Origin: Alphaproteobacteria bacterium | Lineage (GTDB): Bacteria > Pseudomonadota > Alphaproteobacteria > UBA6615 | Assembly: GCA_021774575.1 (NCBI GenBank) | Contig: JAJFIX010000017.1 | Span: 3,924 to 67,923 of the forward strand | Length of the DNA stretch: 64,000 bases | Direction: 5' to 3' | Shown here: one piece after another, positions 1 through 64,000 of the stretch | Position numbering within the stretch: position 1 is the stretch's first letter | Layout: every line of letters starts with the position of its first letter | Notes under the pieces: generated by a model | Seen by the model: only the letters and a program-made list of their open reading frames with translations | Told to the model about the DNA's origin: nothing | The model's database searches: none | Program-made: the position numbers and the translations under genes

Positions 1-731
1 CGGTTGAGGCTCCGGCGAACAATTTCTGGGTAAACCGCGAGAAAAGCGCGTCCGATATCTTGGGTAAAGGCAAAACAAGATTCCCAATCGGGCGTATCAA
101 GATAATCGTAAAAAATGCCGCCAATGCCGCGCGGTTCGTCACGGTGGGGCAGGTAAAAATACTCGTCACACCATTGTTTGAAGCGTGGGTAATAATCAGG
201 ATCGTGGCTGTCGCAGGCGGCTTTTAGTCCCGCATGAAACTGGGCCGCGTCACCCGCGTCAGGATAGGTAGGGGTCAGGTCTGCGCCGCCGCCGAACCAG
301 GCATGGTTGGTGATAATATGGCGCGTGTTCATATGGACAGCCGGAACCAATGGCGAACACATATGGGCAACCAGTGAAATACCCGAGGCCCAAAACTGTC
401 CGTCCTGGTCCGCACCAGGAATATTTTTCCGAAACTCTTCGGAGAATGTGCCGTGAACCGAAGATATATTGACGCCGACTTTTTCGAATACTCGACCGCG
501 CATGACGGACATGACGCCGCCACCGCCGTTTTCGCCCCCGTTTTCGCCACCGTCGCCAGTGCGGTCCCACGATTTCCGCTCAAACCGGCCAGCCGCCTGC
601 TCGACATTTGTGCCGGTCAGCTCATCCTCAATCGTTTCAAATACGGCGCAGATCTGATCTCGCAATTCGGCAAACCAGTCGGCAGCGCGTTGTTTTTGTT
701 CGTTTGCGGTATCGTCTAAAAGATCGGTCAT
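1..731 (-). CDS. hemF: oxygen-dependent coproporphyrinogen III oxidase, N-terminal ~243 codons (ORF continues past the left edge)
   Basis: Own minus-strand translation from ATG 731-729 gives MTDLLDD...[18 protein letters not shown]...[27 protein letters not shown]...[10 protein letters not shown]...[16 protein letters not shown], the HemF signature blocks. It is missing from the ORF track only because no stop lies inside the window. Confidence 0.85.
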
Positions 732-776
732 AAATTTCTCTTGTCTGCATCACGGTCAATTCAGGTTTGAGCTGAC

Positions 777-3119
777 CTATAGCACTGGGCGCGGACTCGT
801 TTCATCTTCATTTACCGAAAACGCCTCAGGTGCATTTCCGTCAGCCCAATGCTGTCGCATCTTAACATAAGCCGTTTCCAGGTTGCGGGTGAAACGCCGG
901 CTGTCGAATAGTGGTGCCGTTGGGATGTTTTCGGCCAATCGGGCTCGTAATCCGGTCAATAATTCGGTGTCGCGCGTCAATTTAAACGCCATCGCCTCAT
1001 AGTCGGCCAGCGATCCGACCACGAGTTCAGGTAGTCCGACGGCATGCAATAAACTGCCCGCCACCCGTGAGGCAAAACTGGCGCCGCTATAGGTCAATAC
1101 CGGCAAGCCGGACCATAGGGCGTCACTTGCGGTCGTGTGGGCGTTAAAGGGGGCGGTATCGAGAAAAAGATCGGCCAGGCGGTGACGGGCCAAATGGTCA
1201 GGCATTTCGGCGCGCGGCGCAAAGACTAGGCGGTCCGGGTTTACCCCGCGCTGCTTGGCCTCGCGCCGTAGGTTCTCCCGGGAGCCCTCGTTACCTGCCG
1301 AAAGCCAGAGCACACCGTCGGGGGTTTCGACCAGCAGCCGCATCCAAATATCAAAAATCTCCGGCGTGAGTTTGTATGCATTGTTGAAGGCGCAGTAGAC
1401 AAAGCCCGTCTCCGGCAGGCCGCAATCGGCTCGTTTCGGTGTTTCCTCCGCGATCAATCGTTTGCGGTCGTTAACCATATAGCTATTGGGCAGGTATACG
1501 AGTTTTTCTGTGTAAAATGCATTCTGGTCGGGCGGAACAATGTGAGTGTCGACCAAAATATAGTCAATGAAGTCGGCCCCGATTGTTCCTGGGTATCCAA
1601 GATAGGATATTTGGACAGGCGCCGGCCGGTGGGCAAATATTGCCGGTCGGGAATCAGTGGTATGCCCCATCAGATCAACCGCGATATCAATCCCAAGCTT
1701 ACGGATAAGCAGGGCAGCATCGGCGTCGCTCAGCTCATGAATGTCATGCCAGTGGTCAAAGGCCGCCTTAACACGCGCGCGAGCGGGAAAATCCCAGTCC
1801 GGCCCGATGCTAATTCCGTGTAACTCGAACCTCGCCTTGTCATGAAGTTCAAAAAGTTCAGGGATCAGCGAGGTTATCGGGTGCTCGCGAAAATCTGCCG
1901 AGATATAGGCGATGCGGATAGGTCCATCAGGATCGGCGGGGAAGTCATCGGGCGTGATCGTAGATAATGGCGTGACTGCATTGACGTTATGGGCGCAGTA
2001 ATTTTGCGCACATTTTAAGGCTTCAGCGGGGTCGTCTGAGAAAGCCAAAAACCCGAAAGGGTGGAGGGGGGTGGTTGATGATTCCAACTTGTCTCGGAGG
2101 CCAATGCCGTATTTCGTATAATCATGCCAATCGCATAATTTTCTGCTGGCTGTCGCGCATGCCAATAGAAAAATGCCGTCATCGGGTTCGATAGCGAGTG
2201 CCCGTCCATAGCTTGCAAACGCATTCTTGTGATCTCCAATAATATCTAAAGCGTTGCCAAGATTATTGTGGGCGTCAGCAAAGTGGGCATCAAATTCTAT
2301 CGCCTGCCGGTAACTGGCAACGGCCTCCTTATACAGGCTGAGATTGCTTAGCGCATTTCCCAGGCCGGCATGGGCATCGGCATAGTTGGGTTTTAGGTGC
2401 AATGCCCGCTTGTAGTTGAAAATCGCTGCTTGATACTGCCTCAGTGAGCATAATGTATTGCCTAAATTATTGTGTGCGGACGCATATTCTGGGTCTAGCG
2501 AAAGGGCGCGCTGGTAGCTGGCGACCGCTGTCTCGTATTGCCTGACATCGGCCAACACGTTCCCCAGATTGGCATGGGCTCGCGCGTAGTCCGGCTTATG
2601 TTCGGTCGCGCGCCGGTAGGAACCGATCGCTTCGTCGTATTGCTTTGTGCCTCTCAATGCATTGCCGAGATTGTTGTGCGCCACTGCATGACCCGGAAGG
2701 GCCCGCAAAACAATTTTGTAGCTTGCGATAGCGGCATCATATTGTTCGAGGTCGAATTGCGCATTGCCGATATTGTTATGGATCTCGACGTCGCCGGGTC
2801 GAAGTTTTAAAGTTTGGCGGTAGTTGGCGATGGCTTCTTCCGGGCGGTTGAGCTCTTTTAAAGCGTCTCCCAAATTGAAATAAACATCGGGGTAATCGGC
2901 CTTCACGCGTATGGCCGCTTTGTAGTGCTTGACTGCGGTTTCTAACTGCCCGAGCTGCGTGGCCGCAATTGCACCGAGCTGCAGAGCATCAAAATTTCGC
3001 GGCGCGGCTTTGAGAATTGCCCTGCAGGCCTTGAGGGCTTTTTCAGGATTGCCCGACTGGATGTTTGTGACGATTTGTTGGATTTCCAGCCCAGGGTTCC
3101 GAACTCTATTTTTGCCCAT
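777..3119 (-). CDS. TPR-repeat protein with C-terminal GT41 (O-GlcNAc transferase / SPINDLY-like) glycosyltransferase domain
   Basis: 780 aa. About nine tandem 34-aa TPR units (recurrent AHxNLGNxL...YxxAIxxYxxAL pattern, residues ~30-340). The C-terminal half carries GT41-type blocks CAFNNAYKLTPEIFDIWMRLL and FLDTAPFNAHTTASDALWSGLPVLT. Confidence 0.8.
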   Translation of the reverse strand: MGKNRVRNPGLEIQQIVTNIQSGNPEKALKACRAILKAAPRNFDALQLGAIAATQLGQLETAVKHYKAAIRVKADYPDVYFNLGDALKELNRPEEAIANYRQTLKLRPGDVEIHNNIGNAQFDLEQYDAAIASYKIVLRALPGHAVAHNNLGNALRGTKQYDEAIGSYRRATEHKPDYARAHANLGNVLADVRQYETAVASYQRALSLDPEYASAHNNLGNTLCSLRQYQAAIFNYKRALHLKPNYADAHAGLGNALSNLSLYKEAVASYRQAIEFDAHFADAHNNLGNALDIIGDHKNAFASYGRALAIEPDDGIFLLACATASRKLCDWHDYTKYGIGLRDKLESSTTPLHPFGFLAFSDDPAEALKCAQNYCAHNVNAVTPLSTITPDDFPADPDGPIRIAYISADFREHPITSLIPELFELHDKARFELHGISIGPDWDFPARARVKAAFDHWHDIHELSDADAALLIRKLGIDIAVDLMGHTTDSRPAIFAHRPAPVQISYLGYPGTIGADFIDYILVDTHIVPPDQNAFYTEKLVYLPNSYMVNDRKRLIAEETPKRADCGLPETGFVYCAFNNAYKLTPEIFDIWMRLLVETPDGVLWLSAGNEGSRENLRREAKQRGVNPDRLVFAPRAEMPDHLARHRLADLFLDTAPFNAHTTASDALWSGLPVLTYSGASFASRVAGSLLHAVGLPELVVGSLADYEAMAFKLTRDTELLTGLRARLAENIPTAPLFDSRRFTRNLETAYVKMRQHWADGNAPEAFSVNEDETSPRPVL

Positions 3120-3175
3120 GCTGGCTCATATACTTTGGTTGGGGTGAGGTGAGGTTAAAGAGGCTTCCTTCCAAC

Positions 3176-3667
3176 CTAGTCTGCCACATTATGCTGAGTC
3201 TGGCGTAATGCCTCGCCCAACACCATTGCCGCCGTCACAGCGACATTGAGCGAGCGCGCGCCGGTAACCATTGGCACGGTGAGTACCGCGTCGCTGGCGG
3301 CATGGACATTCGGCGGTGCGCCGGCAGATTCCCGACCAACCATAATCGTGTCGGTGGGCGAGAAGGCGAAATCGGTATAAGATGTCGGGCCCTTGGTCGA
3401 AAGCAAGATTAGCCGTCCGGGGTTGGGGTTATTTGCTCGTGCTGCCAGAAATTCGTCCCAAGAGGCGTGGGTGGTCAAATCCAATGCGTCCAAATAATCC
3501 ATGCCGGCGCGGCGCAAGTTTTTGTCGGTGAGGGCGAAGCCGCAAGGCTCGATAATGTCCATTGCCACTCCAAAGCAGGCCGCCATGCGCATCATGGTGC
3601 CGGTGTTTTGCGGGATATCGGGCTCGAAAAGGGCTAAATTCGGGCTTTTTGCGGCGTAGAGGTTCAT
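3176..3667 (-). CDS. trmL: SpoU/TrmH-family tRNA 2'-O-methyltransferase (TrmL-like)
   Basis: 163 aa, the size of single-domain SPOUT enzymes. Motifs LFEPDIPQNTGTMMRMAACFG, LILLSTKG, IMVGRESAG and GARSLNVAVTAAMVLGEALRQ. Confidence 0.8.
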   Translation of the reverse strand: MNLYAAKSPNLALFEPDIPQNTGTMMRMAACFGVAMDIIEPCGFALTDKNLRRAGMDYLDALDLTTHASWDEFLAARANNPNPGRLILLSTKGPTSYTDFAFSPTDTIMVGRESAGAPPNVHAASDAVLTVPMVTGARSLNVAVTAAMVLGEALRQTQHNVAD

Positions 3668-3879
3668 CGAAATATGAGCTCCTAGCTTTAAATCGGTGCT
3701 CGCACCGGCGAGGTGCAGCTATATAAACCTGTCATAAATTCCAATAATGCGGCAGCATGTCGCATTGCCGCAGGGCGGCGCAACGGTAGGTTTCCAGGCG
3801 TTGCTGCATCGTGCCCATTTACCAATGTTCATGGGTGCCGTGTTGGTATCGTAACCGAAGGGGAGAGGCCTCGATTGGC

Positions 3880-4458
3880 ATGGTAGATGCACCAAAAAAG
3901 AACGGGTCCTTGGGCCAAAGCGAGGCGGACCAAGATGAGGCGCATGACGGGCGCCGCCGCGAGTTTTTATATTTAGCGGCCGGTGGTTTCGCCGCGATCG
4001 GCGCGGGTGCCGCTCTTTGGCCCTTTATTGATTCGATGAACCCATCGGGCGACGTTCTTGCGCTTGCCTCGACCGAGGTTGATATTTCCAGCATTGAATT
4101 GGGCCAGGCCATTACCGTGAAATGGCGCGGCAAGCCGGTCTTCATTCGTCGGCGTACGCCCGACGAAATCGAGGCGGCGGAAAATGCCTCCCTCGATGAC
4201 CTGATTGATCCCCAGGCCGATGCCGACCGAGTCCAGCGACCCGAGTGGCTGATATTGGTCGGTGTCTGCACCCATCTGGGTTGCGTCCCGGTTGGTCAAA
4301 AAGCGACGGAAGTACGTGGCGATTTCGGTGGCTGGTTCTGCCCCTGTCACGGCTCACATTATGATACGTCAGGCCGCATTCGTAAGGGGCCGGCGCCACT
4401 TAATTTGGACGTTCCTGCGTATACGTTCATCGACGACACCACCCTTCGTATCGGCTAA
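3880..4458 (+). CDS. petA: ubiquinol-cytochrome c reductase Rieske iron-sulfur subunit
   Basis: Rieske boxes CTHLGCVP and CPCHGSHYD, with a Tat-like RRREFLY before the TM helix. Start moved from 3811 to the in-frame ATG at 3880, preceded by the purine-rich gaaggggagagg. Confidence 0.9.
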
Positions 4459-4469
4459 AGGTAGAAAAG

Positions 4470-5744
4470 ATGAGCTCTGAAAGCAGCAAATTTACCGGGC
4501 TGGTCGGCTGGGTCGATAATCGGTTGCCGGTTTTTTCCTATGTCCATAAGGAATACGGGGAATATCCGACGCCGCGAAACTTTAATTACTGGTGGAATTT
4601 CGGCGCTCTGGCGATGTTCTGTCTGACCGTGATGATTGTCAGCGGCATATTTCTTGCCATGCAATATCAGCCGAACACGCAGATGGCCTTCGAGTCAATT
4701 CAGCGCATCATGCGCGACGTGAATTATGGCTGGCTCATGCGCTACATTCATATGAACGGCGCATCGTTCTTCTTTATTGCCGTCTATATTCACATTTTCC
4801 GCGGTCTCTATTACGGCTCATATAAGTCGCCGCGCGAGCTTTTGTGGATGCTGGGTGTGGTCATTTTGCTGCTGATGATGGCGACGTCCTTTTTCGGCTA
4901 TGTGCTGCCCTGGGGGCAAATGTCCTTCTGGGGTGCGACCGTGATCACCAATTTATTCTCCGCCATTCCGATTGTCGGCGACCCGATCGTGACTTGGCTT
5001 TGGGGTGGGTTTGCCATCGATAACCCCACTTTGAACCGGTTCTACGCGCTGCATTATTTGCTGCCGTTTGTAATTGTTGGCGTGGTCGGCTTGCATGTGG
5101 TTGCCCTGCACGTCACTGGATCAAACAATCCGACGGGAATTGAGCCAAAATCAAGCCAGGATACGGTTCCCTTCCATCCCTATTACACGCTCAAAGACAG
5201 CTTCGGCTTGTCTGTTTTTGTCATCATTTACGCGCTTATTGTTTTCTATGCGCCAGAATCCCTGGGTGAAGCGGAAAACTATGTGCCGGCTAATTCCTTG
5301 CAGACACCGGCTGAAATTGTTCCCGAATGGTATCTGCTGCCTTACTACGCGATTTTGCGCTCGGTTCCTGATTTGTTGATTATCGACGCAAAACTTGCCG
5401 GCATTATCGCTATGTTCGTGTCGATTTTGGTCTTGTTTGTTTTACCTTGGCTCGATACCTCAAAGGTGCGCAGTGCCCGCTACCGGCCAACGTACAAAAA
5501 GTTTTTCTGGGTGTTTGTCGTTGTTTGCTTCGTGCTTGGTTGGGTCGGCGCCCATCCGCCGAACGAGAAAGTATTCGGTCTCGAATGGCTTGAAGTGATT
5601 GATGTTGGACGGATCACGACCTTCTATTATTTCTTCCATTTTTTCGTTCTGTTCCCGCTCTTGGGCAAGTTCGAGAAAACCAAGCCCGTGCCCAATTCGA
5701 TTACCGAATCGGTGCTCGGCGCCTCAGCGACGGAGAAGGTCTGA
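4470..5744 (+). CDS. petB: cytochrome b
   Basis: 424 aa polytopic protein with cytochrome b blocks [31 protein letters not shown] and [14 protein letters not shown]. Lies directly between the Rieske and c1 genes. Confidence 0.95.
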
Positions 5745-6511
5745 TGCAAGTCCTGACGAAATATGTATTCGCCGCCGCTCTTAGTCTTGTCGTTTCGTCT
5801 GGAACGGCATGGGCGGCCGGTGAAGCTCATGAGCCCGAGCCACAAGATTGGTCGTTCAATGGCTTTTTTGGGGCCTTTGACAAGGCTCAGCTGCAGCGCG
5901 GATTTCAAATCTACAGCCAGGTTTGTTCGGGCTGCCACTCGCTGAAATTTGTCGCTTACCGGCATTTGGAGGGGCTGGGCTATAACGAAGCAGAGATTAA
6001 GGCAATCGCCGCCGAGACCCAGGTTGAAGGCGGTCCGGACGATAGCGGCGATATGTTCATGCGCCCCGGCGTTCCTGCAGATTTCATCACCGGCCCTTAT
6101 GACAATGAAAATCAGGCGCGGGCATTTAACGGCGGCGCTCTGCCCCCCGACTTGTCGCTGATCACCAAAGCACGCCATGGCGGGCCCGACTATATTTATG
6201 CTCTGCTGACTGGCTATGAATCGGCGCCGGAATCGTTCGAGCTAGCGACGGGAATGAACTATAATAGCTTCTTCCTGGGTAGCCAGATCGCCATGTTCTC
6301 GCCACTTGCCGATGGCGTGGTCGAATATGCCGACGGAACACCGGCCAATGTCGAGCAACTGGCCGCCGATGTGACGGCATTTTTGACCTGGGCCGGTGAG
6401 CCGCGCCTTGAAGATCGCAAACGGATCGGCTTTAAGGTTGTCATCTTCCTGCTTATTCTCTCCGGCTTGCTCTATGCCGCAAAGCGACGGGTTTGGTCCA
6501 CTCTCCACTAG
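5744..6511 (+). CDS. petC: cytochrome c1
   Basis: Signal peptide, heme-binding CSGCHS, PPDLSLI block and a C-terminal TM anchor. Its ATG overlaps the petB stop (cTGATG). Confidence 0.9.
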   Translation: MQVLTKYVFAAALSLVVSSGTAWAAGEAHEPEPQDWSFNGFFGAFDKAQLQRGFQIYSQVCSGCHSLKFVAYRHLEGLGYNEAEIKAIAAETQVEGGPDDSGDMFMRPGVPADFITGPYDNENQARAFNGGALPPDLSLITKARHGGPDYIYALLTGYESAPESFELATGMNYNSFFLGSQIAMFSPLADGVVEYADGTPANVEQLAADVTAFLTWAGEPRLEDRKRIGFKVVIFLLILSGLLYAAKRRVWSTLH

Positions 6512-6550
6512 CTTTCTGCAAGTGAAGACTTAAATTTTCTGTCCGGTCGC

Positions 6551-6595
6551 CATGTGAAATAAATCTTCAATTATTTCATGTGGTTACGGGTTTTT
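6551..6595 (+). terminator. possible intrinsic terminator / inverted repeat after petC
   Basis: A 12-bp stem, catgtgaaataa (6551-6562) paired with ttatttcatgtg (6571-6582), contains 2 G-U pairs and an 8-nt loop. The T-run ttttt at 6591-6595 is not contiguous with the stem, so this is only a weak terminator. Confidence 0.35.
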
Positions 6596-6928
6596 ATACG
6601 GGAAATTTGCGGAGAGACCGCCGAACATGGTTCAATGGGGCATGAGAGAGGCGCTGCACGGTGGCAAAGGCATGGGCATGGGCCAAGATTTGCGCCAAGC
6701 GAACAAATTGGCTGCTGTGCCGTTCGTCGAGAATTCTAAAATAATGCCTAACTTCATATAGTTATACAATTATCGGCGTGTTTCTGGGGTTAGAGATAAG
6801 AACAGAATCGTTGACGGTATGTTATTTAGCACCCGGTAGGCTGGCGTTTTATGTTGGCGATCGTTGAGTGCAAGCCATATCCAGCATAGGCCTTGCGACC
6901 GATACTGTTCTGCACGGGGAGTCGGAAA

Positions 6929-7840
6929 ATGATGACCGCAACAAATATTGCCGAGGCCATTGACGTGATGCCCGGCGGCGCAGTTATCGCCGGCATTGAT
7001 CATGTCGTAATCGGCGTAAAAGACCTGGATGCGGCCGGAACAGATTTTGGGCGGCTCGGATTTACCGTCAACCCAGGCGGCAGGCATGTTGGCTGGGGTA
7101 CGGCCAATCACACAATAATGTTTGAGCACGACTATCTGAACCTGCTTTCCGTCGTCGATCCAAGCCAGGATTTGAACACTCTCGATCAATTTTTGGACGA
7201 GGGAGAAGGCATTTTTCGCACCGTTTTTGCGACGCCAGAGTCTGATCGGCTTTGCGGCTGGTTGGAGCGGGAAACTGGTGAGACGCCAAAAACAACGGAT
7301 CTCAGCCGGATCGTGCAATTAAACGGCGATGACGAGACCACGGCTAAATTTAAAATCGTGCATTTACCCCAAGACTGGACACCGGGGATGCGCACCTATG
7401 CCTGCAGTCATCTGACCCCGAAATTGATGCGGCGCTCAGAATGGCTCTCTCATCCCAATGGCGCCCGCGCCATTGCCCAGGTGACCGTGGCGATGGAGGA
7501 TTTAACCGGGGTGCTTGAACCCTATCGTCGCTTATTTGGCAACTCCGCCGTGATCGGCGACCCTAAAAAAGGGTCGGTTGTGGTCGAAACCGGTGGCGCT
7601 CGGCTGCAACTGTTGACACCCAAGGTCTTTACCAAAGAGCATTATGATGTCGTGCTGGATAAAAACTTGCACTTGCCTCGTTTGGTTGCCCTGACCGTTG
7701 AAGTCGCCGATCCGAAAGCGACCGCGCTTTATCTCTCTGGCCAGCAAGTTGAATTTGTTCAGGAGCCCGATGGCACGGTTCAGGTCCCCCCCGAGCAGGC
7801 TCACGGCGTGCTGATGGAATTTGCCCGCCCGGCCGACTAA
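6929..7840 (+). CDS. VOC (glyoxalase/dioxygenase-fold) family protein
   Basis: GIDHVVIGVKDLDAAGTDFGRLGFTV... is a typical VOC beta-alpha-beta-beta-beta opening, and the length allows a two-module architecture. Start placed at the ATG at 6929 behind ggggag; the ORF track starts at 6893. Confidence 0.6.
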   Translation: MMTATNIAEAIDVMPGGAVIAGIDHVVIGVKDLDAAGTDFGRLGFTVNPGGRHVGWGTANHTIMFEHDYLNLLSVVDPSQDLNTLDQFLDEGEGIFRTVFATPESDRLCGWLERETGETPKTTDLSRIVQLNGDDETTAKFKIVHLPQDWTPGMRTYACSHLTPKLMRRSEWLSHPNGARAIAQVTVAMEDLTGVLEPYRRLFGNSAVIGDPKKGSVVVETGGARLQLLTPKVFTKEHYDVVLDKNLHLPRLVALTVEVADPKATALYLSGQQVEFVQEPDGTVQVPPEQAHGVLMEFARPAD

Positions 7841-7916
7841 ATAAAAAGGGGCGCCTCCAGGAATTTCGAGTAAAAATTCTCGCAGACACCCCATATCATC
7901 AGCCAAAAGTCTCGTC

Positions 7917-8585
7917 TTAGCTGAGATGCTCTCCGAAGAATTCGATAGTGCGGTCCCAGGCGAGCTTTGCCGACCCTTCGTGGAAACTTCCGCGGTCGTC
8001 GCAATTAAACCCGTGACCGGCGCCGCCATAGACGTAGACCGGCACGTTCGGGTGGGCGGTCTTGATATCTTCGATGGCCTCATTGGGGATTGAGAAATCC
8101 TCGGTGCCAAAATGAAGCTGTACCGGGCATTTCGGCTGGCGGGCGATTTCCTGATGAATTTGTCCGCCATACCAGCCGGCGGCCGCTTGGATTGGTGATT
8201 CGTCTGCTGCAACCCAGGCGATTGATCCGCCAAAACAAAAGCCAAGGACACCGGTTTTTCCGGCGTCGGCAATTTCGGCCGCCGAAGCATTGACGTCGTT
8301 AATGACGTCGTCCCAGCTCAGTTGGCCACGATAGCCCATGCCTTGTTTCATAGTTTCTTCGTTATAGCCGAGCTCAACGCCTTTCTCGATACGGTCGAAA
8401 ATGGCTGGCGCGATTGCCGTATAGCCTTCTGCCGCCATGCGGTCGACGACGCTGCGAATATGGCTGTTGATGCCGAAGATCTCCTGCATGATGACGACAC
8501 CAGCCTTCGGCGTGCCCTCAGGCACGGTCTTATATGCGCTGAATGTGTTGCCGTCGGCGCCGGTCAAGGTCACGAAACTTCCCAT
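7917..8585 (-). CDS. dienelactone hydrolase family protein
   Basis: Alpha/beta-hydrolase with a Cys nucleophile elbow (GFCFGGS) and a C-terminal GAGHGF block. Start moved to Met38 (8585), behind ggagaaag. Confidence 0.75.
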   Translation of the reverse strand: MGSFVTLTGADGNTFSAYKTVPEGTPKAGVVIMQEIFGINSHIRSVVDRMAAEGYTAIAPAIFDRIEKGVELGYNEETMKQGMGYRGQLSWDDVINDVNASAAEIADAGKTGVLGFCFGGSIAWVAADESPIQAAAGWYGGQIHQEIARQPKCPVQLHFGTEDFSIPNEAIEDIKTAHPNVPVYVYGGAGHGFNCDDRGSFHEGSAKLAWDRTIEFFGEHLS

Positions 8586-8808
8586 TGGGTCTTTCTCCTG
8601 GAATTCGAGTGGTGGGGCACTGCCCCGGCAAATACGGCGACAGACTACTCGTTTTGCGAATGAAAACAAATCTGATTGGTTGTCTAGCTTGGTCAATTTT
8701 CATCCGCTGGCGGGTGATGCTTATGTGCGTAGTTTGGTCTTGTAAGCGATGCCCATCCAAATGCTATAATAGGCCTATCGAACCATTTTAAAATTTGGGG
8801 AAAAGTTC

Positions 8809-9459
8809 ATGAGCTTAGAAGAGTCACTCGCGAAAATTCGCGAAGCGAGTGCTGGCCGCATTCCACCCGATGTTCGGGCGGTAATCGGTCGCACCAACGA
8901 GGCGCTGGCAAATTCCGGCATTCTCGACAACACGATCAAGGTCGGCGATACATTGCCGGAATTTAATCTACCAAACGCTTACGGGGACATGGTTGCTTCG
9001 TCGGCGATGCTTGCCCGCGGTCCGGTGGTCCTGACCATCTTCCGCGGCCATTGGTGACCCTACTGTAATGCAGAGCTGTATGCTTTGCGTGACATTGTAG
9101 ACCCGCTAAAAGACCTCGGCGTTACGTTGGTAGCACTGACACCCCAAATTGCCGAAAAAAGCGTCGAGATGATCGAAAAGCATAAATTGCAATTCGATAT
9201 GCTCAGCGATCGTGGCAATGAATATATGGCAAAGCTCGGTATCCGCTTTGACGTGCATCCTGATTTGCAAGAAGTCTATAAGGGCTTCGGCAATGATTTG
9301 GCCGTCAATAATGGTGAGCCAAGCTGGACCCTGCCGATCCCGACGCGACTGGTCATTGATCAGTCGGGCGTCATTCGAAATGCCGATATCGGCCTCGACT
9401 ATACGCACCGTCCCGAGCCGCAAAAGACCCTTGATGACGTCAAAGCATTGATTGGCTGA
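8809..9459 (+). CDS. PRX_like2 / AhpC-TSA family thiol peroxidase-like protein, probable selenoprotein (UGA 9055-9057 read as Sec83)
   Basis: ORFs 8809-9057 and 9085-9459 are in the same frame and are separated only by one TGA. Read-through gives VVLTIFRGHW-U-PYCNAELYALRD, the family motif RGxWCPYCN with TGA in place of the first Cys. A hairpin follows. Confidence 0.65.
9060..9100 (+). other. putative bacterial SECIS-like hairpin
   Basis: Apical stem GCAGAGC (9070-9076) pairs with GCUUUGC (9082-9088): 7 bp, one G-U. The loop is UGUAU (9077-9081). Outer pairing: CUAC 9060-9063 with GUAG 9097-9100, and AAU 9067-9069 with AUU 9094-9096. The loop starts 19 nt after the UGA and contains GU. Confidence 0.45.
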
Positions 9460-9512
9460 CCAGGGCTTGGCTGACCTGGTCGCGGTTGATCCGGTCAAAT
9501 AATATGTGAGAG

Positions 9513-9544
9513 ATAGCGGGGCAGATTCGCCCCGCTATTTTTTT
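9513..9544 (+). terminator. rho-independent terminator
   Basis: Perfect 10-bp stem atagcggggc / gccccgctat with a 6-nt loop, followed directly by a T-run. Lies between the convergent Prx-like and ychF genes. Confidence 0.8.
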
Positions 9545-9556
9545 CCGGTCTCCGGG

Positions 9557-10657
9557 TCAGACGTTAAACCGGAACAACATGATATCCCCATCGGCAACGA
9601 TATAGTCGCGGCCTTCCTGGCGCATTCGTCCGGCATCTTTTGCCCCTTGTTCGCCGCCATGGGCGACAAAATCTTTGTAGCCGATTGTCTCGGCACGGAT
9701 GAAGCCGCGTTCGAAGTCGGTATGGATAACCCCTGCCGCCTGTGGGGCTGTCGCACCCACAGGCACGGTCCAGGCGCGGGTTTCTTTCGGCCCGGCGGTA
9801 AAATAGGTCAGCAGATCCAAGAGACCATAACCGGCCCGGATGACCCGAGTCAGGCCGGTTTCTCCTAATCCCAGCTCTTCCAAGAAGGCTTGTTGGTCTT
9901 GGCGGTCGTCGAGTTGCGACACCTCGGACTCGATCGCGGCGGAAATGATCACATGGGCCGCACCTTTGGTGGCGGCCATTTCGGCGACTTGGGCGGAAAA
10001 AACATTGCCGGTCGCGGCGCTCTCCTCGTCGGTATTGCAGATATAAAGAATTGGCTTGGCGGTGAGCAGCTGGAGGCCGCGAAATCGGTCCTTATCTTCG
10101 CCCGCGACGTCAACGCTGCGGGCCGCTTTGCCGTCTCGCAGCGCCGCCAACACGGCCTCCATGAGCGGTAACTCCGCCTTGGCATCTTTTTCCCCGCCAC
10201 GGGCTTTCTTGATGACCGGCTCAATGCGCTTTTCCATGCTTTCTAAGTCGGCGAGCAGGAGTTCGGTCTCTACTGTTTCAGCGTCGCGGACCGGGTCGAC
10301 GTCGCCCTCGACATGGGTGATATTGTCGTCTTCGAAGCAGCGCAAAACATGGCAAATTGCATCGACGCTTCGAATATGGCCGAGAAACTGATTGCCGAGC
10401 CCTTCGCCTTTTGCCGCCCCGCGCACCAATCCAGCGATATCGACAAATTCCAGAGCAGTCGGCACGATTTGCGCCGATTTGACCAGCCCGGCAATCGTGT
10501 CGAGCCGTTCATCGGGGACCAAAGCCCGGCCGGTATTGGCGTCGATGGTGCAGAAGGGGTAGTTCGCCGCTTCGGCCTGAATGGTCGCGGTCAACGCATT
10601 AAAAAGTGTCGATTTGCCGACATTCGGCAGCCCGACAATGCCGCAATTAAAACCCAT
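9557..10657 (-). CDS. ychF: redox-regulated ribosome-binding ATPase YchF
   Basis: 366 aa. P-loop [18 protein letters not shown], a DIAGLV block and the C-terminal TGS-like block [27 protein letters not shown]. Confidence 0.95.
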
Positions 10658-10675
10658 ATCTCGGTATCCTGTTCG

Positions 10676-11377
10676 TCATTTGCCGCGCATTTTGGCGAGG
10701 GCAGCTTCGAATGCGGAGGCGATGCCGGTTTTTGTCTTGCTGGCTGTGCCGTCTTCGCGACTATTTTGGTTTTTGGTTGGTTGATCTTTGGTGGCGGTAT
10801 TTGGAGTTGGAGCCAAGGCCAAGGCGAGGTCATTTAAAAATCTTGCACCATCGTCTTTGATCAGGCTTGGCGCACAGGCCGCAATGGTTTCGACCCAGTC
10901 TTTGACGTCGGCAGTGTCTGCCTTCGAAAAATCCGATAGGACATGTTTATGGACCCGGTCCTTGACCCCAGGATGGCCCACCCCAAGCCGTAAACGGCGA
11001 TAGTCGGGTGTTTCGAGATGGGCGTCGATTGACCTTATGCCATTATGGCCGGCGCTGCCGCCGCCGGTTTTCATCTTTGTCTTGCCAAGGGCGAGATCCA
11101 TTTCGTCGTGGACCACCACGACATGGGACGGGTGAAGTTTGAAATAACGCGCCGCCTCTCCGACCGATTGTCCGGATTTATTCATATAAGTCATGGGTTT
11201 AAGCAGCATGACTTTTTCGCCATCAATCAGTTTCTCTGAAATCAGGCCTTGAAATCGGCTGCGAAAATTCGGAAATCCATGACGCTCTGCGATCGCATCA
11301 ATAACCATGAAACCAATATTGTGGCGATTGCGTTCATATTCCGGCCCCGGATTGCCGAGACCGACCAGTAGGTGCAT
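10676..11377 (-). CDS. pth: peptidyl-tRNA hydrolase
   Basis: MHLLVGLGNPGPEYERNRHNIGFM is the canonical Pth N-terminus. Start moved to Met22 (11377). Low-complexity C-terminal tail. Confidence 0.9.
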   Translation of the reverse strand: MHLLVGLGNPGPEYERNRHNIGFMVIDAIAERHGFPNFRSRFQGLISEKLIDGEKVMLLKPMTYMNKSGQSVGEAARYFKLHPSHVVVVHDEMDLALGKTKMKTGGGSAGHNGIRSIDAHLETPDYRRLRLGVGHPGVKDRVHKHVLSDFSKADTADVKDWVETIAACAPSLIKDDGARFLNDLALALAPTPNTATKDQPTKNQNSREDGTASKTKTGIASAFEAALAKMRGK

Positions 11378-11465
11378 TGTGGATCCTCTGGGTCGTTTTG
11401 CCGGCGGCGGTGGTGTTGTGAAATAGGCCGCCGCCAGCAATTTCGATGTTCGTCAGATCGATGGG

Positions 11466-12143
11466 TTAAGAGGCCTCGCCTCCTTCGTCTTCGCCGTCTG
11501 CTGCTGCCTCACTTGCCTCACCTTCAGCACCCTCTTCGCCCTCGGTCCCTTCACCTTCTTCGGATTCGGTCGGCGCGACGGTCGGCGCGGCAATCGTGGC
11601 GACGGTAAAGTCGCGATCGGTAATTGTCGGGCGCACGCCCTCGGGCAATGCAATTTCCGAAATATGAATTGAATCGCCGATCACTTTTCCGTCGAGGTCG
11701 ATCACGATAGACGAGGGAATTGCCTCGGCCAAAGCGCTGAGTTCAACAGTACGGCGAACAATGTTCAACACGCCACCAGCCGCGAGGCCCACGCATGTAT
11801 CTTCGTTGATGAAGTCAACCGGGACTTCGACGTTTAGCCGCGTCGTCGCGGTCACGCGGAGAAAATCGGCATGGATGGGGGTATCCTTCAACGGATGCAT
11901 CTGCACATCTCGGCACAGGACCCGCTCATTTGTCCCCTCAACGTCTAGGTCGATAAGTTGGGCATAAAACCCTTGATCGTTCATGGCCGCCAGCAAGATC
12001 TTGGGTTCGACAGATATCGACCGCGGATCTTTTTTGGCGCCATAAATGGTTGCTGGTGTGCGGCCAGCCCGGCGTGTTGCACGGGCGGCCCCCTTGCCGA
12101 CCTCGTCGCGCGCTTGGGCGCCTATGTTTAGTGCGTCTACCAT
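11466..12143 (-). CDS. rplY: 50S ribosomal protein L25 / general stress protein Ctc
   Basis: 225 aa with an L25/Ctc-type N-terminal domain (R..GR.PA.IYG, VQ.HP) and an acidic E/G-rich tail. Sits in the conserved pth-rplY-prs neighbourhood. Confidence 0.85.
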   Translation of the reverse strand: MVDALNIGAQARDEVGKGAARATRRAGRTPATIYGAKKDPRSISVEPKILLAAMNDQGFYAQLIDLDVEGTNERVLCRDVQMHPLKDTPIHADFLRVTATTRLNVEVPVDFINEDTCVGLAAGGVLNIVRRTVELSALAEAIPSSIVIDLDGKVIGDSIHISEIALPEGVRPTITDRDFTVATIAAPTVAPTESEEGEGTEGEEGAEGEASEAAADGEDEGGEAS

Positions 12144-12248
12144 GTGACACTCCTATAAAAGTTTCCCTGGCCGAGCCTCCAAGGGTGCTCGTACCGGGGG
12201 TTCAATGCCGCCCGATCAACCGGCCGGCGTCTCATTCGCCCCTGTATT

Positions 12249-13199
12249 TCACTCCATGTTTTCATAGTCAAACAGGCTAGAAACAGAGGCCGAATTACTA
12301 ATACGCGATATCGCTTCCCCAAGCAGGGAGGCGACCGATAATTGACGCACCTTATCCGATGCTAAAACTTCGTCGGTTGCTCGGATCGAGTCCGTCACAA
12401 CCATGCTATCGAGCGGAGATTTGGTGATCCGGTCGATCGCTTGATTTGAAAATACCCCGTGGCTCACATAGGCTGAGACCGAGTTGGCCCCTTGTTCCTT
12501 TAGCGCCGCGGCGGCGTTACACAGCGTGCCAGCGCTATCGACAATATCGTCGGCGAGAATACAGTGGCGACCCTCGACGTCACCAATAATATGCATGACT
12601 TCCGACACGCCAGCGCGTTCGCGCCGCTTATCGACGATCGCGAGATCCGCGTCAAGGCGTTTGGCGATGGCCCGGGCACGCAATACGCCGCCGACATCGG
12701 GGGAAACGATGGTCAATTTATCCTTTGGCAGCCCGTTTTCGGCAATGTCTTTGTGAAATACCGGGGCGGCAAATAAATTATCGACTGGTATATCAAAAAA
12801 CCCCTGAATTTGGCCTGCATGCAAATCCATTGTCAGCACTCGGTTGGCGCCGGCTGTCGTGATCAAATTGGCGACAAGTTTTGCCGAAATCGGGGTGCGG
12901 GGGCCGGTTTTTCGATCCTGCCTGGCATAACCGTAATAGGGCATAACAGCGGTGATGCGCTGGGCCGACCCGCGCCGCAGCGCGTCGATCATCACCAACA
13001 GTTCCATAAGATGGTCGTTGGCCGGATACGATGTCGGCTGAATTATAAAAATATCCTGGCCTCGGACATTTTCCTCAATTTCGACAAATATTTCCTTATC
13101 GGCGAAGCGGCGGACGGACGCTTTTGTCAGTTCTAGGTCGAGACAATTGGCAATGGCTTCGGCCAATGGTCGATTGGCGTTGCAGGAGAGCAGTTTCAT
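12249..13199 (-). CDS. prs: ribose-phosphate pyrophosphokinase
   Basis: 316 aa. Blocks [30 protein letters not shown] and the PRPP loop [13 protein letters not shown]. Confidence 0.95.
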
Positions 13200-13308
13200 T
13201 GAATGCGGCCCACGCGGTTAGCAGGAATTAAAGAAGGCGACTGATTTTGGCGGGAAACTATCAAGCTCAACTGGTTATGTAAACTGGCTGTTGAATGATC
13301 GGATGTGG

Positions 13309-14337
13309 TTAGTCCGGTGTCGGACTAAGTGCCTGGGTAAGCAGCTCTCCCAATCCAACCGACGCGGCAAGGGCAATTTGACGGGCGGCCCCGCCCCAGG
13401 AGCTGTCAAGACTACCCTGAGGAACGCGATTAGCCTGATCAATGGCGCCAATTTCCGCGCCGTTTTGATCATATAAGCGCCAAACTATGGCAACTGATTG
13501 GGTGCCGCCAATGGGCGGGCCGATGTCAACATGGCCGCGAATGACCAGCGCCTCACTCGTCTCGTCGACCAATATGATCTCATCTGTTTGGCCGAGCACC
13601 GCCGACATGGCGTCAGTCAACTCGTCGTTGCCGGTTCCCGTGGCGCCTTCGACCGGCGCGATATATACAGCCAGCCCGATAGTGTTTTCTGCCGGAACAG
13701 AATTGTCTGACACCGCGGCGTCGGGAGCTATGTCGGCCGACACCTGCATTTCTTCTATATCCGCCGGGCCTATATCCTCCGGGCTTGGTTCATTGTCGTG
13801 GCCGTCTTCAATCAGATTTGCGATGACTTGCCCTAAATTCGGAGCTGGCGGAGATGTTGTTTCCGGTAAGCCGACTTGACCGCCACCAAAGTTGCGTCTG
13901 ATGCCGTCATCGGTAACGATGTTGGCCATGGCTTCAGCCACCCGTGCCAAGGCGGCACCGTCAGTCCCGGCCTCGCTGCGCCGGGCTATTTCCTGACCTT
14001 CGGGCGACAATAAGACCCAGATAATAGTCTCGTCGGTGAACTCGGGCGTTAAGACAAAACTTGTTGGGTTGCGGACCAAACCGTGGGTCGCAACAATATC
14101 AGCCTGATGTAAGGCCGAGACTATGTCGGTCACCAGATGCGGCTCAATGTCGACAGAAGTCTCGACGTAGATGCCGGCCCCGTCTGGGATGCGTAAAATT
14201 GTCTGGTTGAGACCATCATCGTGGACGAATGGGCGCGACAGCGGTTGGCAGGCGGTCACCGATAGAATTGTCATCAACCCGGCGGCAATAGTGAGTGGGG
14301 CGCATTGGTATACCCTCATGATCTTTAGGTCAGGCAA
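13309..14337 (-). CDS. putative lipoprotein, unknown function
   Basis: Signal peptide with lipobox LSVTAC, an acidic mature part, and no motif I recognise. Met7 (14319) is an alternative start. Last gene of the lgt-midA-pgeF string. Confidence 0.5.
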   Translation of the reverse strand: MPDLKIMRVYQCAPLTIAAGLMTILSVTACQPLSRPFVHDDGLNQTILRIPDGAGIYVETSVDIEPHLVTDIVSALHQADIVATHGLVRNPTSFVLTPEFTDETIIWVLLSPEGQEIARRSEAGTDGAALARVAEAMANIVTDDGIRRNFGGGQVGLPETTSPPAPNLGQVIANLIEDGHDNEPSPEDIGPADIEEMQVSADIAPDAAVSDNSVPAENTIGLAVYIAPVEGATGTGNDELTDAMSAVLGQTDEIILVDETSEALVIRGHVDIGPPIGGTQSVAIVWRLYDQNGAEIGAIDQANRVPQGSLDSSWGGAARQIALAASVGLGELLTQALSPTPD

Positions 14338-15113
14338 ATCGCTGAGAGGTTGCGGCCGTAGTCGGTCTCCTTGGCAAGGGTCGCACGCCGATAGCTGAAA
14401 AAATTCTGGCGATCAGAAAAGCTATCGCGACCAAGTGCTGATACGGTAGCGACCCCGGTCGACCGGCATTCATCAGCGACATATTCCGGCAGATCGAATA
14501 AAAAATGTCCGTCTCGTGGCGCTGGCGCGAAATAGCGAATGTTTTGCAGCGATGCGTCGATGAAACGTGCGCGAAATTCTTCACCAACTTCGTATGATTT
14601 CGGGCCGATGCAGGGGCCGATGCCGGCGCATATTTGGTCGGGCTTTGCGCCCAACGCCGTCATCGCCGATACCGTGGCACCGACGATCCCGGTGAATGCT
14701 CCCCGCCATCCAGCGTGAGCCGCCCCGATGACCCCGGCGTGGCGGTCAGCAAACAAAACTGGCGCACAATCGGCCGTTAAAATGCCCAGAACGACACCCG
14801 GAGTTGCCGTAACCGCAGCATCGGCTTGAACCGGGGGCCCAGATGGGGTGGGCGTTTTTTGAACGGTTCTTACGTCTGCCGAATGGATCTGGTGAAGTGT
14901 CGCCAATGCGCTCGATGTAGCCCCAAATGCTGCTGCGGCTCGGGCGCGGTTTTCTTCAATGCTTGCCGGATCGTCACTTGAGCCGGGGCCGCAATTCAGC
15001 GAGGCATAAAGGCCGGTGCTGACCCCGCCGGCGCAGGTGAAATATCCGTGCTCAACGCCGCTGAGGTTGTTGAGTTCAGCCGACTGCAAACGGACAATTT
15101 CTCTCAATACCAT
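14325..15113 (-). CDS. pgeF: YfiH/PgeF-family purine nucleoside phosphorylase / peptidoglycan editing factor
   Basis: 262 aa. DUF152 blocks QIHSADV, LTADCAPVLFAD, AHAGWRG and CIGPKSYEVG. Confidence 0.8.
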   Translation of the reverse strand: MVLREIVRLQSAELNNLSGVEHGYFTCAGGVSTGLYASLNCGPGSSDDPASIEENRARAAAAFGATSSALATLHQIHSADVRTVQKTPTPSGPPVQADAAVTATPGVVLGILTADCAPVLFADRHAGVIGAAHAGWRGAFTGIVGATVSAMTALGAKPDQICAGIGPCIGPKSYEVGEEFRARFIDASLQNIRYFAPAPRDGHFLFDLPEYVADECRSTGVATVSALGRDSFSDRQNFFSYRRATLAKETDYGRNLSAICLT

Positions 15114-16243
15114 GCGAACCTATCTTCCTCGCTAAAGCCTGCCGGTGTCATGTTTTCCCGAGCGCTATCCTTTCCGTTCGCGCCGCAAAGCGCCAGCACT
15201 TTGAACAGTGATCCCATTTGCCGGGCGCTTGTTAACCGGTTTAATGCGGTGGCGATTTCCGCCGGGGCAGCATGGCGGCACAGCGTTTCGGCGCGGCTCT
15301 CTATGCCGAGCCGTTTTAGGAAATCGCCTTGGCCAATCGGCCCCCAGACATCGAGAGCCGCCGCGCCGTGCCGGGCGGCAACGGCAAGCGCGGAAAAATC
15401 GACATGGGCGGTCAAGTCAGCTGTGCCCGGTTCCGCCAAGGGATCGACATAGGAGTGCCCGGTGATAGCCTGGAACGTGTCTCCGGTCGCAATTGTGCCG
15501 GGTTTCGACCGATAACCGTAATCGATGAACAGCGCCGCCCCACCGTCGCGGCCAATCCGTTGGCCAATTTGGGAGGCAATGGCTTTGCTCGGCGCATTGA
15601 CTTCGGCGATGTCTCCCGATCGAAATTTGGCAAAACGTGGGTCGGAAAGGGCATCTTGTTGGGCCTCGGGACCGAGGCAAAAGGTGAACTTGTTGGTGGC
15701 GTTGTCGTAATCAACCAGGCGCTCTCGCCACAGCGAGGGGCCGCGCTCAAATTGACGCACCGGCAGGGCATCGAAAAATTCATTGGCGATGAAAATTGCC
15801 GGGCCATCGGGAAGCGTAGACAGGTTATCATGCCATTCGGGGGTGCAGCCGTGCAGCGCCTTGGCCTGGGTTTTTCGTAATTCGCCGCTTGTTTCAACAA
15901 GATGAATGTCGAGGCCTGCAATGGCCCTGCCGACGGTGCGCTCAATGTCGGCCATCAATGTGCCACGGCCCGGCCCCAGTTCAATGATGTGCAGCGGCAC
16001 GTTTTGACAATGGGTCTGCCAATAATCGGCGCACCAGGCGCCGATGAGCTCGCCAAACATCTGACTGATTTCTGGCGCGGTGGTAAAATCGCCGTCCCGG
16101 CCAATTGGTCCACCGGCTGGGCGGGCGCTGCCGGTATAATATCCGTATTCGGGATCGGCGAGGCAGGTTTGCATATAGGCGTCCAAGCCGATCGGGCCGG
16201 ATTTCGTAATCCGGCGCGCCAGCTTTTTTGCCAGCGGTGTCAC
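15104..16243 (-). CDS. MidA/NDUFAF7-family class I SAM-dependent methyltransferase (DUF185)
   Basis: 379 aa. GDFTTAPEISQMFGELIG and IIELGPGRGTLMADI are characteristic of this family. Overlaps its neighbours by 4 and 10 nt. Confidence 0.75.
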   Translation of the reverse strand: MTPLAKKLARRITKSGPIGLDAYMQTCLADPEYGYYTGSARPAGGPIGRDGDFTTAPEISQMFGELIGAWCADYWQTHCQNVPLHIIELGPGRGTLMADIERTVGRAIAGLDIHLVETSGELRKTQAKALHGCTPEWHDNLSTLPDGPAIFIANEFFDALPVRQFERGPSLWRERLVDYDNATNKFTFCLGPEAQQDALSDPRFAKFRSGDIAEVNAPSKAIASQIGQRIGRDGGAALFIDYGYRSKPGTIATGDTFQAITGHSYVDPLAEPGTADLTAHVDFSALAVAARHGAAALDVWGPIGQGDFLKRLGIESRAETLCRHAAPAEIATALNRLTSARQMGSLFKVLALCGANGKDSARENMTPAGFSEEDRFAWY

Positions 16244-17079
16244 CGTTTGGCGGTGCTTTTTGTTGAAACCTTGACGTCGGTGGGTAGTGGCCGACGGCGC
16301 GACAGAACCACCGACCAGATGCCCGCACCGATCAGCGGCAAGGACAAAATCTGCCCCATTGTTACGAAGGCGAAGAGGGCGCCGATATGGGCGTCGGGCT
16401 CGCGGAAGAATTCGACGAAAATTCGCGCCAGGCCATAACCAATGAGAAATAAACCGGTGATGAGCCCCGGCCGGCGCCGCGCATTGAAAAAATGCACCGC
16501 GATGAAAAGGATGATGAACAAGGTCAGCCCTTCCAGGGCCGCCTCATAGAGTTGGCTTGGGTGACGTCCCAATGGCCCACCACCGGGGAAAACCATTGCC
16601 AGCGGCGCGTCGGTCGTGCGGCCGAACAGCTCCCCATTGATGAAGTTTGCAATGCGGCCGAGCAGCAATCCTATTGGCGCTGCGGCGGCAACAAGATCGG
16701 CAACAGCCCAGAGTTGGAGTTTTCGTTTGCGGCAGAACAATATAACGGCGCCGCAGACACCGAGAAAACCGCCGTGAAAGGACATGCCCCCTTGCCAGAC
16801 ATAAAAAATTTCAATCGGGTGAAAGAGGTAATAACCGGGCATATAAAAAATGACATAGCCTAATCGCCCACCCAAAATGACCCCGAGGATTGCCCAGGCA
16901 AAAAAATCACCGACCTGATCAGCCGTCATTGCCTTGGGCGAGCGGCGCACCATCAACACGATATAGCCCCAGCCCGCCATCAGGCCGGAGATATAGGCCA
17001 GGGCGTACCATCGCACCGCGAGGCCAAAAACTTGAAAAGCAATAGGGTCGAAATTTGGGAAGGTGAGGGGGGTATTCAT
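16240..17079 (-). CDS. lgt: prolipoprotein diacylglyceryl transferase
   Basis: 279 aa polytopic protein. VRWYALAYISG, GGRLGYV, GGMSFHGG, GRIANFINGELFGR and HPSQLYEA blocks. Confidence 0.9.
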   Translation of the reverse strand: MNTPLTFPNFDPIAFQVFGLAVRWYALAYISGLMAGWGYIVLMVRRSPKAMTADQVGDFFAWAILGVILGGRLGYVIFYMPGYYLFHPIEIFYVWQGGMSFHGGFLGVCGAVILFCRKRKLQLWAVADLVAAAAPIGLLLGRIANFINGELFGRTTDAPLAMVFPGGGPLGRHPSQLYEAALEGLTLFIILFIAVHFFNARRRPGLITGLFLIGYGLARIFVEFFREPDAHIGALFAFVTMGQILSLPLIGAGIWSVVLSRRRPLPTDVKVSTKSTAKR

Positions 17080-17099
17080 TATTCCATCATACTGCTGGG

Positions 17100-18092
17100 T
17101 CAGCGATACATATCATCGGTGGCGAGAAAACCGGTCACATAGGATTTTACACCGGCTTCAAGGGGCGTTGGGTCTTTGGTAAAACCGGCATCGCGAAGTC
17201 GGGTCATCTGCGCTTGGGTAAAATATTGATAATGGGCCTGCAATTGAGCGGGCATGTCGAAGAACTCTATATTTTCCTCGTTGCCCATCGCTGCAAACAC
17301 AGCGTGGGCAATATCCAGGAATGTGCGCGCTGTTCCGGTGCCCAGATTATAGATGCCCGATTTGGCACTCTGTTTATCCTGTAGCAGCCAGGTCATTGCA
17401 TCGACGCAATCATCGACATGGACAAAGTCGCGCAATTGGCCGCCGTCCGATATGCCGTCTCGGTGAGATTTAAATAGACGTGCGGTTCCGGTGGCGCCAA
17501 TTTGCCCGAAAAAATGCGGGACGACGCTCGATTGGGGGCCTTTATGGTTTTCGTTGGGGCCGTATACGTTGAAAAACCTCAGTCCAGCCCAGCAACTCGG
17601 ATGCGGACGCCCATCGGAGATTTGTCTGGCCACCCAGCGGTCAAACTGCAGCTTCGACCATCCATATAGATTGAGCGGCTGTAATTGGGCCATCGCTTCT
17701 GGCGACGGGTCATCATCGAAGCCCTTGCTTCCATCGCCATAAACTGAAGCCGAAGACGCATAAACAAATGGAATGTCGTGGCTGGCACAGATGCGCCACA
17801 GATCTTGGCTCAGGGAAATATTCGTGGCGACGATCCGGTCGGCGTCGGTCGCCGTCGTTGCTGAAATTGCACCCAGATGAAAGACCGCCTCCAGGTCGAC
17901 GCCATGGGTTTCCAGCCAAGCTGTGAGATTTTCCGGCAACACGATGGTATCGAGCTCGCGTTTGGCTATATTGCGCCAGCGCTCATCAGTTCCCAGGCGA
18001 TCGCATATAGCGATCGGGCCGAGCCCCGCAGCCTCGAGCCCGGCAACCAGGTTCGATCCAATAAATCCAGCGCCGCCCGTAACCAAAATCAT
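17100..18092 (-). CDS. hldD: ADP-L-glycero-D-manno-heptose 6-epimerase
   Basis: 330 aa extended SDR. MILVTGGAGFIGSNLV, ASSASVYG, YGWSK and FFNVYGPNE... blocks. Confidence 0.8.
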   Translation of the reverse strand: MILVTGGAGFIGSNLVAGLEAAGLGPIAICDRLGTDERWRNIAKRELDTIVLPENLTAWLETHGVDLEAVFHLGAISATTATDADRIVATNISLSQDLWRICASHDIPFVYASSASVYGDGSKGFDDDPSPEAMAQLQPLNLYGWSKLQFDRWVARQISDGRPHPSCWAGLRFFNVYGPNENHKGPQSSVVPHFFGQIGATGTARLFKSHRDGISDGGQLRDFVHVDDCVDAMTWLLQDKQSAKSGIYNLGTGTARTFLDIAHAVFAAMGNEENIEFFDMPAQLQAHYQYFTQAQMTRLRDAGFTKDPTPLEAGVKSYVTGFLATDDMYR

Positions 18093-18278
18093 ATGCTCAC
18101 CAAACGCAAAATTGCCTCGTTCATGCTGTATACTGCAATTTAGCCCTTATAAGTCGGCGCGGCGCCCGCCGCAATGAAGGCGTGGTTTTAGGCGAGGCCA
18201 GTTGCTATGGTGGTTGGTGTGAACAAGGGCGATCCCAGCGCCAAATGAATTCAAGAGGGACTATATCCAAGAGGGACC

Positions 18279-18554
18279 ATGCAGACGCAAAATAGATTAT
18301 TCGACGACATTGCCCGCCTGGCGAACGGTGCGGCTGGATTTGCCAGTGGTCTGCGTGAGGAAGTCGAGGGATTGGTTAAAAATCGGCTCGATCGCTTGCT
18401 CGGCGAAATGGACCTTGTTTCGCGCGAAGAATTCGATGCGGTCAAAGATGTCGCCGCCGCCGCCCGATTAGAGCAGGAAAAACTGACCAAACAGCTGGCT
18501 GATTTGGCAACGCGGCTTGCCGCCGCGGAAAAAGGCTCTGGACAGGTCGAATAG
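18279..18554 (+). CDS. ubiK: UbiK/YqiC (BMFP) family accessory factor
   Basis: 91 aa coiled-coil protein. The LFDDIARLANGAAG...LVSREEFDAVKDVAAAAR pattern is typical of the family. Confidence 0.7.
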   Translation: MQTQNRLFDDIARLANGAAGFASGLREEVEGLVKNRLDRLLGEMDLVSREEFDAVKDVAAAARLEQEKLTKQLADLATRLAAAEKGSGQVE

Positions 18555-18790
18555 CGCCGATTCTCAATACGAGTCGTTTGTATTAATTTCCGGCTTTCAC
18601 CTTAAATCGCGGAATTCATGGCCTTGCCGCCTGTGGGTTTCCCGCAAGTTATGCACCTTGCACCCCAAATGTAAATCTGACACCGTACCAGCACTTGTGG
18701 TCGGGAACCTTCCCGATACAATATTTGGTGCGAATTGTCGGAAGAGGCCTCTGCCCGTTTTCCGGCGAAAACCCGGGAGAGACGTTAAGA

Positions 18791-19291
18791 ATGGCAACCC
18801 AAGTCGCAGGTTTTGAAGGAGAGTACGACCATCCGCTCGGGCTCGTAGAAGCGTCGGTCGGAGCGCGGGGCTGGTCGGCCGAACGCACCGGGGTTGACGA
18901 GCTCGTTGCCGAAATAACCGGCGCCTGGGCGGACTACCAAATCTTATTTGCCTGGCGCGAGGACATTGCAGCCCTTCATGTAACGTGTGCTTTTGACGCC
19001 CGTATGCCGGAGGATCGCAAAGGAGACGTTTATGAACTCCTGGCGCTGATCAATGATCGACTGTGGGTCGGTCATTTCGACGTGTCCGGTGCCGAGCGGC
19101 TGCCGGCATTTCGTCATTCCTTGTTGTTGCGTGGCGGTTTCTTGTCGCCCGAGCAACTTGAAGATTTGGTTGATATCGCCGTTGGCGAGGTCGATCGGTT
19201 TTACCCGGCTTTCCATTATGTGGTTTGGGGCGACCGGTCGCCGGCCGATGCGCTGGCCGCGACGATGATGGTACCGGCGGGCGAGGCTTGA
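18791..19291 (+). CDS. YbjN-domain protein
   Basis: About 166 aa from the ATG at 18791. The pattern ...ALHVTCAFDARMPEDRKGDVYELLALINDRLWVGHFDV... resembles YbjN-type chaperone-like proteins that commonly precede proC. Confidence 0.55.
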   Translation: MATQVAGFEGEYDHPLGLVEASVGARGWSAERTGVDELVAEITGAWADYQILFAWREDIAALHVTCAFDARMPEDRKGDVYELLALINDRLWVGHFDVSGAERLPAFRHSLLLRGGFLSPEQLEDLVDIAVGEVDRFYPAFHYVVWGDRSPADALAATMMVPAGEA

Positions 19292-19314
19292 CCGCCGGCA
19301 AGACCGCCGATGAC

Positions 19315-20127
19315 ATGCAGGTTTTGCTCGTTGGCGGTGGCCGCATGGGCGGCGCGCTTGTTCATGGGTGGCTTGAAACCGGCATAGGGGCCGATGCGAT
19401 AACCATCGTCGATCCGGCGCCACCCGAAGATATTTCCGCATTGCGGCATGATGGAGTAGTTTTCGTCCAAGATGGCGCGGAGCTTCGCCAGGGATATGCC
19501 CCGGATGTTATTGTATTTGCCGTGAAACCGCAGGTGATTGGACAAATACTCGGCGCTTACGAGCCCTTTGCCAGAGAAAAAACTGTTTTCCTATCCATTG
19601 CGGCCGGAATAACCATTACCCGGCTCGCCGAAGCCCTGGGGCGGCGCGCTGCGATCGTTCGGGCGATGCCGAATACACCGGCCGCCGTTGGCAGTGGCAT
19701 CACCGTGCTTTGCGCCAGCAAGAAGGTGAGCCGGGGGCAACGGGAAATTTGCCAAAGTTTGATGACAGCGGTCGGTGAAACCGCCTGGATTGATGACGAG
19801 GCAATGATGGATGCCGTGACCGGTGTTTCGGGCAGCGGTCCGGCTTATGTATTCTTGCTGGTCGACGCGTTGGCGACGGCTGGTATCGAGGCTGGGTTGC
19901 CCGAGGAGTTGGCCATGCGGCTGGCCCGGGCAACGGTGATTGGCAGTGGTGACCTACTGCGCCAAGCGCGCGAGACGGCAACCCAACTGCGCCAGAATGT
20001 CACCAGCCCAGGCGGCACGACGTCGGCGGCCCTGGAGGTCTTGATGTCCGATGATGGATTGGCGGACTTGATGACCCGTGCGGTTCGCCAGGCAACCGAC
20101 CGCAGCCGCGAGCTCGCTGGCGCCTGA
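19315..20127 (+). CDS. proC: pyrroline-5-carboxylate reductase
   Basis: MQVLLVGGGRMGGALVHGW is a Rossmann-fold start. RAMPNTPAAVGSG and the C-terminal VTSPGGTTSAALEVL block are present. Start moved to 19315. Confidence 0.9.
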   Translation: MQVLLVGGGRMGGALVHGWLETGIGADAITIVDPAPPEDISALRHDGVVFVQDGAELRQGYAPDVIVFAVKPQVIGQILGAYEPFAREKTVFLSIAAGITITRLAEALGRRAAIVRAMPNTPAAVGSGITVLCASKKVSRGQREICQSLMTAVGETAWIDDEAMMDAVTGVSGSGPAYVFLLVDALATAGIEAGLPEELAMRLARATVIGSGDLLRQARETATQLRQNVTSPGGTTSAALEVLMSDDGLADLMTRAVRQATDRSRELAGA

Positions 20128-20180
20128 GGGCGTTTCGACAAAAGGGCCGCGCCAAAAGAGCTGATTTGCACCAAAAATAT

Positions 20181-20304
20181 TGCACTGCAACATTATTTTG
20201 CTGCACTGCACAAAAACACTTGACCTATGCGTCGATGGGGCATATATGGATAATTGTGCAGTGCAGCAAATGCAGTGCAGCAACGAAATTCACCGGTGCA
20301 GTGG
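20181..20304. promoter_or_regulatory. operator-like TGCAGTGCA repeat set around the phasin promoter (candidate PhaR-type sites)
   Basis: TGCACTGCA occurs at 20181-20189 and 20202-20210. The reverse-complement form TGCAGTGCAGCAA occurs at 20257-20269 and 20271-20283, with a partial copy at 20297-20304. gctgcactgcaca (20200-20212) is the exact reverse complement of tgtgcagtgcagc (20255-20267). Confidence 0.5.
20220..20248 (+). promoter_or_regulatory. candidate sigma-70-type promoter of the phasin gene
   Basis: TTGACC (20220-20225), a 17-nt spacer, then TATATG (20243-20248). Lies between the inverted operator-like repeats, ~100 nt upstream of the ATG. Confidence 0.4.
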
Positions 20305-20345
20305 CGCCTGTCGCGCTTCACCCTAGGCTTTAAGGAGACAATCTG

Positions 20346-20786
20346 ATGGCGACCAAAAACGGTAACCCTTTCGACGTAGATTTCGCCAAGTTCTTCGAAA
20401 ATTTCACGGCACCCAAGTTCGACGTGCCCCAGTTTGACGTGAAGGCGATTGCCGCTCTGCAGCAGAGCAATATTGACGCCATTGGCGAGGTCAACCAGGT
20501 CGCTTCGGCTGGGCTGAAGGCCATCGCCGCTCGCCAGACCGAGATGGTTCAGGGTGCGGTTGAAGAGTCGACCAAGGCCGCTGGTAAGTTGGCTGCTGTA
20601 AAGGCCGATGACCGCTTTGACGCATCGGCCAAGCTGGCCAAGACCGCATTCGACACGGCGGTTTCTAACTTTCAGGAACTTGCTGAGCTGGCGGTCAAAT
20701 CCCAGGCCCAACTGGCCGAGACGTTGACCAGCGTTTACACGAAAAATGTTGATGGACTGCAGGCCGCTAAGCCCGCCGCCAAATAA
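20346..20786 (+). CDS. phasin family (PHA granule-associated) protein
   Basis: 146 aa Ala/Lys/Gln-rich helical protein. The N-terminal FDV...KFDVPQFDVKAIAALQQSNIDAIGEVNQV pattern is typical of alphaproteobacterial phasins. Confidence 0.75.
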   Translation: MATKNGNPFDVDFAKFFENFTAPKFDVPQFDVKAIAALQQSNIDAIGEVNQVASAGLKAIAARQTEMVQGAVEESTKAAGKLAAVKADDRFDASAKLAKTAFDTAVSNFQELAELAVKSQAQLAETLTSVYTKNVDGLQAAKPAAK

Positions 20787-20968
20787 CTAATCTGGATCGA
20801 GGCTGCAAGGGTGCGGCCGACCGATCCAGTGGGGAACGGCACGCAGACCTCCCTTTGCCGCCGAACCCCGACCCCCCGCGCGAGTAACCCGATCCCCCAT
20901 CGGTATTCGTGCGACGACCCGGCCGGAACCACGACTCCGGCCGGATCCAAGAATTTCCTCCCTATCTC

Positions 20969-20999
20969 GGGCTGTCCAAATAGGGCGGCCCATTTTTTT
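20969..20999 (+). terminator. rho-independent terminator
   Basis: GGGCUGUCC (20969-20977) pairs with GGGCGGCCC (20983-20991): a 9-bp stem with two G-U pairs and loop AAAUA, followed by A + UUUUUUU (20993-20999). Confidence 0.75.
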
Positions 21000-21112
21000 G
21001 CCCGTAAACCGTGTTAACGTCTTAGGCGGGAGTTGATTTAGCTCATCGCCGTTTGTTTGCTAGTCGGGCATACTGATTGAGGTAATTTTTTAGAACGGGT
21101 GCCGCCATAAAA

Positions 21113-21835
21113 ATGAAGACCGGGCATGACAAAATGGCCGCCTTTCGCGTGCGCGGCTTGACCAAGGTCTACGGCGATGGAGATCTTGCCGTACAGGCCT
21201 TGCGTGGCGTCGACTTAGAGCTTTATGACGGCGAAATTGTGGTGCTTGTCGGGCCGTCGGGGAGTGGCAAGTCAACGTTTTTAAATATTCTCGGTGGTTT
21301 GGATCATCCCACATCGGGCAAGGTTTTTTTTCGCGATAGTGAGCTAACCGGTTTTGATGACAAAGGTCTCACCGGTTTTCGGCGGGCCCATGTCGGGTTT
21401 GTTTTTCAGTTTTACAATTTGATTTCGAGCCTGACGGCGACCGAGAATGTCGACCTGGTAACCGAAATTTCCGACCATCCTCTGACTGCCACCCATGCAT
21501 TGGACTTGGTCGGACTTGGAGATCGGGCCGATCACTTTCCGGCCCAACTCTCCGGCGGCGAGCAGCAGCGGGTCGCGGTGGCCCGCGCGATTGCCAAGCA
21601 GCCTGATATACTGCTCTGCGATGAACCAACGGGCGCGCTTGATAGCGAAACCGGAATTTTGGTGCTGGGCGCCATCGACCGGGTCAATCGCGAACTTGGT
21701 ACGACCACCGTACTAATCACCCATAATGCGGCGATATCGGGCATGGCCGACCGGGTCATTTCCTTTGCCGATGGCCGGGTCGCTGGGATTGAAACCAATG
21801 GCTCTCGTTTGCCGGTGCAGGAGTTGAGCTGGTGA
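21113..21835 (+). CDS. ABC transporter ATP-binding protein (MacB/LolD-like)
   Basis: Walker [11 protein letters not shown]-loop, signature [14 protein letters not shown] and Walker [13 protein letters not shown]. Confidence 0.9.
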
Positions 21836-24234
21836 GCGGGCGGGGCCTCGGTCTGGCGGCGATTGACCGGAAAATGCTGCGCGATTTATGGCGTATGCGT
21901 GGTCAGGCCGTCGCGATTGCGCTGGTCGCTGCGGCCGGTGTGGCGATGTATGTGATGGCGGCGGGAACTTTTGCGTCTTTGTCGGCGACGCGAGACGCCT
22001 ATTATGACCGCTATCGGATGCCCGATATTTTTGCCGGCGCTGTGCGGGCGCCGGAGAGCGCGGCCCGCGAGATCGCACTGCTGTCGGGTGTGTTACGCGC
22101 CGACAGCAGGATCGTCGGGCAGGCAACCCTCGATATGGTAGGTGTCGACGAGCCGGTATTGGCGCGACTGGTCTCATGGGATCCGAGCAAACCGGAAAAC
22201 CTCGGCAGGCCGTATCTGCGGGCCGGACGGCTGATCGCCCCCGGACGCCCGGACGAAGGGATGGTCAGCGAGAATTTTGCCACAGCCCATGGGCTGGCCC
22301 CTGGCGACAAGCTGGTGGCGACGATCAATGGCCAGCGTCGCACCATCGATATTGTCGGCATTGTCTTGTCGCCTGAATTTGTCTACGCCATCGCGCCCGG
22401 CGCCATCATGCCGGATAATCGCCTTTACGGAATTATCTGGCTGGCGCGGCTGTCGTTGGCGGCGACTTATGATCTTCAGGGGGCCTTCAACGAACTCGCC
22501 GTTAGCGTCATCCCGGATGCTGATCAGAGAGAAATCTTTGCCGGCGTCGATCGGATTCTTGCTCCTTTTGGAGGGGTGAGCGCCTATGGCCGGACCGACC
22601 ATATGTCCGACGCATTTTTAGCTGCGGAAATTGACGGGCTGGAAGCGATGGGAAAAGTCGTGCCGCCGATCTTTCTCGCCGTTGCCGCGTTTTTGGTTAA
22701 TATCGTCATGAGCCGCCTCATCCAGACCGAGCGCGAGCGTATTGGGCTCTTCAAGGCTTTCGGCTATACCAATCGTGCCATTGGTTTTCATTATCTAAAA
22801 TTGGTGTCGGTGATAACGGCTGCCGGTGCGTTGCTCGGGATGGCGGGCGGCAGTTGGCTGGGCCGGGCGGTAACCGAAATTTATGGTGAATTTTTCAGTT
22901 TCCCATTTTTGCTGTTTCGGCCCAATTTATCGACTATGATCATTGCTGCCGGTGTGACCCTTGCCGCAGGCTGCCTCGGCACAGTTTCGGCGATCCGCCG
23001 GGCGGTGCTGTTGCCACCGGCGGAGGCGATGATCCCGCCAACTCCACCGCGCTATCGCCAGATTTCCCTGCCCGGTGCCATTGGCCGGATGGCAGGTTTT
23101 CTAAGTAATAAACTTTCTCAGCCAACACGGATGATCGGCCGCCAGCTCCTTCGTGCTTGGGGACGGGGGGCGGCAACATGCGTCGGTATTTCCCTCTCGG
23201 TCGCAATGCTGGTATCGACGATGTTTTTTTTCGATGCAATCGAGGTTCTTATCGACACCCAATTTCAGGTCGGCCAACGCCAAGATGTGAGCGTGACCTT
23301 TGTCGAAGCCACGCGGCCCGATGCACTTTGGTCCTTGGAGCGTTTGCCCGGCGTCATGAAGGCTGAGGGATTTCGCGCCGTTCCCGCATCTGTTTCGGCC
23401 GGCCGGTTCAGCCGTAACGTTTCGATCATCGGACTTCCCGCCCAATCCCAATTACAACGTCCGCTGGACCGTCGACTAATGCCGATTGCAATTCCCGAGC
23501 GAGGTATATTGCTCTCGGCCAAACTTGGTGAGTTGCTCGGTGTGGGGGTCGGCGACACAATATCGGTCGAGGTTAAATTGGGCGCGCGCCCTCAGATGGA
23601 GCTTCGCGTGACGGCTCTGGCCGACGATTATATCGGTACCTCGGCCTATATGGATATCGCCTCGCTCAATCGAGCGATGGGGCACGTCACATTGATCAGC
23701 GGCGCCAATATTCTTTTGGACCCAGTCGACGAACCGATGTTTTTCCAGACCGTCCGCGACATGCCGTTTATTGCCGGGGTCCAATCCAACAGTGTGGCGC
23801 TGGCGATGTTTCGCGCGACCATGGCCGAGAACCTGTTTATCACGATATTTTTCTACATTGCCTTTGCCGCGATCATTGCCGTTGGCATCGTCTATAACGC
23901 CGCCCGCATTTCACTGTCGGAGCGGGCGCGGGAACTGGCCACGCTGAGGGTTCTGGGCTTTTCACGGGGCGAGGTTTCATACATTCTGCTAGGCGAGCTA
24001 GCAGTGCTGACGGTGATCGCCATGCCTCTTGGCTGTGGCCTGGGTTATTTATTTGCGACGGGAATAATCGAACTCTATCGCACGGATCTGATGCGGATAC
24101 CGCTAATCGTGAATGAATCGACCTATGCGGTGTCGATGTTGATCGTCTTAATCGTCACTGCATTGTCGGGATTGCTTGTGCGTCGTCAAATCGACCAACT
24201 GGATTTGGTCGCGGTCTTGAAAACGAGGGAGTGA
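21832..24234 (+). CDS. ABC transporter permease with duplicated FtsX-like domains
   Basis: 800 aa. Two FtsX-type 4-TM modules, with ER.REIG..KA.G-like blocks [12 protein letters not shown] and [14 protein letters not shown], are separated by large extracytoplasmic regions. The GTG start overlaps the upstream stop (GTGA). Confidence 0.8.
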
Positions 24235-25457
24235 GGACGATGGTCAAATTCTCACGAAAATACCTAACGGTCACAATTGTCATTGCGGTGCTCGCCGGAC
24301 TGTCATATTTCGCCTTTCGGCCACAGCCCGTTCCGGTCGATCTCGGATTTGCGCAGCTTGGCCCAATGCAAATGACCGTGTCGGGCAGCGGAACCACCCG
24401 CATTCGCAATGTCTATGTGATATCGGCACCGGTTGGTGGCCAATTATTGCGTATCGACAAGGATGTTGGCGATGCCGTGGTCGCTGGAGAAACCGAACTT
24501 GCCGCTATTTTGCCGCAAGACCCAACATTGCTCGACGCGCGGTCGCTTGCCCTAGCCGAGGCAGCTGTTGACGCGGCGCAAGCGGCATTGGGTCTATCCG
24601 GTGCCGAGGTTGATCGGGCAACCGCAGAGCTTAGCTATGCCCAAGCCGATTATGCGCGAACTGCTCGTCTGGCCGAAAACGGAAACGCCTCTCAGGCGCG
24701 ACTTGACCAATCCGAAATGAAAGTCAGGATTGGCCAAGCCGCCGTTGCCACGGCGCAAAGCGCCAAGCGGGTATCCGAGTTTGATCTCGATGTCGCCCGC
24801 GCTCAACTGGTCGGACCCGAGAGCTTAGGTGATGACGGTGACGGTTCAAATTGCTGCATCCGACTACGCTCGCCGATCGGCGGGCAAATATTGCGGCTAT
24901 TGCATGAAAGCCAGACGGTGATTAGCGCGGGAACACCGCTGATGGAAATCGGCGATGCCGGGGATCTCGAAATCTTGGTCGATTTGCTCTCTGAAGATGC
25001 GGTCAAGGTCGCCGCCGGGGCAACCGTCGCAATCGTTCAATGGGGAGGCGAAGTCTCCCTTGAAGGCCGGGTGCGCCGCGTTGAACCCTATGGGTTCGAG
25101 AAAATTTCAGCCCTCGGCATCGAAGAACAGCGGGTCAATGTGGTTGTTGATATCGTTTCACCCCGCCAACAATGGCTGGCACTGGGGCACGGGTTCTCGG
25201 TTTCCGCGCGGATCGAGGTCTGGGCTCGTGACGACGCCCTGACCGTGCCCACGGGGGCTCTGTTTCGCGACGGCGATAACTGGGCGGTCTATGTCGCCGA
25301 GGCAGGCAACGCGGTTCAGCGACGCGTCGAAATCGGTCGCAACAATGGAACCCAAGCAGAAATCCTCGGCGGACTGGAGGCGGGCACGCCCGTCATCCTT
25401 TATCCAAGTGACCGAATAGTTGAAGCGGTGGCGATCACTGAGCGCGCTAGCCGGTAG
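24231..25457 (+). CDS. HlyD-family periplasmic adaptor (membrane fusion protein)
   Basis: 408 aa. N-terminal TM anchor, lipoyl/hairpin coiled-coil (AQAALG...AELSYAQADYARTARL) and beta-barrel segments. 4-nt overlap with the permease gene. Confidence 0.8.
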   Translation: MRTMVKFSRKYLTVTIVIAVLAGLSYFAFRPQPVPVDLGFAQLGPMQMTVSGSGTTRIRNVYVISAPVGGQLLRIDKDVGDAVVAGETELAAILPQDPTLLDARSLALAEAAVDAAQAALGLSGAEVDRATAELSYAQADYARTARLAENGNASQARLDQSEMKVRIGQAAVATAQSAKRVSEFDLDVARAQLVGPESLGDDGDGSNCCIRLRSPIGGQILRLLHESQTVISAGTPLMEIGDAGDLEILVDLLSEDAVKVAAGATVAIVQWGGEVSLEGRVRRVEPYGFEKISALGIEEQRVNVVVDIVSPRQQWLALGHGFSVSARIEVWARDDALTVPTGALFRDGDNWAVYVAEAGNAVQRRVEIGRNNGTQAEILGGLEAGTPVILYPSDRIVEAVAITERASR

Positions 25458-25468
25458 CTCGACCCGGC

Positions 25469-26653
25469 CTAATCAGAAGTAGGCACCAGCGAGTAGCGCG
25501 GATCTGCCGCCAGGCACTCGGCTTCGGGCACGCCCAGTTCCTTGCGCACGATATTCGTGCCCTGAACCAAGGCCGAAATTTTATAACGCGCATGACGCCG
25601 GCTCATGCCTTCGCGGCCCATGCCGCAATCCGAGGAGACGATCAGCCGCTCTGCCGGGATATGTTTCAGCGCTTCACGGATCGTTGCGGCGATTTCGTCG
25701 GGACGTTCGACCTGCAATGAATGGTGATCGATGACACCGATAGCGACTTTTTTATCTGTGATATGTTTGCCGATCGCCTCTAGATCCATATGGTCCGAGG
25801 AGCAGGATTCAAAGGTAATGATGTCGGCGTCGACGGTGGCTAGCTGTTCCAGCGACGGCGCATAACTCTGCACTTCCTTAAACATCCGTTGCTGGGATGG
25901 GTTACCCCAGCATGTGTGGCACCAAACTTCCGTCTTGTCGCGCAGGCCTTTAACGGTGTTGTTAAAGATCTTGACCATTTCGGGCATGTCGAGGGTGCCA
26001 AAAATTGGGCCGCGTGCGGGGATCATATGAACCTGGGGCTCTTCGAGCTGGATGATCGGGCAGCCGGCATCGGCCAATTCGTTGAGCTCTTCGTTGATCG
26101 CGTCGCTGAACGCCATAATGCGTTCAACCGGGTCCTTGTAATAATCGTCGGCGATTGCCGCGGCGAGCAATTCGGGTGTGATCGTGCCGAACTTAACCGG
26201 CTTGGACGTCATGCGCTGGGCCGTCTTCCACATCGCCGTATATTGCAGGTCGCCTCGGCCAACCGGGCCAACTAGCCGCGGCATGACCCGCGCTTCTAGG
26301 TAATCATGCAGGATATGGCCCACCGGAAATGCGACGCCGCCGGTTTTCATAACTGCCGGCTTGGGGTTCTGCTTGTCAAAGCCGTCCATGTGAAAAAGTG
26401 GATAGCTCGTCCAGCTTTGACCGCCGACCTCTTCGTCATAATGGGCGTCGCCATCGGTGCAAATATCCAGCCCCGCTGTTTCCTGATCGCGCAGGTAAGA
26501 CGAAACAGCGTCGCTATATTGTTCGCGATAGCGGGTATTCATCATCGCTTCGAGAAAACTTCTTTTACCAAGGTTCTCGGTAAACCAAGATGGGCGTGGC
26601 AGGGAACCAATGATGGATGTCGGTAAAATAATATCGGCAGTTACTTTGTACAT
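25469..26653 (-). CDS. short single-domain MetE-like (cobalamin-independent methionine synthase family) Zn-dependent methyltransferase
   Basis: About 394 aa from Met18, behind gggaagagaa. IGSLPRPSWF opening. Zn-ligand-type HTCWGN and SSDCGMG blocks, as in the MetE catalytic domain. Only half the length of canonical MetE. Confidence 0.65.
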   Translation of the reverse strand: MYKVTADIILPTSIIGSLPRPSWFTENLGKRSFLEAMMNTRYREQYSDAVSSYLRDQETAGLDICTDGDAHYDEEVGGQSWTSYPLFHMDGFDKQNPKPAVMKTGGVAFPVGHILHDYLEARVMPRLVGPVGRGDLQYTAMWKTAQRMTSKPVKFGTITPELLAAAIADDYYKDPVERIMAFSDAINEELNELADAGCPIIQLEEPQVHMIPARGPIFGTLDMPEMVKIFNNTVKGLRDKTEVWCHTCWGNPSQQRMFKEVQSYAPSLEQLATVDADIITFESCSSDHMDLEAIGKHITDKKVAIGVIDHHSLQVERPDEIAATIREALKHIPAERLIVSSDCGMGREGMSRRHARYKISALVQGTNIVRKELGVPEAECLAADPRYSLVPTSD

Positions 26654-26697
26654 ATTCTCTTCCCTAATTGGTGCCCTGGATTTTGAAATGCGATAAT

Positions 26698-26720
26698 TGA
26701 TCATTTTCGATGATTAATCA
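26698..26720. promoter_or_regulatory. candidate TetR operator palindromes in the divergent intergenic region
   Basis: Perfect 10-bp palindrome TGATTAATCA (26711-26720) and the related TGATCA (26698-26703), both in the 81-bp spacer between the MetE-like gene and the TetR gene. Confidence 0.4.
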
Positions 26721-26734
26721 ATAATAGCGTCGGC

Positions 26735-27457
26735 ATGTTAAATGCGTATGCGGCGCGAAACAATATGAAGAAAGCAATGAAACCTGTTTCCAGACTAGAT
26801 CGTAAGAAGGCGCGGACCCGGCAACTGCTATTGGCGGCAGCCTATGGCATAATGTCGAGGAAGGGTGTCGACGCTACCTCGATTGCCGAGGTAACCGAAA
26901 AGGCCGATATCGGGTTTGGGACATTTTATAATTATTTCGAGAGTAAGGATAGCTTGGCCGCGCAGGTTCTCGATTGTGTCATCGATGATCTCGGGCGGCG
27001 CAACGATGCGGCAACCGCCAATTTAAAAGGGCGAGACCCGGCGGCGGTGCAAGCGACATCGATCCGGCTGACATTGCGCGAAATGCTCGCCAACCCGATT
27101 TGGAAATGGTGGTGCAAGCGGCCCGAACTTTTAGCCGAACGTCTGGGTCGCGGGTTTTACAAGTTCGGTACAAGGGATTTGCGACTGGGAATTGATGCCG
27201 GTCGTTATGAAATACTGCCCAGTGATGTCGACGCCGTTTGGAAGCTTCAAATGTGGCTGCTGGTTGGCGGCTTCGTCGATATTCTCAGCGGCGAGGTAAC
27301 GGGCGCGAATGAGACGCGGTTGATCGAGGCTATTATGCGCGCCATGGGGCTCCCGGCCGATCAGGCGCGGTCGGTCGCCCGGATAAAATTGCCAAAAATG
27401 CCCGAATATGGTGCGGAATCCGACATCATATTTGGGGTTGAACCGGTGGCAGGCTGA
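26735..27457 (+). CDS. TetR/AcrR family transcriptional regulator
   Basis: N-terminal HTH TRQLLLAAAYGIMSRKGVDATSIAEVTEKADIGFGTFYNYFESKD. The start is uncertain; in-frame ATGs at 26765 and 26777 are alternatives. Confidence 0.85.
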   Translation: MLNAYAARNNMKKAMKPVSRLDRKKARTRQLLLAAAYGIMSRKGVDATSIAEVTEKADIGFGTFYNYFESKDSLAAQVLDCVIDDLGRRNDAATANLKGRDPAAVQATSIRLTLREMLANPIWKWWCKRPELLAERLGRGFYKFGTRDLRLGIDAGRYEILPSDVDAVWKLQMWLLVGGFVDILSGEVTGANETRLIEAIMRAMGLPADQARSVARIKLPKMPEYGAESDIIFGVEPVAG

Positions 27458-27585
27458 ACCCATTCCGCCATATTATTAGCAAATTTCCGGCACGAAAGAG
27501 CGCGTTTCCTTCAGCGTCGGGATTTGACATGGGATATAAGTGATGTATCATCGGTTTTGATTGGCCATCAATTATAGGGGTTTCC

Positions 27586-28125
27586 ATGCACCACGTACTT
27601 CGCGCCGACGAGGATACGTTTTTTCTTGGAGCGTCCACTAGCTATAACAATGGCTATAAGAACGGCAATTTCGATATTCGCGATCCGCGCAACCGCCATT
27701 TATTTCGCATGAATGATGACGATATCGTGCTCGATAATTTGAAAATCGGCACGACGGTAGATGCACCGAAAGTCTCGGCCAGCATGTCGACCGCCCTTTT
27801 GGCCTATAGCGGCATCGCGCTGAAAATGTTGGTTGACCAGCGTTTGGACGCCCAGTGCATGACCATGTTTATGGTCGAATACCAACCCGGCGGCAGCGCC
27901 TTACCTCACGATCACCCGCTAGAAGAAGCCTATTACATTGCCGAGGGCGAGGTTGAGGCAGAAGCCGATGGGGTCCGCTACACGCTGCGCCCCGGCGATG
28001 TGTTCTGGACCGGCGTCGGCTGTGTTCATGCGTTCTATAATACCAGCGGAAAGACGGTCCGCCGGCTGGAGACCCAGCCCCCGCAACCGCCGGCACGCCA
28101 TGCGTATCGGTTTGCCCGGGATTAG
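27586..28125 (+). CDS. cupin-domain protein
   Basis: 179 aa. Cupin motif 1 G.ALPHDHPLEEAYYIAEGE and motif 2 GDVFWTGVGCVHAFYN. Confidence 0.7.
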   Translation: MHHVLRADEDTFFLGASTSYNNGYKNGNFDIRDPRNRHLFRMNDDDIVLDNLKIGTTVDAPKVSASMSTALLAYSGIALKMLVDQRLDAQCMTMFMVEYQPGGSALPHDHPLEEAYYIAEGEVEAEADGVRYTLRPGDVFWTGVGCVHAFYNTSGKTVRRLETQPPQPPARHAYRFARD

Positions 28126-28164
28126 GAATATCTGAAAGAGAAACTCGCCACAGCCTCAGCATAA

Positions 28165-28760
28165 AGGAAACTTCACACGGTCACTCAGGGTCAAGAGACT
28201 GTTGTCGTTGTTGGTGGCACATCGGGTATTGGGCGCGAGATTGCTCGCCATTTTGCCGATCTAGGCAATAAGGTCGTCATCACCGACCGCGACATTGACC
28301 GCGCGACCGGCGTCGCCATGGAGATTGGTGACAAGGTTGAAGCCAGGGCATTGGACTTGGCCCAACCGGAGGAAATTTCAGCCAAACTAGAGGGTGTTGG
28401 CCGGGTCGACCGACTGGTTCTGGTGGCGATCGAGCGCGATTACAACAGTGTGCGCGACTATGACATGGCCAAGGCGACGCGCCTGGCGACGGTCAAGCTC
28501 GTTGGCTATGCCCAAGTCATTCACACGCGGTTGCCGGACATGTCCGAAAATGCCTCCATGGTTGCCTTTGGCGGTTTGGCCAAGGAGCGTCCCTATCCTG
28601 GGTCGATAAAACAGACGTGATCGAGCAAATGCGTGGTCGGACGCCGGGTGGCCGATTGGCGACAACTGCCGATCTCGTGGATTTGGTGGCTTTTCTGTTG
28701 AACAATGGCTCAGTAAACGGCGTTAATCTGACCGTCAACGGTGGCTGGTTGCTGCAGTGA
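28165..28760 (+). pseudogene. decayed short-chain dehydrogenase/reductase (SDR)
   Basis: Frame 1 opens after TAA 28162-28164 and reads ...VVVVGGTSGIGREIARHFADLG...RPYPGS, then stops at 28618-28620. There is no ATG/GTG/TTG behind the aaggaaa RBS (ACG at 28177). The C-terminal SDR block IEQMRGRTPGGRLAT...NGVNLTVNGGWLLQ continues in another frame to 28760. Roughly 50 codons that would hold the catalytic region are missing. Confidence 0.7.
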
Positions 28761-28925
28761 GCTTTCTACTCAACCAAGAGGTTTGTTAGACATCAGTAAT
28801 TGAAGTGTTGCTAGTATAAAAAAGGCTCCTTACCTTTTGTCGAGATCTCTGATGAGATCGGCTGTTCGGTTTTTGGGTCTAGTAATACCTCTGCCTGGAG
28901 GTGAAATTTTGGGAGACGACACGTC

Positions 28926-30026
28926 ATGATGAGAACGAAACCGCCATTTCGTGCCGACCAGGTCGGTAGCCTCTTGCGCTCGGCGGCAATCAAGGATGCG
29001 AGAATCAAGCGTGCTGCGGGGCAAATCGATGCCGAGGCATTGGCCGAAATCGAAGATACGGAAATAAGGCGTGTCGTCGCCAAGCAAGAGGAAATTGGAC
29101 TGCAGGCGGTGACCGACGGCGAATATCGCCGCGCCTGGTGGCATTTCGATTTTCTCGGCGGCCTCGACGGGGTGGAGTTTTTCGCTGCCGATAGTGGGAT
29201 CCAGTTTGCCGGGGTTGAAACCAAGGCCGATGGTATTCGGCTGACTGGCAAGCTGGGTTTTTCAGATCATCCGATGCTCGATCATTTCCGTTTTTTGAAA
29301 GAGAGCAGCACGGTCACGCCAAAAATGTGCATTCCCAGTCCGAGTGTACTGCATTTTCGCCAGGTCGATGAAGCGCGCCGGGCGATCTATCCCGACCTTG
29401 ACGAATTTTATGAAGATCTCGGCAACACTTATGCCGACGTCGTCAAAGGTTTTTACGACGCCGGGTGCCGCTATCTGCAGTTTGACGATACGGTCTGGGC
29501 CTATCTCTGTTCGAACGTCGAAATTGAAAAAGCCAAGGGACGCGGCTTGGAGACAGAGGGTCTGCAGGAGCGTTATAAAAAGGCTGTCAATACGGCCTTG
29601 GCTGCCAAGCCCGACGATATGACCGTTACCATGCATGTGTGCCGCGGTAATTTTCGCTCGACCTGGATTTCGGAAGGTGGATACGAGCCGGTCGCCGAAA
29701 CATTGCTCAATGGTCTCAACCTTGACGGCTATTTTCTCGAATATGATAGCGAGCGGGCGGGCGGCTTTGAGCCGCTAAGGTTCCTGCCAAGGGGCGACAA
29801 GCTGGTGGTTTTGGGCCTGGTGACATCAAAATTCGGCGAGCTCGAATCCCGCGACGGCATTAAGGCACGGATTGAAGAGGTGACAAAATATGTCGATCTC
29901 GATCAGCTTTGCCTGAGCCCTCAATGCGGGTTTGCTTCCACCGAAGAAGGCAACGAGGTCGCCGAAGAAGAGCAATGGGCAAAACTGCGCAATATCGTCG
30001 AGGTTGCCGAGGAAATATGGGGCTGA
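28926..30026 (+). CDS. short MetE-like (YxjG/YxjH-type, cobalamin-independent methionine synthase family) methyltransferase
   Basis: 366 aa. PFRADQVGSLLRS...VTDGEYRRAWWHFDFL opening, MHVCRGN His/Cys block and C-terminal LSPQCGFAS Zn-ligand block. Confidence 0.7.
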   Translation: MMRTKPPFRADQVGSLLRSAAIKDARIKRAAGQIDAEALAEIEDTEIRRVVAKQEEIGLQAVTDGEYRRAWWHFDFLGGLDGVEFFAADSGIQFAGVETKADGIRLTGKLGFSDHPMLDHFRFLKESSTVTPKMCIPSPSVLHFRQVDEARRAIYPDLDEFYEDLGNTYADVVKGFYDAGCRYLQFDDTVWAYLCSNVEIEKAKGRGLETEGLQERYKKAVNTALAAKPDDMTVTMHVCRGNFRSTWISEGGYEPVAETLLNGLNLDGYFLEYDSERAGGFEPLRFLPRGDKLVVLGLVTSKFGELESRDGIKARIEEVTKYVDLDQLCLSPQCGFASTEEGNEVAEEEQWAKLRNIVEVAEEIWG

Positions 30027-30069
30027 AGAGGGCTTGTTTGATTGAGGGGCTGGCGATTTGAGCGGATTG

Positions 30070-31027
30070 TCAGCCGCTACTATCGTTCGCCACTAGCCGT
30101 CGTCCGGAAACCTCCAGTTCGGCCATTTTCCGCTCAAGCAACGGATAGACGAGCCGGCCATGGCGTTTGACCAGAGATCCGGCGATGAGAACGGTGTCGA
30201 CATTTGCTGGGTTGGCCTGAATAACAAGTGACTGGACCGGATCGTGGACAGGAAAAAGGTTTAGGTCGGTTTTGCGGATGAGGACGATATCGGCTTGTTT
30301 ACCTTGGGAGAGGGAGCCGATTTTTTTCTCAAGTCCGAGGTGGGTGGCGCCGCGTAGTGTCGCCCACTCAAGGGCGTCGATCGCAGCAGGTGAAATAGTT
30401 TCCACCTTCCGACCCGCGTCGATCCGACACTGGTTTTCGTATCCCCGTGCCGTTTGCAGGGCAAAGCGTAACACAGAAAACATATCGCCGCCAACGTCGC
30501 TTTCGATATCGACGCCGAGTGACGGTGCGCTAGCAAGTTCGAGAAGATGGTTGGTCACTGGCGTGCCAAATCCCATTTGCACCTCAACCTCCGGCGCAAT
30601 CGTAATGCCTGCCCCACGGTCGACGATGCATTTCAGCTCGTCGAGGGAAAGGGTGTTGGCATGGACAATGTTGAGTTTGGGCCCAAGGAGACCATGCGTG
30701 TCCATCAAGCCCACGCCATCCGGGTCTATCCGCTGGCCGCCACCCATATGCTGGCTGGCAGACAAGTCGAATTCCCGGGCGAGTTCGAGGTCTGCCCGGG
30801 TGACGTCCCAGGTCGCGTAATCGGGGCCAAGAATACACGTGGGCATTGACCAGACCCGGAATGACGATCATATCAGTTGCATCAAGGGTCTCTGCATCGG
30901 CTATATCGTCGATGGTTCCGATGTCGGCTATAATGGGGCCATCAATCAATATGTCGCCGCGCGGCAGCGCCCCGACGGTCGAGTCCATCGAAAGGATGGC
31001 GCCTCCCTTAATCAGCTTTTTTCCATC
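30070..31027 (-). pseudogene. decayed metal-dependent amidohydrolase (deaminase/chlorohydrolase-like)
   Basis: The N-terminal strand (D)GKKLIKGGAILSMDSTV..GDILIDG..IVIPGLVNAH is encoded at 31027-30836, but a stop lies at 31030-31028 and the only ATG is internal (30988). After VNAH the frame shifts. The remaining ORF (30846-30070) resumes only ~30 residues before the later His blocks (SQHM, IVHAN), so about 100 residues are missing. Confidence 0.7.
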
Positions 31028-31116
31028 CTATTCTTTCTTTTCTTAATGAATTTCGGGTTCTAGCATGTCACAGGTTTAATGCCTTATGCAGGTCGAATTA
31101 GCGCGAAATAGGAAAA

Positions 31117-33267
31117 ATGTCGGAACGATCATTTGCTGGAGAAATAGAGAAGCTGAGGCTGGGGGAGGGTGAGACCTTCTCTGGTGAAGGCATTCTTGCG
31201 ATCACCAAGGCGCTTTTGCAGTCGGGCGTATCCTATGTCGGCGGCTATCAGGGGGCGCCGATTTCTCATCTCCTCGACGTCATGGTTCAGGCCAAGGATT
31301 TGATGGGCGAGTTGGGTGTTCATGTCGAAGCCAATACGAATGAAGCCTCGGCGGCGGCGATGCTTGGTGCTTCGATCAGTTATCGGGTGCGCGGCGCAGT
31401 GACTTGGAAATCGATCGTCGGCACCAACGTTGCGTCCGACGCTCTTTCTAATCTCGCCTCGGCGGGTGTTATCGGTGGCGCCTTGGTCATTGTCGGTGAA
31501 GATTACGGTGAAGGAGCGAGTGTCATCCAGGAGCGCACTCTTGCGTTTGCCCTCAAATCCTCCATGTGGATGATCGATCCGCGACCAAACCTGGCCAGCA
31601 TGGTCGATTTGGTCGAGAAGGGGTTCGAGCTCTCTGAGGCGAGCAGCACGCCGGTGATGATGGGATTGCGCATTCGCGCATGCCATCTGATGGGCTCATT
31701 CGAGACAAAGAAAAACCGGATGGGCACCCTAAATACCAAGGATAAAGCGCCCGAGCCTGCCGGGTTCAATTATGCGCGACTCAGTCATCCGCCGGCGACC
31801 TTTGTTCAAGAGGCAAAAAAGATCGATCAACGATTGCCTGCAGCCGTGCAATATATTGTCGACCACGGGCTCAACGAAACTTTTCCCGGACCGGTTGATA
31901 CGGTCGGGATCATCATGCAGGGCGGGCTCTACAATACCGTTTTGCGCCGCCTTACCGCTCTTGGTCTTGCCGATGATTTCGGCAATAGCCAAATCCCTTT
32001 GCATATACTCAATGTGACCCATCCGCTGGTGCCCAAGGAAATCACCGAATTTTGCCAATCGAAAATGGCCGTTCTTGTGATTGAGGAAGGCAGCCCAGAA
32101 TTTATCGAGCAGCAGATAAACACGATTTTGCGCCGGGCCGATATTCAGACAAAAGTATTCGGCAAGGATGTGCTGGCGAACGCTGGGGAGTATACGGCCG
32201 AAATCGTCATGTCGGGGCTGGTCGATTTCTTTGGCGAGTCTGAGCCGGTTGGCATCATGCTCGAAGATGTACGCGACCGGGCGGCACGCCTGCTCAATTC
32301 TAGCCAGTCGGCTTCGGCGCATCTTGCGGCACCGCCGCCGCCCCGTCCGCCGGGATTTTGTACCGGCTGTCCCGAGCGCCCTGTTTTTTCAGCGATCAAG
32401 CTGCTTAAACAAGAACTCGGCGATTTTCATATTGCGACGGATATTGGCTGCCATGCCTTGGCCACCTTCGAGCCCTTCAGCATGGGGAATTCGATATTGG
32501 GCTATGGCATGAGCCTTGCCAGCGCTGCGGCGGTTGCGTCGTTTCAGGAAAAACGGCCGATCGCTATCATGGGCGACGGCGGGTTTTGGCATAACGGCAT
32601 GCAGACCGGTGTGTTGTCGCAGCTTTTCAATCATGGCGATGCGGTCCTGATCATCATGCAGAACGGCTATGCCTCGGCGACGGGGCAGCAATATTTGCCG
32701 CCAGCAACGACCCCAGACGGGGTCGGCGGTGGTGGAACCCAGGCCGGGGAAATTGAAGCGGCACTGCGGGCCTTACATGTAAAGTGGATCCGAACCGTGC
32801 GAACCTATGGCGTCAACACAATGCGCGACACGTTGCGCGAGGCGATGACAACAGATAAGCCCGGCTTGAAAGTCATTATTGCAGATGGCGAATGCATGCT
32901 GGCCCGCCAACGTCGACTGCGTCGGGTCAATGCCGAACGGTTGAACACGGGGGGGCGGGTGGTCGCGCCACGTTTCGGCATTGACGCCGAAATTTGTACC
33001 GGCGACCATGCTTGTATTCGCTTGTCCGGCTGTCCGTCATTGACGGTCATTGACAATCCAGATCCGCTCAAACGAGATCCAGTTGCTTCCATTGACAGCT
33101 CTTGTGTTGGTTGCGGCCTGTGCGGGGAAAACGCCCATGTCGCTTCACTCTGTCCGTCATTTTATGGTGTAGAGCGGGTGCAGAATGCCAAGTTGGTCGA
33201 ACGCCTGACCGATCGCGTACGCCGCCGAGTTATCGGCTGGTTTGCCGATGCAGATCAACCTGCCTAG
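31117..33267 (+). CDS. iorA: indolepyruvate/2-oxoacid:ferredoxin oxidoreductase alpha subunit
   Basis: 716 aa. TPP-binding block MGDGGFWHNG and two C-terminal ferredoxin-type Cys clusters (CTGDHACIRLSGCPS, CVGCGLCGENAHVASLCPS). Confidence 0.8.
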   Translation: MSERSFAGEIEKLRLGEGETFSGEGILAITKALLQSGVSYVGGYQGAPISHLLDVMVQAKDLMGELGVHVEANTNEASAAAMLGASISYRVRGAVTWKSIVGTNVASDALSNLASAGVIGGALVIVGEDYGEGASVIQERTLAFALKSSMWMIDPRPNLASMVDLVEKGFELSEASSTPVMMGLRIRACHLMGSFETKKNRMGTLNTKDKAPEPAGFNYARLSHPPATFVQEAKKIDQRLPAAVQYIVDHGLNETFPGPVDTVGIIMQGGLYNTVLRRLTALGLADDFGNSQIPLHILNVTHPLVPKEITEFCQSKMAVLVIEEGSPEFIEQQINTILRRADIQTKVFGKDVLANAGEYTAEIVMSGLVDFFGESEPVGIMLEDVRDRAARLLNSSQSASAHLAAPPPPRPPGFCTGCPERPVFSAIKLLKQELGDFHIATDIGCHALATFEPFSMGNSILGYGMSLASAAAVASFQEKRPIAIMGDGGFWHNGMQTGVLSQLFNHGDAVLIIMQNGYASATGQQYLPPATTPDGVGGGGTQAGEIEAALRALHVKWIRTVRTYGVNTMRDTLREAMTTDKPGLKVIIADGECMLARQRRLRRVNAERLNTGGRVVAPRFGIDAEICTGDHACIRLSGCPSLTVIDNPDPLKRDPVASIDSSCVGCGLCGENAHVASLCPSFYGVERVQNAKLVERLTDRVRRRVIGWFADADQPA

Positions 33268-33275
33268 GCCATATT

Positions 33276-34703
33276 ATGAGTAAGGAAAGCGTACGGCCGG
33301 TCACCATTTTAATTGCCGCCCTTGGTGGCGAGGGTGGTGGGGTGCTGATGAATTGGATTGTTGAGGCCGCGCACTTGGCCCGATTTCCCGTGCAGGCAAC
33401 ATCGGTTCCCGGCGTCGCGCAGCGGACCGGCGCCACCACATATTATATTGAACTGATGCCCGGTAAAGCCGATGGCAATATACCCGTCATGTCTTTGTCA
33501 CCCGTGCAGGGTGAAATAGATGTGATGGTTTCGACCGAATTAGCCGAGGCCTCGCGGGCCCTGGCTGGCGGATTTATTTCTTCCGACCGCACCGCCCTGA
33601 TTGCGTCGACCCACCGCCATTATATGAATTTGGAAAAAATGGCGATGGGAGAAGGGCGGTTGAGCGGTGACGAGGTACGGGCGGCCCTGGAAAAATCTGC
33701 CCGTAGCAGCGTGTTGTTTGACGCAGCGGAATTGGCGCTGGAAAACGGCGTTCATGTTAACGCCATCATGTTGGGCACAATCGCGCGAACCGGATTGTTG
33801 GGTATTGATCGCGAGCATTTCATTGGCGCCATTGGCCGGTCGGGCAAATCGGTAGACGCCAATTTAAAGGGTTTCGAACTTGGCTTGACCATTTCCGATG
33901 AGAGCGAACTGGACTTAGTGGACAAAAAATCTGTTTTTCTCTCCGGCCCAGACGCGGTTGAAGATGCAGTCCGGCGTCTCGAAAAATACCAGAATGCCAA
34001 ATATGCGCAGAAATACCGTGATCGATTGGCGCCGTTTCAGGCTGGCGACCCGGTTGTCGCCGAAGCGGTGGCGCGGCATTTAGCTATACGGATGACCTAT
34101 GACGATATCATTCGGGTCGCCCAGGCTAAGATCGGTGCAGGCCGCTTGGATCGCATCCGCGGCGAAGCCGGAGCGCAACCGGGGGAACCGCTCTACGTTA
34201 CGGATTTTTTTAAGCCGGGCGTTCAGGAAGTTGCCGATCTTTTGCCGCCGCGCTTGGCACGAGCATGCCTGAACTGGGCGGCGAAAAAGGATCGGATGCA
34301 TCGAGTGTCCTGGCCGCTGTATATCCGAACCACGACTGTGTTTGGATTTCTAAAAATCTGGGCTCTGGCGAAATTGCGCTGGTGGCGCCCGCGCTCATTT
34401 CGCTGGACCTTTGAGCAAGAGGAGATCGACTTGTGGCTCGCTGCGATCCGGCAGATGGGAACTCTTGACGTTGGCGCGGCAAGGGAAATTGCAGAGCTTT
34501 CAGGTCTGATCAAGGGGTACGGAGCGACACATGCTCGGGGGATGCATAGCTATAACAAAATTCTAACTGCCCTAATTGACCCAGTCTTAACGGGCGAGGC
34601 GCCTCCGCGACCTCGGCTTGCCGCGCAAATTCTTGAGGCGCGCCTCGCAGCGCTGGCCGATCCCGACGGTGCGGCTTTGGACGCGTGCCTGGAGGCCGAC
34701 TAG
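33276..34703 (+). CDS. iorB: indolepyruvate oxidoreductase beta subunit
   Basis: Start moved to the ATG at 33276 (MSKESVRPVTILIAALGGEGGGVLMNW, the POR-gamma-type GGEGGG motif), 9 nt after the iorA stop. Confidence 0.75.
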   Translation: MSKESVRPVTILIAALGGEGGGVLMNWIVEAAHLARFPVQATSVPGVAQRTGATTYYIELMPGKADGNIPVMSLSPVQGEIDVMVSTELAEASRALAGGFISSDRTALIASTHRHYMNLEKMAMGEGRLSGDEVRAALEKSARSSVLFDAAELALENGVHVNAIMLGTIARTGLLGIDREHFIGAIGRSGKSVDANLKGFELGLTISDESELDLVDKKSVFLSGPDAVEDAVRRLEKYQNAKYAQKYRDRLAPFQAGDPVVAEAVARHLAIRMTYDDIIRVAQAKIGAGRLDRIRGEAGAQPGEPLYVTDFFKPGVQEVADLLPPRLARACLNWAAKKDRMHRVSWPLYIRTTTVFGFLKIWALAKLRWWRPRSFRWTFEQEEIDLWLAAIRQMGTLDVGAAREIAELSGLIKGYGATHARGMHSYNKILTALIDPVLTGEAPPRPRLAAQILEARLAALADPDGAALDACLEAD

Positions 34704-36016
34704 ATAGGCAGGGAGATTTCTGCGCGCAATCCGCCCATTGGGCTCTCGGAAAGAGTGATCTTGCCGCCATGCTCGTGGACGATATCTTGGGCAATCGATA
34801 GTCCCAAGCCGGTGCCGCCGGTGTCGATGTTCCGCGACGTATCAATCCGAAAAAATGGGCGAAATACCTCGTCGCGATGGGCCTCGGGGATGCCCGGCCC
34901 ATCGTCATCCACGATGATGGCTATATGGTCACCCATACTGTTTGTCGATATTTGAACTTTTTCAGCGCCATAGCGCAGTCCATTGGTGGCCAGATTGGTC
35001 AGGCACCGCTTGAATGCTTCTTTGCGTAGGCTGATTTCAGTTATGTCGAGATGGCCACACTCAATTTCTTTCTCATTGATGCGCGCATTTTTCGCCACAT
35101 CCCTGATCAATGCGTCGATCCGGACGGTTTGTGTTTTTTCTTCGCCTTCGCCGCGAACAAAATCGAGATAACCGGCGATCATATTTTCCATTTCGGTGAC
35201 ATCGTGCGCCATTTCGGCGGCGTCATCGTCGTTGGTCAGCATGGCAAGCTGTAGCTTCATGCGGGTCAATGGCGTACGTAAATCATGGCTGACCCCCGCA
35301 AGCATAAACGTGCGTTGCTGGACCTGGCGATTGATGCGTTCGCGCATGGCCAAAAAGGCGGCGGCGGCCTGGCGTACTTCGGCGGCGCCCGACGGTTCAA
35401 GGTCTGTCTCTATATGGCCCTTGCCGAAACTCTCGGCTGCCCGGGCAAGACGGCGTATAGGGCGAACCTGGTTGCGCATGAAAAGGGTGGCGACACCAAA
35501 CAGGATGATCGATGTCCCAATCATCCAGGCGACGAAAATACGGGTGGTCGAACTGATTAGCCGTTCGCTATCTGTCGCCACCCGTAGAATTTCGTCACCG
35601 GTATCAATCCAAATGATGACGCGTTTGGACTGAGCGTCCGTGTCAATGATGTAGGCGTTTCGAAATGGGCCATCCAGGGCGACGGCGAGTGTTTTTTGCA
35701 AGTTTCCGCTGGGCTCGAATGTTCCGTCGATGACCGGTCCTTCAGTCGTGACCTCGAATTCGAGCCGGATGGTGGACGCCGCCAAATATGCGAGTTCGGT
35801 CTCCGAAAACCTGGGATCCGCCTGGCTGCGTAATAGTTTGACTAGGGTGATTTCACCAACCAGATCAAGTGCACGGTGACGACTGACCGTTGACCAATGT
35901 CGGTCATAAAAAATTATGCCGGTGACAATTTGGAGGAGTACCAGCGGGATCATGATGATCAACAAAGACCGGCCGAGCAGGCCGCGGGGCAGGAATTTTT
36001 TGATACCCAGCTTCAA
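34700..36016 (-). CDS. EnvZ-like sensor histidine kinase
   Basis: 438 aa. Two TM segments plus HAMP, H-box GVSHDLRTPLTR and ATPase boxes VDDDGPGIPE and GGTGLGLSIAQ. Confidence 0.85.
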   Translation of the reverse strand: MKLGIKKFLPRGLLGRSLLIIMIPLVLLQIVTGIIFYDRHWSTVSRHRALDLVGEITLVKLLRSQADPRFSETELAYLAASTIRLEFEVTTEGPVIDGTFEPSGNLQKTLAVALDGPFRNAYIIDTDAQSKRVIIWIDTGDEILRVATDSERLISSTTRIFVAWMIGTSIILFGVATLFMRNQVRPIRRLARAAESFGKGHIETDLEPSGAAEVRQAAAAFLAMRERINRQVQQRTFMLAGVSHDLRTPLTRMKLQLAMLTNDDDAAEMAHDVTEMENMIAGYLDFVRGEGEEKTQTVRIDALIRDVAKNARINEKEIECGHLDITEISLRKEAFKRCLTNLATNGLRYGAEKVQISTNSMGDHIAIIVDDDGPGIPEAHRDEVFRPFFRIDTSRNIDTGGTGLGLSIAQDIVHEHGGKITLSESPMGGLRAEISLPI

Positions 36017-36043
36017 TTCTCTATTCCCTGACTATCGGTAAAA

Positions 36044-36727
36044 CTAATCTGGTTGGAGGACATATCCTTGCCCCCGCACAGTTTGCAGATAGCGAGGCAC
36101 TTTGGGAGTCGGTTCTATTTTACGTCGGAGCCGGGTGACTTGCACATCGATTGCCCTACCTCCGCCGGTCAAGCCGCTGAGACGTTGCAAGTCGTCGCGG
36201 CTAATTGGCGTGCCTGGACGGCCGGCAAGCACCCGCAAAAGCAGTACCTCCGACGTCGTCAGGCGAATTGGCCCATCCTCTCCTGTCAGTGTCTCGCGGT
36301 CCAGGTCAAATCGGTATCGCCCAAGTTTAATTTCACCGGTTGCCGCTTTACGTGTCGTGACCCGGCGTAGGATACCGCGCACCCGCGCGACCAGTTCCGC
36401 CGGCTCAAACGGCTTGGTTAAATAGTCGTCGGCACCGCGCTCCAGCCCGTCAATACGGTTTTGGGTCTCGGCCATTGCCGTCAACAATAAAATCGGAACG
36501 TCACCGCGTCGCCGCAATTCGTCAGTGAGGTCCAGGCCGGATTCGCCGGGCATCATGACGTCAAGAATGAGTAGGTCGAATACCAGGCTCTGCAATTTCG
36601 ACCTGGCGTCGGCAACGTCTGAGGCGACGGTGATCCGGAAACCCTGGTCACCTAGATAGCGGTGCAATAATTCGCGAAGACGTCGGTCGTCATCGACGAC
36701 GAGAATGTGGGGTGCTTCTTCGATCAT
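36044..36727 (-). CDS. OmpR-family response regulator (PetR/CenR-like)
   Basis: Receiver ILVVDDD...LLILDVMMPG...TKPF plus winged-helix LTTSEVLLLRVL...YLQTVRGQGYVL. Start moved to Met20 (36727). Confidence 0.85.
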   Translation of the reverse strand: MIEEAPHILVVDDDRRLRELLHRYLGDQGFRITVASDVADARSKLQSLVFDLLILDVMMPGESGLDLTDELRRRGDVPILLLTAMAETQNRIDGLERGADDYLTKPFEPAELVARVRGILRRVTTRKAATGEIKLGRYRFDLDRETLTGEDGPIRLTTSEVLLLRVLAGRPGTPISRDDLQRLSGLTGGGRAIDVQVTRLRRKIEPTPKVPRYLQTVRGQGYVLQPD

Positions 36728-36764
36728 GTACGCTACCTTTCCAGCTTTCGGATGCAAACAGCGA

Positions 36765-37322
36765 TCAATCGCCCTGCCGGTCATGGTTTTCGGGTTTTTG
36801 GCTCGTGGTATCTGGGCTCGCGCGTTGGGAGTTGCCGCGCTGCGGCGTCGTCACCCGGCGCCGATCTTCTTCATTGACGATGCCCAGCATAACTTCGCGA
36901 AACCCTTGCACCGCTTCTGCGCCCGCGTCGCGATAGGCATGAGCAATCCTTCTGAGTTGGGTCTCGGAAAGCTCATTTTCTAGGCGTTTGCCCTTTTCGG
37001 TCAGGGTAAGCTGGCGCCGCCTGCCGTCATTTGGATCCGGCTTTTGGTCGACAAAACTCTGTTCAACCAGGGCGCCGAGAACCCGCGACAGGCTTTGTTT
37101 TGTGATTTTGAGAATATCCAGCAACTCACCAACCGATAATCCCGGGTGGCGACCGACAAAATAAATGACCCGGTGATGGGCCCGACCAAACCCCGACCGC
37201 GCCAAGATTTCGTCCGGCTCGCCGGTAAAATCGCGATAGGCATAGAATAGCAGTTCTATGCCCTGACGGAGATCGTCCTGGCGCAGGAAGAGGGGATTGA
37301 TACCTGATTTAAGGTCAACCAT
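36765..37322 (-). CDS. MarR-family transcriptional regulator (PetP-like)
   Basis: 185 aa. Winged HTH LSVGELLDILKITKQSLSRVLGALVEQSFVDQKPDPNDGRRRQLTLTEKG. Lies directly upstream of the response regulator gene. Confidence 0.8.
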   Translation of the reverse strand: MVDLKSGINPLFLRQDDLRQGIELLFYAYRDFTGEPDEILARSGFGRAHHRVIYFVGRHPGLSVGELLDILKITKQSLSRVLGALVEQSFVDQKPDPNDGRRRQLTLTEKGKRLENELSETQLRRIAHAYRDAGAEAVQGFREVMLGIVNEEDRRRVTTPQRGNSQRASPDTTSQKPENHDRQGD

Positions 37323-37430
37323 ATTGACATAAATAACCGACGAATGTTACCTGTTGCAAGTCCCAAATGAAAGAATACGTCTTTTGGGCCTGGAGATTTA
37401 GGCGGACTTGGAAATTTGAGGGGAAGATAG

Positions 37431-38330
37431 ATGGTACAGGCCTTCGATGACCGCGACGGTGTGATTTGGATGAATGGCGAGTTCGTGCCATGGCGCGACG
37501 CCAAGCTGCATGTATTGAGCCATGCCTTGCACTATGCCAGCTCGGTTTTCGAAGGTGTGCGTGCCTATGAAGGCCATATCTTTAAGCTGACCGAGCATTC
37601 GGAAAGGTTGGCTCTTTCGGCTGAAACCTTGGGCATGGAGCTTGAATATTCCGTTGCCGAACTCGATGCCGTTTGCCTCGATGCGCTGGCTAAATCCGGC
37701 CTCAAAAACGCCTATATCCGCCCGGTTGCCTGGCGCGGTTCGGAAATGATGGGGGTCTCGGCCCAAGAGACGCGGATTAACACCGCGGTGGCGGTCTGGG
37801 AATGGCCGTCCTATTTTTCCCCCGAGGCGCGGTTGAAGGGCATTCGTCTCGGCCACGCGAAATATCGCCGGCCGGACCCAAAAACGGCACCGGTGCATGC
37901 CAAGGCGGCGGGGTTATATATGATCTGTACCCTGTCAAAGCATCATGCGGAAAAAGAAGGCTATGCCGATGCGCTGATGCTCGACTGGCGGGGGCAAATT
38001 GCCGAAACGACGGGAGCCAATATATTCCTCGTTCAGGATGGGGTCATCCACACGCCAAAACCTGACTGTTTCCTCGACGGGATCACCAGACGGTCGGTGA
38101 TTGAGCTGGCCCGGGCGCGGGGCTATGAGATTGTCGAGCGGGCGATCATGCCCGAAGAGCTTGCTAAAACCAGCGAAATTTTCATCACCGGCACGGCTGC
38201 CGAAGTGACGCCGATTGCCGAAATAGGCGATGCGAAATTTGCCGTCGGCGATATTACCCGGACGTTGATGGAAGATTACGACGCCCTGGTTCGCGGCGGC
38301 GTTGACCAGCAAATACAGGCGGCAGACTGA
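37431..38330 (+). CDS. ilvE: branched-chain amino acid aminotransferase (class IV)
   Basis: 299 aa. HYASSVFEGVRAY, YIRPVAWRG, KAAGLYM, ETTGANIF and GITRRSVIELA blocks. Confidence 0.9.
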   Translation: MVQAFDDRDGVIWMNGEFVPWRDAKLHVLSHALHYASSVFEGVRAYEGHIFKLTEHSERLALSAETLGMELEYSVAELDAVCLDALAKSGLKNAYIRPVAWRGSEMMGVSAQETRINTAVAVWEWPSYFSPEARLKGIRLGHAKYRRPDPKTAPVHAKAAGLYMICTLSKHHAEKEGYADALMLDWRGQIAETTGANIFLVQDGVIHTPKPDCFLDGITRRSVIELARARGYEIVERAIMPEELAKTSEIFITGTAAEVTPIAEIGDAKFAVGDITRTLMEDYDALVRGGVDQQIQAAD

Positions 38331-38345
38331 CGGGGCTCGTTATAG

Positions 38346-39245
38346 CTACAAGTCTGAAATAGTGCCGAGTAGTTTCCCCAAAAGGTCGCCGAGGCCATCC
38401 AATCCGTCCTCGAAAATGCCGCCGACCTCAATTAAAAACTCCGGCTCGTATTCTATCGGCTGGTCAAATCGGCGGTCTTGAGCCAGCTCGGATAAGGACA
38501 GGCCACCCGAGCCGTCATAATCGAAGGAGAAGACAAGGGTTCGCGCCAGCAGAGGTCCGGCCACCGATGCTCCGGCGACGGCTTTCAAAAGTTCGCTTTC
38601 CTCAATTTCAGATTGCCCGTCCTCGCCGATCGAGATCAGCGAGGTGAAATGGACAAATATTCTGGCGGCGCGCGCTGTTTCCGCCGCACTCAGTTCGCCA
38701 TCGCCGGTGACGTCAGCCATTTTCATCAATTCGCCCAGGCAGAGTGCCAAATCGCTCCCGTCGCAAAAGGGTTCGAGGTCCGGCTGTTTCAATAAGAATT
38801 CAATGACTTCCCCGTGGGGGATCTGCCAGCGTGGCGGTGCACTGGCGCAGGTTAAAACTGAGTTTTCCGCATTGAGGCTGGGCGGTGTCGCGTTTTCGTC
38901 GTTGGGTCGAGGGCGTTCGCGCACCCGGAATAATCGGTTGGCCTGGCGTTTGAAAAAAATTGGATCGTCATCATCTTCCATCGATATTTCAAACCAGCCA
39001 TCGCCGATGGGCTGAGAGTTTAGTCGGTAGGTGCTGATTTCGTCATCGTCAAATACGATCAGCAAGCCATCGTCCAATCCGGCGATCGTTGGGCCGGTAA
39101 TGATCGCCGGTTCGCCGGTCGCACAGGCATCTTGCGACCAGATGCCCATGAATTCCGGGGGAATTTGAGCCTGTAGCGGGCGAACGGCCAAGACAGCGAA
39201 ACCGATGAGAAGGAAGGATAGCGCAAAAATTCTGCTCTGCTGCAT
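38346..39245 (-). CDS. secreted protein with two EF-hand-like Ca-binding loops
   Basis: Signal peptide ending LQAQ. Canonical 12-residue loops DVTGDGELSAAE and DYDGSGGLSLSE (D1, x3, D/S5, G6, E12). Confidence 0.55.
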   Translation of the reverse strand: MQQSRIFALSFLLIGFAVLAVRPLQAQIPPEFMGIWSQDACATGEPAIITGPTIAGLDDGLLIVFDDDEISTYRLNSQPIGDGWFEISMEDDDDPIFFKRQANRLFRVRERPRPNDENATPPSLNAENSVLTCASAPPRWQIPHGEVIEFLLKQPDLEPFCDGSDLALCLGELMKMADVTGDGELSAAETARAARIFVHFTSLISIGEDGQSEIEESELLKAVAGASVAGPLLARTLVFSFDYDGSGGLSLSELAQDRRFDQPIEYEPEFLIEVGGIFEDGLDGLGDLLGKLLGTISDL

Positions 39246-39298
39246 GGCGAAAGCTCCATTTTTTGGCCTGTTTCTACCAACTGTACTCGAATTTCGGG

Positions 39299-39739
39299 TT
39301 ATTTCCAGCGCGCTGCTGCGGCGGCGTCCCCATCATGGGCATCGACCCACGTTTCTCCCAACTGAGTTTCTTCCAATTTCCAAAACGGCGCTTCGGTTTT
39401 CAGCCAATCGATCAGGTAATTGCAGGCCTCAAATGCTGCCTGGCGATGGGCCGAAGCGGTGGCGACCAGGACAATCCGGTCGCCGGGGCTCAGTTCGCCA
39501 TGCCGGTGGATGATCAGCACCTCGTCCAAAGGCCAGCGCTTTCGTGCCGCTGCCTCCAACTCGGCGAGTCGCTTTTCAGTCATCGCCGGATAGTGTTCTA
39601 AGGTCATTTTCCGGATGCTGCCACCCCCATCGCGCACTAGGCCGGTGAAGCTGACAACAGCGCCGATATCGGTTTTGCCGTCGGCCATTGCGGCTAGTTC
39701 TCCGCCGACATCAAAATCCTGTTCCTGGACTTTGATCAT
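39299..39739 (-). CDS. moaE: molybdopterin synthase catalytic subunit
   Basis: 146 aa. GAVVSFTGLVRD, LEHYPAMTE, HRHGEL.PGD and PFWK blocks. Adjacent to moaD. Confidence 0.9.
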   Translation of the reverse strand: MIKVQEQDFDVGGELAAMADGKTDIGAVVSFTGLVRDGGGSIRKMTLEHYPAMTEKRLAELEAAARKRWPLDEVLIIHRHGELSPGDRIVLVATASAHRQAAFEACNYLIDWLKTEAPFWKLEETQLGETWVDAHDGDAAAAARWK

Positions 39740-39740
39740 G

Positions 39741-39995
39741 TCATCCGCCGGTCACGGGAGGGAAAAAAGCGATCTCGTCGCCATTTTCTATTTGGCGGTC
39801 AAACGACACATATTCCTGATTAACGGCGACGCGTATGGCCTCCATTTCGCGAAAAGCCGTCGCATAGGCTTTGGATTTGTCTTCGATAAGATAGGCGACC
39901 AATTCTCCCACCGTCGTTACACAGGCCGGTTTGTTTAGGTCCTCGGCGCCAACGCCGATGCGTTGCCGCAACCAAGCGAAATAAAGGATTTTCAT
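39741..39995 (-). CDS. moaD: molybdopterin synthase sulfur carrier subunit
   Basis: 84 aa ubiquitin-like protein ending in the diagnostic ...EIAFFPPVTGG. Confidence 0.9.
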   Translation of the reverse strand: MKILYFAWLRQRIGVGAEDLNKPACVTTVGELVAYLIEDKSKAYATAFREMEAIRVAVNQEYVSFDRQIENGDEIAFFPPVTGG

Positions 39996-40023
39996 TATCA
40001 GTCCATTTTAGAGTGCGGCTAGA

Positions 40024-41292
40024 TTACATGACTTCCGAGAAAGGGAGAAATGCAACCGTCTCGCCGATATTAAGTTGTGTCATGTCTTCGGGCAGCTCAA
40101 CCAGCCCACTGGCCCCGACAAAAGAGGACAGAATACCGGCACCTGCCCGGGGAAATTTTTGTGCGACCAGTTGGCCTGCATCGTTTTGGCTCAGTCGGGC
40201 CCGGATGAATTCCCGTCGACCGGGCTTTTTTGCGTGATTAAAATCACTGGTTACCGGAAAGAGCGGTGGGGTAATTGATTGGCCACCACCCAATGCGAGA
40301 ATGGCCGGGCGGGCGACGCGCAAAAATGTGACCATCATTGCCGCCGGGTTTCCCGGTAGGCCAATAAAAGCGGCGGTGCCGATTTCACCCATGGCGACCG
40401 GACGGCCGGGCTTGATCGCCAAGCGCCAGAAGTTTAGCCCGCCCACCGCTTCAACCGCATTCCGGACGTGATCTTCATCACCTACCGAGACGCCGCCGGA
40501 GGTGATGATCAAATCATGACTTTGCGCGGCTTGGCCCAGTTTCTGGGCGATTATTTCGCCGTCATCCGGGAGGATGCCCAGATCGCTCACACGGCAGTTT
40601 AGACCGCGTAATAGGGCCAATAAACAAGTACGGTTGGCGTCGTAAATGGCCCCGGCCGGCAGTTGACTGCCCGGGTCATGAACTTCGTCGCCGGTCGAAA
40701 AAACCGCTACCTTGAGCGGTGAGAAGACGTCCAGGCGGTCGTGCCCGATGGAGGCTATTAGGCCCAAATCCTGGGGGCGCATTCTATGCCCGGCGGTGAG
40801 AAGGGTCGTCCCCAGCCGAATATCCTCTCCTTTTTCCCTGGCATTATTCCCTTGCCGAAGCCCCGGAGGCACTGAAATTTTATCCGGACTGTTGGCGCTC
40901 GGGTTCGAAATCAAGCGGCAATCTTCCTGCATGACGACCGTATCGCAACCCACGGGCATGACGGCGCCGGTAAAAATTCTGACCGCCTGACCGACGTCTG
41001 ATGGGCGATTTAGGGGGTGTCCGGCAGCGGCACGACCGGAAACGGGCAAAATGGTTTCGGTCTCGCTCGATAAATCGCTAAAGCGGACCGCATAGCCGTC
41101 GACGGCGGAATTGGGCGTCGGCGGAACATCTCGGTCGGCGATGATATCCCTGCCCAGAATACGGCCCAGCCCTTCGCTCAATGGAATTTTCTCAATTGGT
41201 GTAACCGGTTGGCAGAAATCAGCCAAAAGATCCAAGGCATGGTCAATTTTCATCAATCCAGGGCCGGTGCCGGTTTTCGAGAGCTGGGTCAT
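40024..41292 (-). CDS. moeA: molybdopterin molybdenumtransferase
   Basis: 422 aa. VDGYAV, TGDEV and ITSGGVSVGDEDHV blocks plus the PGNPAAMMVTF block. Confidence 0.9.
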   Translation of the reverse strand: MTQLSKTGTGPGLMKIDHALDLLADFCQPVTPIEKIPLSEGLGRILGRDIIADRDVPPTPNSAVDGYAVRFSDLSSETETILPVSGRAAAGHPLNRPSDVGQAVRIFTGAVMPVGCDTVVMQEDCRLISNPSANSPDKISVPPGLRQGNNAREKGEDIRLGTTLLTAGHRMRPQDLGLIASIGHDRLDVFSPLKVAVFSTGDEVHDPGSQLPAGAIYDANRTCLLALLRGLNCRVSDLGILPDDGEIIAQKLGQAAQSHDLIITSGGVSVGDEDHVRNAVEAVGGLNFWRLAIKPGRPVAMGEIGTAAFIGLPGNPAAMMVTFLRVARPAILALGGGQSITPPLFPVTSDFNHAKKPGRREFIRARLSQNDAGQLVAQKFPRAGAGILSSFVGASGLVELPEDMTQLNIGETVAFLPFSEVM

Positions 41293-41864
41293 GCCGGCGC
41301 GTCCCGATCATTTTGCAAATGACAATGGGCAACGACGAAATCAGCCAGTGCCGGTAGGTCACTGGTATCGAGTAGGGGGGTATTCAAGGCGTTCAGTTCA
41401 GGCAAGTTTGCAGGTGCATCGCTGACAACGGCGACGACGTGCGGGTCGGAAGCGGCGATCAGCGGATCGTCGCTGGCGCCAGGTCGGTAGACTTCAATTT
41501 TTGGGATGGGGGCATTCTTAAATCCTTCGACAAGGATTAAGTCGACTGTTTCCATATGCGCCAGCAGCTCGTCCAGGCCAGGTTCGTCGGCCTCGCGCAG
41601 CTCATGCATGAGCGCCCAACGCGCGGCGGATCCCACCATGACCTCTTGAGCGCCGGCCTGGCGGTGCAAAAAACTATCCTTGCCTGGGCGATCAACATCG
41701 AACTCATGATGGGCATGTTTAATCGTTGAAATCGTGTACCCGCGCGATGTCAGTTCGGCAACGAGCTTTACCATGAGGGTCGTTTTGCCGGAATTATGCC
41801 ATCCGACGATGGCCAATACGCCAGCCGATACCGGAGCCGATACGGACGACCGATCAGCCGGCAT
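41289..41864 (-). CDS. mobB: molybdopterin-guanine dinucleotide biosynthesis adapter protein
   Basis: P-loop IVGWHNSGKTTL, IKHAHHEFDVD and LVEGFK blocks. 4-nt overlap with moeA. Confidence 0.85.
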   Translation of the reverse strand: MPADRSSVSAPVSAGVLAIVGWHNSGKTTLMVKLVAELTSRGYTISTIKHAHHEFDVDRPGKDSFLHRQAGAQEVMVGSAARWALMHELREADEPGLDELLAHMETVDLILVEGFKNAPIPKIEVYRPGASDDPLIAASDPHVVAVVSDAPANLPELNALNTPLLDTSDLPALADFVVAHCHLQNDRDAPA

Positions 41865-42432
41865 CGTTGGTTGCCGAATCGGTGCCCGGCAAAGCTGCCG
41901 CCAGACCGGATTTGAAGTATCCCCATCCCGTGACGATCGTCAAAATTGCCGATAGCCAGAGTAGCAACAAGCCGATGATTTCGGTCGCCGAGCCGATCGG
42001 CAATTGTGCCGCAGCCAGCAAGAACACCAGGGCAACCATTTGTGAGCCGGTTTTCCATTTTGCCAGTTTGGTCACTGGCACGATTACTCGGCGTTCGGCG
42101 AGAAATTCACGCAGACCCGTAACCGCAAGCTCCCGGGCCAATATCGCCAGGGCGGCAACAAGGTGATATCCGGTAATCATGTCAAAACCAATGAGCAGCA
42201 CCAGTACTGCAGCCACCATGACCTTATCGGCAATGGGATCAAGCAGCCGTCCGAGATCGCTCTCCAGATTGCGCGACCGCGCAATATATCCGTCCAGCCA
42301 ATCGGTGAAAGAAGCGGCGATGAAGACCAGAAAGGCCAGCCAGCCGGCGCCATTACTGTCGGCAAAAAAAAGTGCAACAATAATGGGTACGGCGGCGATA
42401 CGGGCATAGGTCAGGAGATTGGGTAAGTTCAC
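41854..42432 (-). CDS. pgsA: CDP-diacylglycerol--glycerol-3-phosphate 3-phosphatidyltransferase
   Basis: 192 aa membrane protein with the CDP-alcohol phosphatidyltransferase motif DWLDGYIAR...G..LDPIADK. Confidence 0.9.
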   Translation of the reverse strand: MNLPNLLTYARIAAVPIIVALFFADSNGAGWLAFLVFIAASFTDWLDGYIARSRNLESDLGRLLDPIADKVMVAAVLVLLIGFDMITGYHLVAALAILARELAVTGLREFLAERRVIVPVTKLAKWKTGSQMVALVFLLAAAQLPIGSATEIIGLLLLWLSAILTIVTGWGYFKSGLAAALPGTDSATNDAG

Positions 42433-42504
42433 GTCCGCGTCCCTTTCTATATTTCGGTCACCACAGTTGGCTCGCCAGTTGGCCCAATTGGCGACGGTAA
42501 TGAC

Positions 42505-44565
42505 TTAACGGATATTGTGAAAATAATCATAAATGGTTCGGGCGACCGCGTCGCTGATTCCGTTGACCGCCGCGAGATCTTTTAATCCGGCAGCCGAGAC
42601 ACTGCGGGCCGAGCCAAAATGAGCCAGCAGGGCTTTTTTTCGCTTTGCACCGATGCCGGTTATGCCGTCGAGCGGCGACTGGCCGATGGCTTTTGATCTT
42701 TTGGCCCGATGGGTGCCAATGGCAAATCTGTGGGCCTCATCGCGTAGTCGCTGGATGAAATAGAGCAATGGATCTCGTGGACCCAATTCGATCGGCGCCC
42801 GACCAAGCAGGTAGATCCGTTCTCGGCCGGCATTTCTGTCGGGGCCTTTGGCGACGCCGACAACGGGTATTTGATCTAGCCCGAGATCGGCCAGAACTTC
42901 GACGGCGATGCTGAGTTGCCCGGCGCCACCATCGACGATGACCAGACCCGGTTTCCCTTTGGCCATGTTGTCGGACATGTTGTCGGAAATGGTGTTGGAC
43001 ATGCTGTCGTCTGTTTCCTGGGTGTCCATCGCCTTGGCCAAGCGCGAAAACCGCCGCGTCAGCACTTCGCGCATCATCCCGTAATCATCACCAGGCGTAA
43101 TTTTTTTACTGTTGGATGCCTCCTTGCCCACATAGGCGCGGGGAGCTTCGCTGGCGCCCAAAGATGGGCGTCCCACCGGGGGCAGCGGTGCAATTGGCGC
43201 TAGATCCTTGATATTGAATTTTCGGTAGGCGTTTTTGACGAAGCCTTCGGGGCCGGCAACGATCATCGCGCCGATGGCGTGGGCGCCGCCAATATGAGAA
43301 TTGTCATAGACTTCAATGCGATCCGGTGTTTCGTTCAGGTCCAGGAGTTCGGCCAGTCCCCCGAGGAGCTGCGCATGGGAGCGATGCTCGGCCAGTCGGC
43401 GGGCGAGGGCCTCACGCGCATTATCGGTCGCGTGGCGGACCAGCTTTGCCTTGTCCCCCCGGCTGGGTGCGTTGAGCGTAACTTTTCGGCCGGCGCGGAC
43501 CGAAAGCGCCTCGGCGACGAGATTTTGTTCGGGTAGCGCGTGGCTGATCAGCACCGTGCGCGGCGGCGTTTTATCTTCATAAAATTGGCCGATGAAGGCG
43601 GTTAATATTTCCGCCAGGGTTGCCGTCTTATCATGCTTGGGGTAGATGGCCCGATTGCCATTATTGCGTCCGCCGCGAAAGAAAAAGACCTGGATGCAGG
43701 TTTGCCCCCCCGCCATGTGAGCGGCGATAATATCGGCCTCGGCGAGCCCGGCAATTTCCAGGTTAATATCCTGATGGGCCTGAACCTGGGTCAGGGCGCG
43801 TATGCGGTCACGCAGCTCGGCGGCAATTTCGAATTTAAGGGCTTCGCTGGCAGCGTCCATTTCCTTGGCCAGCCGTCGCTGGACTTCGGCACTGCGCCCG
43901 GAGAGAAAATCTTTGGCTCCGTCGATCAATTTCCCGTAGGCCGTCGCATCGACCTTGCCGACGCACGGGGCCGAGCAGCGTTTGAGTTGATATTTCAGGC
44001 AGGGACGGGTGCGATTGGCAAAAATGGTGTCGGAGCAACTACGCAACAGAAAGGCGCGCTCCAACGCGTTCAAGGAGCGGGTGACGGCGCCGGCCGAGGC
44101 ATAGGGCCCGAAATAAGTTCCCGGACCGTCTCGACGGCCACGATGTTTGACGATATAGGGCCATTCCGCCGGATTGGACCCGGTCAGATGCAGATAGGGG
44201 AAACTCTTATCGTCGCGGAGCAAAATATTATAACGGGGCCGAAATTGGTTGATGAGATTGGCCTCGAGCAGCAAGGCCTCAACTTCGGTATGGGTGGTGA
44301 CCACTTCCATGGACCTGGTTTCGGCGACCATGCGCTGCAGGCGGGTGGTCAATCGCGAAATTTGGGTATAGCTGGTCACCCGGCGTTTTAAATTGAGCGC
44401 CTTTCCGACATAGAGGACCTCGCCCTTTTCACTCAGCATTCTGTAGACGCCCGGCCCTTGGCCAAGGGTTGCGACCTGGCGCCGCACCGTGTCGCGACCA
44501 ATTTCGAGCGAGGGCCGGGGGGCCTCGGACGATATCGGTTCGGGTATTGTCGGGTGCTCGCTCAT
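42505..44565 (-). CDS. uvrC: excinuclease ABC subunit C
   Basis: GIY-YIG PGVYRMLSEKGEVLYVGKA, UVR domain, RNase-H-like nuclease (IEVYDNSH) and a C-terminal (HhH)2 motif. Start placed at Met51 (44565); the upstream ATG at 44715 cannot be excluded. Confidence 0.9.
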   Translation of the reverse strand: MSEHPTIPEPISSEAPRPSLEIGRDTVRRQVATLGQGPGVYRMLSEKGEVLYVGKALNLKRRVTSYTQISRLTTRLQRMVAETRSMEVVTTHTEVEALLLEANLINQFRPRYNILLRDDKSFPYLHLTGSNPAEWPYIVKHRGRRDGPGTYFGPYASAGAVTRSLNALERAFLLRSCSDTIFANRTRPCLKYQLKRCSAPCVGKVDATAYGKLIDGAKDFLSGRSAEVQRRLAKEMDAASEALKFEIAAELRDRIRALTQVQAHQDINLEIAGLAEADIIAAHMAGGQTCIQVFFFRGGRNNGNRAIYPKHDKTATLAEILTAFIGQFYEDKTPPRTVLISHALPEQNLVAEALSVRAGRKVTLNAPSRGDKAKLVRHATDNAREALARRLAEHRSHAQLLGGLAELLDLNETPDRIEVYDNSHIGGAHAIGAMIVAGPEGFVKNAYRKFNIKDLAPIAPLPPVGRPSLGASEAPRAYVGKEASNSKKITPGDDYGMMREVLTRRFSRLAKAMDTQETDDSMSNTISDNMSDNMAKGKPGLVIVDGGAGQLSIAVEVLADLGLDQIPVVGVAKGPDRNAGRERIYLLGRAPIELGPRDPLLYFIQRLRDEAHRFAIGTHRAKRSKAIGQSPLDGITGIGAKRKKALLAHFGSARSVSAAGLKDLAAVNGISDAVARTIYDYFHNIR
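42964..43011. repeat. degenerate 12-bp x4 in-frame tandem repeat inside uvrC
   Basis: catgttgtcgga / catgttgtcgga / aatggtgttgga / catgctgtcgtc, encoding ...DDSMSNTISDNMSDNM... in a linker region. Confidence 0.8.
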
Positions 44566-45040
44566 GCCTTCTATTTCATATCGGCGTGTCGCCACTGCTT
44601 CAAGTTTCTCTATGGTTCTGGGTTCATCGGCGATCAAAATCGTTCTCAGTCGGTCACTTCGCGGATGCCCGCTCGTTGTCCACGGCTTTGGTGGACAAGT
44701 ATGTGTGTAACACATTGGCAGATTGTACCTAGCCTAAGGATTCCGCGCCTTCCTATGATTTGCCTAAATTTTGAGCAAAAAAGGTAAGCCGTTGAAATAT
44801 AATGTATAATACTCATGGGCCTTAGGGTGGCACGAAGAGATGCTGTGTGACCCAGGTGCCGCAATGTGACAAAGTCGCACTGTGTCCTGCTGTGCATAAT
44901 GTCGGACGAACGGTCAATAGTTTATGCATATAGCGTTCGGATATAATGATATTTTGCCATCCTCACGCCGAAAACTTGCGGTTGATAATTTGACGAACTG
45001 TTGCCAAATATCGCGTTCAGTTGCCGCATGTGCGTGGTCT

Positions 45041-45838
45041 TCACAACAGGTGGTGTCCATTATCCAGCAGCAAGATTTGCCCGGTCAGGCTCTGTGTTGC
45101 AATTAGGAAACGGACCGCGTCGGCAATTTCACGGGGATCTGTATGGCGATCTAATGGGGTCACGCGCGCCTGTCCGGCGAAGTGATCTGCTGATTGCCGC
45201 TGATGCCGCATGGTCGGCCCCGGCCCTACCGCATTCACCCGTATTTTCGGCGCCAGTGCTGAAGCGAGCGTTTGAGTGAGGGTCCAGAGAGCCGATTTTG
45301 CCGCTGTATAGGAGGCAAAATCCGATGGCGGGCTGATCACCGAGCGATCAAGAATATTGATGATTAAACCCTGTGAGGATACCGGCGTTTCGGCTGCGCC
45401 CGAATAGCTTTGGGCAAAGGCCCAGGATAAAAGATAGGGTGCGCGCAGGTTAACATCCATATGGGTTTGCCAAACGTCGCGGGGCGCATCGTCACCTTCG
45501 GGTAAGAATGCCGCGGCATTGTTGATCAAGAGATCGAAGCGATATTCCGTTTTGCCGCCTGCTTTGTTGCCGTTACCTTTGACCAAAGAGGCAGCGGCAA
45601 GTTTGAGCAAGTTGCGGGCCTCATCTTCAACCGCCAGGTCGGCGCGGATGGCAACCGCTTGGCCACCGGCATCGTTGATGCTGTTGGCTTGGGCGCGCGC
45701 GGTATCGCCGGACCGATTGTAATGCAAGGCCACAGCCCATCCGTCATCGGCTAGAGCGCCGGCGATTTTCTTGCCCAAGCGTCTGCCGGCCCCGGTTATC
45801 AAGGCAGTCCGTTTGCTGGTCGTGGGTTTGACGGGCAT
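45041..45838 (-). CDS. SDR-family oxidoreductase (pteridine-reductase-like)
   Basis: 265 aa. ALITGAGRRLG cofactor loop, NNAA, catalytic YTAAK and VNAVGPG blocks. Confidence 0.75.
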   Translation of the reverse strand: MPVKPTTSKRTALITGAGRRLGKKIAGALADDGWAVALHYNRSGDTARAQANSINDAGGQAVAIRADLAVEDEARNLLKLAAASLVKGNGNKAGGKTEYRFDLLINNAAAFLPEGDDAPRDVWQTHMDVNLRAPYLLSWAFAQSYSGAAETPVSSQGLIINILDRSVISPPSDFASYTAAKSALWTLTQTLASALAPKIRVNAVGPGPTMRHQRQSADHFAGQARVTPLDRHTDPREIADAVRFLIATQSLTGQILLLDNGHHLL

Positions 45839-45908
45839 ATCGGGGATCGGTCCTGGGGTTTTGTCTTCGATCTCTACTCAATTCACCGCCGAGCTTATCA
45901 AAAACCGG

Positions 45909-46880
45909 TCAAATATCGAACATATGCCGCAACGGGCCGAATTGGGCTGAAACGTAAAGCAAATAAGCCAAGAACATCATCGCCCCCCGGATGCGACCGA
46001 CCTTACTCGTTTTAAAAAGTGCCGCGACCAGAAATACACTCACCCCAAGCATCACCCAAATATCGAACCTGAGTATCTGCGCGGAAACCGTCATTGGTTG
46101 GATCAGTGCCACACCGCCGCCGATCGCCAGAAGATTAAAAATATTGCTACCAACAACATTGCCCATAGCGACATCGCCGTGGCGGCGAATTGAGGCCATG
46201 ACAACTGTCGCGAGCTCGGGAAGACTGGTTCCAATCGCAATTAGGGTAAGGCCGATTACGGCGTCGGGAACCCCAAGCATCCCGGCGATTTCTATGCCGC
46301 CCGAGACCAGCAATCTCGAACCGAGTGCGAGCCCTGCCATCGAAGCGATAACAATAATGGCCGCGGTCACCCCGCTATGAGGCACGTTCTCAATTTCACC
46401 GACTTCTTCAGCGATACTGCGTTTCGCCGATATTTGCCTGGTTTCTCTCAGATAAGAATTGCCCAAATAGATGAATAGCGCGGCCACGAGCACAAAGCCC
46501 TGCACCGCGGTAATGCCGCCAAGAACGGCAAACAAAACAAACAGGCAGCTGGCGACGAGCATCATCATGCCATCGCGTGAAATAGCCTGGGGCGAGCATT
46601 CAAAGGGGCAGACGAGCGCCGCAACGCCCACGATTAACAGGATATTGGCGATATTGGAGCCGACTATGTTGCCGATTGCCATTCCCGGCAAACCACGGGC
46701 GGCGGCGGTGAGTGCCGTTACGAATTCGGGGGCAGACGTGCCGAAAGCGACGACCGTTAGGCCGATCATTAGGGTGGAAACCCCCATCCTTTGGGCGATC
46801 GAAACAGCGCCGCGCACGAGAAAATCCGCACAGAACAGCAGCAATACCAATCCCAACCCAGCTTGAAGGAATGATAGCAA
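45909..46880 (-). CDS. CaCA-family sodium/calcium antiporter (YrbG-like)
   Basis: 323 aa, ~10 TM. Duplicated alpha-repeat motifs GTSAPEF...GNIVGSNIANILL and GTSLPEL...GNVVGSNIFNLL. Confidence 0.85.
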   Translation of the reverse strand: MLSFLQAGLGLVLLLFCADFLVRGAVSIAQRMGVSTLMIGLTVVAFGTSAPEFVTALTAAARGLPGMAIGNIVGSNIANILLIVGVAALVCPFECSPQAISRDGMMMLVASCLFVLFAVLGGITAVQGFVLVAALFIYLGNSYLRETRQISAKRSIAEEVGEIENVPHSGVTAAIIVIASMAGLALGSRLLVSGGIEIAGMLGVPDAVIGLTLIAIGTSLPELATVVMASIRRHGDVAMGNVVGSNIFNLLAIGGGVALIQPMTVSAQILRFDIWVMLGVSVFLVAALFKTSKVGRIRGAMMFLAYLLYVSAQFGPLRHMFDI

Positions 46881-47111
46881 ACGCTGAAACCCTTTCCGAC
46901 TTAGCTAAGTGGGGGACGGGCCCCCGAGCACCCTGCTTACCGGGCCAATTCAAGATGCTGGTCCAAGATCATTGTCTTCGGTTTGACAGAGACCGAGAGC
47001 CGCAAAAGATATTGAAGGGTATATGGGGTCGATCGCTGCGGCGTCCACCCGAATGTGCGATATATCGGCATCGGTTTAGACGCCCGTCGGCATTGGGTGC
47101 CGAAGACGCGT

Positions 47112-49244
47112 CTACCGCGAGGTGATTTGCTGCGCTGCCGGTTGAAAAATGAGGCCTTCCAGTGAAATCGTGGCGCCTTCCATTTCGGGACGCTGACGTA
47201 CACAATAGGCGGTCGGGTAGAGCCCAGCCTTGGCAAATGACGCGGGTTGACTGATCGGGAAGCAAGCATTAGCCGTCGTGGTCAAGGCTGCAAGAGTTAC
47301 CTTGGGCTCGAAGAAAGTAAGGGCACCGTCGTAACTGCCGAAAGTGAATCCATTGGCGAAATTGGCCGGGTTAGTTGCGGCAAATTCTGGCGCATGAGAA
47401 TCGAGTAAATGGTTCCCCATATAGCTGATCGCGCCGCCGACATTTACGTAGCCGGCGGGTATGAACTGTGCGGGCACCGGCATTGTCGCCCGGGCCAGAA
47501 GAGTGCAGTCGATCATGTCGCCGCAGGGCCCATGGGCAATCGCCTGCACTGCCTCGAAATCCTGCAAGAAAAAATGGACGCTGAGATGCGGTTGCGCAAG
47601 AGCGGCCGGCCAATTGGCCGTTGCCGTCGGCGTAATGCGTCTGTGACCCTGGGGTAACCAATTCAGACTCACCCAAGATATCGGCGTTGCCGCACTTTGA
47701 TTTGAGCCAGCGTTTGCCGGTGTGGGCATGCGCAGAAAATGCTCCGTCACGGTCATGCATTCGGCGTTTCGGTCGGGGTAGCCGTTGCCGTTGAGATCGA
47801 TGCAGCGGCGTTGGTCGCTTGTTTGCTGAGTGAGCGCGGTAAGAGCTTCGGTTTCGATGAGAATACCGACCGAAACCGGTATGCCATCAGCTCTCATTTC
47901 AACATATGTAGAGACTTGGCCGGTTCCGATAGTCTTCAGCGGTCCCGTCCGTTTTAGTGCATTTGGTGCCGCGTCGGCGCGCAAATGGGCCAATAACGGA
48001 CCCGAAATGCCACCATCAGCCGCAAGTCCGCGGCGCCCTTGATATTCGCTAATCGCCCTGGCCGTGCCCGCATTCATGATGCCGTCAACGGGGCCGGCGT
48101 TAAATCCCAGCGTTGCCAGTGCCTGCTGTATCTCGCCGACAACAGCGGGGCTTGTCAGCCGAGACACGTTGCCCGGACCTGTGTTGACTTGGCTGCGCGG
48201 CGGCGCAGCAAATGTCGGCTGCAACAGATTTGTTTGGGGGTCGGTCTGGTATGAAATCGGCTGTGCCCCGATCGGCTGAGCCGGAACTGGGTTATAGAGC
48301 GCTGGACCTGAGCCTCGGGTTGGGGCGACGGATCCGCCGCCGCCATACTGGCCGGCATCTTGGCGCAATCGGTTCAGCAGACTAGGTGTGATAGTGCCGT
48401 CCGATTGCAGCCCGATAATAGAAGCATAGGTGCGGACGGCTTGAGCCGTCTCAGGCTTCATGATGCCGTCAACCGGACCTGGTTGCATTCCCAAACGAAC
48501 GAGCATCTCCTGCGCCTCGGCGATTTCGCGACTAGGGCCGGGGACATTTCCTGGCAGCAATTGGGTTGGCATTTGCGGCTGCTGTTGCTGAAATTGCGGC
48601 ACGATCGCCGCCTGCCTGCGGGGCTGGGCGGGTTGTATTTGCCCTTGCGCGCGCTGTTGTGCACCCTGCTGCGCGGCCGCATATCCATTTTGTGCGCGAT
48701 ACCTGACTCGCGGACGGGGGTCGTAGCCCGGATCGGTATTTGCCGGATAGGATGTTGCCCCTAATCTGCCAGCTTGCGGGTTGTAAAGATCGTTTGATCC
48801 CAATTGACCCGCTGCATTTGCCGGCAGCATGCCTGTATTCAGGCCGGGGGCAGGGATGTTTGTTCCGGCAAAAGCCGTTGGGGGCTGTGGAAACGCCGAG
48901 GGGATCGCGCTCAATTGTGGACTAACGGCCTGACGGGGGTCCTGATTGGCGGTCTGGCCGGTGATCGGCTGTTGGAGTGCCTGCTGCTGACCAAACGCCG
49001 ACAATGCCGATGGAGGCTGTGGGAAGGCCGACGGGTTTGCGCTTATTTGTGGGTTAAAGGTCTGGCGATTGATCGGCTGCTGAAAAACCTGCTGTTGCTG
49101 GCCGATTGTAGCCGGTGTAATCAATCGTTGACTGCCTCGCGGCAGAAAATCCATTACCCCCGCCCCACTACTACAGGCCGTCAAAGTAGCCGTTAGTGCC
49201 GCTGTCACGGCCAATGTCGAGAATGCAGAATAATTTGTGCGCAC
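47112..49244 (-). CDS. lipoprotein with Q/P-rich disordered region, two PG_binding_1-like domains and a C-terminal Cys-containing domain of unknown function
   Basis: GTG start. Lipobox LTAC. About 250 residues rich in Q/P/A with repeated SAxPSAFPQPP units. Two peptidoglycan-binding repeats (AQEMLVRLGMQPGPVDGIM...; IQQALATLGFNAGPVDGIM...). A ~270-aa C-terminal globular part follows. Confidence 0.6.
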   Translation of the reverse strand: MRTNYSAFSTLAVTAALTATLTACSSGAGVMDFLPRGSQRLITPATIGQQQQVFQQPINRQTFNPQISANPSAFPQPPSALSAFGQQQALQQPITGQTANQDPRQAVSPQLSAIPSAFPQPPTAFAGTNIPAPGLNTGMLPANAAGQLGSNDLYNPQAGRLGATSYPANTDPGYDPRPRVRYRAQNGYAAAQQGAQQRAQGQIQPAQPRRQAAIVPQFQQQQPQMPTQLLPGNVPGPSREIAEAQEMLVRLGMQPGPVDGIMKPETAQAVRTYASIIGLQSDGTITPSLLNRLRQDAGQYGGGGSVAPTRGSGPALYNPVPAQPIGAQPISYQTDPQTNLLQPTFAAPPRSQVNTGPGNVSRLTSPAVVGEIQQALATLGFNAGPVDGIMNAGTARAISEYQGRRGLAADGGISGPLLAHLRADAAPNALKRTGPLKTIGTGQVSTYVEMRADGIPVSVGILIETEALTALTQQTSDQRRCIDLNGNGYPDRNAECMTVTEHFLRMPTPANAGSNQSAATPISWVSLNWLPQGHRRITPTATANWPAALAQPHLSVHFFLQDFEAVQAIAHGPCGDMIDCTLLARATMPVPAQFIPAGYVNVGGAISYMGNHLLDSHAPEFAATNPANFANGFTFGSYDGALTFFEPKVTLAALTTTANACFPISQPASFAKAGLYPTAYCVRQRPEMEGATISLEGLIFQPAAQQITSR

Positions 49245-49357
49245 AATACCCCCCCAAATTCAAACGGCAAATGAATGAAATCTGGGCTGTACAGCCACTT
49301 TTTAGGAAGGGATCAGCATGCCAGTGCTAACCCTAATCATCCAGTTCCGCCAGGTTC

Positions 49358-49366
49358 TGTGGATAA
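49358..49366 (+). promoter_or_regulatory. perfect DnaA box (TGTGGATAA = complement of TTATCCACA)
   Basis: Exact 9-mer read in the sequence. Intergenic, ~115 nt upstream of the 47112-49244 gene. Confidence 0.6.
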
Positions 49367-49378
49367 GTATAGCCTAAT

Positions 49379-49387
49379 TGTGGATAA
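49379..49387 (+). promoter_or_regulatory. perfect DnaA box (TGTGGATAA)
   Basis: Exact 9-mer in the same orientation, 21 bp (two helical turns) from the box at 49358. Confidence 0.6.
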
Positions 49388-49564
49388 AATGTCCCGAAAA
49401 AATTGGCGGCGGCAAAACCATGCGTGATCGCAAGGGTTTTGGGGGCTTGGGCCGTGCCGAAATGTTGGGGAAGGTAGTCGTTATAGCCGTCGCGCGGCAG
49501 ATCTCAGCAGAGTTGCAGGGCAGCGTGTGGGGGCCAAGAATTATTACGAAAAGTTAGCGTCCGT

Positions 49565-52303
49565 CTAGAGCCTGTTGAGGTGCCCTCTGTTCGTAACTTG
49601 GAGGTCGTCGCGCATACTGGTCAACAAAGAACGGGTCAGGCGACCGTCGGGATAGAGGCCTTTATGACGCTGATAATCGGCGATAGCACTTATCGTTGCC
49701 GGTCCGGCGATACCGTCATTTGCGCCGGGGTGGAGCCCTAGCTGCGCCAGCATGTTTTGCGCGTCGGCGACGCTGCTCGACTGGCGTGAACTTCCAGATT
49801 GCAGGCTAAGGCGATCAAACCGGGTTGAAGGCCGGGTTGACGGCCGGAACGAGGACCTACCGAATATGTCGATATCGTCGCTGAAATTATCGCCGAAACC
49901 GCTATCGTAAAATGGATCGAATGAGCTGTTGTTGCGACCGATGTCAAGTTGCCCAAATCCACCGAGGCCGCGCGATGTCAGACCGGTCTGAAGAAAAGTC
50001 GGCCCGCCGTGGTCAGACATGCCCCCAAATACCCGATGGCGAACAAAGTTTCCGGTCAATGGCCCGTTCAACGCGACCGGCGTGAAGTCAACGGAAGGAG
50101 ATAGGTGGCGCTGGACGTCTCGGCGCAACGTTTGAATCAAGCGGTTGGTCAATCTGCCGTCGACACGCAATCCTCTGGCATCTTGATAATTCATTATGCC
50201 GTCACGGGTGTACATACCAAATCTGCCATCAATCGGGCCCGGGTCAAAACCGAGAGAGGCCAAACTCTGCTGCACTTCGGCGACAAGGCTCGGTGTCGAA
50301 TTGGTAATACCGGTTCTGATTGACGGACCGCTTAGCAGGCCGCCTCCGATACCATCAAATCTACTGCCAAACCTACTGCCAAACCTGCTGCCAAAGCCGA
50401 GCCCGTTGTCTCGCAGGCTGACATTAAACACACTGTTGCGGGCGTCGACTAATACAGGGCCCGAACCCCTGCTCGACAAACCTCTATTCGAGATGTTTAA
50501 GCCGCGTGTTCCGCCGAAGTCGTGTCGAGAACTGTTGCCAAAAGAGCTTGTGTGAGGCCGCTGAAACACTGGCCTCTGGCGGAAATTTTGCCGAGTAAAC
50601 GGAGCCTGATTGCCAAACCTGCTGCCAGACCCGTCGTCAAAAAATGACCTGGGCTGGGGTTGGTGTTGGCTTTGTCGGCCATAGGGCTGCATTCCGTAGC
50701 CAGAGGAGCGGCTAAAATATCCCGATTCCATCTGGCGGCCACCTTGGCGTTGGTACGGGGTGGTGAAGTTACTGCTGTTGCCGAAACTCTGCCGCAGCGG
50801 ATAGCTGTTTTGCTGACCATGGTTTGGCATGTTGCCGAAGGAACTATTGCCGTAGCTGGGCCGAGACATGTGACTGCCTTGCTGGCTATATGGCGCACTA
50901 TTATGGCCAAGATTGCTGCCAAAGCTAGGCTGCGACAGGTGACTATTTTGCTGGTTGTGGGGCGCGCTGTTTTGGCCAAAATTGTTGCCGAAGCTAGGCT
51001 GCGACAGGTGACCGCTTGGCCGGTTGTAGGGCGCGTTGTTTTGGCTAAAATTGTTGCCGAAGCTGGGCTGCGACAGGTGACCGCCTTGCTGGTTATAAGG
51101 CGCGTTATTGTGGCCAAAATTGCTACCGAAGCTAGGCTGAGTCAGGTGATTGCCTTGTTGATTATAGGGCGCATTGTGGCCAGAATTACTGGGGTAATTC
51201 GGTTGTGTTCGGTGCGAATGCCGCCCATCCAAGGGAGAGTTTCCGTACCGCACATTTGTGCCGAACTGAGAGTTAGTGGACGGCGCTCCATTGAAACCAG
51301 CCGTATTGGCATAAACAGTCTGGGGCTGGTGAAAGTTTTGCTGCCCAAAGGGTGAACCGCCAAAACTCGAATTATTGTTGAAACCTGACTGAGAAAAGGG
51401 CGCGCTGCCAAAATTGGCATTGCCGTTAAATCCGCTATAGGCCCCGTTGGCACCCAGAAGACCAGTGTTTGAATTGTTATGGCCGAACGACTGATTGCCG
51501 AAGTTATTGTGTCCATTGGGGTCAAAATTATTGAACCCGGGCTGCCCAAATTGAGAAATTCCGCCACTTAACCCATTGCTGGTAAAACCGGAATTGTTAT
51601 TAAATCCAGTGTTTTGATTAAAGTTAGCGGTATTGCCGAAACCGGGGTTAGAAAATCCGGTAGAACTTCCAAATCCATTGTTGTTGAAGCCGGCATTGTT
51701 GTTGAAGCCGGCATTGTTTAGCCCGGTGTTACCGAAGCCAGTGTTGTTGAATCCGGTATTATTATTAAAGCCTGCCGTATTGTTGAAACCACCGTTGTTG
51801 AAACCGGAATTACTATTGTTGAGCCCGGTATTGCCATTAAAGCCGGCAGTATTGTTGAAGCCACCGTTGTTGAACCCGGAATTACCAAAACCAGTATTGT
51901 TATTAAATCCCGCAGTATTGCCGAAGCCACCGTTGTTAAATCCGGGGGTTCCGAAGGTATTTTGTTGAGGGAACTGGTTCGAACTAAATTGATTGTTCCG
52001 AATGGTCTGCGACCCGACGGCAGTGACGATACAATTCGGAGGTCCAAAATTATTTGTCTGACTGTTGCGTGCCTGCGCGGCAGTACAGAAGGTCTGCGAT
52101 TGCTCACCGCTGTTAAAATTGTTGAACGCGTTGGGATTGCCGGTTGCCCCAAATAAGTTCGAAATATCGTTACTTGGAGCTGAAAATTGGGCCAATGCCG
52201 ACGCAGACATCCCTAGCATAAAAGTTAGAGAAATCCCGACCGCAAGAATGCCAGTTTGGCCAGTTGTTTTCGAGAACCCGTCCGTATTTGGTAACAAAGT
52301 CAT
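49565..52303 (-). CDS. secreted N/G/F/S/Q-rich low-complexity protein (GFNN/FG repeats, 23-aa QPSFG repeats) with two peptidoglycan-binding domains
   Basis: Start placed at Met14 of the ORF-track product (ATG at 52303, behind gggggagggg). Signal peptide ...MSASALA-QF. See findings for composition. PG_binding_1-like segments VQQSLASLGFDPGPIDGRFG... and AQNMLAQLGLHPGANDGIAG... Confidence 0.7.
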   Translation of the reverse strand: MTLLPNTDGFSKTTGQTGILAVGISLTFMLGMSASALAQFSAPSNDISNLFGATGNPNAFNNFNSGEQSQTFCTAAQARNSQTNNFGPPNCIVTAVGSQTIRNNQFSSNQFPQQNTFGTPGFNNGGFGNTAGFNNNTGFGNSGFNNGGFNNTAGFNGNTGLNNSNSGFNNGGFNNTAGFNNNTGFNNTGFGNTGLNNAGFNNNAGFNNNGFGSSTGFSNPGFGNTANFNQNTGFNNNSGFTSNGLSGGISQFGQPGFNNFDPNGHNNFGNQSFGHNNSNTGLLGANGAYSGFNGNANFGSAPFSQSGFNNNSSFGGSPFGQQNFHQPQTVYANTAGFNGAPSTNSQFGTNVRYGNSPLDGRHSHRTQPNYPSNSGHNAPYNQQGNHLTQPSFGSNFGHNNAPYNQQGGHLSQPSFGNNFSQNNAPYNRPSGHLSQPSFGNNFGQNSAPHNQQNSHLSQPSFGSNLGHNSAPYSQQGSHMSRPSYGNSSFGNMPNHGQQNSYPLRQSFGNSSNFTTPYQRQGGRQMESGYFSRSSGYGMQPYGRQSQHQPQPRSFFDDGSGSRFGNQAPFTRQNFRQRPVFQRPHTSSFGNSSRHDFGGTRGLNISNRGLSSRGSGPVLVDARNSVFNVSLRDNGLGFGSRFGSRFGSRFDGIGGGLLSGPSIRTGITNSTPSLVAEVQQSLASLGFDPGPIDGRFGMYTRDGIMNYQDARGLRVDGRLTNRLIQTLRRDVQRHLSPSVDFTPVALNGPLTGNFVRHRVFGGMSDHGGPTFLQTGLTSRGLGGFGQLDIGRNNSSFDPFYDSGFGDNFSDDIDIFGRSSFRPSTRPSTRFDRLSLQSGSSRQSSSVADAQNMLAQLGLHPGANDGIAGPATISAIADYQRHKGLYPDGRLTRSLLTSMRDDLQVTNRGHLNRL
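50780..51195. repeat. six tandem 69-bp coding repeats (23-aa unit ~HLSQPSFGNNFGQNSAPYNQQGG)
   Basis: The core agctaggctgcgacaggtgac recurs with period 69 at 50854, 50923, 50992, 51061 and 51130, with a degenerate copy near 50785. Confidence 0.85.
51335..51958. repeat. degenerate short coding repeats specifying the GFNN/GFGN field
   Basis: Iterated ...aaaccggtattgttgttgaagcc...-type 12-30-bp units. They encode 13 exact GFNN tetrapeptides plus ~10 GFGN/GFNG/GLNN variants (residues ~129-336, ORF-track numbering). Confidence 0.75.
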
Positions 52304-52568
52304 AAGTTGTACCCCTCCCCCTGGGTATTCGAAAAAATCCAAACGCCCGTCGCTCGCCGGTTTTCCTGACTAACAAATGCCCCCGAAATTACTAGCAAAT
52401 GCTTTATCTATAGGCACTTAGTCTCACTTGATGATCAGGTATGCCAAGGTCGTTGAAAAACAAACGGTTTTGGAACGTTGATTCCGTCACACTGTAGTTG
52501 GTTTCCGTAGTCGACCGGATGATAGGGGATCGATGTTATTCACGCATCGCAAAAGCTGCCGGTATATT

Positions 52569-52577
52569 TGTGGATAA
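52569..52577 (+). promoter_or_regulatory. perfect DnaA box (TGTGGATAA)
   Basis: Exact 9-mer within the 720-bp non-coding region 52343-53063. Confidence 0.6.
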
Positions 52578-52691
52578 CTTCATGGTTTGGCAAAATGCTG
52601 GCTGAAATTAGTGGGGTTATACAATGGCGATATGCTAAAAAAATCTTTAATTTTAATGGCTTATAGAAGGTCGCAGGGAAGTATCCAGAAG

Positions 52692-52700
52692 TTATCCACA
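52692..52700 (+). promoter_or_regulatory. perfect DnaA box (TTATCCACA)
   Basis: Exact 9-mer in the opposite orientation to the 52569 box. A 2-mismatch copy, GTATCCAGA, lies immediately upstream (52681-52689). Confidence 0.6.
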
Positions 52701-52912
52701 GTTTGTATAAAATCGTGAGACAGGGGATGGACAGGTCATATGTGCGTGTGAATGTTGCATTAACGCCACATATTTACCAGTTTTGTACACGGGCTTCAGG
52801 TGCGCGTACCACCGGTGCAGGTCACAGTCCTCCGGTTGTGCTATCGACCAGCTGAAAAATTGGATCCGGGAGTGCTTTTGCGATGGCGTGATGTTTATCA
52901 CACAGAAATGCG

Positions 52913-52971
52913 CCCACCTGCCAGCCCACCTGCCAATTGAGCAGAAATCGAAATTCTACCAAGGGCAGGTG
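52913..52971. repeat. tandem CCCACCTGCCA x2 plus an inverted copy
   Basis: CCCACCTGCCA occurs at 52913-52923 and 52925-52935. GGCAGGTG (about 52964-52971) is the reverse complement of CACCTGCC. Confidence 0.7.
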
Positions 52972-53063
52972 AGCTGTAGGCCGGCGAATGCGGCGCTAGA
53001 CCGTAGATTGAAACTTCTTAGTAGCGTCTCTACGGTTGCTATATTGGTTCGGCATAACTGGAC

Positions 53064-53600
53064 CTAAAAACGATTTCCATTCATGACGCGATAGCCGCCT
53101 TGGGTGAAAACGACACCGGGGGTGCCGTATATATTGGCTTGATAGGTTGGGCCTGTCTGAACGAATCTCGGTTGGCCGCACTGCTGGTTGCCGCCAGCAA
53201 AACTGGCGCCGCCGTAACTGTTTTGTTGCCCATGGTTGCCGCCATTCGTCAGGAACTGAGGGCAGCCCTGAGCAAAGGACGACTGGGAGTGTGGGTTTAC
53301 AAATTGTTGCGGTTGATGTTGATTTTGAAGATAGGTTGTCTGCCCTGTGCCTGAACCGTGTCCGGCCATTGATCCGTGACCCGCTGGCGATCCGTGACCC
53401 GCTAGACTTTGATTATGGCTTGTTTGACTTATTTGGCTTGGATGATTGGCAAAAGAGCCGTGTCCCGGTGAGCGACTTGTTTGGACATATTGGGTTCTCG
53501 GGTCCGACTGCTCAAGCGTTCTGTATGAAGGCTGGCATGCCGTCAGGAATACAGACGTACCGAGAAGAGCCAAACCAATCGCAAGGGGGGATTTGCGCAT
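53064..53600 (-). CDS. small lipoprotein, Q/G/H/S-rich low complexity
   Basis: Start placed at Met21 (ATG at 53600, behind aagaggaaaa). Lipobox LTAC. AGHGS x3 and Q/N/G-rich remainder. No recognisable domain. Confidence 0.55.
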   Translation of the reverse strand: MRKSPLAIGLALLGTSVFLTACQPSYRTLEQSDPRTQYVQTSRSPGHGSFANHPSQISQTSHNQSLAGHGSPAGHGSMAGHGSGTGQTTYLQNQHQPQQFVNPHSQSSFAQGCPQFLTNGGNHGQQNSYGGASFAGGNQQCGQPRFVQTGPTYQANIYGTPGVVFTQGGYRVMNGNRF

Positions 53601-53732
53601 GATTTTTCCTCTTAATGTTGGCCGTGGCACGACCAGGCAAGTCACAAACTTACGCACCACTAGCGGATCATTCGTCGATAGGGTTCCCCATCGATTCGTC
53701 TCAAGCTACATTCGATCAAGGTGGGCATTGCT

Positions 53733-53741
53733 TGTGGATAT
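53733..53741 (+). promoter_or_regulatory. DnaA-box-like 9-mer, one mismatch (TGTGGATAT)
   Basis: 8/9 match to the consensus, in the divergent spacer between the small lipoprotein gene and msrA. A weaker copy, cgcGGATAA, is at 53764-53772. Confidence 0.4.
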
Positions 53742-53762
53742 CCCGAGTCGGATCCCGAGTCG
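53740..53762. repeat. 12-bp tandem repeat ATCCCGAGTCG(G) x2 carrying two GANTC sites
   Basis: ATCCCGAGTCG occurs at 53740-53750 and 53752-53762. GAGTC occurs at 53745-53749 and 53757-53761. Confidence 0.8.
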
Positions 53763-53791
53763 TTCGCGGATAATTAAAAAAGATTGGAGAA

Positions 53792-54256
53792 ATGATGCCG
53801 GAAGCAATTTTTGCCGCAGGATGTTTTTGGGGCGTTGAAGACATGTTTCGCCAACATCCGGGGGTCACAAATGTTGAAGTTGGCTATACCGGCGGGTCGG
53901 GTGAAAACCCTACCTATGAAGAAGTGTGTGGCGGCACCACCGGCCATGCCGAGGCCGTTCGAATTGAGTTCGATGAAACTCGGACGACCTATTCCGCCCT
54001 GTTGGAGACTTTTTTTCGCATTCACGACCCGCGTCAGGTTAATCGCCAAGGGCCAGATATCGGCACCCAGTATCGTTCGGCGATCTTTACCTGCAGTGAC
54101 GATCAGCGTCAGGCTGCTCATTCGGCGAAAGATGCTGTAAATGAAATGTTGGAGAGCAGCGAAACGGTGGCGACCGAAATCCTACCCGCATCGAGCTTTT
54201 GGCGCGGCGAGGAATATCACCAACAATATTTCGCCAAGCATCGCCGTGGTCATTGA
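53792..54256 (+). CDS. msrA: peptide-methionine (S)-S-oxide reductase
   Basis: 154 aa. Active-site GCFWGVE, then GYTGG..ENPTYEEVC.G.TGHAEAV and DPRQVNRQGPD.G.QYRS blocks. The second ATG (53795) fits the ggag RBS better. Confidence 0.9.
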   Translation: MMPEAIFAAGCFWGVEDMFRQHPGVTNVEVGYTGGSGENPTYEEVCGGTTGHAEAVRIEFDETRTTYSALLETFFRIHDPRQVNRQGPDIGTQYRSAIFTCSDDQRQAAHSAKDAVNEMLESSETVATEILPASSFWRGEEYHQQYFAKHRRGH

Positions 54257-54282
54257 GCGATGGCGTTATGGGAGCCAAGGTA

Positions 54283-54852
54283 TCATGGCACCCAAAATAT
54301 TTGCGCCAGGCTCCATTCGTCTAGGATCGCCCTGGGCGGCACTTCGCTGTCGGGGCCAGACCATTCGCCTTCGAAAACCAGATGAACATGTGTGTAGGGC
54401 GGGGCTGAACATATTGTAAAGGCGCTGAGTTCCTCCAATCCACGATCGCAAATGGGGGGCGTTATGTCCGGCACAATATCGGGGAGCATCAGCGATGAAA
54501 ATTGGTTCCCGATGGCGCCGCCATTGTTGAGTGCAATAAAGGGGCTCAGTATTTCAATGCGCAATATGGTCATGAGCGCGGGGCCAGGAATGATCGTGAA
54601 AAGCTCCTGGTCGCCCTCGATTATCCGAATGACCGGGTAAGGCTCACCTTCCGACATCGACTGACCGGGCTCGACGAGCAAATTGGGAAACAGGTCGGCA
54701 ATCACCGTAATATTGAACGGGGTGTCTTCGTTTACCGGGCCAATGCCCGCATCGCTCAGGGCTAGCGGGTCTTGTGTTGGTGTTGGCGCACAGGCGCCGG
54801 TGAAGACGGGCAAAATCAAAGCGAGGACGGACAATATCAAAAATCTTGGCAT
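54283..54852 (-). CDS. putative lipoprotein, unknown function
   Basis: Start placed at Met30 (MPRFLILSVLALILPVFTGAC, lipobox FTGAC). This removes the overlap with the divergent methyltransferase gene. Confidence 0.5.
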   Translation of the reverse strand: MPRFLILSVLALILPVFTGACAPTPTQDPLALSDAGIGPVNEDTPFNITVIADLFPNLLVEPGQSMSEGEPYPVIRIIEGDQELFTIIPGPALMTILRIEILSPFIALNNGGAIGNQFSSLMLPDIVPDITPPICDRGLEELSAFTICSAPPYTHVHLVFEGEWSGPDSEVPPRAILDEWSLAQIFWVP

Positions 54853-54928
54853 ACCGCAGTTCATACTGCGCATTCTTTCGTGTAGAAGGGCGGCACGCGG
54901 CACCTGAATTCTAACCGACGGAAGTGTG

Positions 54929-55696
54929 ATGGCCAGCAATTGGGAACCCCCCTATACCTTTGAAGAGAAGCTCAAATATGCGCTGATCCCGCCGCGTCTG
55001 TATATCAGGCAATTGGCGGCACGGGCCTGGAAAAAGGGTGAGTTGGAACTCCACCTGCTGCCATTCCTTGCGGCGGCCGACAAAATGGCCGTCGATGTAG
55101 GCGCCAACAAAGGTATTTACACCCATTTTCTGGCTAAGCTTGTAACTCGGGTTGAGGCTTTTGAGCCCAACCCGAAAATTTTTCGCATCCTTAAAAGAGC
55201 ATTGCCGGAAAATGTCACCGCCCATCCGGTTGCCCTTTCCAATACAGCCGGAACTGCCCGGTTGATGGTGCCGAAGCGCAAAGTCGGCTACACCAACCAA
55301 GGCGCGTCATTGAGCGAAACCAAGATCGCTCGGGTTCACCAGGGTGCAGACTACGGTGTCGTCGAAGTTGAGGCGCGCACTATAGATAGCTACGACTTTC
55401 GCGACCTTGGGTTCATTAAGATCGATGTCGAAGGGTTCGAGCGACCGGTACTCGACGGTGCGGCCGAAACAATCGAGCGGGAACGGCCGGTGATGCTGAT
55501 CGAAATTGAAGAGGTTCATACGGGCGAGCCAATTGAAGAGCAGCTTTCTTATGTTGAAAGTCTCGGTTATGACGGGTTTTTTCTGGATGCGGGCCGGCTC
55601 ACGTGTTTGAGCGCTTTCGACCCGGAGCGAAATCACCGGGCTCCGCCGAGTCGACCTAAATACGCTTTTAATTTCATTTTTTTGCCGCGCGGTTAA
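54929..55696 (+). CDS. FkbM-family methyltransferase
   Basis: VDVGANKGIYT SAM-binding block, ...FIKIDVEGFE... and a family-typical length. ATG at 54929; the ORF track uses the GTG at 54926. Confidence 0.7.
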   Translation: MASNWEPPYTFEEKLKYALIPPRLYIRQLAARAWKKGELELHLLPFLAAADKMAVDVGANKGIYTHFLAKLVTRVEAFEPNPKIFRILKRALPENVTAHPVALSNTAGTARLMVPKRKVGYTNQGASLSETKIARVHQGADYGVVEVEARTIDSYDFRDLGFIKIDVEGFERPVLDGAAETIERERPVMLIEIEEVHTGEPIEEQLSYVESLGYDGFFLDAGRLTCLSAFDPERNHRAPPSRPKYAFNFIFLPRG

Positions 55697-55714
55697 ATTT
55701 AAAAGGAACAAGGT

Positions 55715-56449
55715 ATGACTGAGAGCAATGCCAAGCCGCCTTATAACGCGCCACGCTTCAAGGTGCGCCAGTATGATTTCGATGTATTCGCCGGTCCACG
55801 GGCTGGCGAAGCGGTGGATGACTATGAATTCACCGATCTTCTTGGCGATCACGTGAAATTATCTGACTTCAAAGGCAAATGGGTAGTCGTCGAGACGGGC
55901 TCGGCAACCTGTTCCATGTACACAAAAAATATTGGTGAAATGAAGCATCTCGTCGTTGATTTTCCCGACGTAAAATTTTTGGTTGTATATGTCCGCGAGG
56001 CACATCCGGGTGAGCGTTTTGGCCACCATAAAAATATTGCCGACAAAATTAAGGGCGCGGTCATGTTGGCGCCGCGATATGGCGAAACCCGGCGGATCCT
56101 CATCGACAGTATCGACGGGGCTTATCACAAGGCGCATGCGACCATGCCAAATACCTGCTACGTGATCCGGCCCGATGGAAAGGTGCATTATCGCTGCAAT
56201 TGGCTAATGCTTGATGGCCTTCGCGACGCTTTGGAGGATCGGGAAAATCTGCATCCAAACGAACATGCAGACCTTGCCAAACTGCGTGGCGACAGGGGTT
56301 ATTCAAATATGATCCGCACAATGTGGACCGGCGGCCTTCTCGCGCTGTGGGATTTCATTATCAACATGCCTGCCGTACTCAAGCGCCATGAAGCGATCGA
56401 TACCTATTACACCGAGCATGGTGAGTTTAAGAAAACGCCGGAGAATTAA
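55715..56449 (+). CDS. thioredoxin-fold protein, possibly iodothyronine-deiodinase-like (Cys form)
   Basis: 244 aa. KGKWVVVETGSATCSMYT matches the G-S-x-T-[C/U]-x-x-[F/Y] active-site pattern of deiodinase-like redoxins. Followed by ..VVYVREAHPGE. Confidence 0.4.
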   Translation: MTESNAKPPYNAPRFKVRQYDFDVFAGPRAGEAVDDYEFTDLLGDHVKLSDFKGKWVVVETGSATCSMYTKNIGEMKHLVVDFPDVKFLVVYVREAHPGERFGHHKNIADKIKGAVMLAPRYGETRRILIDSIDGAYHKAHATMPNTCYVIRPDGKVHYRCNWLMLDGLRDALEDRENLHPNEHADLAKLRGDRGYSNMIRTMWTGGLLALWDFIINMPAVLKRHEAIDTYYTEHGEFKKTPEN

Positions 56450-56473
56450 CGAACGTTTCCGCTCTTTTTGGAC

Positions 56474-57094
56474 TTAATCGTCGTCGTCCACCATTTCTCT
56501 TGGCAAATGGTGCGCGATGCCGCGATGGCATTCGATGCAGGTCTTACCGTCTTCAATGGCCTCGGGATGTCTTCGCGATGCTCGTCTGATCTGTGCGTCA
56601 AAATCCATGGCCTCGAAGCTATGGCAATTTCGGCATTCCCGCGAGTCGGTCGCTTCCATTTCCGCCCAAACACGCTCTGCCAGGTGAAGACGCCGTTCCT
56701 CGAAATCCTCTGCTGTCGCCAGGGTTCCCATCAAATGGTAATAAAGCTCTGATGTGGCCCGTATTTTGCGCAGCATCTTGGGGCCCCATTCCCTTGGCAC
56801 GTGGCAATCCGTGCATATTGCCCGCACACCCGAGCTGTTTGCGTAATGGACGGTCTCTTGATATTCAGGAAAAACCGTGTCTCTCATTTCATGGCAGGAA
56901 ACACAGAAGCCCATTGTATTGGTTGCCTCCACCGCAGTGTGGAAACCGCCCCAAAATATGATCCCGCCAAACCCACCGACAATCAACAAAACACCAAGGG
57001 GGATGGCTTTAGCCGGATGCCAGAACCAATGCCAAAGACGCCGGATCCATGACCCACGTCGAGCAGGAGATGTGTCGGGCATGTGCCCCTCCAT
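56474..57094 (-). CDS. NapC/NirT-family membrane-anchored tetraheme cytochrome c (quinol dehydrogenase type)
   Basis: N-terminal TM helix plus four CxxCH motifs (CVSCH, CTDCH, CRNCH, CIECH) with family-typical spacing in ~200 aa. Confidence 0.85.
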   Translation of the reverse strand: MEGHMPDTSPARRGSWIRRLWHWFWHPAKAIPLGVLLIVGGFGGIIFWGGFHTAVEATNTMGFCVSCHEMRDTVFPEYQETVHYANSSGVRAICTDCHVPREWGPKMLRKIRATSELYYHLMGTLATAEDFEERRLHLAERVWAEMEATDSRECRNCHSFEAMDFDAQIRRASRRHPEAIEDGKTCIECHRGIAHHLPREMVDDDD

Positions 57095-57182
57095 GACGAA
57101 TTAATTGAGCAAAGCGCAGACGCACGGCATACCGACCGCAGGCCCAATCGGCCTACGGTCGGTAGCCAAGTCTAAGAGCGGC

Positions 57183-57920
57183 TTATTCAGGCAAGGTCTG
57201 GGTATAGGCCAAGATATCGACGGAGAGTTGCCGGTCAAAAGCGCGGAAAGCAGGCATGTCTTCATCGGGTTGCCCGTTGAGGATTTTATGCAGCACTTCC
57301 CACGGATTGCCACGCGCGACCGGTCCAAGAGCCGGGCTATCTTTTATGCCTTTGCCATCAAAGCCATGGCAATTTGCGCAAACCGTGTTGAAAAGGGGTT
57401 CGCCCGCATCGACGGACCCGCGCGCTTCCTTGCTGGAACGATCAATTGCATCATCCATATCAAATAGCCCTTCACTAAGGAACAGGGCCAAATCAGACAT
57501 GTCGTCATCGTCGAGCATATCGCTGGAAAAGCCGTGGGTGTCATCGCCTAAAATATCCGCTACGTCACCGGCGTCTCCGCCACCAAAGCCGCTGACCCCA
57601 ATAAAGCCAGTGAAATGGCTGCCGCTACCATAGGCACCATCGGCACCGCGATAATCCCAGCCATGACATTCTTTACAGCGCCAGGTTCCGGCGCCGCTGC
57701 GGTCAATATCTGCTGGGTAGGTTGGGTGGGTTTCATCGGGGCCATCGACCCCGACAACGGCGTACCATTTATCGTAAAGTTGGCCGCCGCGAACGATCGA
57801 CGATTCGATTTCGTCGCCTATCGCCGTTTGAACAACACCGAGTTGGCCACTGAGAAGGAGGCCGCCTGTAATTCCGACAGCGAGTAGGCTCGCAATTGAA
57901 AGTCTGCGTGTAAAAATCAT
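57183..57920 (-). CDS. periplasmic diheme cytochrome c
   Basis: Signal peptide or anchor, two CxxCH motifs (CKECH, CANCH) and an acidic linker. Lies 88 nt upstream of the NapC-like gene on the same strand. Confidence 0.7.
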   Translation of the reverse strand: MIFTRRLSIASLLAVGITGGLLLSGQLGVVQTAIGDEIESSIVRGGQLYDKWYAVVGVDGPDETHPTYPADIDRSGAGTWRCKECHGWDYRGADGAYGSGSHFTGFIGVSGFGGGDAGDVADILGDDTHGFSSDMLDDDDMSDLALFLSEGLFDMDDAIDRSSKEARGSVDAGEPLFNTVCANCHGFDGKGIKDSPALGPVARGNPWEVLHKILNGQPDEDMPAFRAFDRQLSVDILAYTQTLPE

Positions 57921-57989
57921 AAGCTCTCTCCTTCATTCGAGACGAATTGTTCAGCCTGCCCTCTGTCTTTCGCCCCTTCGTGTTTCGGC

Positions 57990-58021
57990 GTTAGATCCCA
58001 TCTGCGAACATGGATTCTAAC
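57990..58021. promoter_or_regulatory. imperfect inverted repeat upstream of the cytochrome gene pair
   Basis: GTTAGATCCCAT (57990-58001), an 8-nt spacer, then ATGGATTCTAAC (58010-58021). 10 of 12 positions are complementary. Lies 70-100 nt upstream of the ATG at 57920. Confidence 0.3.
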
Positions 58022-58125
58022 GTCGTTCAAATTGCCTTTCTAACTTGCCAAAACTCTAGCATATATGACCAAACGTGGACAGGGTGAAAATTGCCCCGCG
58101 TTTGGTGTAAATGAGGGGCGTAATT

Positions 58126-60237
58126 TTACCGCCGCGCCTTCGGTCGAGCGGACTTGGCGCGGTTCAGCACGCCACCAACGCCGAGATCGGCGACTTCCAG
58201 GCGGCGGATTTCGTCACGCAGGCGTGCCGCCTCTTCGAACTCCAAATTGGACGCGGCGTCGCGCATCCGAGTTTCGAGATCGGCGAGATGGGCCTTTAGG
58301 TTGTGGCCGACAAGGTGCAGCGTATCCTTGTCACCCGTCGACACGGTTACGCGGTCACGTTCAAACACGCTGTCGAGTATATTGGAGATGTTTTTACGCA
58401 CGGATTCCGGCGTTATGCCGTTGGCCTTGTTGTAGGCTTCTTGCCGGTTGCGCCGTCTCGAGGTTTCTTCAAGGGCCAAGGTCAGGCTCTTGGTCATTTT
58501 GTCAGCGTAAAGGATGACCCGCCCGTCGACATTGCGCGCCGCGCGACCGATGGTTTGAACCAGTGAGGTGCGCGAGCGCAGAAACCCTTCCTTGTCGGCA
58601 TCAAGTATCGCCACCAGGGCGCATTCGGGAATATCCAACCCCTCCCGCAGCAAATTTATGCCGATCAGAATGTCGAACGCGCCAGCGCGCAAATCCTGCA
58701 ATATTTCAATCCGCTCCAGCGTGTCGATATCTGAATGCATGTAGCGCACGCGCAATCCCTGCTCGTGCATATATTCGGTCAAATCTTCCGACATGCGCTT
58801 GGTCAAGGTTGTGACCAGAACCCGGTAGCCCTTGGCGGCGACCTCGCGGCATTCGGCAATCAAATCGTCAACCTGGGTCGCCACCGGCCGGATGATTGTC
58901 ACCGGGTCCGTTAGGCCGGTGGGGCGAACAACCTGCTCGGCAAAGACGCCGCCGGTTCGTTCCAGTTCCCAGTCGGCCGGGGTGGCGGAGACGAAGACGG
59001 TGTCGGGCCGGATGGCGTTCCATTCTTGGAATTTGAGTGGCCGGTTATCAACGCAGGAGGGCAGCCGAAAACCAAATTCGGCAAGGGTTGTTTTCCGGGC
59101 GTAATCGCCTTTGAACATGCCGCCGATTTGGGAAACGGTGATGTGGCTCTCGTCGATAAAAAGTAGCGCGTCTTCGGGTAAATATTCAAAAAGTGTCGGC
59201 GGCGGCTCGCCGTGGGAGCGACCGGTCAGGTGGCGCGAGTAATTTTCGATGCCGGCGCAAACACCGGTCGCCTGGATCATTTCCAAATCGAAAGTGGTGC
59301 GCTGTTCAATGCGTTGGGCTTCCAGCAACTTTCCTTCGTCATAGAGCCACTTCAGATGTGTTTTTAACTCCGCCTGAATGGTTTTGACCGCCTGGGCAAG
59401 GGTTGGTTTGGGGGTGATGTGATGGGAATTGGCAAAGACCCTTATCTCCTCCAGGTCATCGGTTTTCTGTCCGGTCAGCGGGTCAAATTCCGAAATCGAT
59501 TCAACTTCGTCGCCAAACAGCGATATCCGCCAAGCCCGATCTTCCAAATGGGCGGGAAATATTTCGACGGTGTCGCCGCGGCTGCGAATGGTGCCGCGCA
59601 CAAAATTTGTGTCATTGCGCCGATATTGCAGCTCGGTCAGGTCGCGCAGCATCTTTGTCCGGTCGGCCTGGCCGCCGACCTTATAGGTGAGGGTCATCTT
59701 CTGGTAGGATTCGGCCTCGCCAATCCCATAAATGCAACTCACCGAAGCAACAATGATAACGTCGCGGCGCTCGAATAGGGATCTGGTTGCCGAGTGGCGC
59801 ATGCGATCAATCTGCTCGTTGATCGAGGATTCTTTTTCGATATAGGTGTCGGTTCGCGGAACATAGGCTTCCGGCTGATAATAGTCATAGTAGGAGACAA
59901 AATATTCGACGGCGTTATTGGGGAAAAAACTCTTCATTTCGCCATAGAGCTGCGCCGCCAATGTCTTGTTGGGAGCGAGAATGAGCGCTGGTCGGCCGAG
60001 GTCGGCAATGACATGGGCCATGGTGAATGTTTTGCCCGACCCGGTAACGCCGAGCAGCACCTGGTCCCGCTCACCTGCGAGCAGTTCCTTTTTTAGGTCC
60101 GTGATGGCTTGCGGCTGATCGCCCGCCGGTTCGAAATCAGAGATTAATTCGAATTCGGCCTTGCCTTGGCGAGCCTCCTCGGGGGTCGGTTCCCGGGGGA
60201 TGACGCGCAGATCTTTATCTTCGAGCAGGTTTACCAT
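58126..60237 (-). CDS. uvrB: excinuclease ABC subunit B
   Basis: 703 aa. Walker [17 protein letters not shown] box (FIDESHIT), helicase motifs and the C-terminal UVR domain ([11 protein letters not shown]). Confidence 0.95.
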
Positions 60238-60331
60238 GGGCTAAGTTATAAATGAGGGGGAGGGGGATGTGCTAGTCCGGCATAGCCGTGCTAGCGTCTC
60301 ATTTTTCCCGTTGGCAGCCGAAAGAGGTCAG

Positions 60332-60928
60332 ATGGCCCGAAAGAAACAGACAAAAAAACAATTAACGCACATCTCGAAATTGCCGGTGCCCAGTCGGCGG
60401 AGCTTGGCGGGCGATTTGCGCAAATACATGGATGTCTGCGCCGACAAGTTAGGGATGGTGCCCAATGTCGTGCGTGCATTTTCATTGCGACCGGAAAAAT
60501 TACGGACTTTTATCGCCAAATATAACGAATTAATGCTCAGCGATGAGACCGGACTATCGCGCCTCGAGCGTGAGATGATTGCCGTCGTCGTGTCGTCGCG
60601 CAATCATTGTCTCTATTGCATAACCTCCCATGGCGCGGCGGTGCGCGAGATTTCCGGCGACCCCGTTTTCGGCGATATATTGAGCACGAATTACCGTGAG
60701 GCTAATTTATCGGTCCGTCACCGGGTAATGCTCGATTATGCTTGGAAAATGACCGAGACACCGTGGCTGGTCGGTGATACTGACCGCGCCGTCCTGGGTA
60801 AAGCCGGATTTTCCGACGAGGATATATTCGACGTTACCGATGTCATCGCTTACTTCAACTACACCAACCGCATGACCGGTGGTCTCGGCATGATGCCGAA
60901 TGCGGACTATTTCGGCCAAGGTCGCTAG
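60332..60928 (+). CDS. CMD/AhpD-like peroxidase-related enzyme
   Basis: Carboxymuconolactone-decarboxylase fold with the block REMIAVVVSSRNHCLYCITSHG (CxxC..H). Start moved to the ATG at 60332, behind aaagagg. Confidence 0.7.
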   Translation: MARKKQTKKQLTHISKLPVPSRRSLAGDLRKYMDVCADKLGMVPNVVRAFSLRPEKLRTFIAKYNELMLSDETGLSRLEREMIAVVVSSRNHCLYCITSHGAAVREISGDPVFGDILSTNYREANLSVRHRVMLDYAWKMTETPWLVGDTDRAVLGKAGFSDEDIFDVTDVIAYFNYTNRMTGGLGMMPNADYFGQGR

Positions 60929-60952
60929 AAGCCAAAACGGAGACTAATTTTG

Positions 60953-61735
60953 ATGCAACTTCCAACAAGAATTGTCGATATTTCCATGCATTTGGAAAAT
61001 GAAATTGTGACCGATCCCGATATCATGCGGCCCAAGATCAATTATGAGCGCGGCGAAGAAAATGTGCCGATGCTGGCAAATTTTTTCGAGGGTGTTACCA
61101 AGGACGATCTGCCCGGCGGAGAGGCCTGGACTTGGGAGCGGATCGAACTGACGACCCATAACGGTACCCATCTTGATGCGCCGCGCCATTTCAATAGTAA
61201 AGATGTCGACGGTAATGACATGATGACCATCGACAATGTGCCCCTCGATTGGTGTTTTCGTCCGGGGGTAAAGCTAGATTTTCGCGGCTTGCCCGATGGG
61301 CATGTGGTCACAGCTGACGAAGTCGAGGCCGAACTTGAACGTATCGGCCATGATCTGAAGCCGCTCGATATTGTCCTGGTAAATACCAGGGCAAGTGAAT
61401 GCTACGGGACCGATGAATATCTCACATCGGGTATTGGCATGGGCCGCGAAGCGACCTTGTATCTAACCTCGCGCGGTGTACGCGTGACGGGGATTGATGC
61501 CTGGGGCTGGGACGCACCATTTTCCCATACAGTAAAAAAATGGAACGAAACAAAGGACCCATCGGTCATCTGGGAGGGCCATTATTCGGGCCGCGATATT
61601 CCATATTGCCATATGGAAAAAATGCTCCATCTCGACGAATTGCCGGGGACCGGCTTTATGGTTGCCTGTTTTCCTTGTAAAATTAAGGACGCCTCAGCCG
61701 GCTGGACACGGGCCGTCGCGCTTTTTTTCGATTAG
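60953..61735 (+). CDS. cyclase-family protein (kynurenine formamidase-like metal hydrolase)
   Basis: HNGTHLDAPRHF (the HxGTHxDxPxH motif) and a later D.WG.D block. About 260 aa. Confidence 0.75.
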   Translation: MQLPTRIVDISMHLENEIVTDPDIMRPKINYERGEENVPMLANFFEGVTKDDLPGGEAWTWERIELTTHNGTHLDAPRHFNSKDVDGNDMMTIDNVPLDWCFRPGVKLDFRGLPDGHVVTADEVEAELERIGHDLKPLDIVLVNTRASECYGTDEYLTSGIGMGREATLYLTSRGVRVTGIDAWGWDAPFSHTVKKWNETKDPSVIWEGHYSGRDIPYCHMEKMLHLDELPGTGFMVACFPCKIKDASAGWTRAVALFFD

Positions 61736-62166
61736 TGCGTGGCGCGCATCAATAGGGTCGTTTGACCTCGGTCGGTGAAGTTACCGACCGGCAGGTAGCC
61801 GTGGGATGTGTAGAATTGAACGGCGCCGGGCGCCGAAAATACCTCGAGGGCGCTAAGTTTGTTCCGTCGCGCCAGCTCGGACAGTGAGGTGAGCAATGCG
61901 CTGCCGATGCCTTGGCGGTGCCGGGCGGGGTCGACAAAGACCATCCGTACTCTGTTGGCCTCAAGCGCGGCGGTGCCGACAATAGTGCCTTCGTGTTCGC
62001 TGACCAGAACGTGCCAGCGGGCCAATCGCCGAATGACGAGATTTCTGCTGATGCCGGATTTGAGCGCTGCCGTACTGTCCGCGCCGGTGTTTTCGGCCGC
62101 AAGGGCGCGGGCGATAAGCTTGGCAATATCGGTCGCATCTTTGGTTTGAGCGCGCCGCACCATCAT
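61732..62166 (-). CDS. GNAT-family N-acetyltransferase
   Basis: Start moved to MMVRRAQTKDATDIAKLI (62166, behind aaggagagg). Acetyl-CoA block VDPARHRQGIGSALL. The upstream 124 codons of the ORF-track product overlap the divergent gene and look non-coding. Confidence 0.75.
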   Translation of the reverse strand: MMVRRAQTKDATDIAKLIARALAAENTGADSTAALKSGISRNLVIRRLARWHVLVSEHEGTIVGTAALEANRVRMVFVDPARHRQGIGSALLTSLSELARRNKLSALEVFSAPGAVQFYTSHGYLPVGNFTDRGQTTLLMRATH

Positions 62167-62221
62167 GGTGGACCTCTCCTTTCGCAAACCCTCTTGCGTT
62201 ACTTGACCCCATACAGTCAAG

Positions 62222-62812
62222 ATGGCGGTCATGATCCAAATTCTGGCAATTGGAACGATGCGCGCTGCTTGGTTTAGCCTGGCATTCATCATTGCGCTGC
62301 CCGCCGCTTTACCCGCTGCGGCGCAACAAGTGGCGGCCACCAACTCGCTTATTCTGACCGAGGCGGTAAAGGCCGAACTCAGCGAACTCGCGATCATGCG
62401 CGGCGGCGATATCGATCGCGCGAGCCTGAGCGGAAAATTTGTCATCGTCAGTTTTTTTGCTAGCTGGTGCGCGCCCTGTCGGGCTGAATTTATTGAACTA
62501 CGCAAGCTGATCGAGCGCATGGGACCCGACCGGGTCAAAGTCGTGACCGTTAACTGGCTTGAAGATTTTGCCCATTATCCGGGGGAATCTTTCCAGATAT
62601 TTCGCGTGCTAGACAGGTTGGATCCGCACATTACCGCGGTCGAGGGAACCACCTCGATCAGTCAGATATTCGGCGGACCGCGCGGTATTGGGGCAATTCC
62701 GGCTTTGTTTGCCTTCGATCCCGACGGGCATCAGGTCTATAGTTTTCAGTTTGGGATCGGCGCGCAAAAAAGTCATACAAGCGCCGACGATCTGATTGCT
62801 GCATTTAGATAA
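62222..62812 (+). CDS. TlpA/ResA-like periplasmic thiol:disulfide oxidoreductase
   Basis: Signal peptide (...PAAAQQ) and a thioredoxin fold with VIVSFFASWCAPCRAEF (WCxPC). Confidence 0.75.
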   Translation: MAVMIQILAIGTMRAAWFSLAFIIALPAALPAAAQQVAATNSLILTEAVKAELSELAIMRGGDIDRASLSGKFVIVSFFASWCAPCRAEFIELRKLIERMGPDRVKVVTVNWLEDFAHYPGESFQIFRVLDRLDPHITAVEGTTSISQIFGGPRGIGAIPALFAFDPDGHQVYSFQFGIGAQKSHTSADDLIAAFR

Positions 62813-62924
62813 CAAGGCTGTGACTGCGGGGGCCTTGCCCTTGCCTGCGACCTGAGGTAAACCCCTCCGGTCTGCGCCGAGATACGAGTCCAACGTTTCG
62901 TCCGCCCGCAAAGGTTTTCTCAAC

Positions 62925-64000
62925 ATGAAGATAGCTGTTCTGAAGGAACGCCGACCTGCTGAGGCCCGCGTTGCCGCCAGTCCCGATACAGTCAAACGTT
63001 TGATCGCGTTGGGTGCCGAGGTAACCGTCGAAGCCGGTGCCGGTGAGGGCGCTTCGATCACCGACGCAGATTATAAGGAGGCCGGGGCAAAAACTGCCAC
63101 CGATGCCGCCAAGACGGCCAAGGACGCCGATATCGTTCTCAAAGTCCAACGTCCAATGAGTAAGGATGAAGGAACGGACGAGCTTGCGGCAATCCCCGAC
63201 GGTGCAATTCTAATCTCATTGCTCGACCCGTTGGGCCAGCCCGACAGCGTCAAAGCTTATGCGGCCAAGAAACTTACCGCTTTTTCTCTGGAGCTCATCC
63301 CGCGTATTACCCGCGCCCAATCGATGGATGTGCTGAGTTCCCAATCTAATCTTGCCGGATATAAGGCGGTGCTCGATGCGAGTGAGCAATTTGGCCGCAT
63401 GTTCCCGATGATGATGACCGCTGCGGGCCGGATTAACCCGGCCAAAGTCTTTGTCATGGGGGCCGGCGTCGCCGGTCTGCAGGCAATTGCGACGGCGCGG
63501 CGGCTCGGCGGCATTGTGTCGGCGACCGATGTGCGCCCGGTGGTCAAAGAACAGGTCGAGAGCTTGGGCGCCAGTTTCGTCATGGTCGAAAGCGATGAAA
63601 CCGAAGGGGCCGAAACCTCCGGCGGTTACGCTAAGGAAATGTCGGACGATTATAAACGCCGCCAGGCCGAACTCGTTGCTGAGCATGTCAAATCCCAAGA
63701 CATCGTTATTACCACAGCCTTGATCCCTGGCCGTCCGGCGCCAAAACTGATCGACGCCGCGATGGTGAGTTCGATGAAGCGGGGCTCGGTGATCGTTGAT
63801 TTGGCGGTTGAGCAAGGTGGTAACGTCGAAGGCAATAAGGCGGGCGAAGTCGTTGATGTAGATGGCGTAACCATTGTCGGCCATCTCAATGTGCCGTCGC
63901 GGCTGGCGACCGATGCGTCCCAGCTCTATGCGCGCAATGTGCTGAATTTCCTCACGCCTTTGATTGACGCCGAGAGCAAATCCCTGGCGATCGATTGGCA
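62925..64000 (+). CDS. pntA: NAD(P) transhydrogenase subunit alpha, N-terminal ~358 codons (runs off the right edge)
   Basis: Own translation from the ATG at 62925: MKIAVLKERRPAEARVAASPDTVKRL...RITRAQSMDVLSSQSNLAGYKAV...VFVMGAGVAGLQAIATARRLGG...ITTALIPGRPAPKLI. These are PntA dI-domain signatures. Missing from the ORF track because there is no stop in the window. Confidence 0.9.
   Translation, partial: MKIAVLKERRPAEARVAASPDTVKRLIALGAEVTVEAGAGEGASITDADYKEAGAKTATDAAKTAKDADIVLKVQRPMSKDEGTDELAAIPDGAILISLLDPLGQPDSVKAYAAKKLTAFSLELIPRITRAQSMDVLSSQSNLAGYKAVLDASEQFGRMFPMMMTAAGRINPAKVFVMGAGVAGLQAIATARRLGGIVSATDVRPVVKEQVESLGASFVMVESDETEGAETSGGYAKEMSDDYKRRQAELVAEHVKSQDIVITTALIPGRPAPKLIDAAMVSSMKRGSVIVDLAVEQGGNVEGNKAGEVVDVDGVTIVGHLNVPSRLATDASQLYARNVLNFLTPLIDAESKSLAIDW

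Follow-up and report, generated by a model that had tools for sequence, protein, structure and literature searches.

The window, by which we mean the whole 64-kb stretch of DNA analyzed here, carries a peroxiredoxin-like (Prx-like) locus situated between a dienelactone-hydrolase gene (7917-8696, minus strand) and ychF (9557-10657, minus strand). On the plus strand, positions 8809-9459 translate as one frame of 216 codons whose sole internal stop is a TGA at 9055-9057. The ORF list splits the locus into pieces of 82 aa (8809-9057) and 124 aa (9085-9459, with a TTG start), which share the same frame; retranslation agreed with the initial annotation, in which the two pieces had been placed in one frame with a single TGA between them. 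Around the TGA the translation reads ...VVLTIFRGHW, then the stop, then PYCNAELYALRD... When Cys was put in place of the stop, the Pfam model AhpC-TSA matched residues 45-191 (E = 1.8e-23; 83.3 bits, cut-off 26), and the Redoxin model also matched. As the AhpC-TSA match runs across the TGA, a single domain spans the stop, in keeping with the 216-aa thioredoxin-fold product containing FRGHW-TGA-PYCN that had been proposed. Coordinates of the individual features are given in Table 1.

TABLE 1 Features identified at the Prx-like locus of the window
Feature	Position	Strand	Details and basis
Shine-Dalgarno-like purine-rich stretch GGGGAAAAG	8797-8805	+	Ends 3 nt ahead of the start codon (ATG, 8809); predicted from sequence
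Complete CDS of the predicted selenoprotein	8809-9459	+	216 codons including Sec83; stop TGA at 9457-9459; orthologs have 214-218 codons
In-frame UGA, predicted U83, first residue of UxxC	9055-9057	+	Codon comparison with relatives
Outer (lower) pairing	9060-9100	+	9060-9066 with 9092-9100; predicted here, absent from the consensus fold of relatives
TGT, Cys86, partner (resolving) Cys of UxxC	9064-9066	+	Invariant alignment column
SECIS-type hairpin within the CDS	9068-9090	+	9-bp stem 9068-9076/9082-9090; loop UGUAU at 9077-9081
Terminator-like G+C-rich hairpin followed by seven T	9508-9544	+	Core 9515-9522/9529-9536; T run 9538-9544; 50 nt past the stop

The terminator-like hairpin was read from the sequence and then folded, and is absent from the output of a pattern-based terminator scan; together with its T run, it sits between the convergent Prx-like gene and ychF. 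When the 64-kb window was searched for further pairs of ORFs with only one TGA between them, no additional candidate with a redox motif emerged. An apparent frameshift between ORFs 31117-33267 and 33102-34703 was rejected, as the second gene starts at an ATG of its own right behind the first stop. TGA terminates 22 of the 50 confident genes of the window and is the commonest ordinary stop there, indicating that the standard code is in use without reassignment of UGA.

The in-frame UGA in related genes

To place the codon among its relatives, genomes were scanned with one genome per species, and 50 relatives were found. TGA occupies the homologous codon in all 13 of the closest (49-64% identity), which are MAGs labelled Alphaproteobacteria, Rhodospirillales, Hyphomicrobiales, Methyloligellaceae, Rhizobiaceae, Gammaproteobacteria, and Acidobacteriota; 35 distant relatives (29-54% identity) have TGC or TGT at the Sec codon. 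A metagenome scan returned at least 586 relatives, the best 80 of which (45-67% identity) carry TGA without exception. Pooling the 13 genome and 80 metagenome sequences gives TGA in 93/93 close relatives, drawn from several phyla. The closest relative found, L213 (82% amino-acid identity), has the TGA together with an identical hairpin stem and loop, and has likewise been called as two genes, of 82 aa and 125 aa. L212 also has TGA at the Sec codon, and Cys forms at the homologous column are represented by P0007, P0009, P0012, and P0015. A pattern scan for W-UGA plus the hairpin core added at least 120 further species genomes, all with full-length homologs at 32-62% identity, and more than 200 independent assemblies share this TGA. 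The orthologous codon is thus TGA in the 93 close relatives and in L213 and TGC or TGT in distant ones, and the stop sits, as the initial annotation had stated, at the position occupied by Cys in Cys-type homologs.

Ser takes the place of Sec (HW-S-P[YF]C) in P0003, P0004, P0005, P0010, and L211, at 55-56% identity. In L211 (positions 79-726; GCA_041630325.1, contig JBFKLO010000311.1) the codon is TCG and a fully paired relic of the hairpin is present. The SxxC motif of these sequences resembles the TxxC of true peroxiredoxins, and the Ser forms may be Sec-to-Ser conversions with an altered mechanism. UGA genes with 47-57% identity to the window gene were also identified under unexpected taxonomic labels, including that of an archaeon: L303 (JABMOR010000145.1, labelled Nitrosopumilus sp.), L296 (Enterobacteriaceae), and L322 (Bacillota). 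Mis-binning is a likelier source of these labels than a real distribution. Two copies of the UGA gene are present in each of the MAGs CALFFB01 (L214 and L246) and CALHGQ01 (L215 and L317), which points to paralogs in some genomes.

Constraint downstream of the UGA

In nearly all TGA loci the frame stays open for 131-136 codons past the TGA (approximately 132), and in 12 of the 13 closest genome relatives for 131-135 codons. Comparison of the window gene with that of L213 gave a dN/dS of 0.093/0.821 (about 0.11) after the UGA and of 0.218/1.70 before it; by these estimates, constraint after the UGA is no weaker than before it. The initial annotation had named decay of the downstream half, combined with an unconserved hairpin, as the pattern that would speak for a pseudogene. 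Neither was seen: the hairpin is conserved in TGA forms, and the downstream half has 131-136 open codons in nearly all loci and a dN/dS of 0.11. Nor does the locus resemble a pseudogene created by a nonsense mutation, as the stop is common to orthologs and the downstream half is constrained. Shortened tails, with 42-99 open codons past the TGA, were identified in L025, L112, L254, L282, and L291, and could be either real lesions (pseudogenes) or assembly errors.

A SECIS-type hairpin directly after the UGA

The stem described initially (9070-9076/9082-9088, with the loop UGUAU) proved correct in its coordinates, and pairing extends beyond it to 9068-9090. The loop begins 19 nt past the UGA, and G9078 and U9079 constitute the conserved loop G[G/U]. 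Folding of 9055-9110 gave an MFE of -18.3 kcal/mol, compared with -8.0 +/- 1.9 kcal/mol for shuffled sequences (n = 200; z = -5.4; 0/200 as good), and 9068-9090 alone has an MFE of -11.6 kcal/mol. The published model of the bacterial SECIS has a loop of 3-9 nt, a stem of 4-16 bp, a spacing of 16-37 nt, and an MFE of -7.5 kcal/mol or lower, with a G within the first two loop positions that is usually followed by G or U (PMC13188914). The window hairpin lies within each of these ranges, having a loop of 5 nt that starts with UGU, a stem of 9 bp, a spacing of 19 nt, and an MFE of -11.6 kcal/mol, so the earlier statement that a loop 19 nt after the UGA with GU inside it fits the SECIS rules was upheld. 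The outer pairing that had been drawn at 9060-9063/9097-9100 is predicted in this sequence but is not conserved in relatives; RNAalifold on 14 sequences placed only the upper 8-bp stem in the consensus. Rfam returned no match, either for the whole window at gathering score or for 8950-9200 at E <= 10.

Across 77 distinct sequences, standard pairs were found in 91.7% of stem cells, compared with 26-58% when the partners were slid. Strict covariation in the same 77 sequences was weak, with changes on both sides in two pairs (three cells), and did not exceed the shuffle control; thus, the RNA evidence consists of conservation and synonymous-site suppression, not of compensatory change. Synonymous-codon identity was calculated from 82 unique Sec-form CDS with a mean pairwise identity of 0.58. 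The top five 7-codon stretches of the entire gene start +3 to +7 past the UGA, at 0.76-0.85 against a mean of 0.48. The peak (0.82-0.85) falls at codons +3 to +12, directly over the hairpin, and same-codon identity past the UGA reaches 0.98 at GAG(+6), 1.0 at CTG(+7), and 0.95 at GCT(+9). At the homologous residues of 20 Cys-form sequences, synonymous-codon identity is 0.22-0.49, with no peak.

The same distinction is seen in pairing: of the 7 core positions in the stem, 6.78 pair in TGA forms (n = 79) and 3.39 in Cys forms (n = 36) (Mann-Whitney p of about 1e-20, with sequences counted as independent despite their relatedness). The hairpin is therefore kept in TGA forms and absent from Cys forms. 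The loop reads U-G-[U/G] in 78/79 TGA forms, and the window hairpin equals the family consensus at all stem and loop positions. Since the stem overlaps the conserved peptide AELYAL, part of the nucleotide conservation is explained by the protein; beyond the protein code, the hairpin is evidently selected at the RNA level.

Predicted fold and active site

The structural model of P0007, a Cys homolog that is 54% identical, has a pLDDT of 93 and consists of a Prx/Trx fold after two N-terminal helices, with the CxxC between strand 73-77 and helix 84-94. Its nearest PDB entries are BCP/PrxQ peroxiredoxins (TM 0.86-0.88, normalized to the target), and the best sequence match is Mycobacterium tuberculosis BcpB (5epf; E = 5.6e-9). 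In the alignment to 5epf, Sec83 falls at the conserved Thr of TxxC and Cys86 at the peroxidatic Cys. The NCBIfam equivalogs scored below their cut-offs (BCP, 48 against 140 bits; PrxQ, 30 against 260 bits; ResA, far short). The presence of Sec at the Thr position, along with the sub-cut-off BCP, PrxQ, and ResA scores, indicates that this is not a typical peroxiredoxin. Judged by fold and motif, the window protein is a putative peroxiredoxin-like thiol:disulfide oxidoreductase with a predicted Sec83-Pro-Tyr-Cys86 motif.

Genomic neighborhood and Sec-decoding genes

Among the 80 nearest YchF loci, the hydrolase is found downstream of ychF within the 6-kb flank in 18, and the Prx-like gene in none. 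The existence of ychF-hydrolase loci that lack the Prx-like gene points to a lineage-specific insertion, and the gene looks like such an insertion at this site. The nearest YchF proteins in the species-representative collection share 72-73% identity and come from Rhodospirillales-like MAGs.

No tRNA was found within the 64-kb window. SelA, SelB, and SelD were absent from its approximately 55 ORFs by Pfam or NCBIfam, and tblastn with the SelA and SelB of relatives as queries detected neither protein in the window. In L266 (397-5890), L305 (900-7602), and L328 (130-7436), which are Gammaproteobacteria/Pseudomonadota MAGs, the Prx-like UGA gene is directly preceded by selA, selB, and tRNA-Sec. 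These tRNA-Sec genes were identified with ARAGORN and match Rfam RF01852 at 62-66 bits (cut-off, 47), and the selA and selB assignments rest on Pfam SelA (E = 1e-158) and the SelB wing and barrel domains, with which tblastn agrees. In L249 (700-3378), the Prx-like UGA gene adjoins a fusion of Ndh and SelD (pyridine-nucleotide-disulphide-oxidoreductase/SelD). Linkage to Sec genes was seen in 4 among the 120 pattern-found loci listed, and ARAGORN and tblastn with an approximate E. coli SelD query found no linked Sec genes in the first 130 loci. The selA-selB-tRNA-Sec adjacency suggests that the Prx-like gene can travel with the Sec-decoding trait. From the window gene we infer that its host, a Rhodospirillales-like alphaproteobacterium, is a selenium user and carries a full set of Sec-decoding genes outside the 64-kb window.

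Elsewhere in the window, Cys forms of several redox proteins were identified: MsrA (53792-54256), a deiodinase-like protein with SATC (55715-56449), an AhpD/CMD protein with CLYC (60269-60928), and a TlpA-like redoxin with WCAPC (62222-62812). All four belong to families with selenoprotein members in other organisms. Genes for MoeA and MobB (molybdopterin guanine dinucleotide synthesis) and for a NapC/NirT cytochrome lie at 40024-41864 and 56474-57094. These fit an organism with Mo-bisPGD enzymes, e.g., formate dehydrogenase, without being evidence for one. Formate dehydrogenase is the commonest bacterial selenoprotein.

Proposed selenocysteine reading of the UGA and its alternatives

In bacteria, a SECIS element and SelB carrying Sec-tRNA(Sec) together deliver Sec at a UGA codon. 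At the locus described here, a selenocysteine reading of the UGA is strongly supported by the comparative sequence data, and we put the probability that 8809-9459 is a functional Sec-encoding gene at about 0.9, the residual doubt concerning the Sec machinery, of which the 64-kb window has none. During translation, the 9068-9090 hairpin would act as a bacterial SECIS, its loop, 19 nt past the UGA, presenting G9078 and U9079. SelB with Sec-tRNA(Sec) would bind the hairpin, so that Sec would be delivered at 9055-9057 in place of chain termination by release factor 2, and translation would run on to the stop at 9457-9459. From the fold and the motif, Sec83 is expected where the first active-site helix of the Prx/Trx fold starts. 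It would serve as the nucleophile on a substrate disulfide or peroxide and would then form a selenenylsulfide with Cys86, to be recycled by a thiol reductant.

The alternative that survives best, although improbable, is that a Sec gene was acquired by a genome that lacks Sec decoding or has since lost it, in which case translation would halt at 9057 and the locus would be non-functional or decaying. The lack of Sec machinery within the 64-kb window is compatible with such a relic, as is the apparent insertion of the gene into a conserved ychF-DLH neighborhood. Relatives of the L211 type, with Ser (TCG) for Sec and a hairpin relic, and the few TGA loci with shortened downstream halves (L025 and L112) can be read in the same way. 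However, the window copy shows no lesion besides the TGA, its hairpin agrees with the family consensus throughout the stem and loop, the downstream dN/dS against L213 is 0.11, and the full-length frame is flanked by a Shine-Dalgarno-like site and a terminator-like hairpin. Moreover, Sec genes are usually unlinked to their targets, with linkage in only 4 among the 120 loci listed.

Readthrough of the UGA without Sec, whether by near-cognate insertion of Trp or Cys or by a lineage-wide reassignment of the codon, is less probable again. Its one point of support is P0001, in which W stands where the DNA of L212 has TGA, but this reflects the choice of code by one public gene caller and is not evidence. 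TGA is the stop of 22 of the 50 confident genes of the window, and the position aligns with Cys in homologs, not with Trp or Gly; moreover, a SECIS-type hairpin, and selABC linkage in relatives, would be superfluous for plain readthrough. Finally, a sequencing or assembly error from TGC or TGT to TGA, or a pair of independent small genes, for which nothing speaks except the automatic ORF split, can practically be dismissed, as the TGA recurs in more than 200 independent assemblies and one Prx fold, which neither half would form alone, crosses the site (strand 73-77, active-site loop, and helix 84-94 in the P0007 model).

With the functional Sec-encoding gene as the preferred reading, a further and more speculative question concerns its spread. 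The 19-nt SECIS core GCAGAGCUGUAUGCUUUGC, with close variants, is near-identical in Desulfobacterota, Planctomycetota, Acidobacteriota, and Alpha- and Gammaproteobacteria. This similarity across phyla, the selA-selB-selC adjacency in three MAGs, and the insertion at ychF-DLH raise the possibility, which we regard as rather unlikely on balance, that the Prx-like UGA gene is a mobile "passenger" that moves between genomes together with the Sec-decoding trait or in its wake. If this were true, many SelB proteins would be able to read the near-invariant SECIS as a "universal" element, and the Ser-for-Sec variants with a hairpin relic would mark lineages that have lost the trait.

Implications for annotation

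In the public protein collection, Sec forms of this gene are mostly held as C-terminal fragments of approximately 123 aa (P0011, P0014, P0017-P0020, and P0061-P0120), under names such as peroxiredoxin, AhpC/TSA, and "redoxin domain-containing protein, partial." As most relatives are held in this form, the misannotation is systematic. The locus should be annotated as one selenoprotein gene with a transl_except for Sec at 9055-9057, rather than as two fragments or a pseudogene, and it would then serve as a marker of selenium use in the lineage. The family SECIS, being highly conserved, would be well suited to a covariance model with which such genes could be detected automatically, and would lend itself to testing how SelB recognizes SECIS elements in different phyla. 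The window gene leaves the current understanding of selenoprotein biology unchanged, and what it chiefly brings is a corrected annotation.

Comparison with known systems

The window hairpin shares with the bacterial SECIS consensus its location directly 3' of the UGA inside the ORF, a small loop with G followed by U or G, a spacing inside 16-37 nt, and a stable upper stem. It differs from the prototype SECIS of E. coli fdhF in having no bulged U in the stem, and the two sequences are presumably unrelated.

At the protein level, the best sequence and structural matches are BCP/PrxQ structures (BcpB, 5epf; Sulfolobus Bcp1 and Bcp4), but identity to these is only 17-24%, and BCPs lack the N-terminal extension of approximately 40 residues and two helices. 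True Prx carry their catalytic residue at the second position of the TxxC or TxxU motif. Sec-containing Prx of the TxxU type share the Pfam family, the fold, and the character of a redox selenoprotein with the window protein, in which, however, Sec replaces the Thr, the Cys stays at the peroxidatic position, and the motif is a thioredoxin-like UxxC.

The closest correspondence is with a family that has been described repeatedly. As the initial annotation had stated, Prx-like selenoproteins are already known from marine metagenomes: 22 sequences of the Sargasso Sea selenoproteome belong to a "Prx-like protein" with a thioredoxin-like UxxC motif (PMC1088965), and "Prx-like 1, pfam00578, UxxC" accounts for 225 sequences in GOS (PMC2398784). 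Geobacter, Desulfotalea, and Syntrophus are credited with a "Prx-like thiol:disulfide oxidoreductase" (PMC1794560), the Prx-like selenoprotein having been first predicted in Geobacter and other Deltaproteobacteria (PMC1088965, PMC2398784, PMC1794560, PMC13188914). A 2026 review describes the family as "predicted with high confidence" and not experimentally verified (PMC13188914). MAGs of Geobacteraceae, Desulfuromonadales, and Desulfotalea, together with the isolate Desulfosediminicola flagellatus, carry W-UGA-PYC with the same hairpin core; in these MAG and isolate sequences, the full-length homologs are 36-45% identical to the window gene. The published reference sequence of the family is WP_010940744.1. 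The window gene is an additional member of this selenoprotein family, described since 2004-2008, with which it shares the PF00578 domain, a UxxC with Sec first, and a bacterial SECIS right after the UGA. It differs in its host, which is a Rhodospirillales-like member of the Alphaproteobacteria; as of 2006, the selenoproteins known from sequenced Alphaproteobacteria were limited to FdhA (PMC1794560).

Follow-up and report, generated by a model that had tools for sequence, protein, structure and literature searches.

The DnaA boxes in the three intergenic spacers described here probably belong to DnaA-controlled promoters of three adjacent, co-oriented envelope genes, so that these genes would be expressed in step with the replication cycle. 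The 9-mers appear to be genuine high-affinity DnaA boxes that lie in promoters or leaders of neighbouring genes for a 710-aa peptidoglycan-binding lipoprotein (spacer 1), a 925-aa secreted peptidoglycan-binding repeat protein (spacer 2) and a 178-aa lipoprotein (spacer 3); the divergent msrA may be affected as well. A role of DnaA as a transcription factor is well established in Alphaproteobacteria; in Caulobacter, gcrA, ftsZ and podJ are among its targets (PMC8203912). Among the explanations that an earlier note on this DNA had put forward, we favour the one in which transcription of the envelope genes depends on DnaA and is coupled to the cell cycle, based on promoter-proximal conserved islands before three co-oriented genes and on GcrA-type sites in spacer 3. 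The analysis shows where the sites are, that they exceed chance and that they are conserved; occupancy by DnaA, the positions of the promoters and the direction of regulation are inferred.

An exact search on both strands of the window, the whole 64-kb stretch of DNA analysed, found perfect matches to TTATCCACA at 49358 (−), 49379 (−), 52569 (−) and 52692 (+). This agrees with the earlier note, which had reported the same four copies, all of them non-coding (4/4), with the first two forming direct repeats at a distance of 21 bp. Its judgement that so many copies are improbable by chance was likewise borne out, as 0.31 are expected and none of 100 dinucleotide shuffles, from which this expectation was derived, contained at least four. 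Allowing up to one mismatch to TTATNCACA, 7 of the 29 sites in the window fall within the three spacers (1,232 bp in total), where 0.56 would be expected. One-mismatch copies of TTATCCACA occur at chance level across the whole window (12 against 9.25 expected). Seven of them lie outside the cluster, at 9721, 20245, 23249, 31565, 38044, 44891 and 56358, and not merely the two that had been noticed before at 9720 and 20246. The near-copies listed previously all exist (53733, 52536 and 52681), although the one given as 53764 begins at ~53765, one base off, and a near-box at 52702 (−), TTATACAAA, had been missed. All these frequencies are for the window, which takes up ~64 kb of the 75.5-kb contig. 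Contigs of three independent sequencing runs agree exactly in the spacers, and the box cluster is thus no assembly artefact.

Conservation was evaluated in one pairwise comparison with a single relative lineage, whose proteins are 57–61% identical. The spacers are 49–57% identical overall and their distal parts cannot be aligned. The conserved boxes occupy short islands of conservation, outside which there is little alignment. In the relative, boxes b, d, e and f are retained at 9/9 positions, a and g at 8/9, and c at 7/9. The bases flanking the 9-mers are not shared from site to site, which identifies the DnaA box itself as the conserved motif. Each of the strong boxes lies 5′ of some gene start, and boxes a, b, d and f (the last as a near-copy) present TTATCCACA on the coding strand, 114–266 bp before the start codons.

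The gene downstream of spacer 1 (47112..49244, −) encodes the 710-aa lipoprotein, with an LTAC lipobox, a Q/P-rich low-complexity region and two PG_binding_1 domains; no known relatives were found for its C-terminal globular domain (~270 aa). Two perfect boxes, a (distal; 49379..49387, −) and b (proximal; 49358..49366, −), are located 135 and 114 bp 5′ of its GTG start, respectively. Box a reads CTATCCACA in the relative, where its 21-bp distance to box b is unchanged. Both boxes lie in a 57-bp conserved island (49348..49404, −; 53/57 identical to the relative), together with a T-tract and candidate −35 and −10 elements, while the distal remainder of the spacer shows no alignment. The candidate sigma-70-like promoter (49366..49395, −) comprises GGGACA, 18 nt and TATACT, with 9/12 matches, and its −10 element reads TACACT in the relative. 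Sigma-70-like matches occur in the region at chance frequency (5 found, 4.3 expected); the candidate is weak when taken alone, and it is conservation that argues for it. Box a falls within the spacer of this candidate promoter, between its −35 and −10 elements, and box b adjoins the −10 element and overlies the predicted +1. At 21 bp apart, the two boxes would be on the same helix face, and bound DnaA would block RNA polymerase, resulting in repression at high DnaA and release after initiation. The overlap with a candidate core promoter suggests a repression geometry.

Spacer 2 precedes the gene of the 925-aa protein (49565..52342, −; probable ATG start at 52303), which has a signal peptide, two PG_binding_1 domains and in-frame tandem repeats, N/G/F-rich and Q/S/H-rich. 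Perfect box d (52569..52577, −) lies 266 bp 5′ of the probable ATG. The DnaA-like box e, TTATTCACG (52536..52544, +), has one mismatch to TTATNCACA and two to TTATCCACA, and is contained in a 25-bp conserved island (52533–52557). Boxes d and c have between them an AT-rich stretch with the conserved core AAATTAAAnATTTT (52640..52653); with 80% AT, the 40-mer at 52630 is one of two tied as the AT-richest of the window. Box c (52692..52700, +), an exact match that reads CCATCCACA in the relative, is convergent with box g, TTATACAAA (52702..52710, −; one mismatch to TTATNCACA), across a 1-bp gap. The relative keeps box g in the island TTTATACAAnCTGTGGAT. Weak box h, GTATCCAGA (52681..52689, +; two mismatches), is 2 bp from box c and absent from the relative, which in turn has an additional near-box, TTATCCAGA, at a position that is box-less in the window. 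This extra near-box and the absence of box h look like site turnover, as expected of a regulatory cluster.

The 191-bp spacer 3 lies between the small Q/G/H-rich lipoprotein gene (53064..53660, −; probable start ATG at 53600, 178 aa) and msrA. Near-perfect box f, ATATCCACA (53733..53741, −; one mismatch to TTATCCACA), is 133 bp 5′ of the ATG of the lipoprotein gene and 51 bp away from that of the divergent msrA, and could act on msrA instead of the lipoprotein gene. It is intact in three contigs of the relative, but this is less discriminating because the proximal part of spacer 3 is strongly conserved overall. Box f is adjoined by two GANTC sites, both CGAGTCG and 12 bp apart (53745..53761), and a third, CGATTCG (53693..53697), lies in a 34-bp conserved island. 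All three are kept in the relative and match YGAKTCK, the GANTC context preferred by GcrA (PMC4647560); about 0.06 sites of this type would be expected in the spacer, given 20 in the window. GANTC in general is ~4-fold depleted in the window of this alphaproteobacterium (66 against ~267 expected), and such depletion is a signature of CcrM (PMC3973325). With three conserved GcrA-type GANTC sites, spacer 3 thus looks like an alphaproteobacterial cell-cycle promoter, and the combination of a box with three methylatable sites would correspond to the S-phase promoter signature of Alphaproteobacteria. The two-mismatch copy TTATCCGCG (53765..53773, −) lacks a counterpart in the relative and is therefore probably not functional.

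The earlier note had also considered that the region may be the chromosomal replication origin or part of one, which we regard as scarcely credible and reject. Perfect boxes do stand on either side of one of the two AT-richest 40-mers, and a long run of minus-strand genes, previously cited as support, extends to the left. However, GC skew is positive throughout the window, and the replication component of GC3 skew, computed after separating the codon-usage effect, is ~+0.08 to the left and ~+0.07 to the right of 52.7 kb. The skew therefore does not switch at the position where the earlier note had suggested looking for a minimum, and it places the minus-strand run head-on to replication, not diverging from an origin. 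The genes of the window include none of dnaA, hemE, parAB and gidAB, and neither parS nor full CtrA sites were found in it. The boxes are divided among three spacers, with 2.8 kb and the 925-aa gene between two of these, and are perfect, unlike the weak boxes on which the best-studied alphaproteobacterial origin relies (PMC6393856). Moreover, the cluster is part of a lineage-specific segment of ~11 kb (46881..58125) between a Na/Ca-exchanger gene and uvrB. In a related genome that shares the flanking genes, these two are 64 bp apart and the entire segment is missing.

Rather unlikely, too, is that the cluster serves mainly to control DnaA itself, as a titration sink or a datA- or DARS-like locus, with secondary effects on its neighbours. 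High-affinity boxes are dense here, all within 4.4 kb, and spacer 2 holds four to five in 175 bp, with a conserved AT-rich core in their midst. Like E. coli datA and DARS1/2, they form a cluster on the chromosome outside the origin, and the trio h, c and g, with two co-directional boxes and one opposed, superficially resembles the DARS core (PMC6868365). Regulation of adjacent genes and restraint of initiation are combined in the DnaA-box clusters of Bacillus subtilis (PMC2533591, PMC3245932), and the DnaA-control and promoter readings are compatible. The architectures that define datA and DARS are nevertheless absent, contrary to that proposal of the earlier note, although the boxes may simply titrate DnaA. 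No IHF consensus was found between or near the boxes, and the gaps of 1 and 2 bp differ from the strictly conserved 5 bp between opposed boxes in DARS (PMC6868365). Nor is the arrangement preserved in the relative, where box h is lacking and box c only partly kept, and the boxes sit in gene promoters, scattered over three of them instead of being concentrated in one element, on a segment that the related genome lacks. No counterpart of datA or DARS is known from Alphaproteobacteria.

OmpR/PhoB-type binding sites typically consist of direct repeats at 21 bp, and the genes at 34700–36784 encode an OmpR-family two-component pair. Further conserved islands in the spacers indicate that additional factors act there. 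Even so, we consider it improbable that another regulator, such as a winged-helix response regulator on direct repeats two helical turns apart, binds the boxes and that their identity with the DnaA box is coincidental. The universal DnaA consensus is matched at 9/9 positions by four sites and at 8/9 by several, with unshared flanks, and the sites are found alone as well as in direct and in inverted pairs, which points to a monomer-binding protein like DnaA, not a fixed dimer site; the DnaA of the cell would occupy perfect boxes in any case. That the boxes are functionless, a product of chance or inheritance, is very improbable. The comparison covers one relative, and spacer 3 is conserved throughout, but no shuffle reached four copies, and the cluster is non-coding and lies in islands of conservation while the surrounding sequence diverges.

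Clusters outside oriC are known in B. subtilis at sda, ywlC, yydA, ywcI-vpr, gcp-ydiF and thdF-jag, where they regulate adjacent genes and jointly buffer DnaA (PMC2533591, PMC3245932). They share with our region intergenic consensus and near-consensus boxes that are kept among relatives, but belong to another phylum, have other target genes and contain 4–8 boxes per ~50–100 bp. The boxes here are sparser (2 in 30 bp, 4–5 in 175 bp, and 1) and distributed among the three spacers. The gcrA, ftsZ and podJ promoters of Caulobacter crescentus have in common with ours an alphaproteobacterial host, boxes in promoters of non-replication genes, and boxes beside CcrM/GcrA methylation sites, as in spacer 3 (Hottes et al. 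2005, summarised in PMC8203912). By comparison, the boxes here are perfect, paired and found at three adjacent promoters, and the targets are lineage-specific low-complexity genes without homologues in model organisms. Activation is seen in the examples from Caulobacter, whereas the predicted geometry of spacer 1 suggests repression. One of those examples, podJ, likewise codes for an envelope protein that carries a peptidoglycan-binding domain.

At the dnaA, mioC and nrdAB promoters of Escherichia coli, DnaA is a repressor or an ATP-dependent switch, with repression by occlusion depending on DnaA level or nucleotide state. The core promoter elements there have high-affinity boxes on or next to them, as predicted here, although our targets are unrelated to replication or nucleotide supply. 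DnaA would act at these envelope genes as a transcription factor, and the expression of the module would track the level of active DnaA and hence the replication cycle.

Four exact copies of the DnaA box TTATCCACA were found in a window-wide search, at 49379(-) (box a), 49358(-) (box b), 52569(-) (box d) and 52692(+) (box c). Dinucleotide-preserving shuffles contained 0.31 copies on average and none of 100 shuffles held four, which confirms the cluster of perfect boxes described in an earlier note. One-mismatch copies were at chance level in the whole window (12, with 9.25 expected), so the excess of perfect boxes is specific to this locus. Under a relaxed definition of the box (TTATNCACA, at most one mismatch), 29 sites were counted, 7 of which fall within three spacers (49245-49564, 52343-53063 and 53601-53791; 1,232 bp combined), compared with 0.56 expected. 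The seven include a site that the earlier note had not listed, TTATACAAA at 52702(-) (box g), 1 bp from box c. All five perfect matches to TTATNCACA in the window are non-coding. By the relaxed definition, spacer 1 holds two boxes in 30 bp, spacer 2 four in 175 bp and spacer 3 one; in spacer 2, four to five boxes in 175 bp surround an 80%-AT 40-mer. All box counts refer to the window, which shows about 64 kb of a contig that measures 75.5 kb and has a depth of 3-9x, and the spacer sequences are identical across contigs of three independent biofilm-metagenome runs.

Box-like sequences also occur in the AT-rich spacer upstream of uvrC (44716-45040), with TTATGCACA, a perfect match to TTATNCACA, at 44891 and TTATGCATA at 44922. 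These could form a weaker putative DnaA site at this DNA-repair gene; DnaA control of uvrB has been reported in E. coli (PMC2533591, introduction).

Each box-bearing spacer is followed by one of three genes that all run on the minus strand. Spacer 1 precedes the gene for a 710-aa lipoprotein (47112-49244) that has a Q/P-rich region and two PG_binding_1 domains and whose C-terminal domain lacks Pfam or PDB relatives. Spacer 2 precedes that for a 925-aa secreted protein (49565-52342) with in-frame N/G/F-rich and Q/S/H-rich tandem repeats and two PG_binding_1 domains, while spacer 3 precedes that for a 178-aa Q/G/H-rich lipoprotein (53064-53600), from which msrA (53792-54256) is transcribed divergently. 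On the coding strand of the gene that each precedes, boxes a, b, d and f (the last at 53733(-) in spacer 3) have TTATCCACA, placed 114-266 bp before the start codon. For the small lipoprotein, a 198-aa ORF (53064-53660), the start is most likely the ATG at 53600, giving 178 aa with the lipobox LTAC; for the 925-aa ORF, the ATG at 52303, which follows a conserved ribosome-binding site (GGGGGAGGGG), is the most likely start. The 710-aa gene is shortened to 670 aa in public gene calls, but conservation of its lipoprotein signal favours a start at the GTG at 49244.

Homologues of the three envelope proteins were found in one related lineage only, at 57-61% identity. This relative shows strong conservation of the 710-aa lipoprotein's C-terminal domain (47112-48032), which is about 270-300 aa long and contains Cys; the domain gave no significant Pfam or PDB sequence match and only a sub-threshold TTHB210-like hit. 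The 925-aa protein consists largely of low-complexity repeats, which stand between a signal peptide and the two peptidoglycan-binding domains. Its repeats comprise 4.7 copies of a 69-bp unit (50847-51172), 72-bp units (51744-51945) and 18-bp and 12-bp units, encode GFNN-type and NAPYNQQGxHLSQPSFG-type low-complexity sequence, and are where the relative's assemblies break. The host itself is an uncultured alphaproteobacterium whose UvrB is at most 85% identical to any other sequence, the named hits being 'Alphaproteobacteria bacterium', Rhodospirillaceae and Kiloniellales. The lineage was not found among GTDB representatives, where the search returned only an irrelevant Alicyclobacillus PG-binding hit, or in JGI metagenomes, which gave no match. 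Logan assemblies from two studies are its only known source, and a search for RNA runs of the host organism found none.

The relative's contigs span all three spacers, and footprinting was carried out as a comparison with this one lineage. Overall, the spacers are 49-57% identical between the two, with distal parts that cannot be aligned, and each box sits in a conserved island. The largest island of spacer 1 spans 57 bp, of which 53 are identical, and includes both boxes at an unchanged spacing of 21 bp, the distal box reading CTATCCACA in the relative. In spacer 2, box d and box e (52536(+)) are conserved at 9/9 positions, box g at 8/9 and box c at 7/9. Box h (52681(+)) is lost from the relative, which has an extra TTATCCAGA elsewhere, and this looks like site turnover. 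The spacer 3 box, ATATCCACA, is conserved at 9/9 positions in three contigs of the relative; the copy at 53765 is not conserved. No flanking bases are common to the different sites, which makes the DnaA box itself the conserved unit. An origin of the boxes by repeat or duplication was also considered and rejected: boxes c and d are linked only by the 13-nt inverted repeat GAAGTTATCCACA, beyond which no longer duplicated modules were seen.

The spacers contain further conserved elements. Downstream of the boxes, islands at 49311-49329 (spacer 1) and 52432-52455 (spacer 2), reading GCACTGGCATGCTGATC and CCTTGGCATACCTGATCA, share the core TGGCAT(n1-2)CTGATC and are both kept in the relative. A sigma-54 promoter was dismissed here, as by eye the islands have no TTGC element at the right spacing; there is no clear sigma-70 element in them either. 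A conserved palindrome, GTGGCTGTACAGCCCA (GGCTGTACAGCC), at 49283-49298 in the leader of the 710-aa gene could be an operator or an RNA hairpin. In spacer 2, the 12-nt perfect inverted repeat GCTTTTGCGATG (52545-52556 and 52874-52885, 317 nt between the arms) has its first copy in the conserved island beside box e, and GCCCACCTGCCA occurs twice in tandem at 52912-52935; the distal copies of these repeats are not conserved in the relative. A search for structured RNA in the long spacers returned no Rfam family at gathering threshold across the whole window.

The consensus boxes lie in the promoter or leader regions of three genes, and those of spacer 1 overlap a candidate -35/-10 promoter. This sigma-70-like match (GGGACA, 18 nt, TATACT) is located inside the 57-bp island, after a conserved T-tract, and in the relative its -35 is identical and its -10 reads TACACT. 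Relative to this candidate promoter, box a would occupy about -28 to -20 and box b about -7 to +2, an occlusion geometry that would suit DnaA as a repressor. Since the promoter match, taken alone, occurs at chance frequency, we infer rather than observe the repression step. A promoter-like hit on the plus strand at 52539-52568, overlapping boxes e and d, was discarded because the relative does not keep its -10.

Spacer 3 combines its box with a second type of cell-cycle motif. Three GANTC sites lie within its 191 bp, all of the YGAKTCK type, the consensus of methylation sites preferred by GcrA (PMC4647560), and all kept in the relative: two CGAGTCG, 12 bp apart and adjoining box f, and one CGATTCG. 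In a GcrA/CcrM-controlled promoter, such sites are expected around -20 or at +2 to +30 relative to the transcription start. At the level of sequence motifs, spacer 3 resembles the Caulobacter cell-cycle promoters in which a DnaA box is combined with GcrA/CcrM sites (PMC8203912). Across the window, GANTC is about 4-fold depleted, with 66 sites where about 267 would be expected, and shows an enrichment in non-coding DNA, which makes up 14.6% of the window and holds 17 of the 66 sites; such depletion with intergenic enrichment is the signature of a CcrM-bearing alphaproteobacterium (PMC3973325). At 18559-18575, in the non-coding stretch 18093-18694, two further GcrA-type sites (CGATTCT and CGAGTCG) form another tandem pair, also with a distance of 12 bp, which possibly marks a further GcrA/CcrM-controlled promoter.

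Boxes at three promoter or leader regions, conserved at the orthologous promoters, support the suggestion in the earlier note that transcription of the envelope genes may depend on DnaA. We lean towards reading the locus as a small DnaA-controlled envelope module, which at one promoter is controlled by both DnaA and GcrA.

The whole box-bearing cluster belongs to a lineage-specific segment. In a related MAG (GCA_021774445.1), uvrB and a Na/Ca-exchanger gene are 64 bp apart and the order uvrB, Na/Ca exchanger, SDR, uvrC ... moeA is kept; in the window, about 11 kb (46881-58125) separates uvrB from the exchanger gene. Besides the three envelope genes and msrA, this segment encodes a DUF1131 protein, an FkbM-type methyltransferase, a T4-deiodinase/AhpC-like protein, a NapC/NirT cytochrome and a cytochrome c. 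Its GC content (0.48-0.55) is somewhat below that of the flanks, and no integrase or transposase was seen in it. Two other UvrB-bearing relatives show no synteny on this side of uvrB and are uninformative.

Two other explanations had been proposed for the boxes, namely a chromosomal origin and a datA/DARS-like locus. The sole point for an origin is the position, between boxes d and c, of one of the two AT-richest 40-mers of the window (tied at 80% AT); no repeated 13-mers were seen, and separate spacers hold the remaining boxes. Almost all 2-kb intervals have a positive GC skew, and its cumulative curve climbs steadily with brief dips, showing neither the minimum that an origin at about 52.7 kb predicts nor a switch of sign. 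Because codon usage itself skews third positions, GC3 skew was decomposed from the per-gene table into a codon-usage effect and a replication component. The latter is about +0.08 to the left and about +0.07 to the right of 52.7 kb, and its equal sign on both sides makes the plus strand the leading strand throughout the window. The run of minus-strand genes, previously taken as supporting context, is therefore head-on to replication rather than diverging from an origin. Pfam scans of the window's larger ORFs found no dnaA, dnaN, hemE, parAB or gidAB, genes which, with parS, serve as the criterion of origin linkage. The window has no parS within 3 mismatches and no perfect full CtrA site (TTAA-N7-TTAA) of the kind known from Caulobacter Cori, the 6 one-mismatch sites comparing with 12.8 expected by chance. 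Together with synteny, these results refute an origin as far as sequence can. The Caulobacter origin has weak and moderate boxes with CtrA, IHF and GANTC sites beside hemE (PMC6393856), so perfect boxes are no hallmark of an origin in Alphaproteobacteria. The present locus is also a warning against taking clusters of them to mark one in this class.

For a datA/DARS-like locus, tests of IHF sites, DARS spacing and conservation were all negative. datA, the DnaA-ATP hydrolysis locus, has about five DnaA boxes and an essential IHF-binding site between two key boxes (PMC4585315); a scan of the spacers for the IHF consensus WATCAANNNNTTR (at most one mismatch) gave none except trivial overlaps with the boxes themselves, and a datA-like locus was rejected on this result. 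[quoted passage not shown] The trio at 52681-52710 (h and c forward, g reverse) has gaps of 2 bp and 1 bp, and in the relative box h is absent and box c degenerate, so a DARS-like core was rejected. Plain titration of DnaA by these sites is possible, and would be compatible with a regulatory role, as in the DnaA-box clusters of B. subtilis (PMC2533591; PMC3245932). Such clusters bind DnaA stably in vivo and pack at least four boxes (TTATNCACA, at most one mismatch) into some 50-100 bp between genes (PMC2533591). They are denser than spacer 2 with its four boxes in 175 bp.

A wider reading extends the DnaA-controlled envelope module to double duty, which we regard as speculative and unlikely. 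The ~11-kb segment would have brought in or evolved its own perfect boxes, which would (1) serve as a sink or modulator of DnaA, making this the first locus for replication control of the datA/DBC-like kind in an alphaproteobacterium, and (2) with the GcrA/CcrM sites, set the particular phase of the cell cycle in which periplasmic proteins that are peptidoglycan-anchored and intrinsically disordered (N/G/F- and Q-rich) are made, for instance to build an envelope structure that is polar or linked to division.

DnaA is well documented as a transcription factor only in a few model bacteria, and within the Alphaproteobacteria its regulon is poorly defined beyond Caulobacter and Sinorhizobium. The locus is an unusually clean candidate: its perfect boxes are conserved at the level of single sites and stand at three adjacent promoters within one functional module, joined at one promoter by CcrM/GcrA sites. 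If DnaA does control these genes, they would provide a compact promoter set for understanding how the direction of DnaA control depends on the number, spacing and orientation of boxes, and replication status would be wired to the composition of the cell envelope in an uncultured biofilm bacterium.

Follow-up and report, generated by a model that had tools for sequence, protein, structure and literature searches.

We found that a gene in the 64,000-nucleotide window, the whole stretch of DNA analysed here, encodes a probably exported protein of 912 residues in which a long and almost uncharged field rich in Phe, Gly and Asn is followed by two peptidoglycan-binding domains. The gene is real and conserved. 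Comparison of its four versions shows that selection, as read from the proteins, acts on the composition of the field and not on its sequence. The reading that we favour, although tentatively, is that the protein builds a peptidoglycan-grafted, disordered and self-cohesive layer in the periplasm, with gel-like or elastomer-like properties. FG domains with cohesive properties are regarded as having arisen in eukaryotes only. Bacteria are absent from a review on FG proteins other than nucleoporins (PMC8311347), and our literature searches found no exported bacterial FG example. The FG compositional rules are nevertheless present in this probably exported, apparently wall-tied bacterial protein and were kept across deeply diverged genomes despite repeat turnover.

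Organization of the predicted exported protein

The gene lies on the minus strand (49565 to 52303, with the stop codon at 49565-49567). The longest open frame (49565 to 52342, minus strand) would give 925 residues if begun at a TTG, while the ATG at 52303, with GGAGG 10 nt upstream, gives 912 residues; this start agrees with the coordinates given in the initial annotation, and the gene is backed by positional orthologues in three other loci (L001, L002 and L083). The 2.7-kb frame is uninterrupted through the repeats. From the N-terminus, the protein comprises a signal peptide, a head, the uncharged field, 23-residue repeats, a basic linker and two PG_binding_1 domains. Low-complexity sequence covered by no model makes up three quarters of it, Lys is almost absent, and Pfam and NCBIfam reveal no catalytic domain.

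The signal peptide (residues 1-38; 52190 to 52303, minus strand) was read by eye from the hydrophobic core ILAVGISLTFMLGM followed by an AxA site, with predicted cleavage at SASALA|QF as previously proposed. The whole export pattern, ILAVGISLTFMLGMSASALA|QF, has a long n-region with only one Lys, and the AxA|Q site is kept in the four family members. No Cys is found near the cleavage site, so the L-x-x-C lipobox of a lipoprotein is absent. The protein is thus probably exported by Sec and processed in the manner of signal peptidase I substrates, the cleavage being deduced from this pattern. The head that follows (residues 39-102; 51998 to 52189, minus strand) was defined by aligning the window protein with L001 and L083, which share the motifs NPNAF and SQxFC...T(S/N)NFGPxxC. 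Its two Cys could form a disulfide loop. The head is missing from the short member L002 and has no Pfam match even at E ≤ 10.

The uncharged FG field occupies residues 103-351 (249 residues; 51251 to 51997, minus strand). It contains 37 Phe, 27% Asn, 21% Gly and five Leu; the sole charged residue is D261 (no Glu, Lys or Arg), and there are two Tyr, three His, two Val, one Ile and neither Trp nor Cys. Measured against the confident neighbouring genes of the window, in which 23.7% of the residues are charged, the probability of finding at most one charged residue in 249 is 4e-28, and that of finding at least 37 Phe is 1e-12. The initial annotation had described a narrower stretch of 208 residues (129-336 of the ORF track, 116-323 in the 912-residue numbering) with a single Asp and no Lys, Arg or Glu, and the count bears this out (N60 G49 F32 S19 T15 A10 Q7 P6 L5 H2 I1 D1 Y1). 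Its 13 exact GFNN tetrapeptides and about ten variants were likewise recovered (four GFGN, three GFNG, two GLNN and one GFSN). TRF detected periods of 72 and 18 nt in the DNA of the field. Across the identical GFNN peptides the coding DNA takes 10 different 12-mer forms, which indicates that the motif is kept at the protein level.

No Pfam model matched the field at E ≤ 10, a search in which the HMMER filters may hide very weak matches. NCBIfam gave sub-threshold matches only, via the PG-binding domains, and the sequence matches in the PDB (an L,D-transpeptidase and the lytic transglycosylase SltB3) were also restricted to these domains. AF2, run on the single sequence with no alignment, assigned the field a pLDDT of about 25-30 and no secondary structure; none was predicted over residues 1-660, and the mean pLDDT of the full protein was 31.5, the PG-binding domains being poorly modelled too. 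This run is weak evidence, uninformative beyond the fact that no repeat fold was predicted, and an ordered fold would still be compatible with it.

Downstream of the field, the His/Tyr/Gln/Pro-rich 23-residue repeats (HLSQPSFGNNFGQNSAPYNQQGG; residues 363-500; 50804 to 51217, minus strand) came out of the repeat analysis and TRF (69-nt period, 4.7 copies, 81% matches). The six copies previously counted correspond to a degenerate one (363-385) and five clear ones (386-500). They are specific to the lineage of the window: the orthologues do not have them, and L083 carries HPQGHAAHPGSQ repeats instead. This middle region matched nothing in Pfam at E ≤ 10. The R/S/F/G/Y-rich linker (residues 501-660; 50324 to 50803, minus strand), whose R/S/F/G bias had also been noticed before, has a net charge of +13 and includes GSRFGSRFGSRF, with GSRF three times in a row at residues 638-649 (TRF period 12, 3.3 copies, 50356-50395). 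The two PG_binding_1 domains announced by the annotation were identified by PF01471, which scored 95.7 bits in two stretches (E = 1.8e-27), the gathering cutoff being 23; the orthologues match as well. The best stretch is domain 1 (about residues 672-726; 50126 to 50290, minus strand), in a region (659-757) 57% identical to L001; the second is domain 2 (about residues 845-900; 49604 to 49771, minus strand), 59% identical to L001. They are separated by a low-complexity G/R/D/S/F-rich linker (49772 to 50125, minus strand) that opens with the conserved motif RDVQRHLSPSVDF. The predicted combination of an export signal with peptidoglycan-binding domains is therefore present in the protein.

Relatives and conservation of field composition

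Searches of billions of proteins yielded only three other loci, all metagenomic, and no described family. The family thus consists of the window, L001 (protein P0005), L083 (P0156) and L002, plus a second MAG copy (P0278); one relative locus bears a taxon label, that of a MAG named 'Alphaproteobacteria bacterium'. Of the 80 loci retained when metagenomes were scanned with the PG-binding profile, none had an FG field, and in a profile search the field was found only in P0156 among the 115 sequences retrieved of 120 matches listed. Scans of genome contigs with the FG protein and with its 710-residue neighbour gave no relative. A full-length word-indexed search returned one irrelevant PG-binding match and was uninformative because low-complexity words swamped the candidate list. 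The top match of the exhaustive search, P0002, was set aside as spurious: it is a 3430-residue animal-like protein with APYG..HTGKP repeats, whose periodicity fits the 23-residue repeats by chance. Pfam, NCBIfam, PDB sequences and the literature hold no described bacterial family covering the field, in line with the first impression of the annotator, and the literature on 'GFNN' is limited to chemistry acronyms. With four loci among billions of proteins, any role of this tiny family is therefore lineage-specific.

The four loci share a common plan, consisting of an AxA|Q signal peptide, an uncharged G/F-rich field and PG_binding_1. All four fields are devoid of Lys, Arg, Glu, Trp and Cys, with at most one Asp and at most two Tyr; those of the orthologues have no charge at all. 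Phe occurs once per 5.3-6.7 residues (12-15%) and Gly amounts to 21-38%, while the length varies from 92 to 249 residues and the repeat unit differs from locus to locus (GFNN, NQFGQ, GGFNQ, GGFST). This was achieved over long distances, the housekeeping proteins UvrC, MoeA and MsrA being only 60-66% identical between the window and L001, and UvrB 77% identical between the window and L002.

These data bear on the view that the field has no specific function and results from neutral repeat expansion in a dispensable PG-binding protein, from an unexpressed ORF or from an assembly artefact. Low-complexity repeats do expand easily, the family is very rare, and gene callers mishandle such a gene: NCBI calls only 190 of the 314 codons of L002, a truncation to be kept in mind for low-complexity genes of this type. 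However, the frame is intact across the repeats, gene position and protein plan have persisted although the housekeeping proteins are down to 60-77% identity, four independent fields obey the composition rule strictly, synonymous codons have diverged within identical motifs, and an upstream element is conserved. An assembly artefact is ruled out by the varied GFNN codons, by DNA repeat copies that are only 79-87% alike (TRF) and by the four independent assemblies. We consider absence of function to be very improbable.

A Q/N-rich prion-like domain contains at least 30 Q/N in 80 residues according to the Michelitsch-Weissman criterion. The window and L001 are just above this threshold (maximum of 31 each), and L083 (19) and L002 (13) fall below. 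The likeness to nucleoporin FG domains and N-rich prion-like domains initially proposed thus stands for its first half, the fields sharing the Nup98-type depletion of charge and of Y/H/C/W/V/I, and only in part for its second, since N-richness is not a trait of the family.

A further regularity concerns spacing. Period 5 is the first or second autocorrelation peak in each of the four fields, with a median Phe-Phe distance of 5-6 residues. This conserved period may stem from a regular structure instead of a random coil; it points equally to repeats of the Gly-rich elastomer type. If it were structural, the field or the 23-residue repeats would form a beta-solenoid or a cross-beta functional amyloid, giving a fibre or a rigid rod on the wall instead of a gel, by comparison with pentapeptide-repeat proteins, the XNXGX repeats of PPE-MPTR proteins and curli. 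L083 indeed has 11 consecutive units in exact register, the five or six Q/N/G-rich 23-residue repeats correspond in number and length to those of curli, and N/Q-rich FG domains are able to form amyloid, in reversible amyloid-like cohesive states (PMC9630130). Against this, no pentapeptide, curlin or other repeat model of Pfam matched at E ≤ 10, and the window protein keeps exact 5-residue register over at most four units, with spacings of 5 and 6 mixed. Furthermore, the members do not agree on a small or hydrophobic residue two positions before Phe, the Gly content is high, AF2 placed no strands (a weak argument from a single sequence), the 23-residue repeats are lacking in the orthologues, and curli- or Fap-type secretion genes were not seen among the neighbours scanned. 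We regard an ordered fold as unlikely.

Neighbouring genes and upstream element

The FG gene is flanked by lipoprotein and housekeeping genes. Upstream lies a small H/G/Q/S-rich low-complexity lipoprotein (53064 to 53660, minus strand; lipobox FLTAC) with GHGS-type repeats and a likely start at M21 (53600); its homologues immediately precede the FG gene in L001, L002 and L083. Downstream, a 710-residue lipoprotein (47112 to 49244, minus strand; lipobox LTAC) combines a Q/P-rich region, two PG_binding_1 domains and a beta-rich C-terminal domain resembling TTHB210, and is 47% identical to the L001 orthologue in the same position. The order small low-complexity lipoprotein, FG protein and then, contig permitting, Q/P-rich PG-binding lipoprotein is shared. 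Each flanking lipoprotein keeps its own low-complexity flavour, and PG-binding domains occur in one of them (window) or in both (L001). For the C-terminal domain of the downstream protein, only 11 homologues were found; all are standalone proteins, and nine carry the PF18197 (TTHB210-like) tag. AF2 modelled the domain well (pLDDT 82), its sequence had no match in the PDB, and Foldseek against the PDB gave nothing below E = 0.098; this domain gives no functional clue. The three-gene cluster is a new envelope module, even if the field were only a spacer.

That the field acts as a passive spacer or tether is possible but doubtful. It would be a flexible, protease-tolerant linker, an entropic spring devoid of self-cohesion, keeping the two-Cys head away from peptidoglycan, for instance to reach the outer membrane or a partner. 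Three of the four members have the two-Cys motif ahead of the field, the threefold variation in field length is expected of a linker, and low-complexity linkers beside PG-binding domains are common, as in the Q/P-rich region of the downstream neighbour. However, the shortest member, L002, retains the field in the absence of the head, and a simple linker would require neither 12-15% Phe nor the complete exclusion of charge; the Q/P/A-rich, Arg-containing linker of the neighbour shows what is ordinary in this organism.

The flanking genes are also relevant to a surface role, in which the protein would cross the outer membrane as an adhesin or biofilm matrix component and the field would mediate cell-cell or cell-surface adhesion. 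The FG sequence is uncharged and presumably sticky, the relatives are all metagenomic, and the extracellular FG-repeat protein trophinin has been proposed to act in homophilic adhesion (PMC8311347). Two PG_binding_1 domains favour instead retention at a diderm sacculus, the protein shows no signal of the autotransporter, T1SS/T5SS or sortase type, and its neighbourhood is one of lipoproteins and housekeeping genes. An adhesin is quite improbable. From the PG-binding domains, and from the scanned genes, none of which is an obvious partner for export across the outer membrane, we infer a periplasmic rather than a surface location.

About 215 nt before the ATG, the element CTTTTGC-N21-CCCCTATCAT (52519 to 52555, minus strand) has its blocks shared with L001 (2596-2632) and L002 (4877-4913), with the same internal spacing. 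It may be a promoter or an operator; derived from the very sequences in which it is found, the pattern is a lead and not an independent test. Upstream, no pattern of the EcfG, CtrA, sigma-E or RpoH type turned up, scans with consensus promoters and terminators remained at chance level, Rfam gave nothing in the window, and the fold of the 5′ UTR had z = +1.5. A link to a GT41/OGT-like gene (777-3119) was discarded, this gene being 47 kb away and its product presumably cytoplasmic.

A proposed wall-grafted layer compared with known systems

The wall-grafted cohesive layer, our tentative preference, would operate as follows. The two C-terminal PG_binding_1 domains would hold the exported protein non-covalently on peptidoglycan, and the long uncharged field, rich in Gly, Phe, Asn and Gln and presumably disordered, would project from the wall. 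Water would be a poor solvent for it because Phe occurs every 5-7 residues and no charge is available for solubility. Copies grafted on the sacculus would then stick together through Phe-Phe and Asn/Gln contacts, producing a cohesive hydrated mesh in the periplasm. The reversible amyloid-like cohesion of N/Q-rich FG domains (PMC9630130) also speaks for this reading. The flanking low-complexity lipoproteins probably act with the FG protein and could tie the layer to a membrane. Disorder, self-cohesion and any barrier or mechanical role are all proposed from the protein sequences.

A bolder version, which we judge doubtful, is that a cohesive phase of the FG type arose independently in bacteria, outside the cytoplasm, as a Phe/Gly hydrogel grafted on peptidoglycan and built with the flanking lipoproteins, to serve as a selective sieve or mechanical cushion. 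This hydrogel would fill part of the periplasm, excluding for example lytic enzymes or buffering osmotic shock, and would be, in physical terms, a prokaryotic counterpart of the permeability barrier in nuclear pores. That the periplasm is a gel is an old idea, on which the protein would bear if the field is cohesive. It would then also provide an example from nature of a peptidoglycan-grafted protein gel, a minimal natural model for FG-phase physics with very short spacers, and an example of convergent evolution of sticker-and-spacer materials.

With PG_binding_1 wall proteins (peptidoglycan hydrolases, L,D-transpeptidases, SleB) the FG protein shares two bona fide PF01471 domains, but unlike the hydrolases and transpeptidases it lacks a catalytic domain. 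As in curli CsgA and Fap, a presumably secreted Q/N/G/S-rich protein carries imperfect repeats of about 22-23 residues in its middle; it differs in being PG-anchored and in matching no Curlin or Fap model, and nucleator genes were not seen among the scanned neighbours either. The strings GFGNTG and NxGFxN, the period of 5, the recurrence of Asn and Gly at fixed positions in the window protein and the predicted export to the envelope recall Pentapeptide_2 of PPE-MPTR proteins (XNXGX, PF01469) and PF00805. However, neither these families nor PF13599 matched, 6-residue units break the register, the orthologue units NQFGQ and GGFNQ do not fit XNXGX, and PPE-MPTR proteins differ in export route and phylum.

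Gly-rich elastomeric repeats are known from abductin (FGGMGGGNAG), flagelliform silk (GPGGX), elastin-like proteins (VPGVG), squid beak (GHGxY) and plant glycine-rich cell-wall proteins, which function as hydrated networks or coacervates in load-bearing materials outside the cell. The FG protein recalls them through its predicted secretion and its repeats of about five residues, composed of Gly and one aromatic or hydrophobic residue with few charges; the GHGS-type repeats of the small neighbouring lipoprotein add a further likeness. In contrast, these proteins are eukaryotic and unrelated in sequence, none is known to be tethered by a PG-binding domain, and their cross-linking chemistry (Tyr, Lys, metal) is not evident in the FG protein. 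Trophinin likewise has an FG-rich disordered domain outside the cytoplasm, with proposed homotypic FG-FG contacts (PMC8311347), although it is a eukaryotic integral membrane protein with neither wall anchor nor homology to the FG protein.

The closest comparison is with Nup98. The FG field does not belong to the nucleoporin FG family: homology is undetectable, the field is half as long or less (92-249 residues against 500-700), the density of Phe is double (one per 5-7 residues, compared with one in about 12), GFNN, GFGN and NQFG occur in place of GLFG, and there is almost no Leu. The bacterial field, moreover, has a 5-residue period, is predicted to be exported rather than cytoplasmic, and is anchored by PG_binding_1 and not by a pore scaffold. 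Nevertheless, the near-complete avoidance of charged residues and of Y, H, C, W, V and I that is described for Nup98 FG domains is found here too; in those domains, every one-residue shortening of the spacer reduces the saturation concentration 3-5 fold (PMC9918544). Phe is the only abundant hydrophobic residue and stands beside Gly, the spacers are rich in N/Q/S/T/G, a globular anchor domain lies at one end, and in both systems composition is conserved while sequence drifts.

Layout and reality of the FG gene

The open reading frame of the FG protein occupies 49565..52342 on the minus strand and would give 925 aa from a TTG start. We prefer the ATG at 52303 (gene 49565-52303, minus strand; GGAGG 10 nt 5′ of the ATG), which yields a 912-aa product. 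Its N-terminus shows a hydrophobic core followed by a SASALA-QF site. Residues 103-351 (249 aa, hereafter the field) contain a single charged residue, D261, together with 37 Phe, 27% Asn and 21% Gly. In the window, nine confident neighbouring genes set a charge background of 23.7%; against it, the probability of finding at most one charged residue in 249 is 4e-28. The initial annotation had described a 208-residue stretch with one Asp and no Lys, Arg or Glu; our recount confirmed both statements, and the motif counts proved exact (13 GFNN, 4 GFGN, 3 GFNG, 2 GLNN and 1 GFSN). The protein also carries five clear and one degenerate 23-aa repeats (69-nt period in TRF), a basic R/S/F/G/Y-rich stretch of net charge +13 that contains GSRFGSRFGSRF, and two PG_binding_1 domains (PF01471; 95.7 bits, E = 1.8e-27) with a low-complexity linker between them. 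The export signal pattern, the peptidoglycan-binding domains and the absence of a catalytic domain are direct observations. Long open reading frames in other frames or on the opposite strand of the repeats (window 50497-51355 and 51633-51968), such as a plus-strand 111-aa 'LLKP' repeat frame, are shadows of the repeat periodicity and not genes.

An assembly artefact had been considered for the repeats. Ten different 12-mers code for the 13 GFNN peptides, with the codons for Asn, Gly and Phe mixed in near-equal shares. Furthermore, the DNA copies are only 79-87% similar to one another (TRF), which speaks against identical repeats that the assembly collapsed or duplicated. The same protein architecture was found again in independent assemblies. 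Together, these data show that the gene is real.

Relatives and a shared compositional rule

Run exhaustively against 1.84 billion representatives, phmmer returned 5468 matches, nearly all via the peptidoglycan-binding domains. Among the 150 matches listed, the only protein standing out by FG content was P0005 (524 aa), encoded on the metagenomic contig L001. As in the window protein, its N-terminus comprises a signal peptide and the motifs FGATxNPNAF and SQxFC...NFGPxxC; its field of 160 aa has 30 Phe, zero charged residues and the units NQFGQ and GFNSFGTG, and its two PG_binding_1 domains are 57-59% identical to those of the window. A second round, with a profile built from the C-terminal halves, added P0156 from contig L083 and P0013 from contig L002. 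P0156 (428 aa) combines a signal peptide and the two-Cys motif with GGFNQ/GGFGQ repeats, His-rich repeats and a single peptidoglycan-binding domain. P0013, labelled 'MAG: ... [Alphaproteobacteria bacterium]', is a shortened gene call: the full frame on its contig (L002 5126..6070, 314 aa) runs from a signal peptide through about 92 aa of GGFST/GGFNT/TQFGQ repeats to two peptidoglycan-binding domains. The best PDB matches of the window's cytochrome b (1zrt, 2yiu and 2qjk), all alphaproteobacterial bc1 complexes, agree with the NCBI label 'Alphaproteobacteria' of this one named relative.

The NCBI record of the same gene (JAPUHW010000289.1, L002 5126-6070) annotates only the last 190 of the 314 codons, with a spurious gene of 95 aa drawn over the FG part on the opposite strand; in a second MAG, which has a partial copy, the annotation runs through the FG part. 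Because gene callers mishandle FG-type repeat fields, protein databases may list fewer relatives than exist. No FG field occurred in any other protein among 115 retrieved profile matches (120 listed) or in any ORF of 80 metagenome loci, and two scans of species-representative genomes gave no relative. These results make it a very rare family.

The four fields are 249 (window), 160 (L001), 180 (L083) and 92 (L002) aa long. All of them are free of Lys, Arg, Glu, Trp and Cys, with at most one Asp and two Tyr, few aliphatic residues and 21-38% Gly. Phe occurs once per 6.7 (window), 5.3 (L001), 6.2 (L083) and 6.1 (L002) residues with a median Phe-Phe spacing of 5-6, and in the autocorrelation period 5 ranks first or second in each field. 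The N-richness noted in the initial annotation is not a feature of all members: the maximal Q+N count per 80 residues is 31 in the window, 31 in L001, 19 in L083 and 13 in L002, and N-richness is specific to the window protein. Thus what is conserved, and directly observed, is a compositional rule and not a repeat sequence. This conservation speaks against an artefact or a field of neutral junk. The idea of a passive spacer that serves the N-terminal two-Cys head is also weakened, since the L002 protein has no head yet retains the field, and a spacer needs neither 12-15% Phe nor zero charge. The period of 5 speaks for an ordered fold of the pentapeptide or amyloid type; however, no repeat model matches, the exact register in the window protein extends over at most 4 units, and the residues at the would-be inward-facing positions are inconsistent.

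Over the whole FG proteins of all four loci, the folded peptidoglycan-binding domains included, Lys (0-3) and Glu (2-3) are nearly missing, and Arg (14-53) and Asp (8-32) are freely used in their place. For the window protein, the probability of at most 2 Lys in 912 residues is 2e-13 versus the local background.

The conserved neighbourhood

On L001, a 32.6-kb ENA contig, the gene order is DUF1131, msrA, a 238-aa low-complexity peptidoglycan-binding protein, the FG protein, a 551-aa protein with two peptidoglycan-binding domains, a Na/Ca exchanger, an SDR, uvrC and, farther along, moeA, which is the order of the window. L002 reads uvrB, DUF1131, msrA, a small Y/G/H-rich lipoprotein and the FG protein, and the partial gene 5′ of the FG gene on L083 likewise encodes a Y/G/H-rich low-complexity protein. 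Orthologue identities between the window and L001 are 66% for UvrC, 62% for MoeA, 60% for MsrA and 47% for the large downstream neighbour, and UvrB is 77% identical between the window and L002; the cluster has thus persisted through considerable divergence. The three-gene neighbourhood is thus directly seen to be conserved, and the low-complexity regions of both neighbours keep their own flavour between orthologues (Q/P/A-rich versus H/G/Y/S-rich).

The upstream neighbour (53064-53660, minus strand) is a small His/Gly/Gln/Ser/Tyr-rich lipoprotein with GHGS-type repeats, with homologues at L001 1386-2102, L002 4103-4672 and L083 2-295. In every case its gene is the next one upstream of the FG gene, and the motif T(L/I)EQxDPR(S/T)Q(F/Y)(I/V)QTS is conserved; the L001 version additionally has a PG_binding_1 domain as well as FG-like units (QFGTNQVGFNQFGNG). 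The downstream neighbour (47112-49244, minus strand) is a 710-aa lipoprotein with the lipobox LTAC, a Q/P-rich region and two PG_binding_1 domains. Its conserved C-terminal domain has only 11 homologues, all standalone proteins, nine of them tagged PF18197 (TTHB210-like); the AF2 model of this domain is confident and beta-rich (pLDDT 82), and a PDB fold search with it gave no match.

In the three longer loci, msrA and the DUF1131 gene, a homologue of YfeY ('RpoE-regulated lipoprotein'), adjoin the cluster (window 53792-54939, L001 31-1106, L002 2041-4006). This flank hints at an envelope-stress neighbourhood, or may just reflect conserved gene order. A TPR plus Glyco_transf_41 (OGT-like) gene lies at 777-3119 (minus strand), and GT41 enzymes O-GlcNAc-modify eukaryotic FG nucleoporins. 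We regard the co-occurrence with the FG gene as a coincidence, as the genes are 47 kb apart and the enzyme is presumably cytoplasmic.

We also found a conserved non-coding element of 37 nt, CTTTTGC-N21-CCCCTATCAT, about 215 nt upstream of the FG gene (52519-52555, minus strand). Its counterparts (L001 2596-2632 and L002 4877-4913) have identical internal spacing, the pattern across the three loci being CTTTTGC-N21-C(CCC/ACG)TAT(C/G)AT, with the FG gene about 155-250 nt downstream. The element is a candidate promoter or operator. A second match in the window (21968-22005, plus strand) falls within an FtsX/MacB gene and is probably due to chance. The folding of the FG gene's UTR was not unusual.

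Predicted state and comparison with known FG domains

Pfam gave no family for the field, head or middle region even at E ≤ 10, NCBIfam only sub-threshold matches via the peptidoglycan-binding domains, and a PDB sequence search only those same domains (L,D-transpeptidase, SltB3). Full-text searches of the literature yielded nothing relevant on FG repeats in bacteria, in the periplasm or anchored to the wall, and a review devoted to FG proteins other than nucleoporins makes no mention of bacteria or prokaryotes, its extracellular example being trophinin (PMC8311347). By its domains, the protein belongs to the PG_binding_1 class. It does not belong to the nucleoporin FG family, from which it departs in length, Phe density and GLFG content and to which it has no homology; it may still work like a nucleoporin FG domain. 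What is new is an FG-type low-complexity domain, predicted to be cohesive, in a new setting.

The peptidoglycan-binding domains argue against a surface adhesin. From the rules measured for Nup98 FG domains, we infer that the protein is bound to the sacculus in the periplasm, with a disordered and self-cohesive field. An AF2 run (no alignment) left residues 1-660 without secondary structure, but was poor on the peptidoglycan-binding domains too, so it carries little weight for disorder. The initial reading of an exported, wall-tethered FG-like domain has partial support, to which the evolutionary evidence adds.

Nup98 FG domains exclude the same residues as the bacterial field; their cohesion comes from Phe-Gly motifs, and their saturation concentration falls 3-5 fold per residue taken out of the spacers (PMC9918544). 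Where FG segments are N/Q-rich, they make contacts that are amyloid-like and reversible (PMC9630130). With twice the Phe density of Nup98, the bacterial field should exceed it in cohesion. The Gly-plus-aromatic period of five residues recalls the elastomeric proteins abductin, flagelliform silk and elastin-like peptides. For this reason the predicted state is best named a gel or elastomer-like mesh, which the field would form on the sacculus, and not specifically a sieve like that of the nuclear pore.
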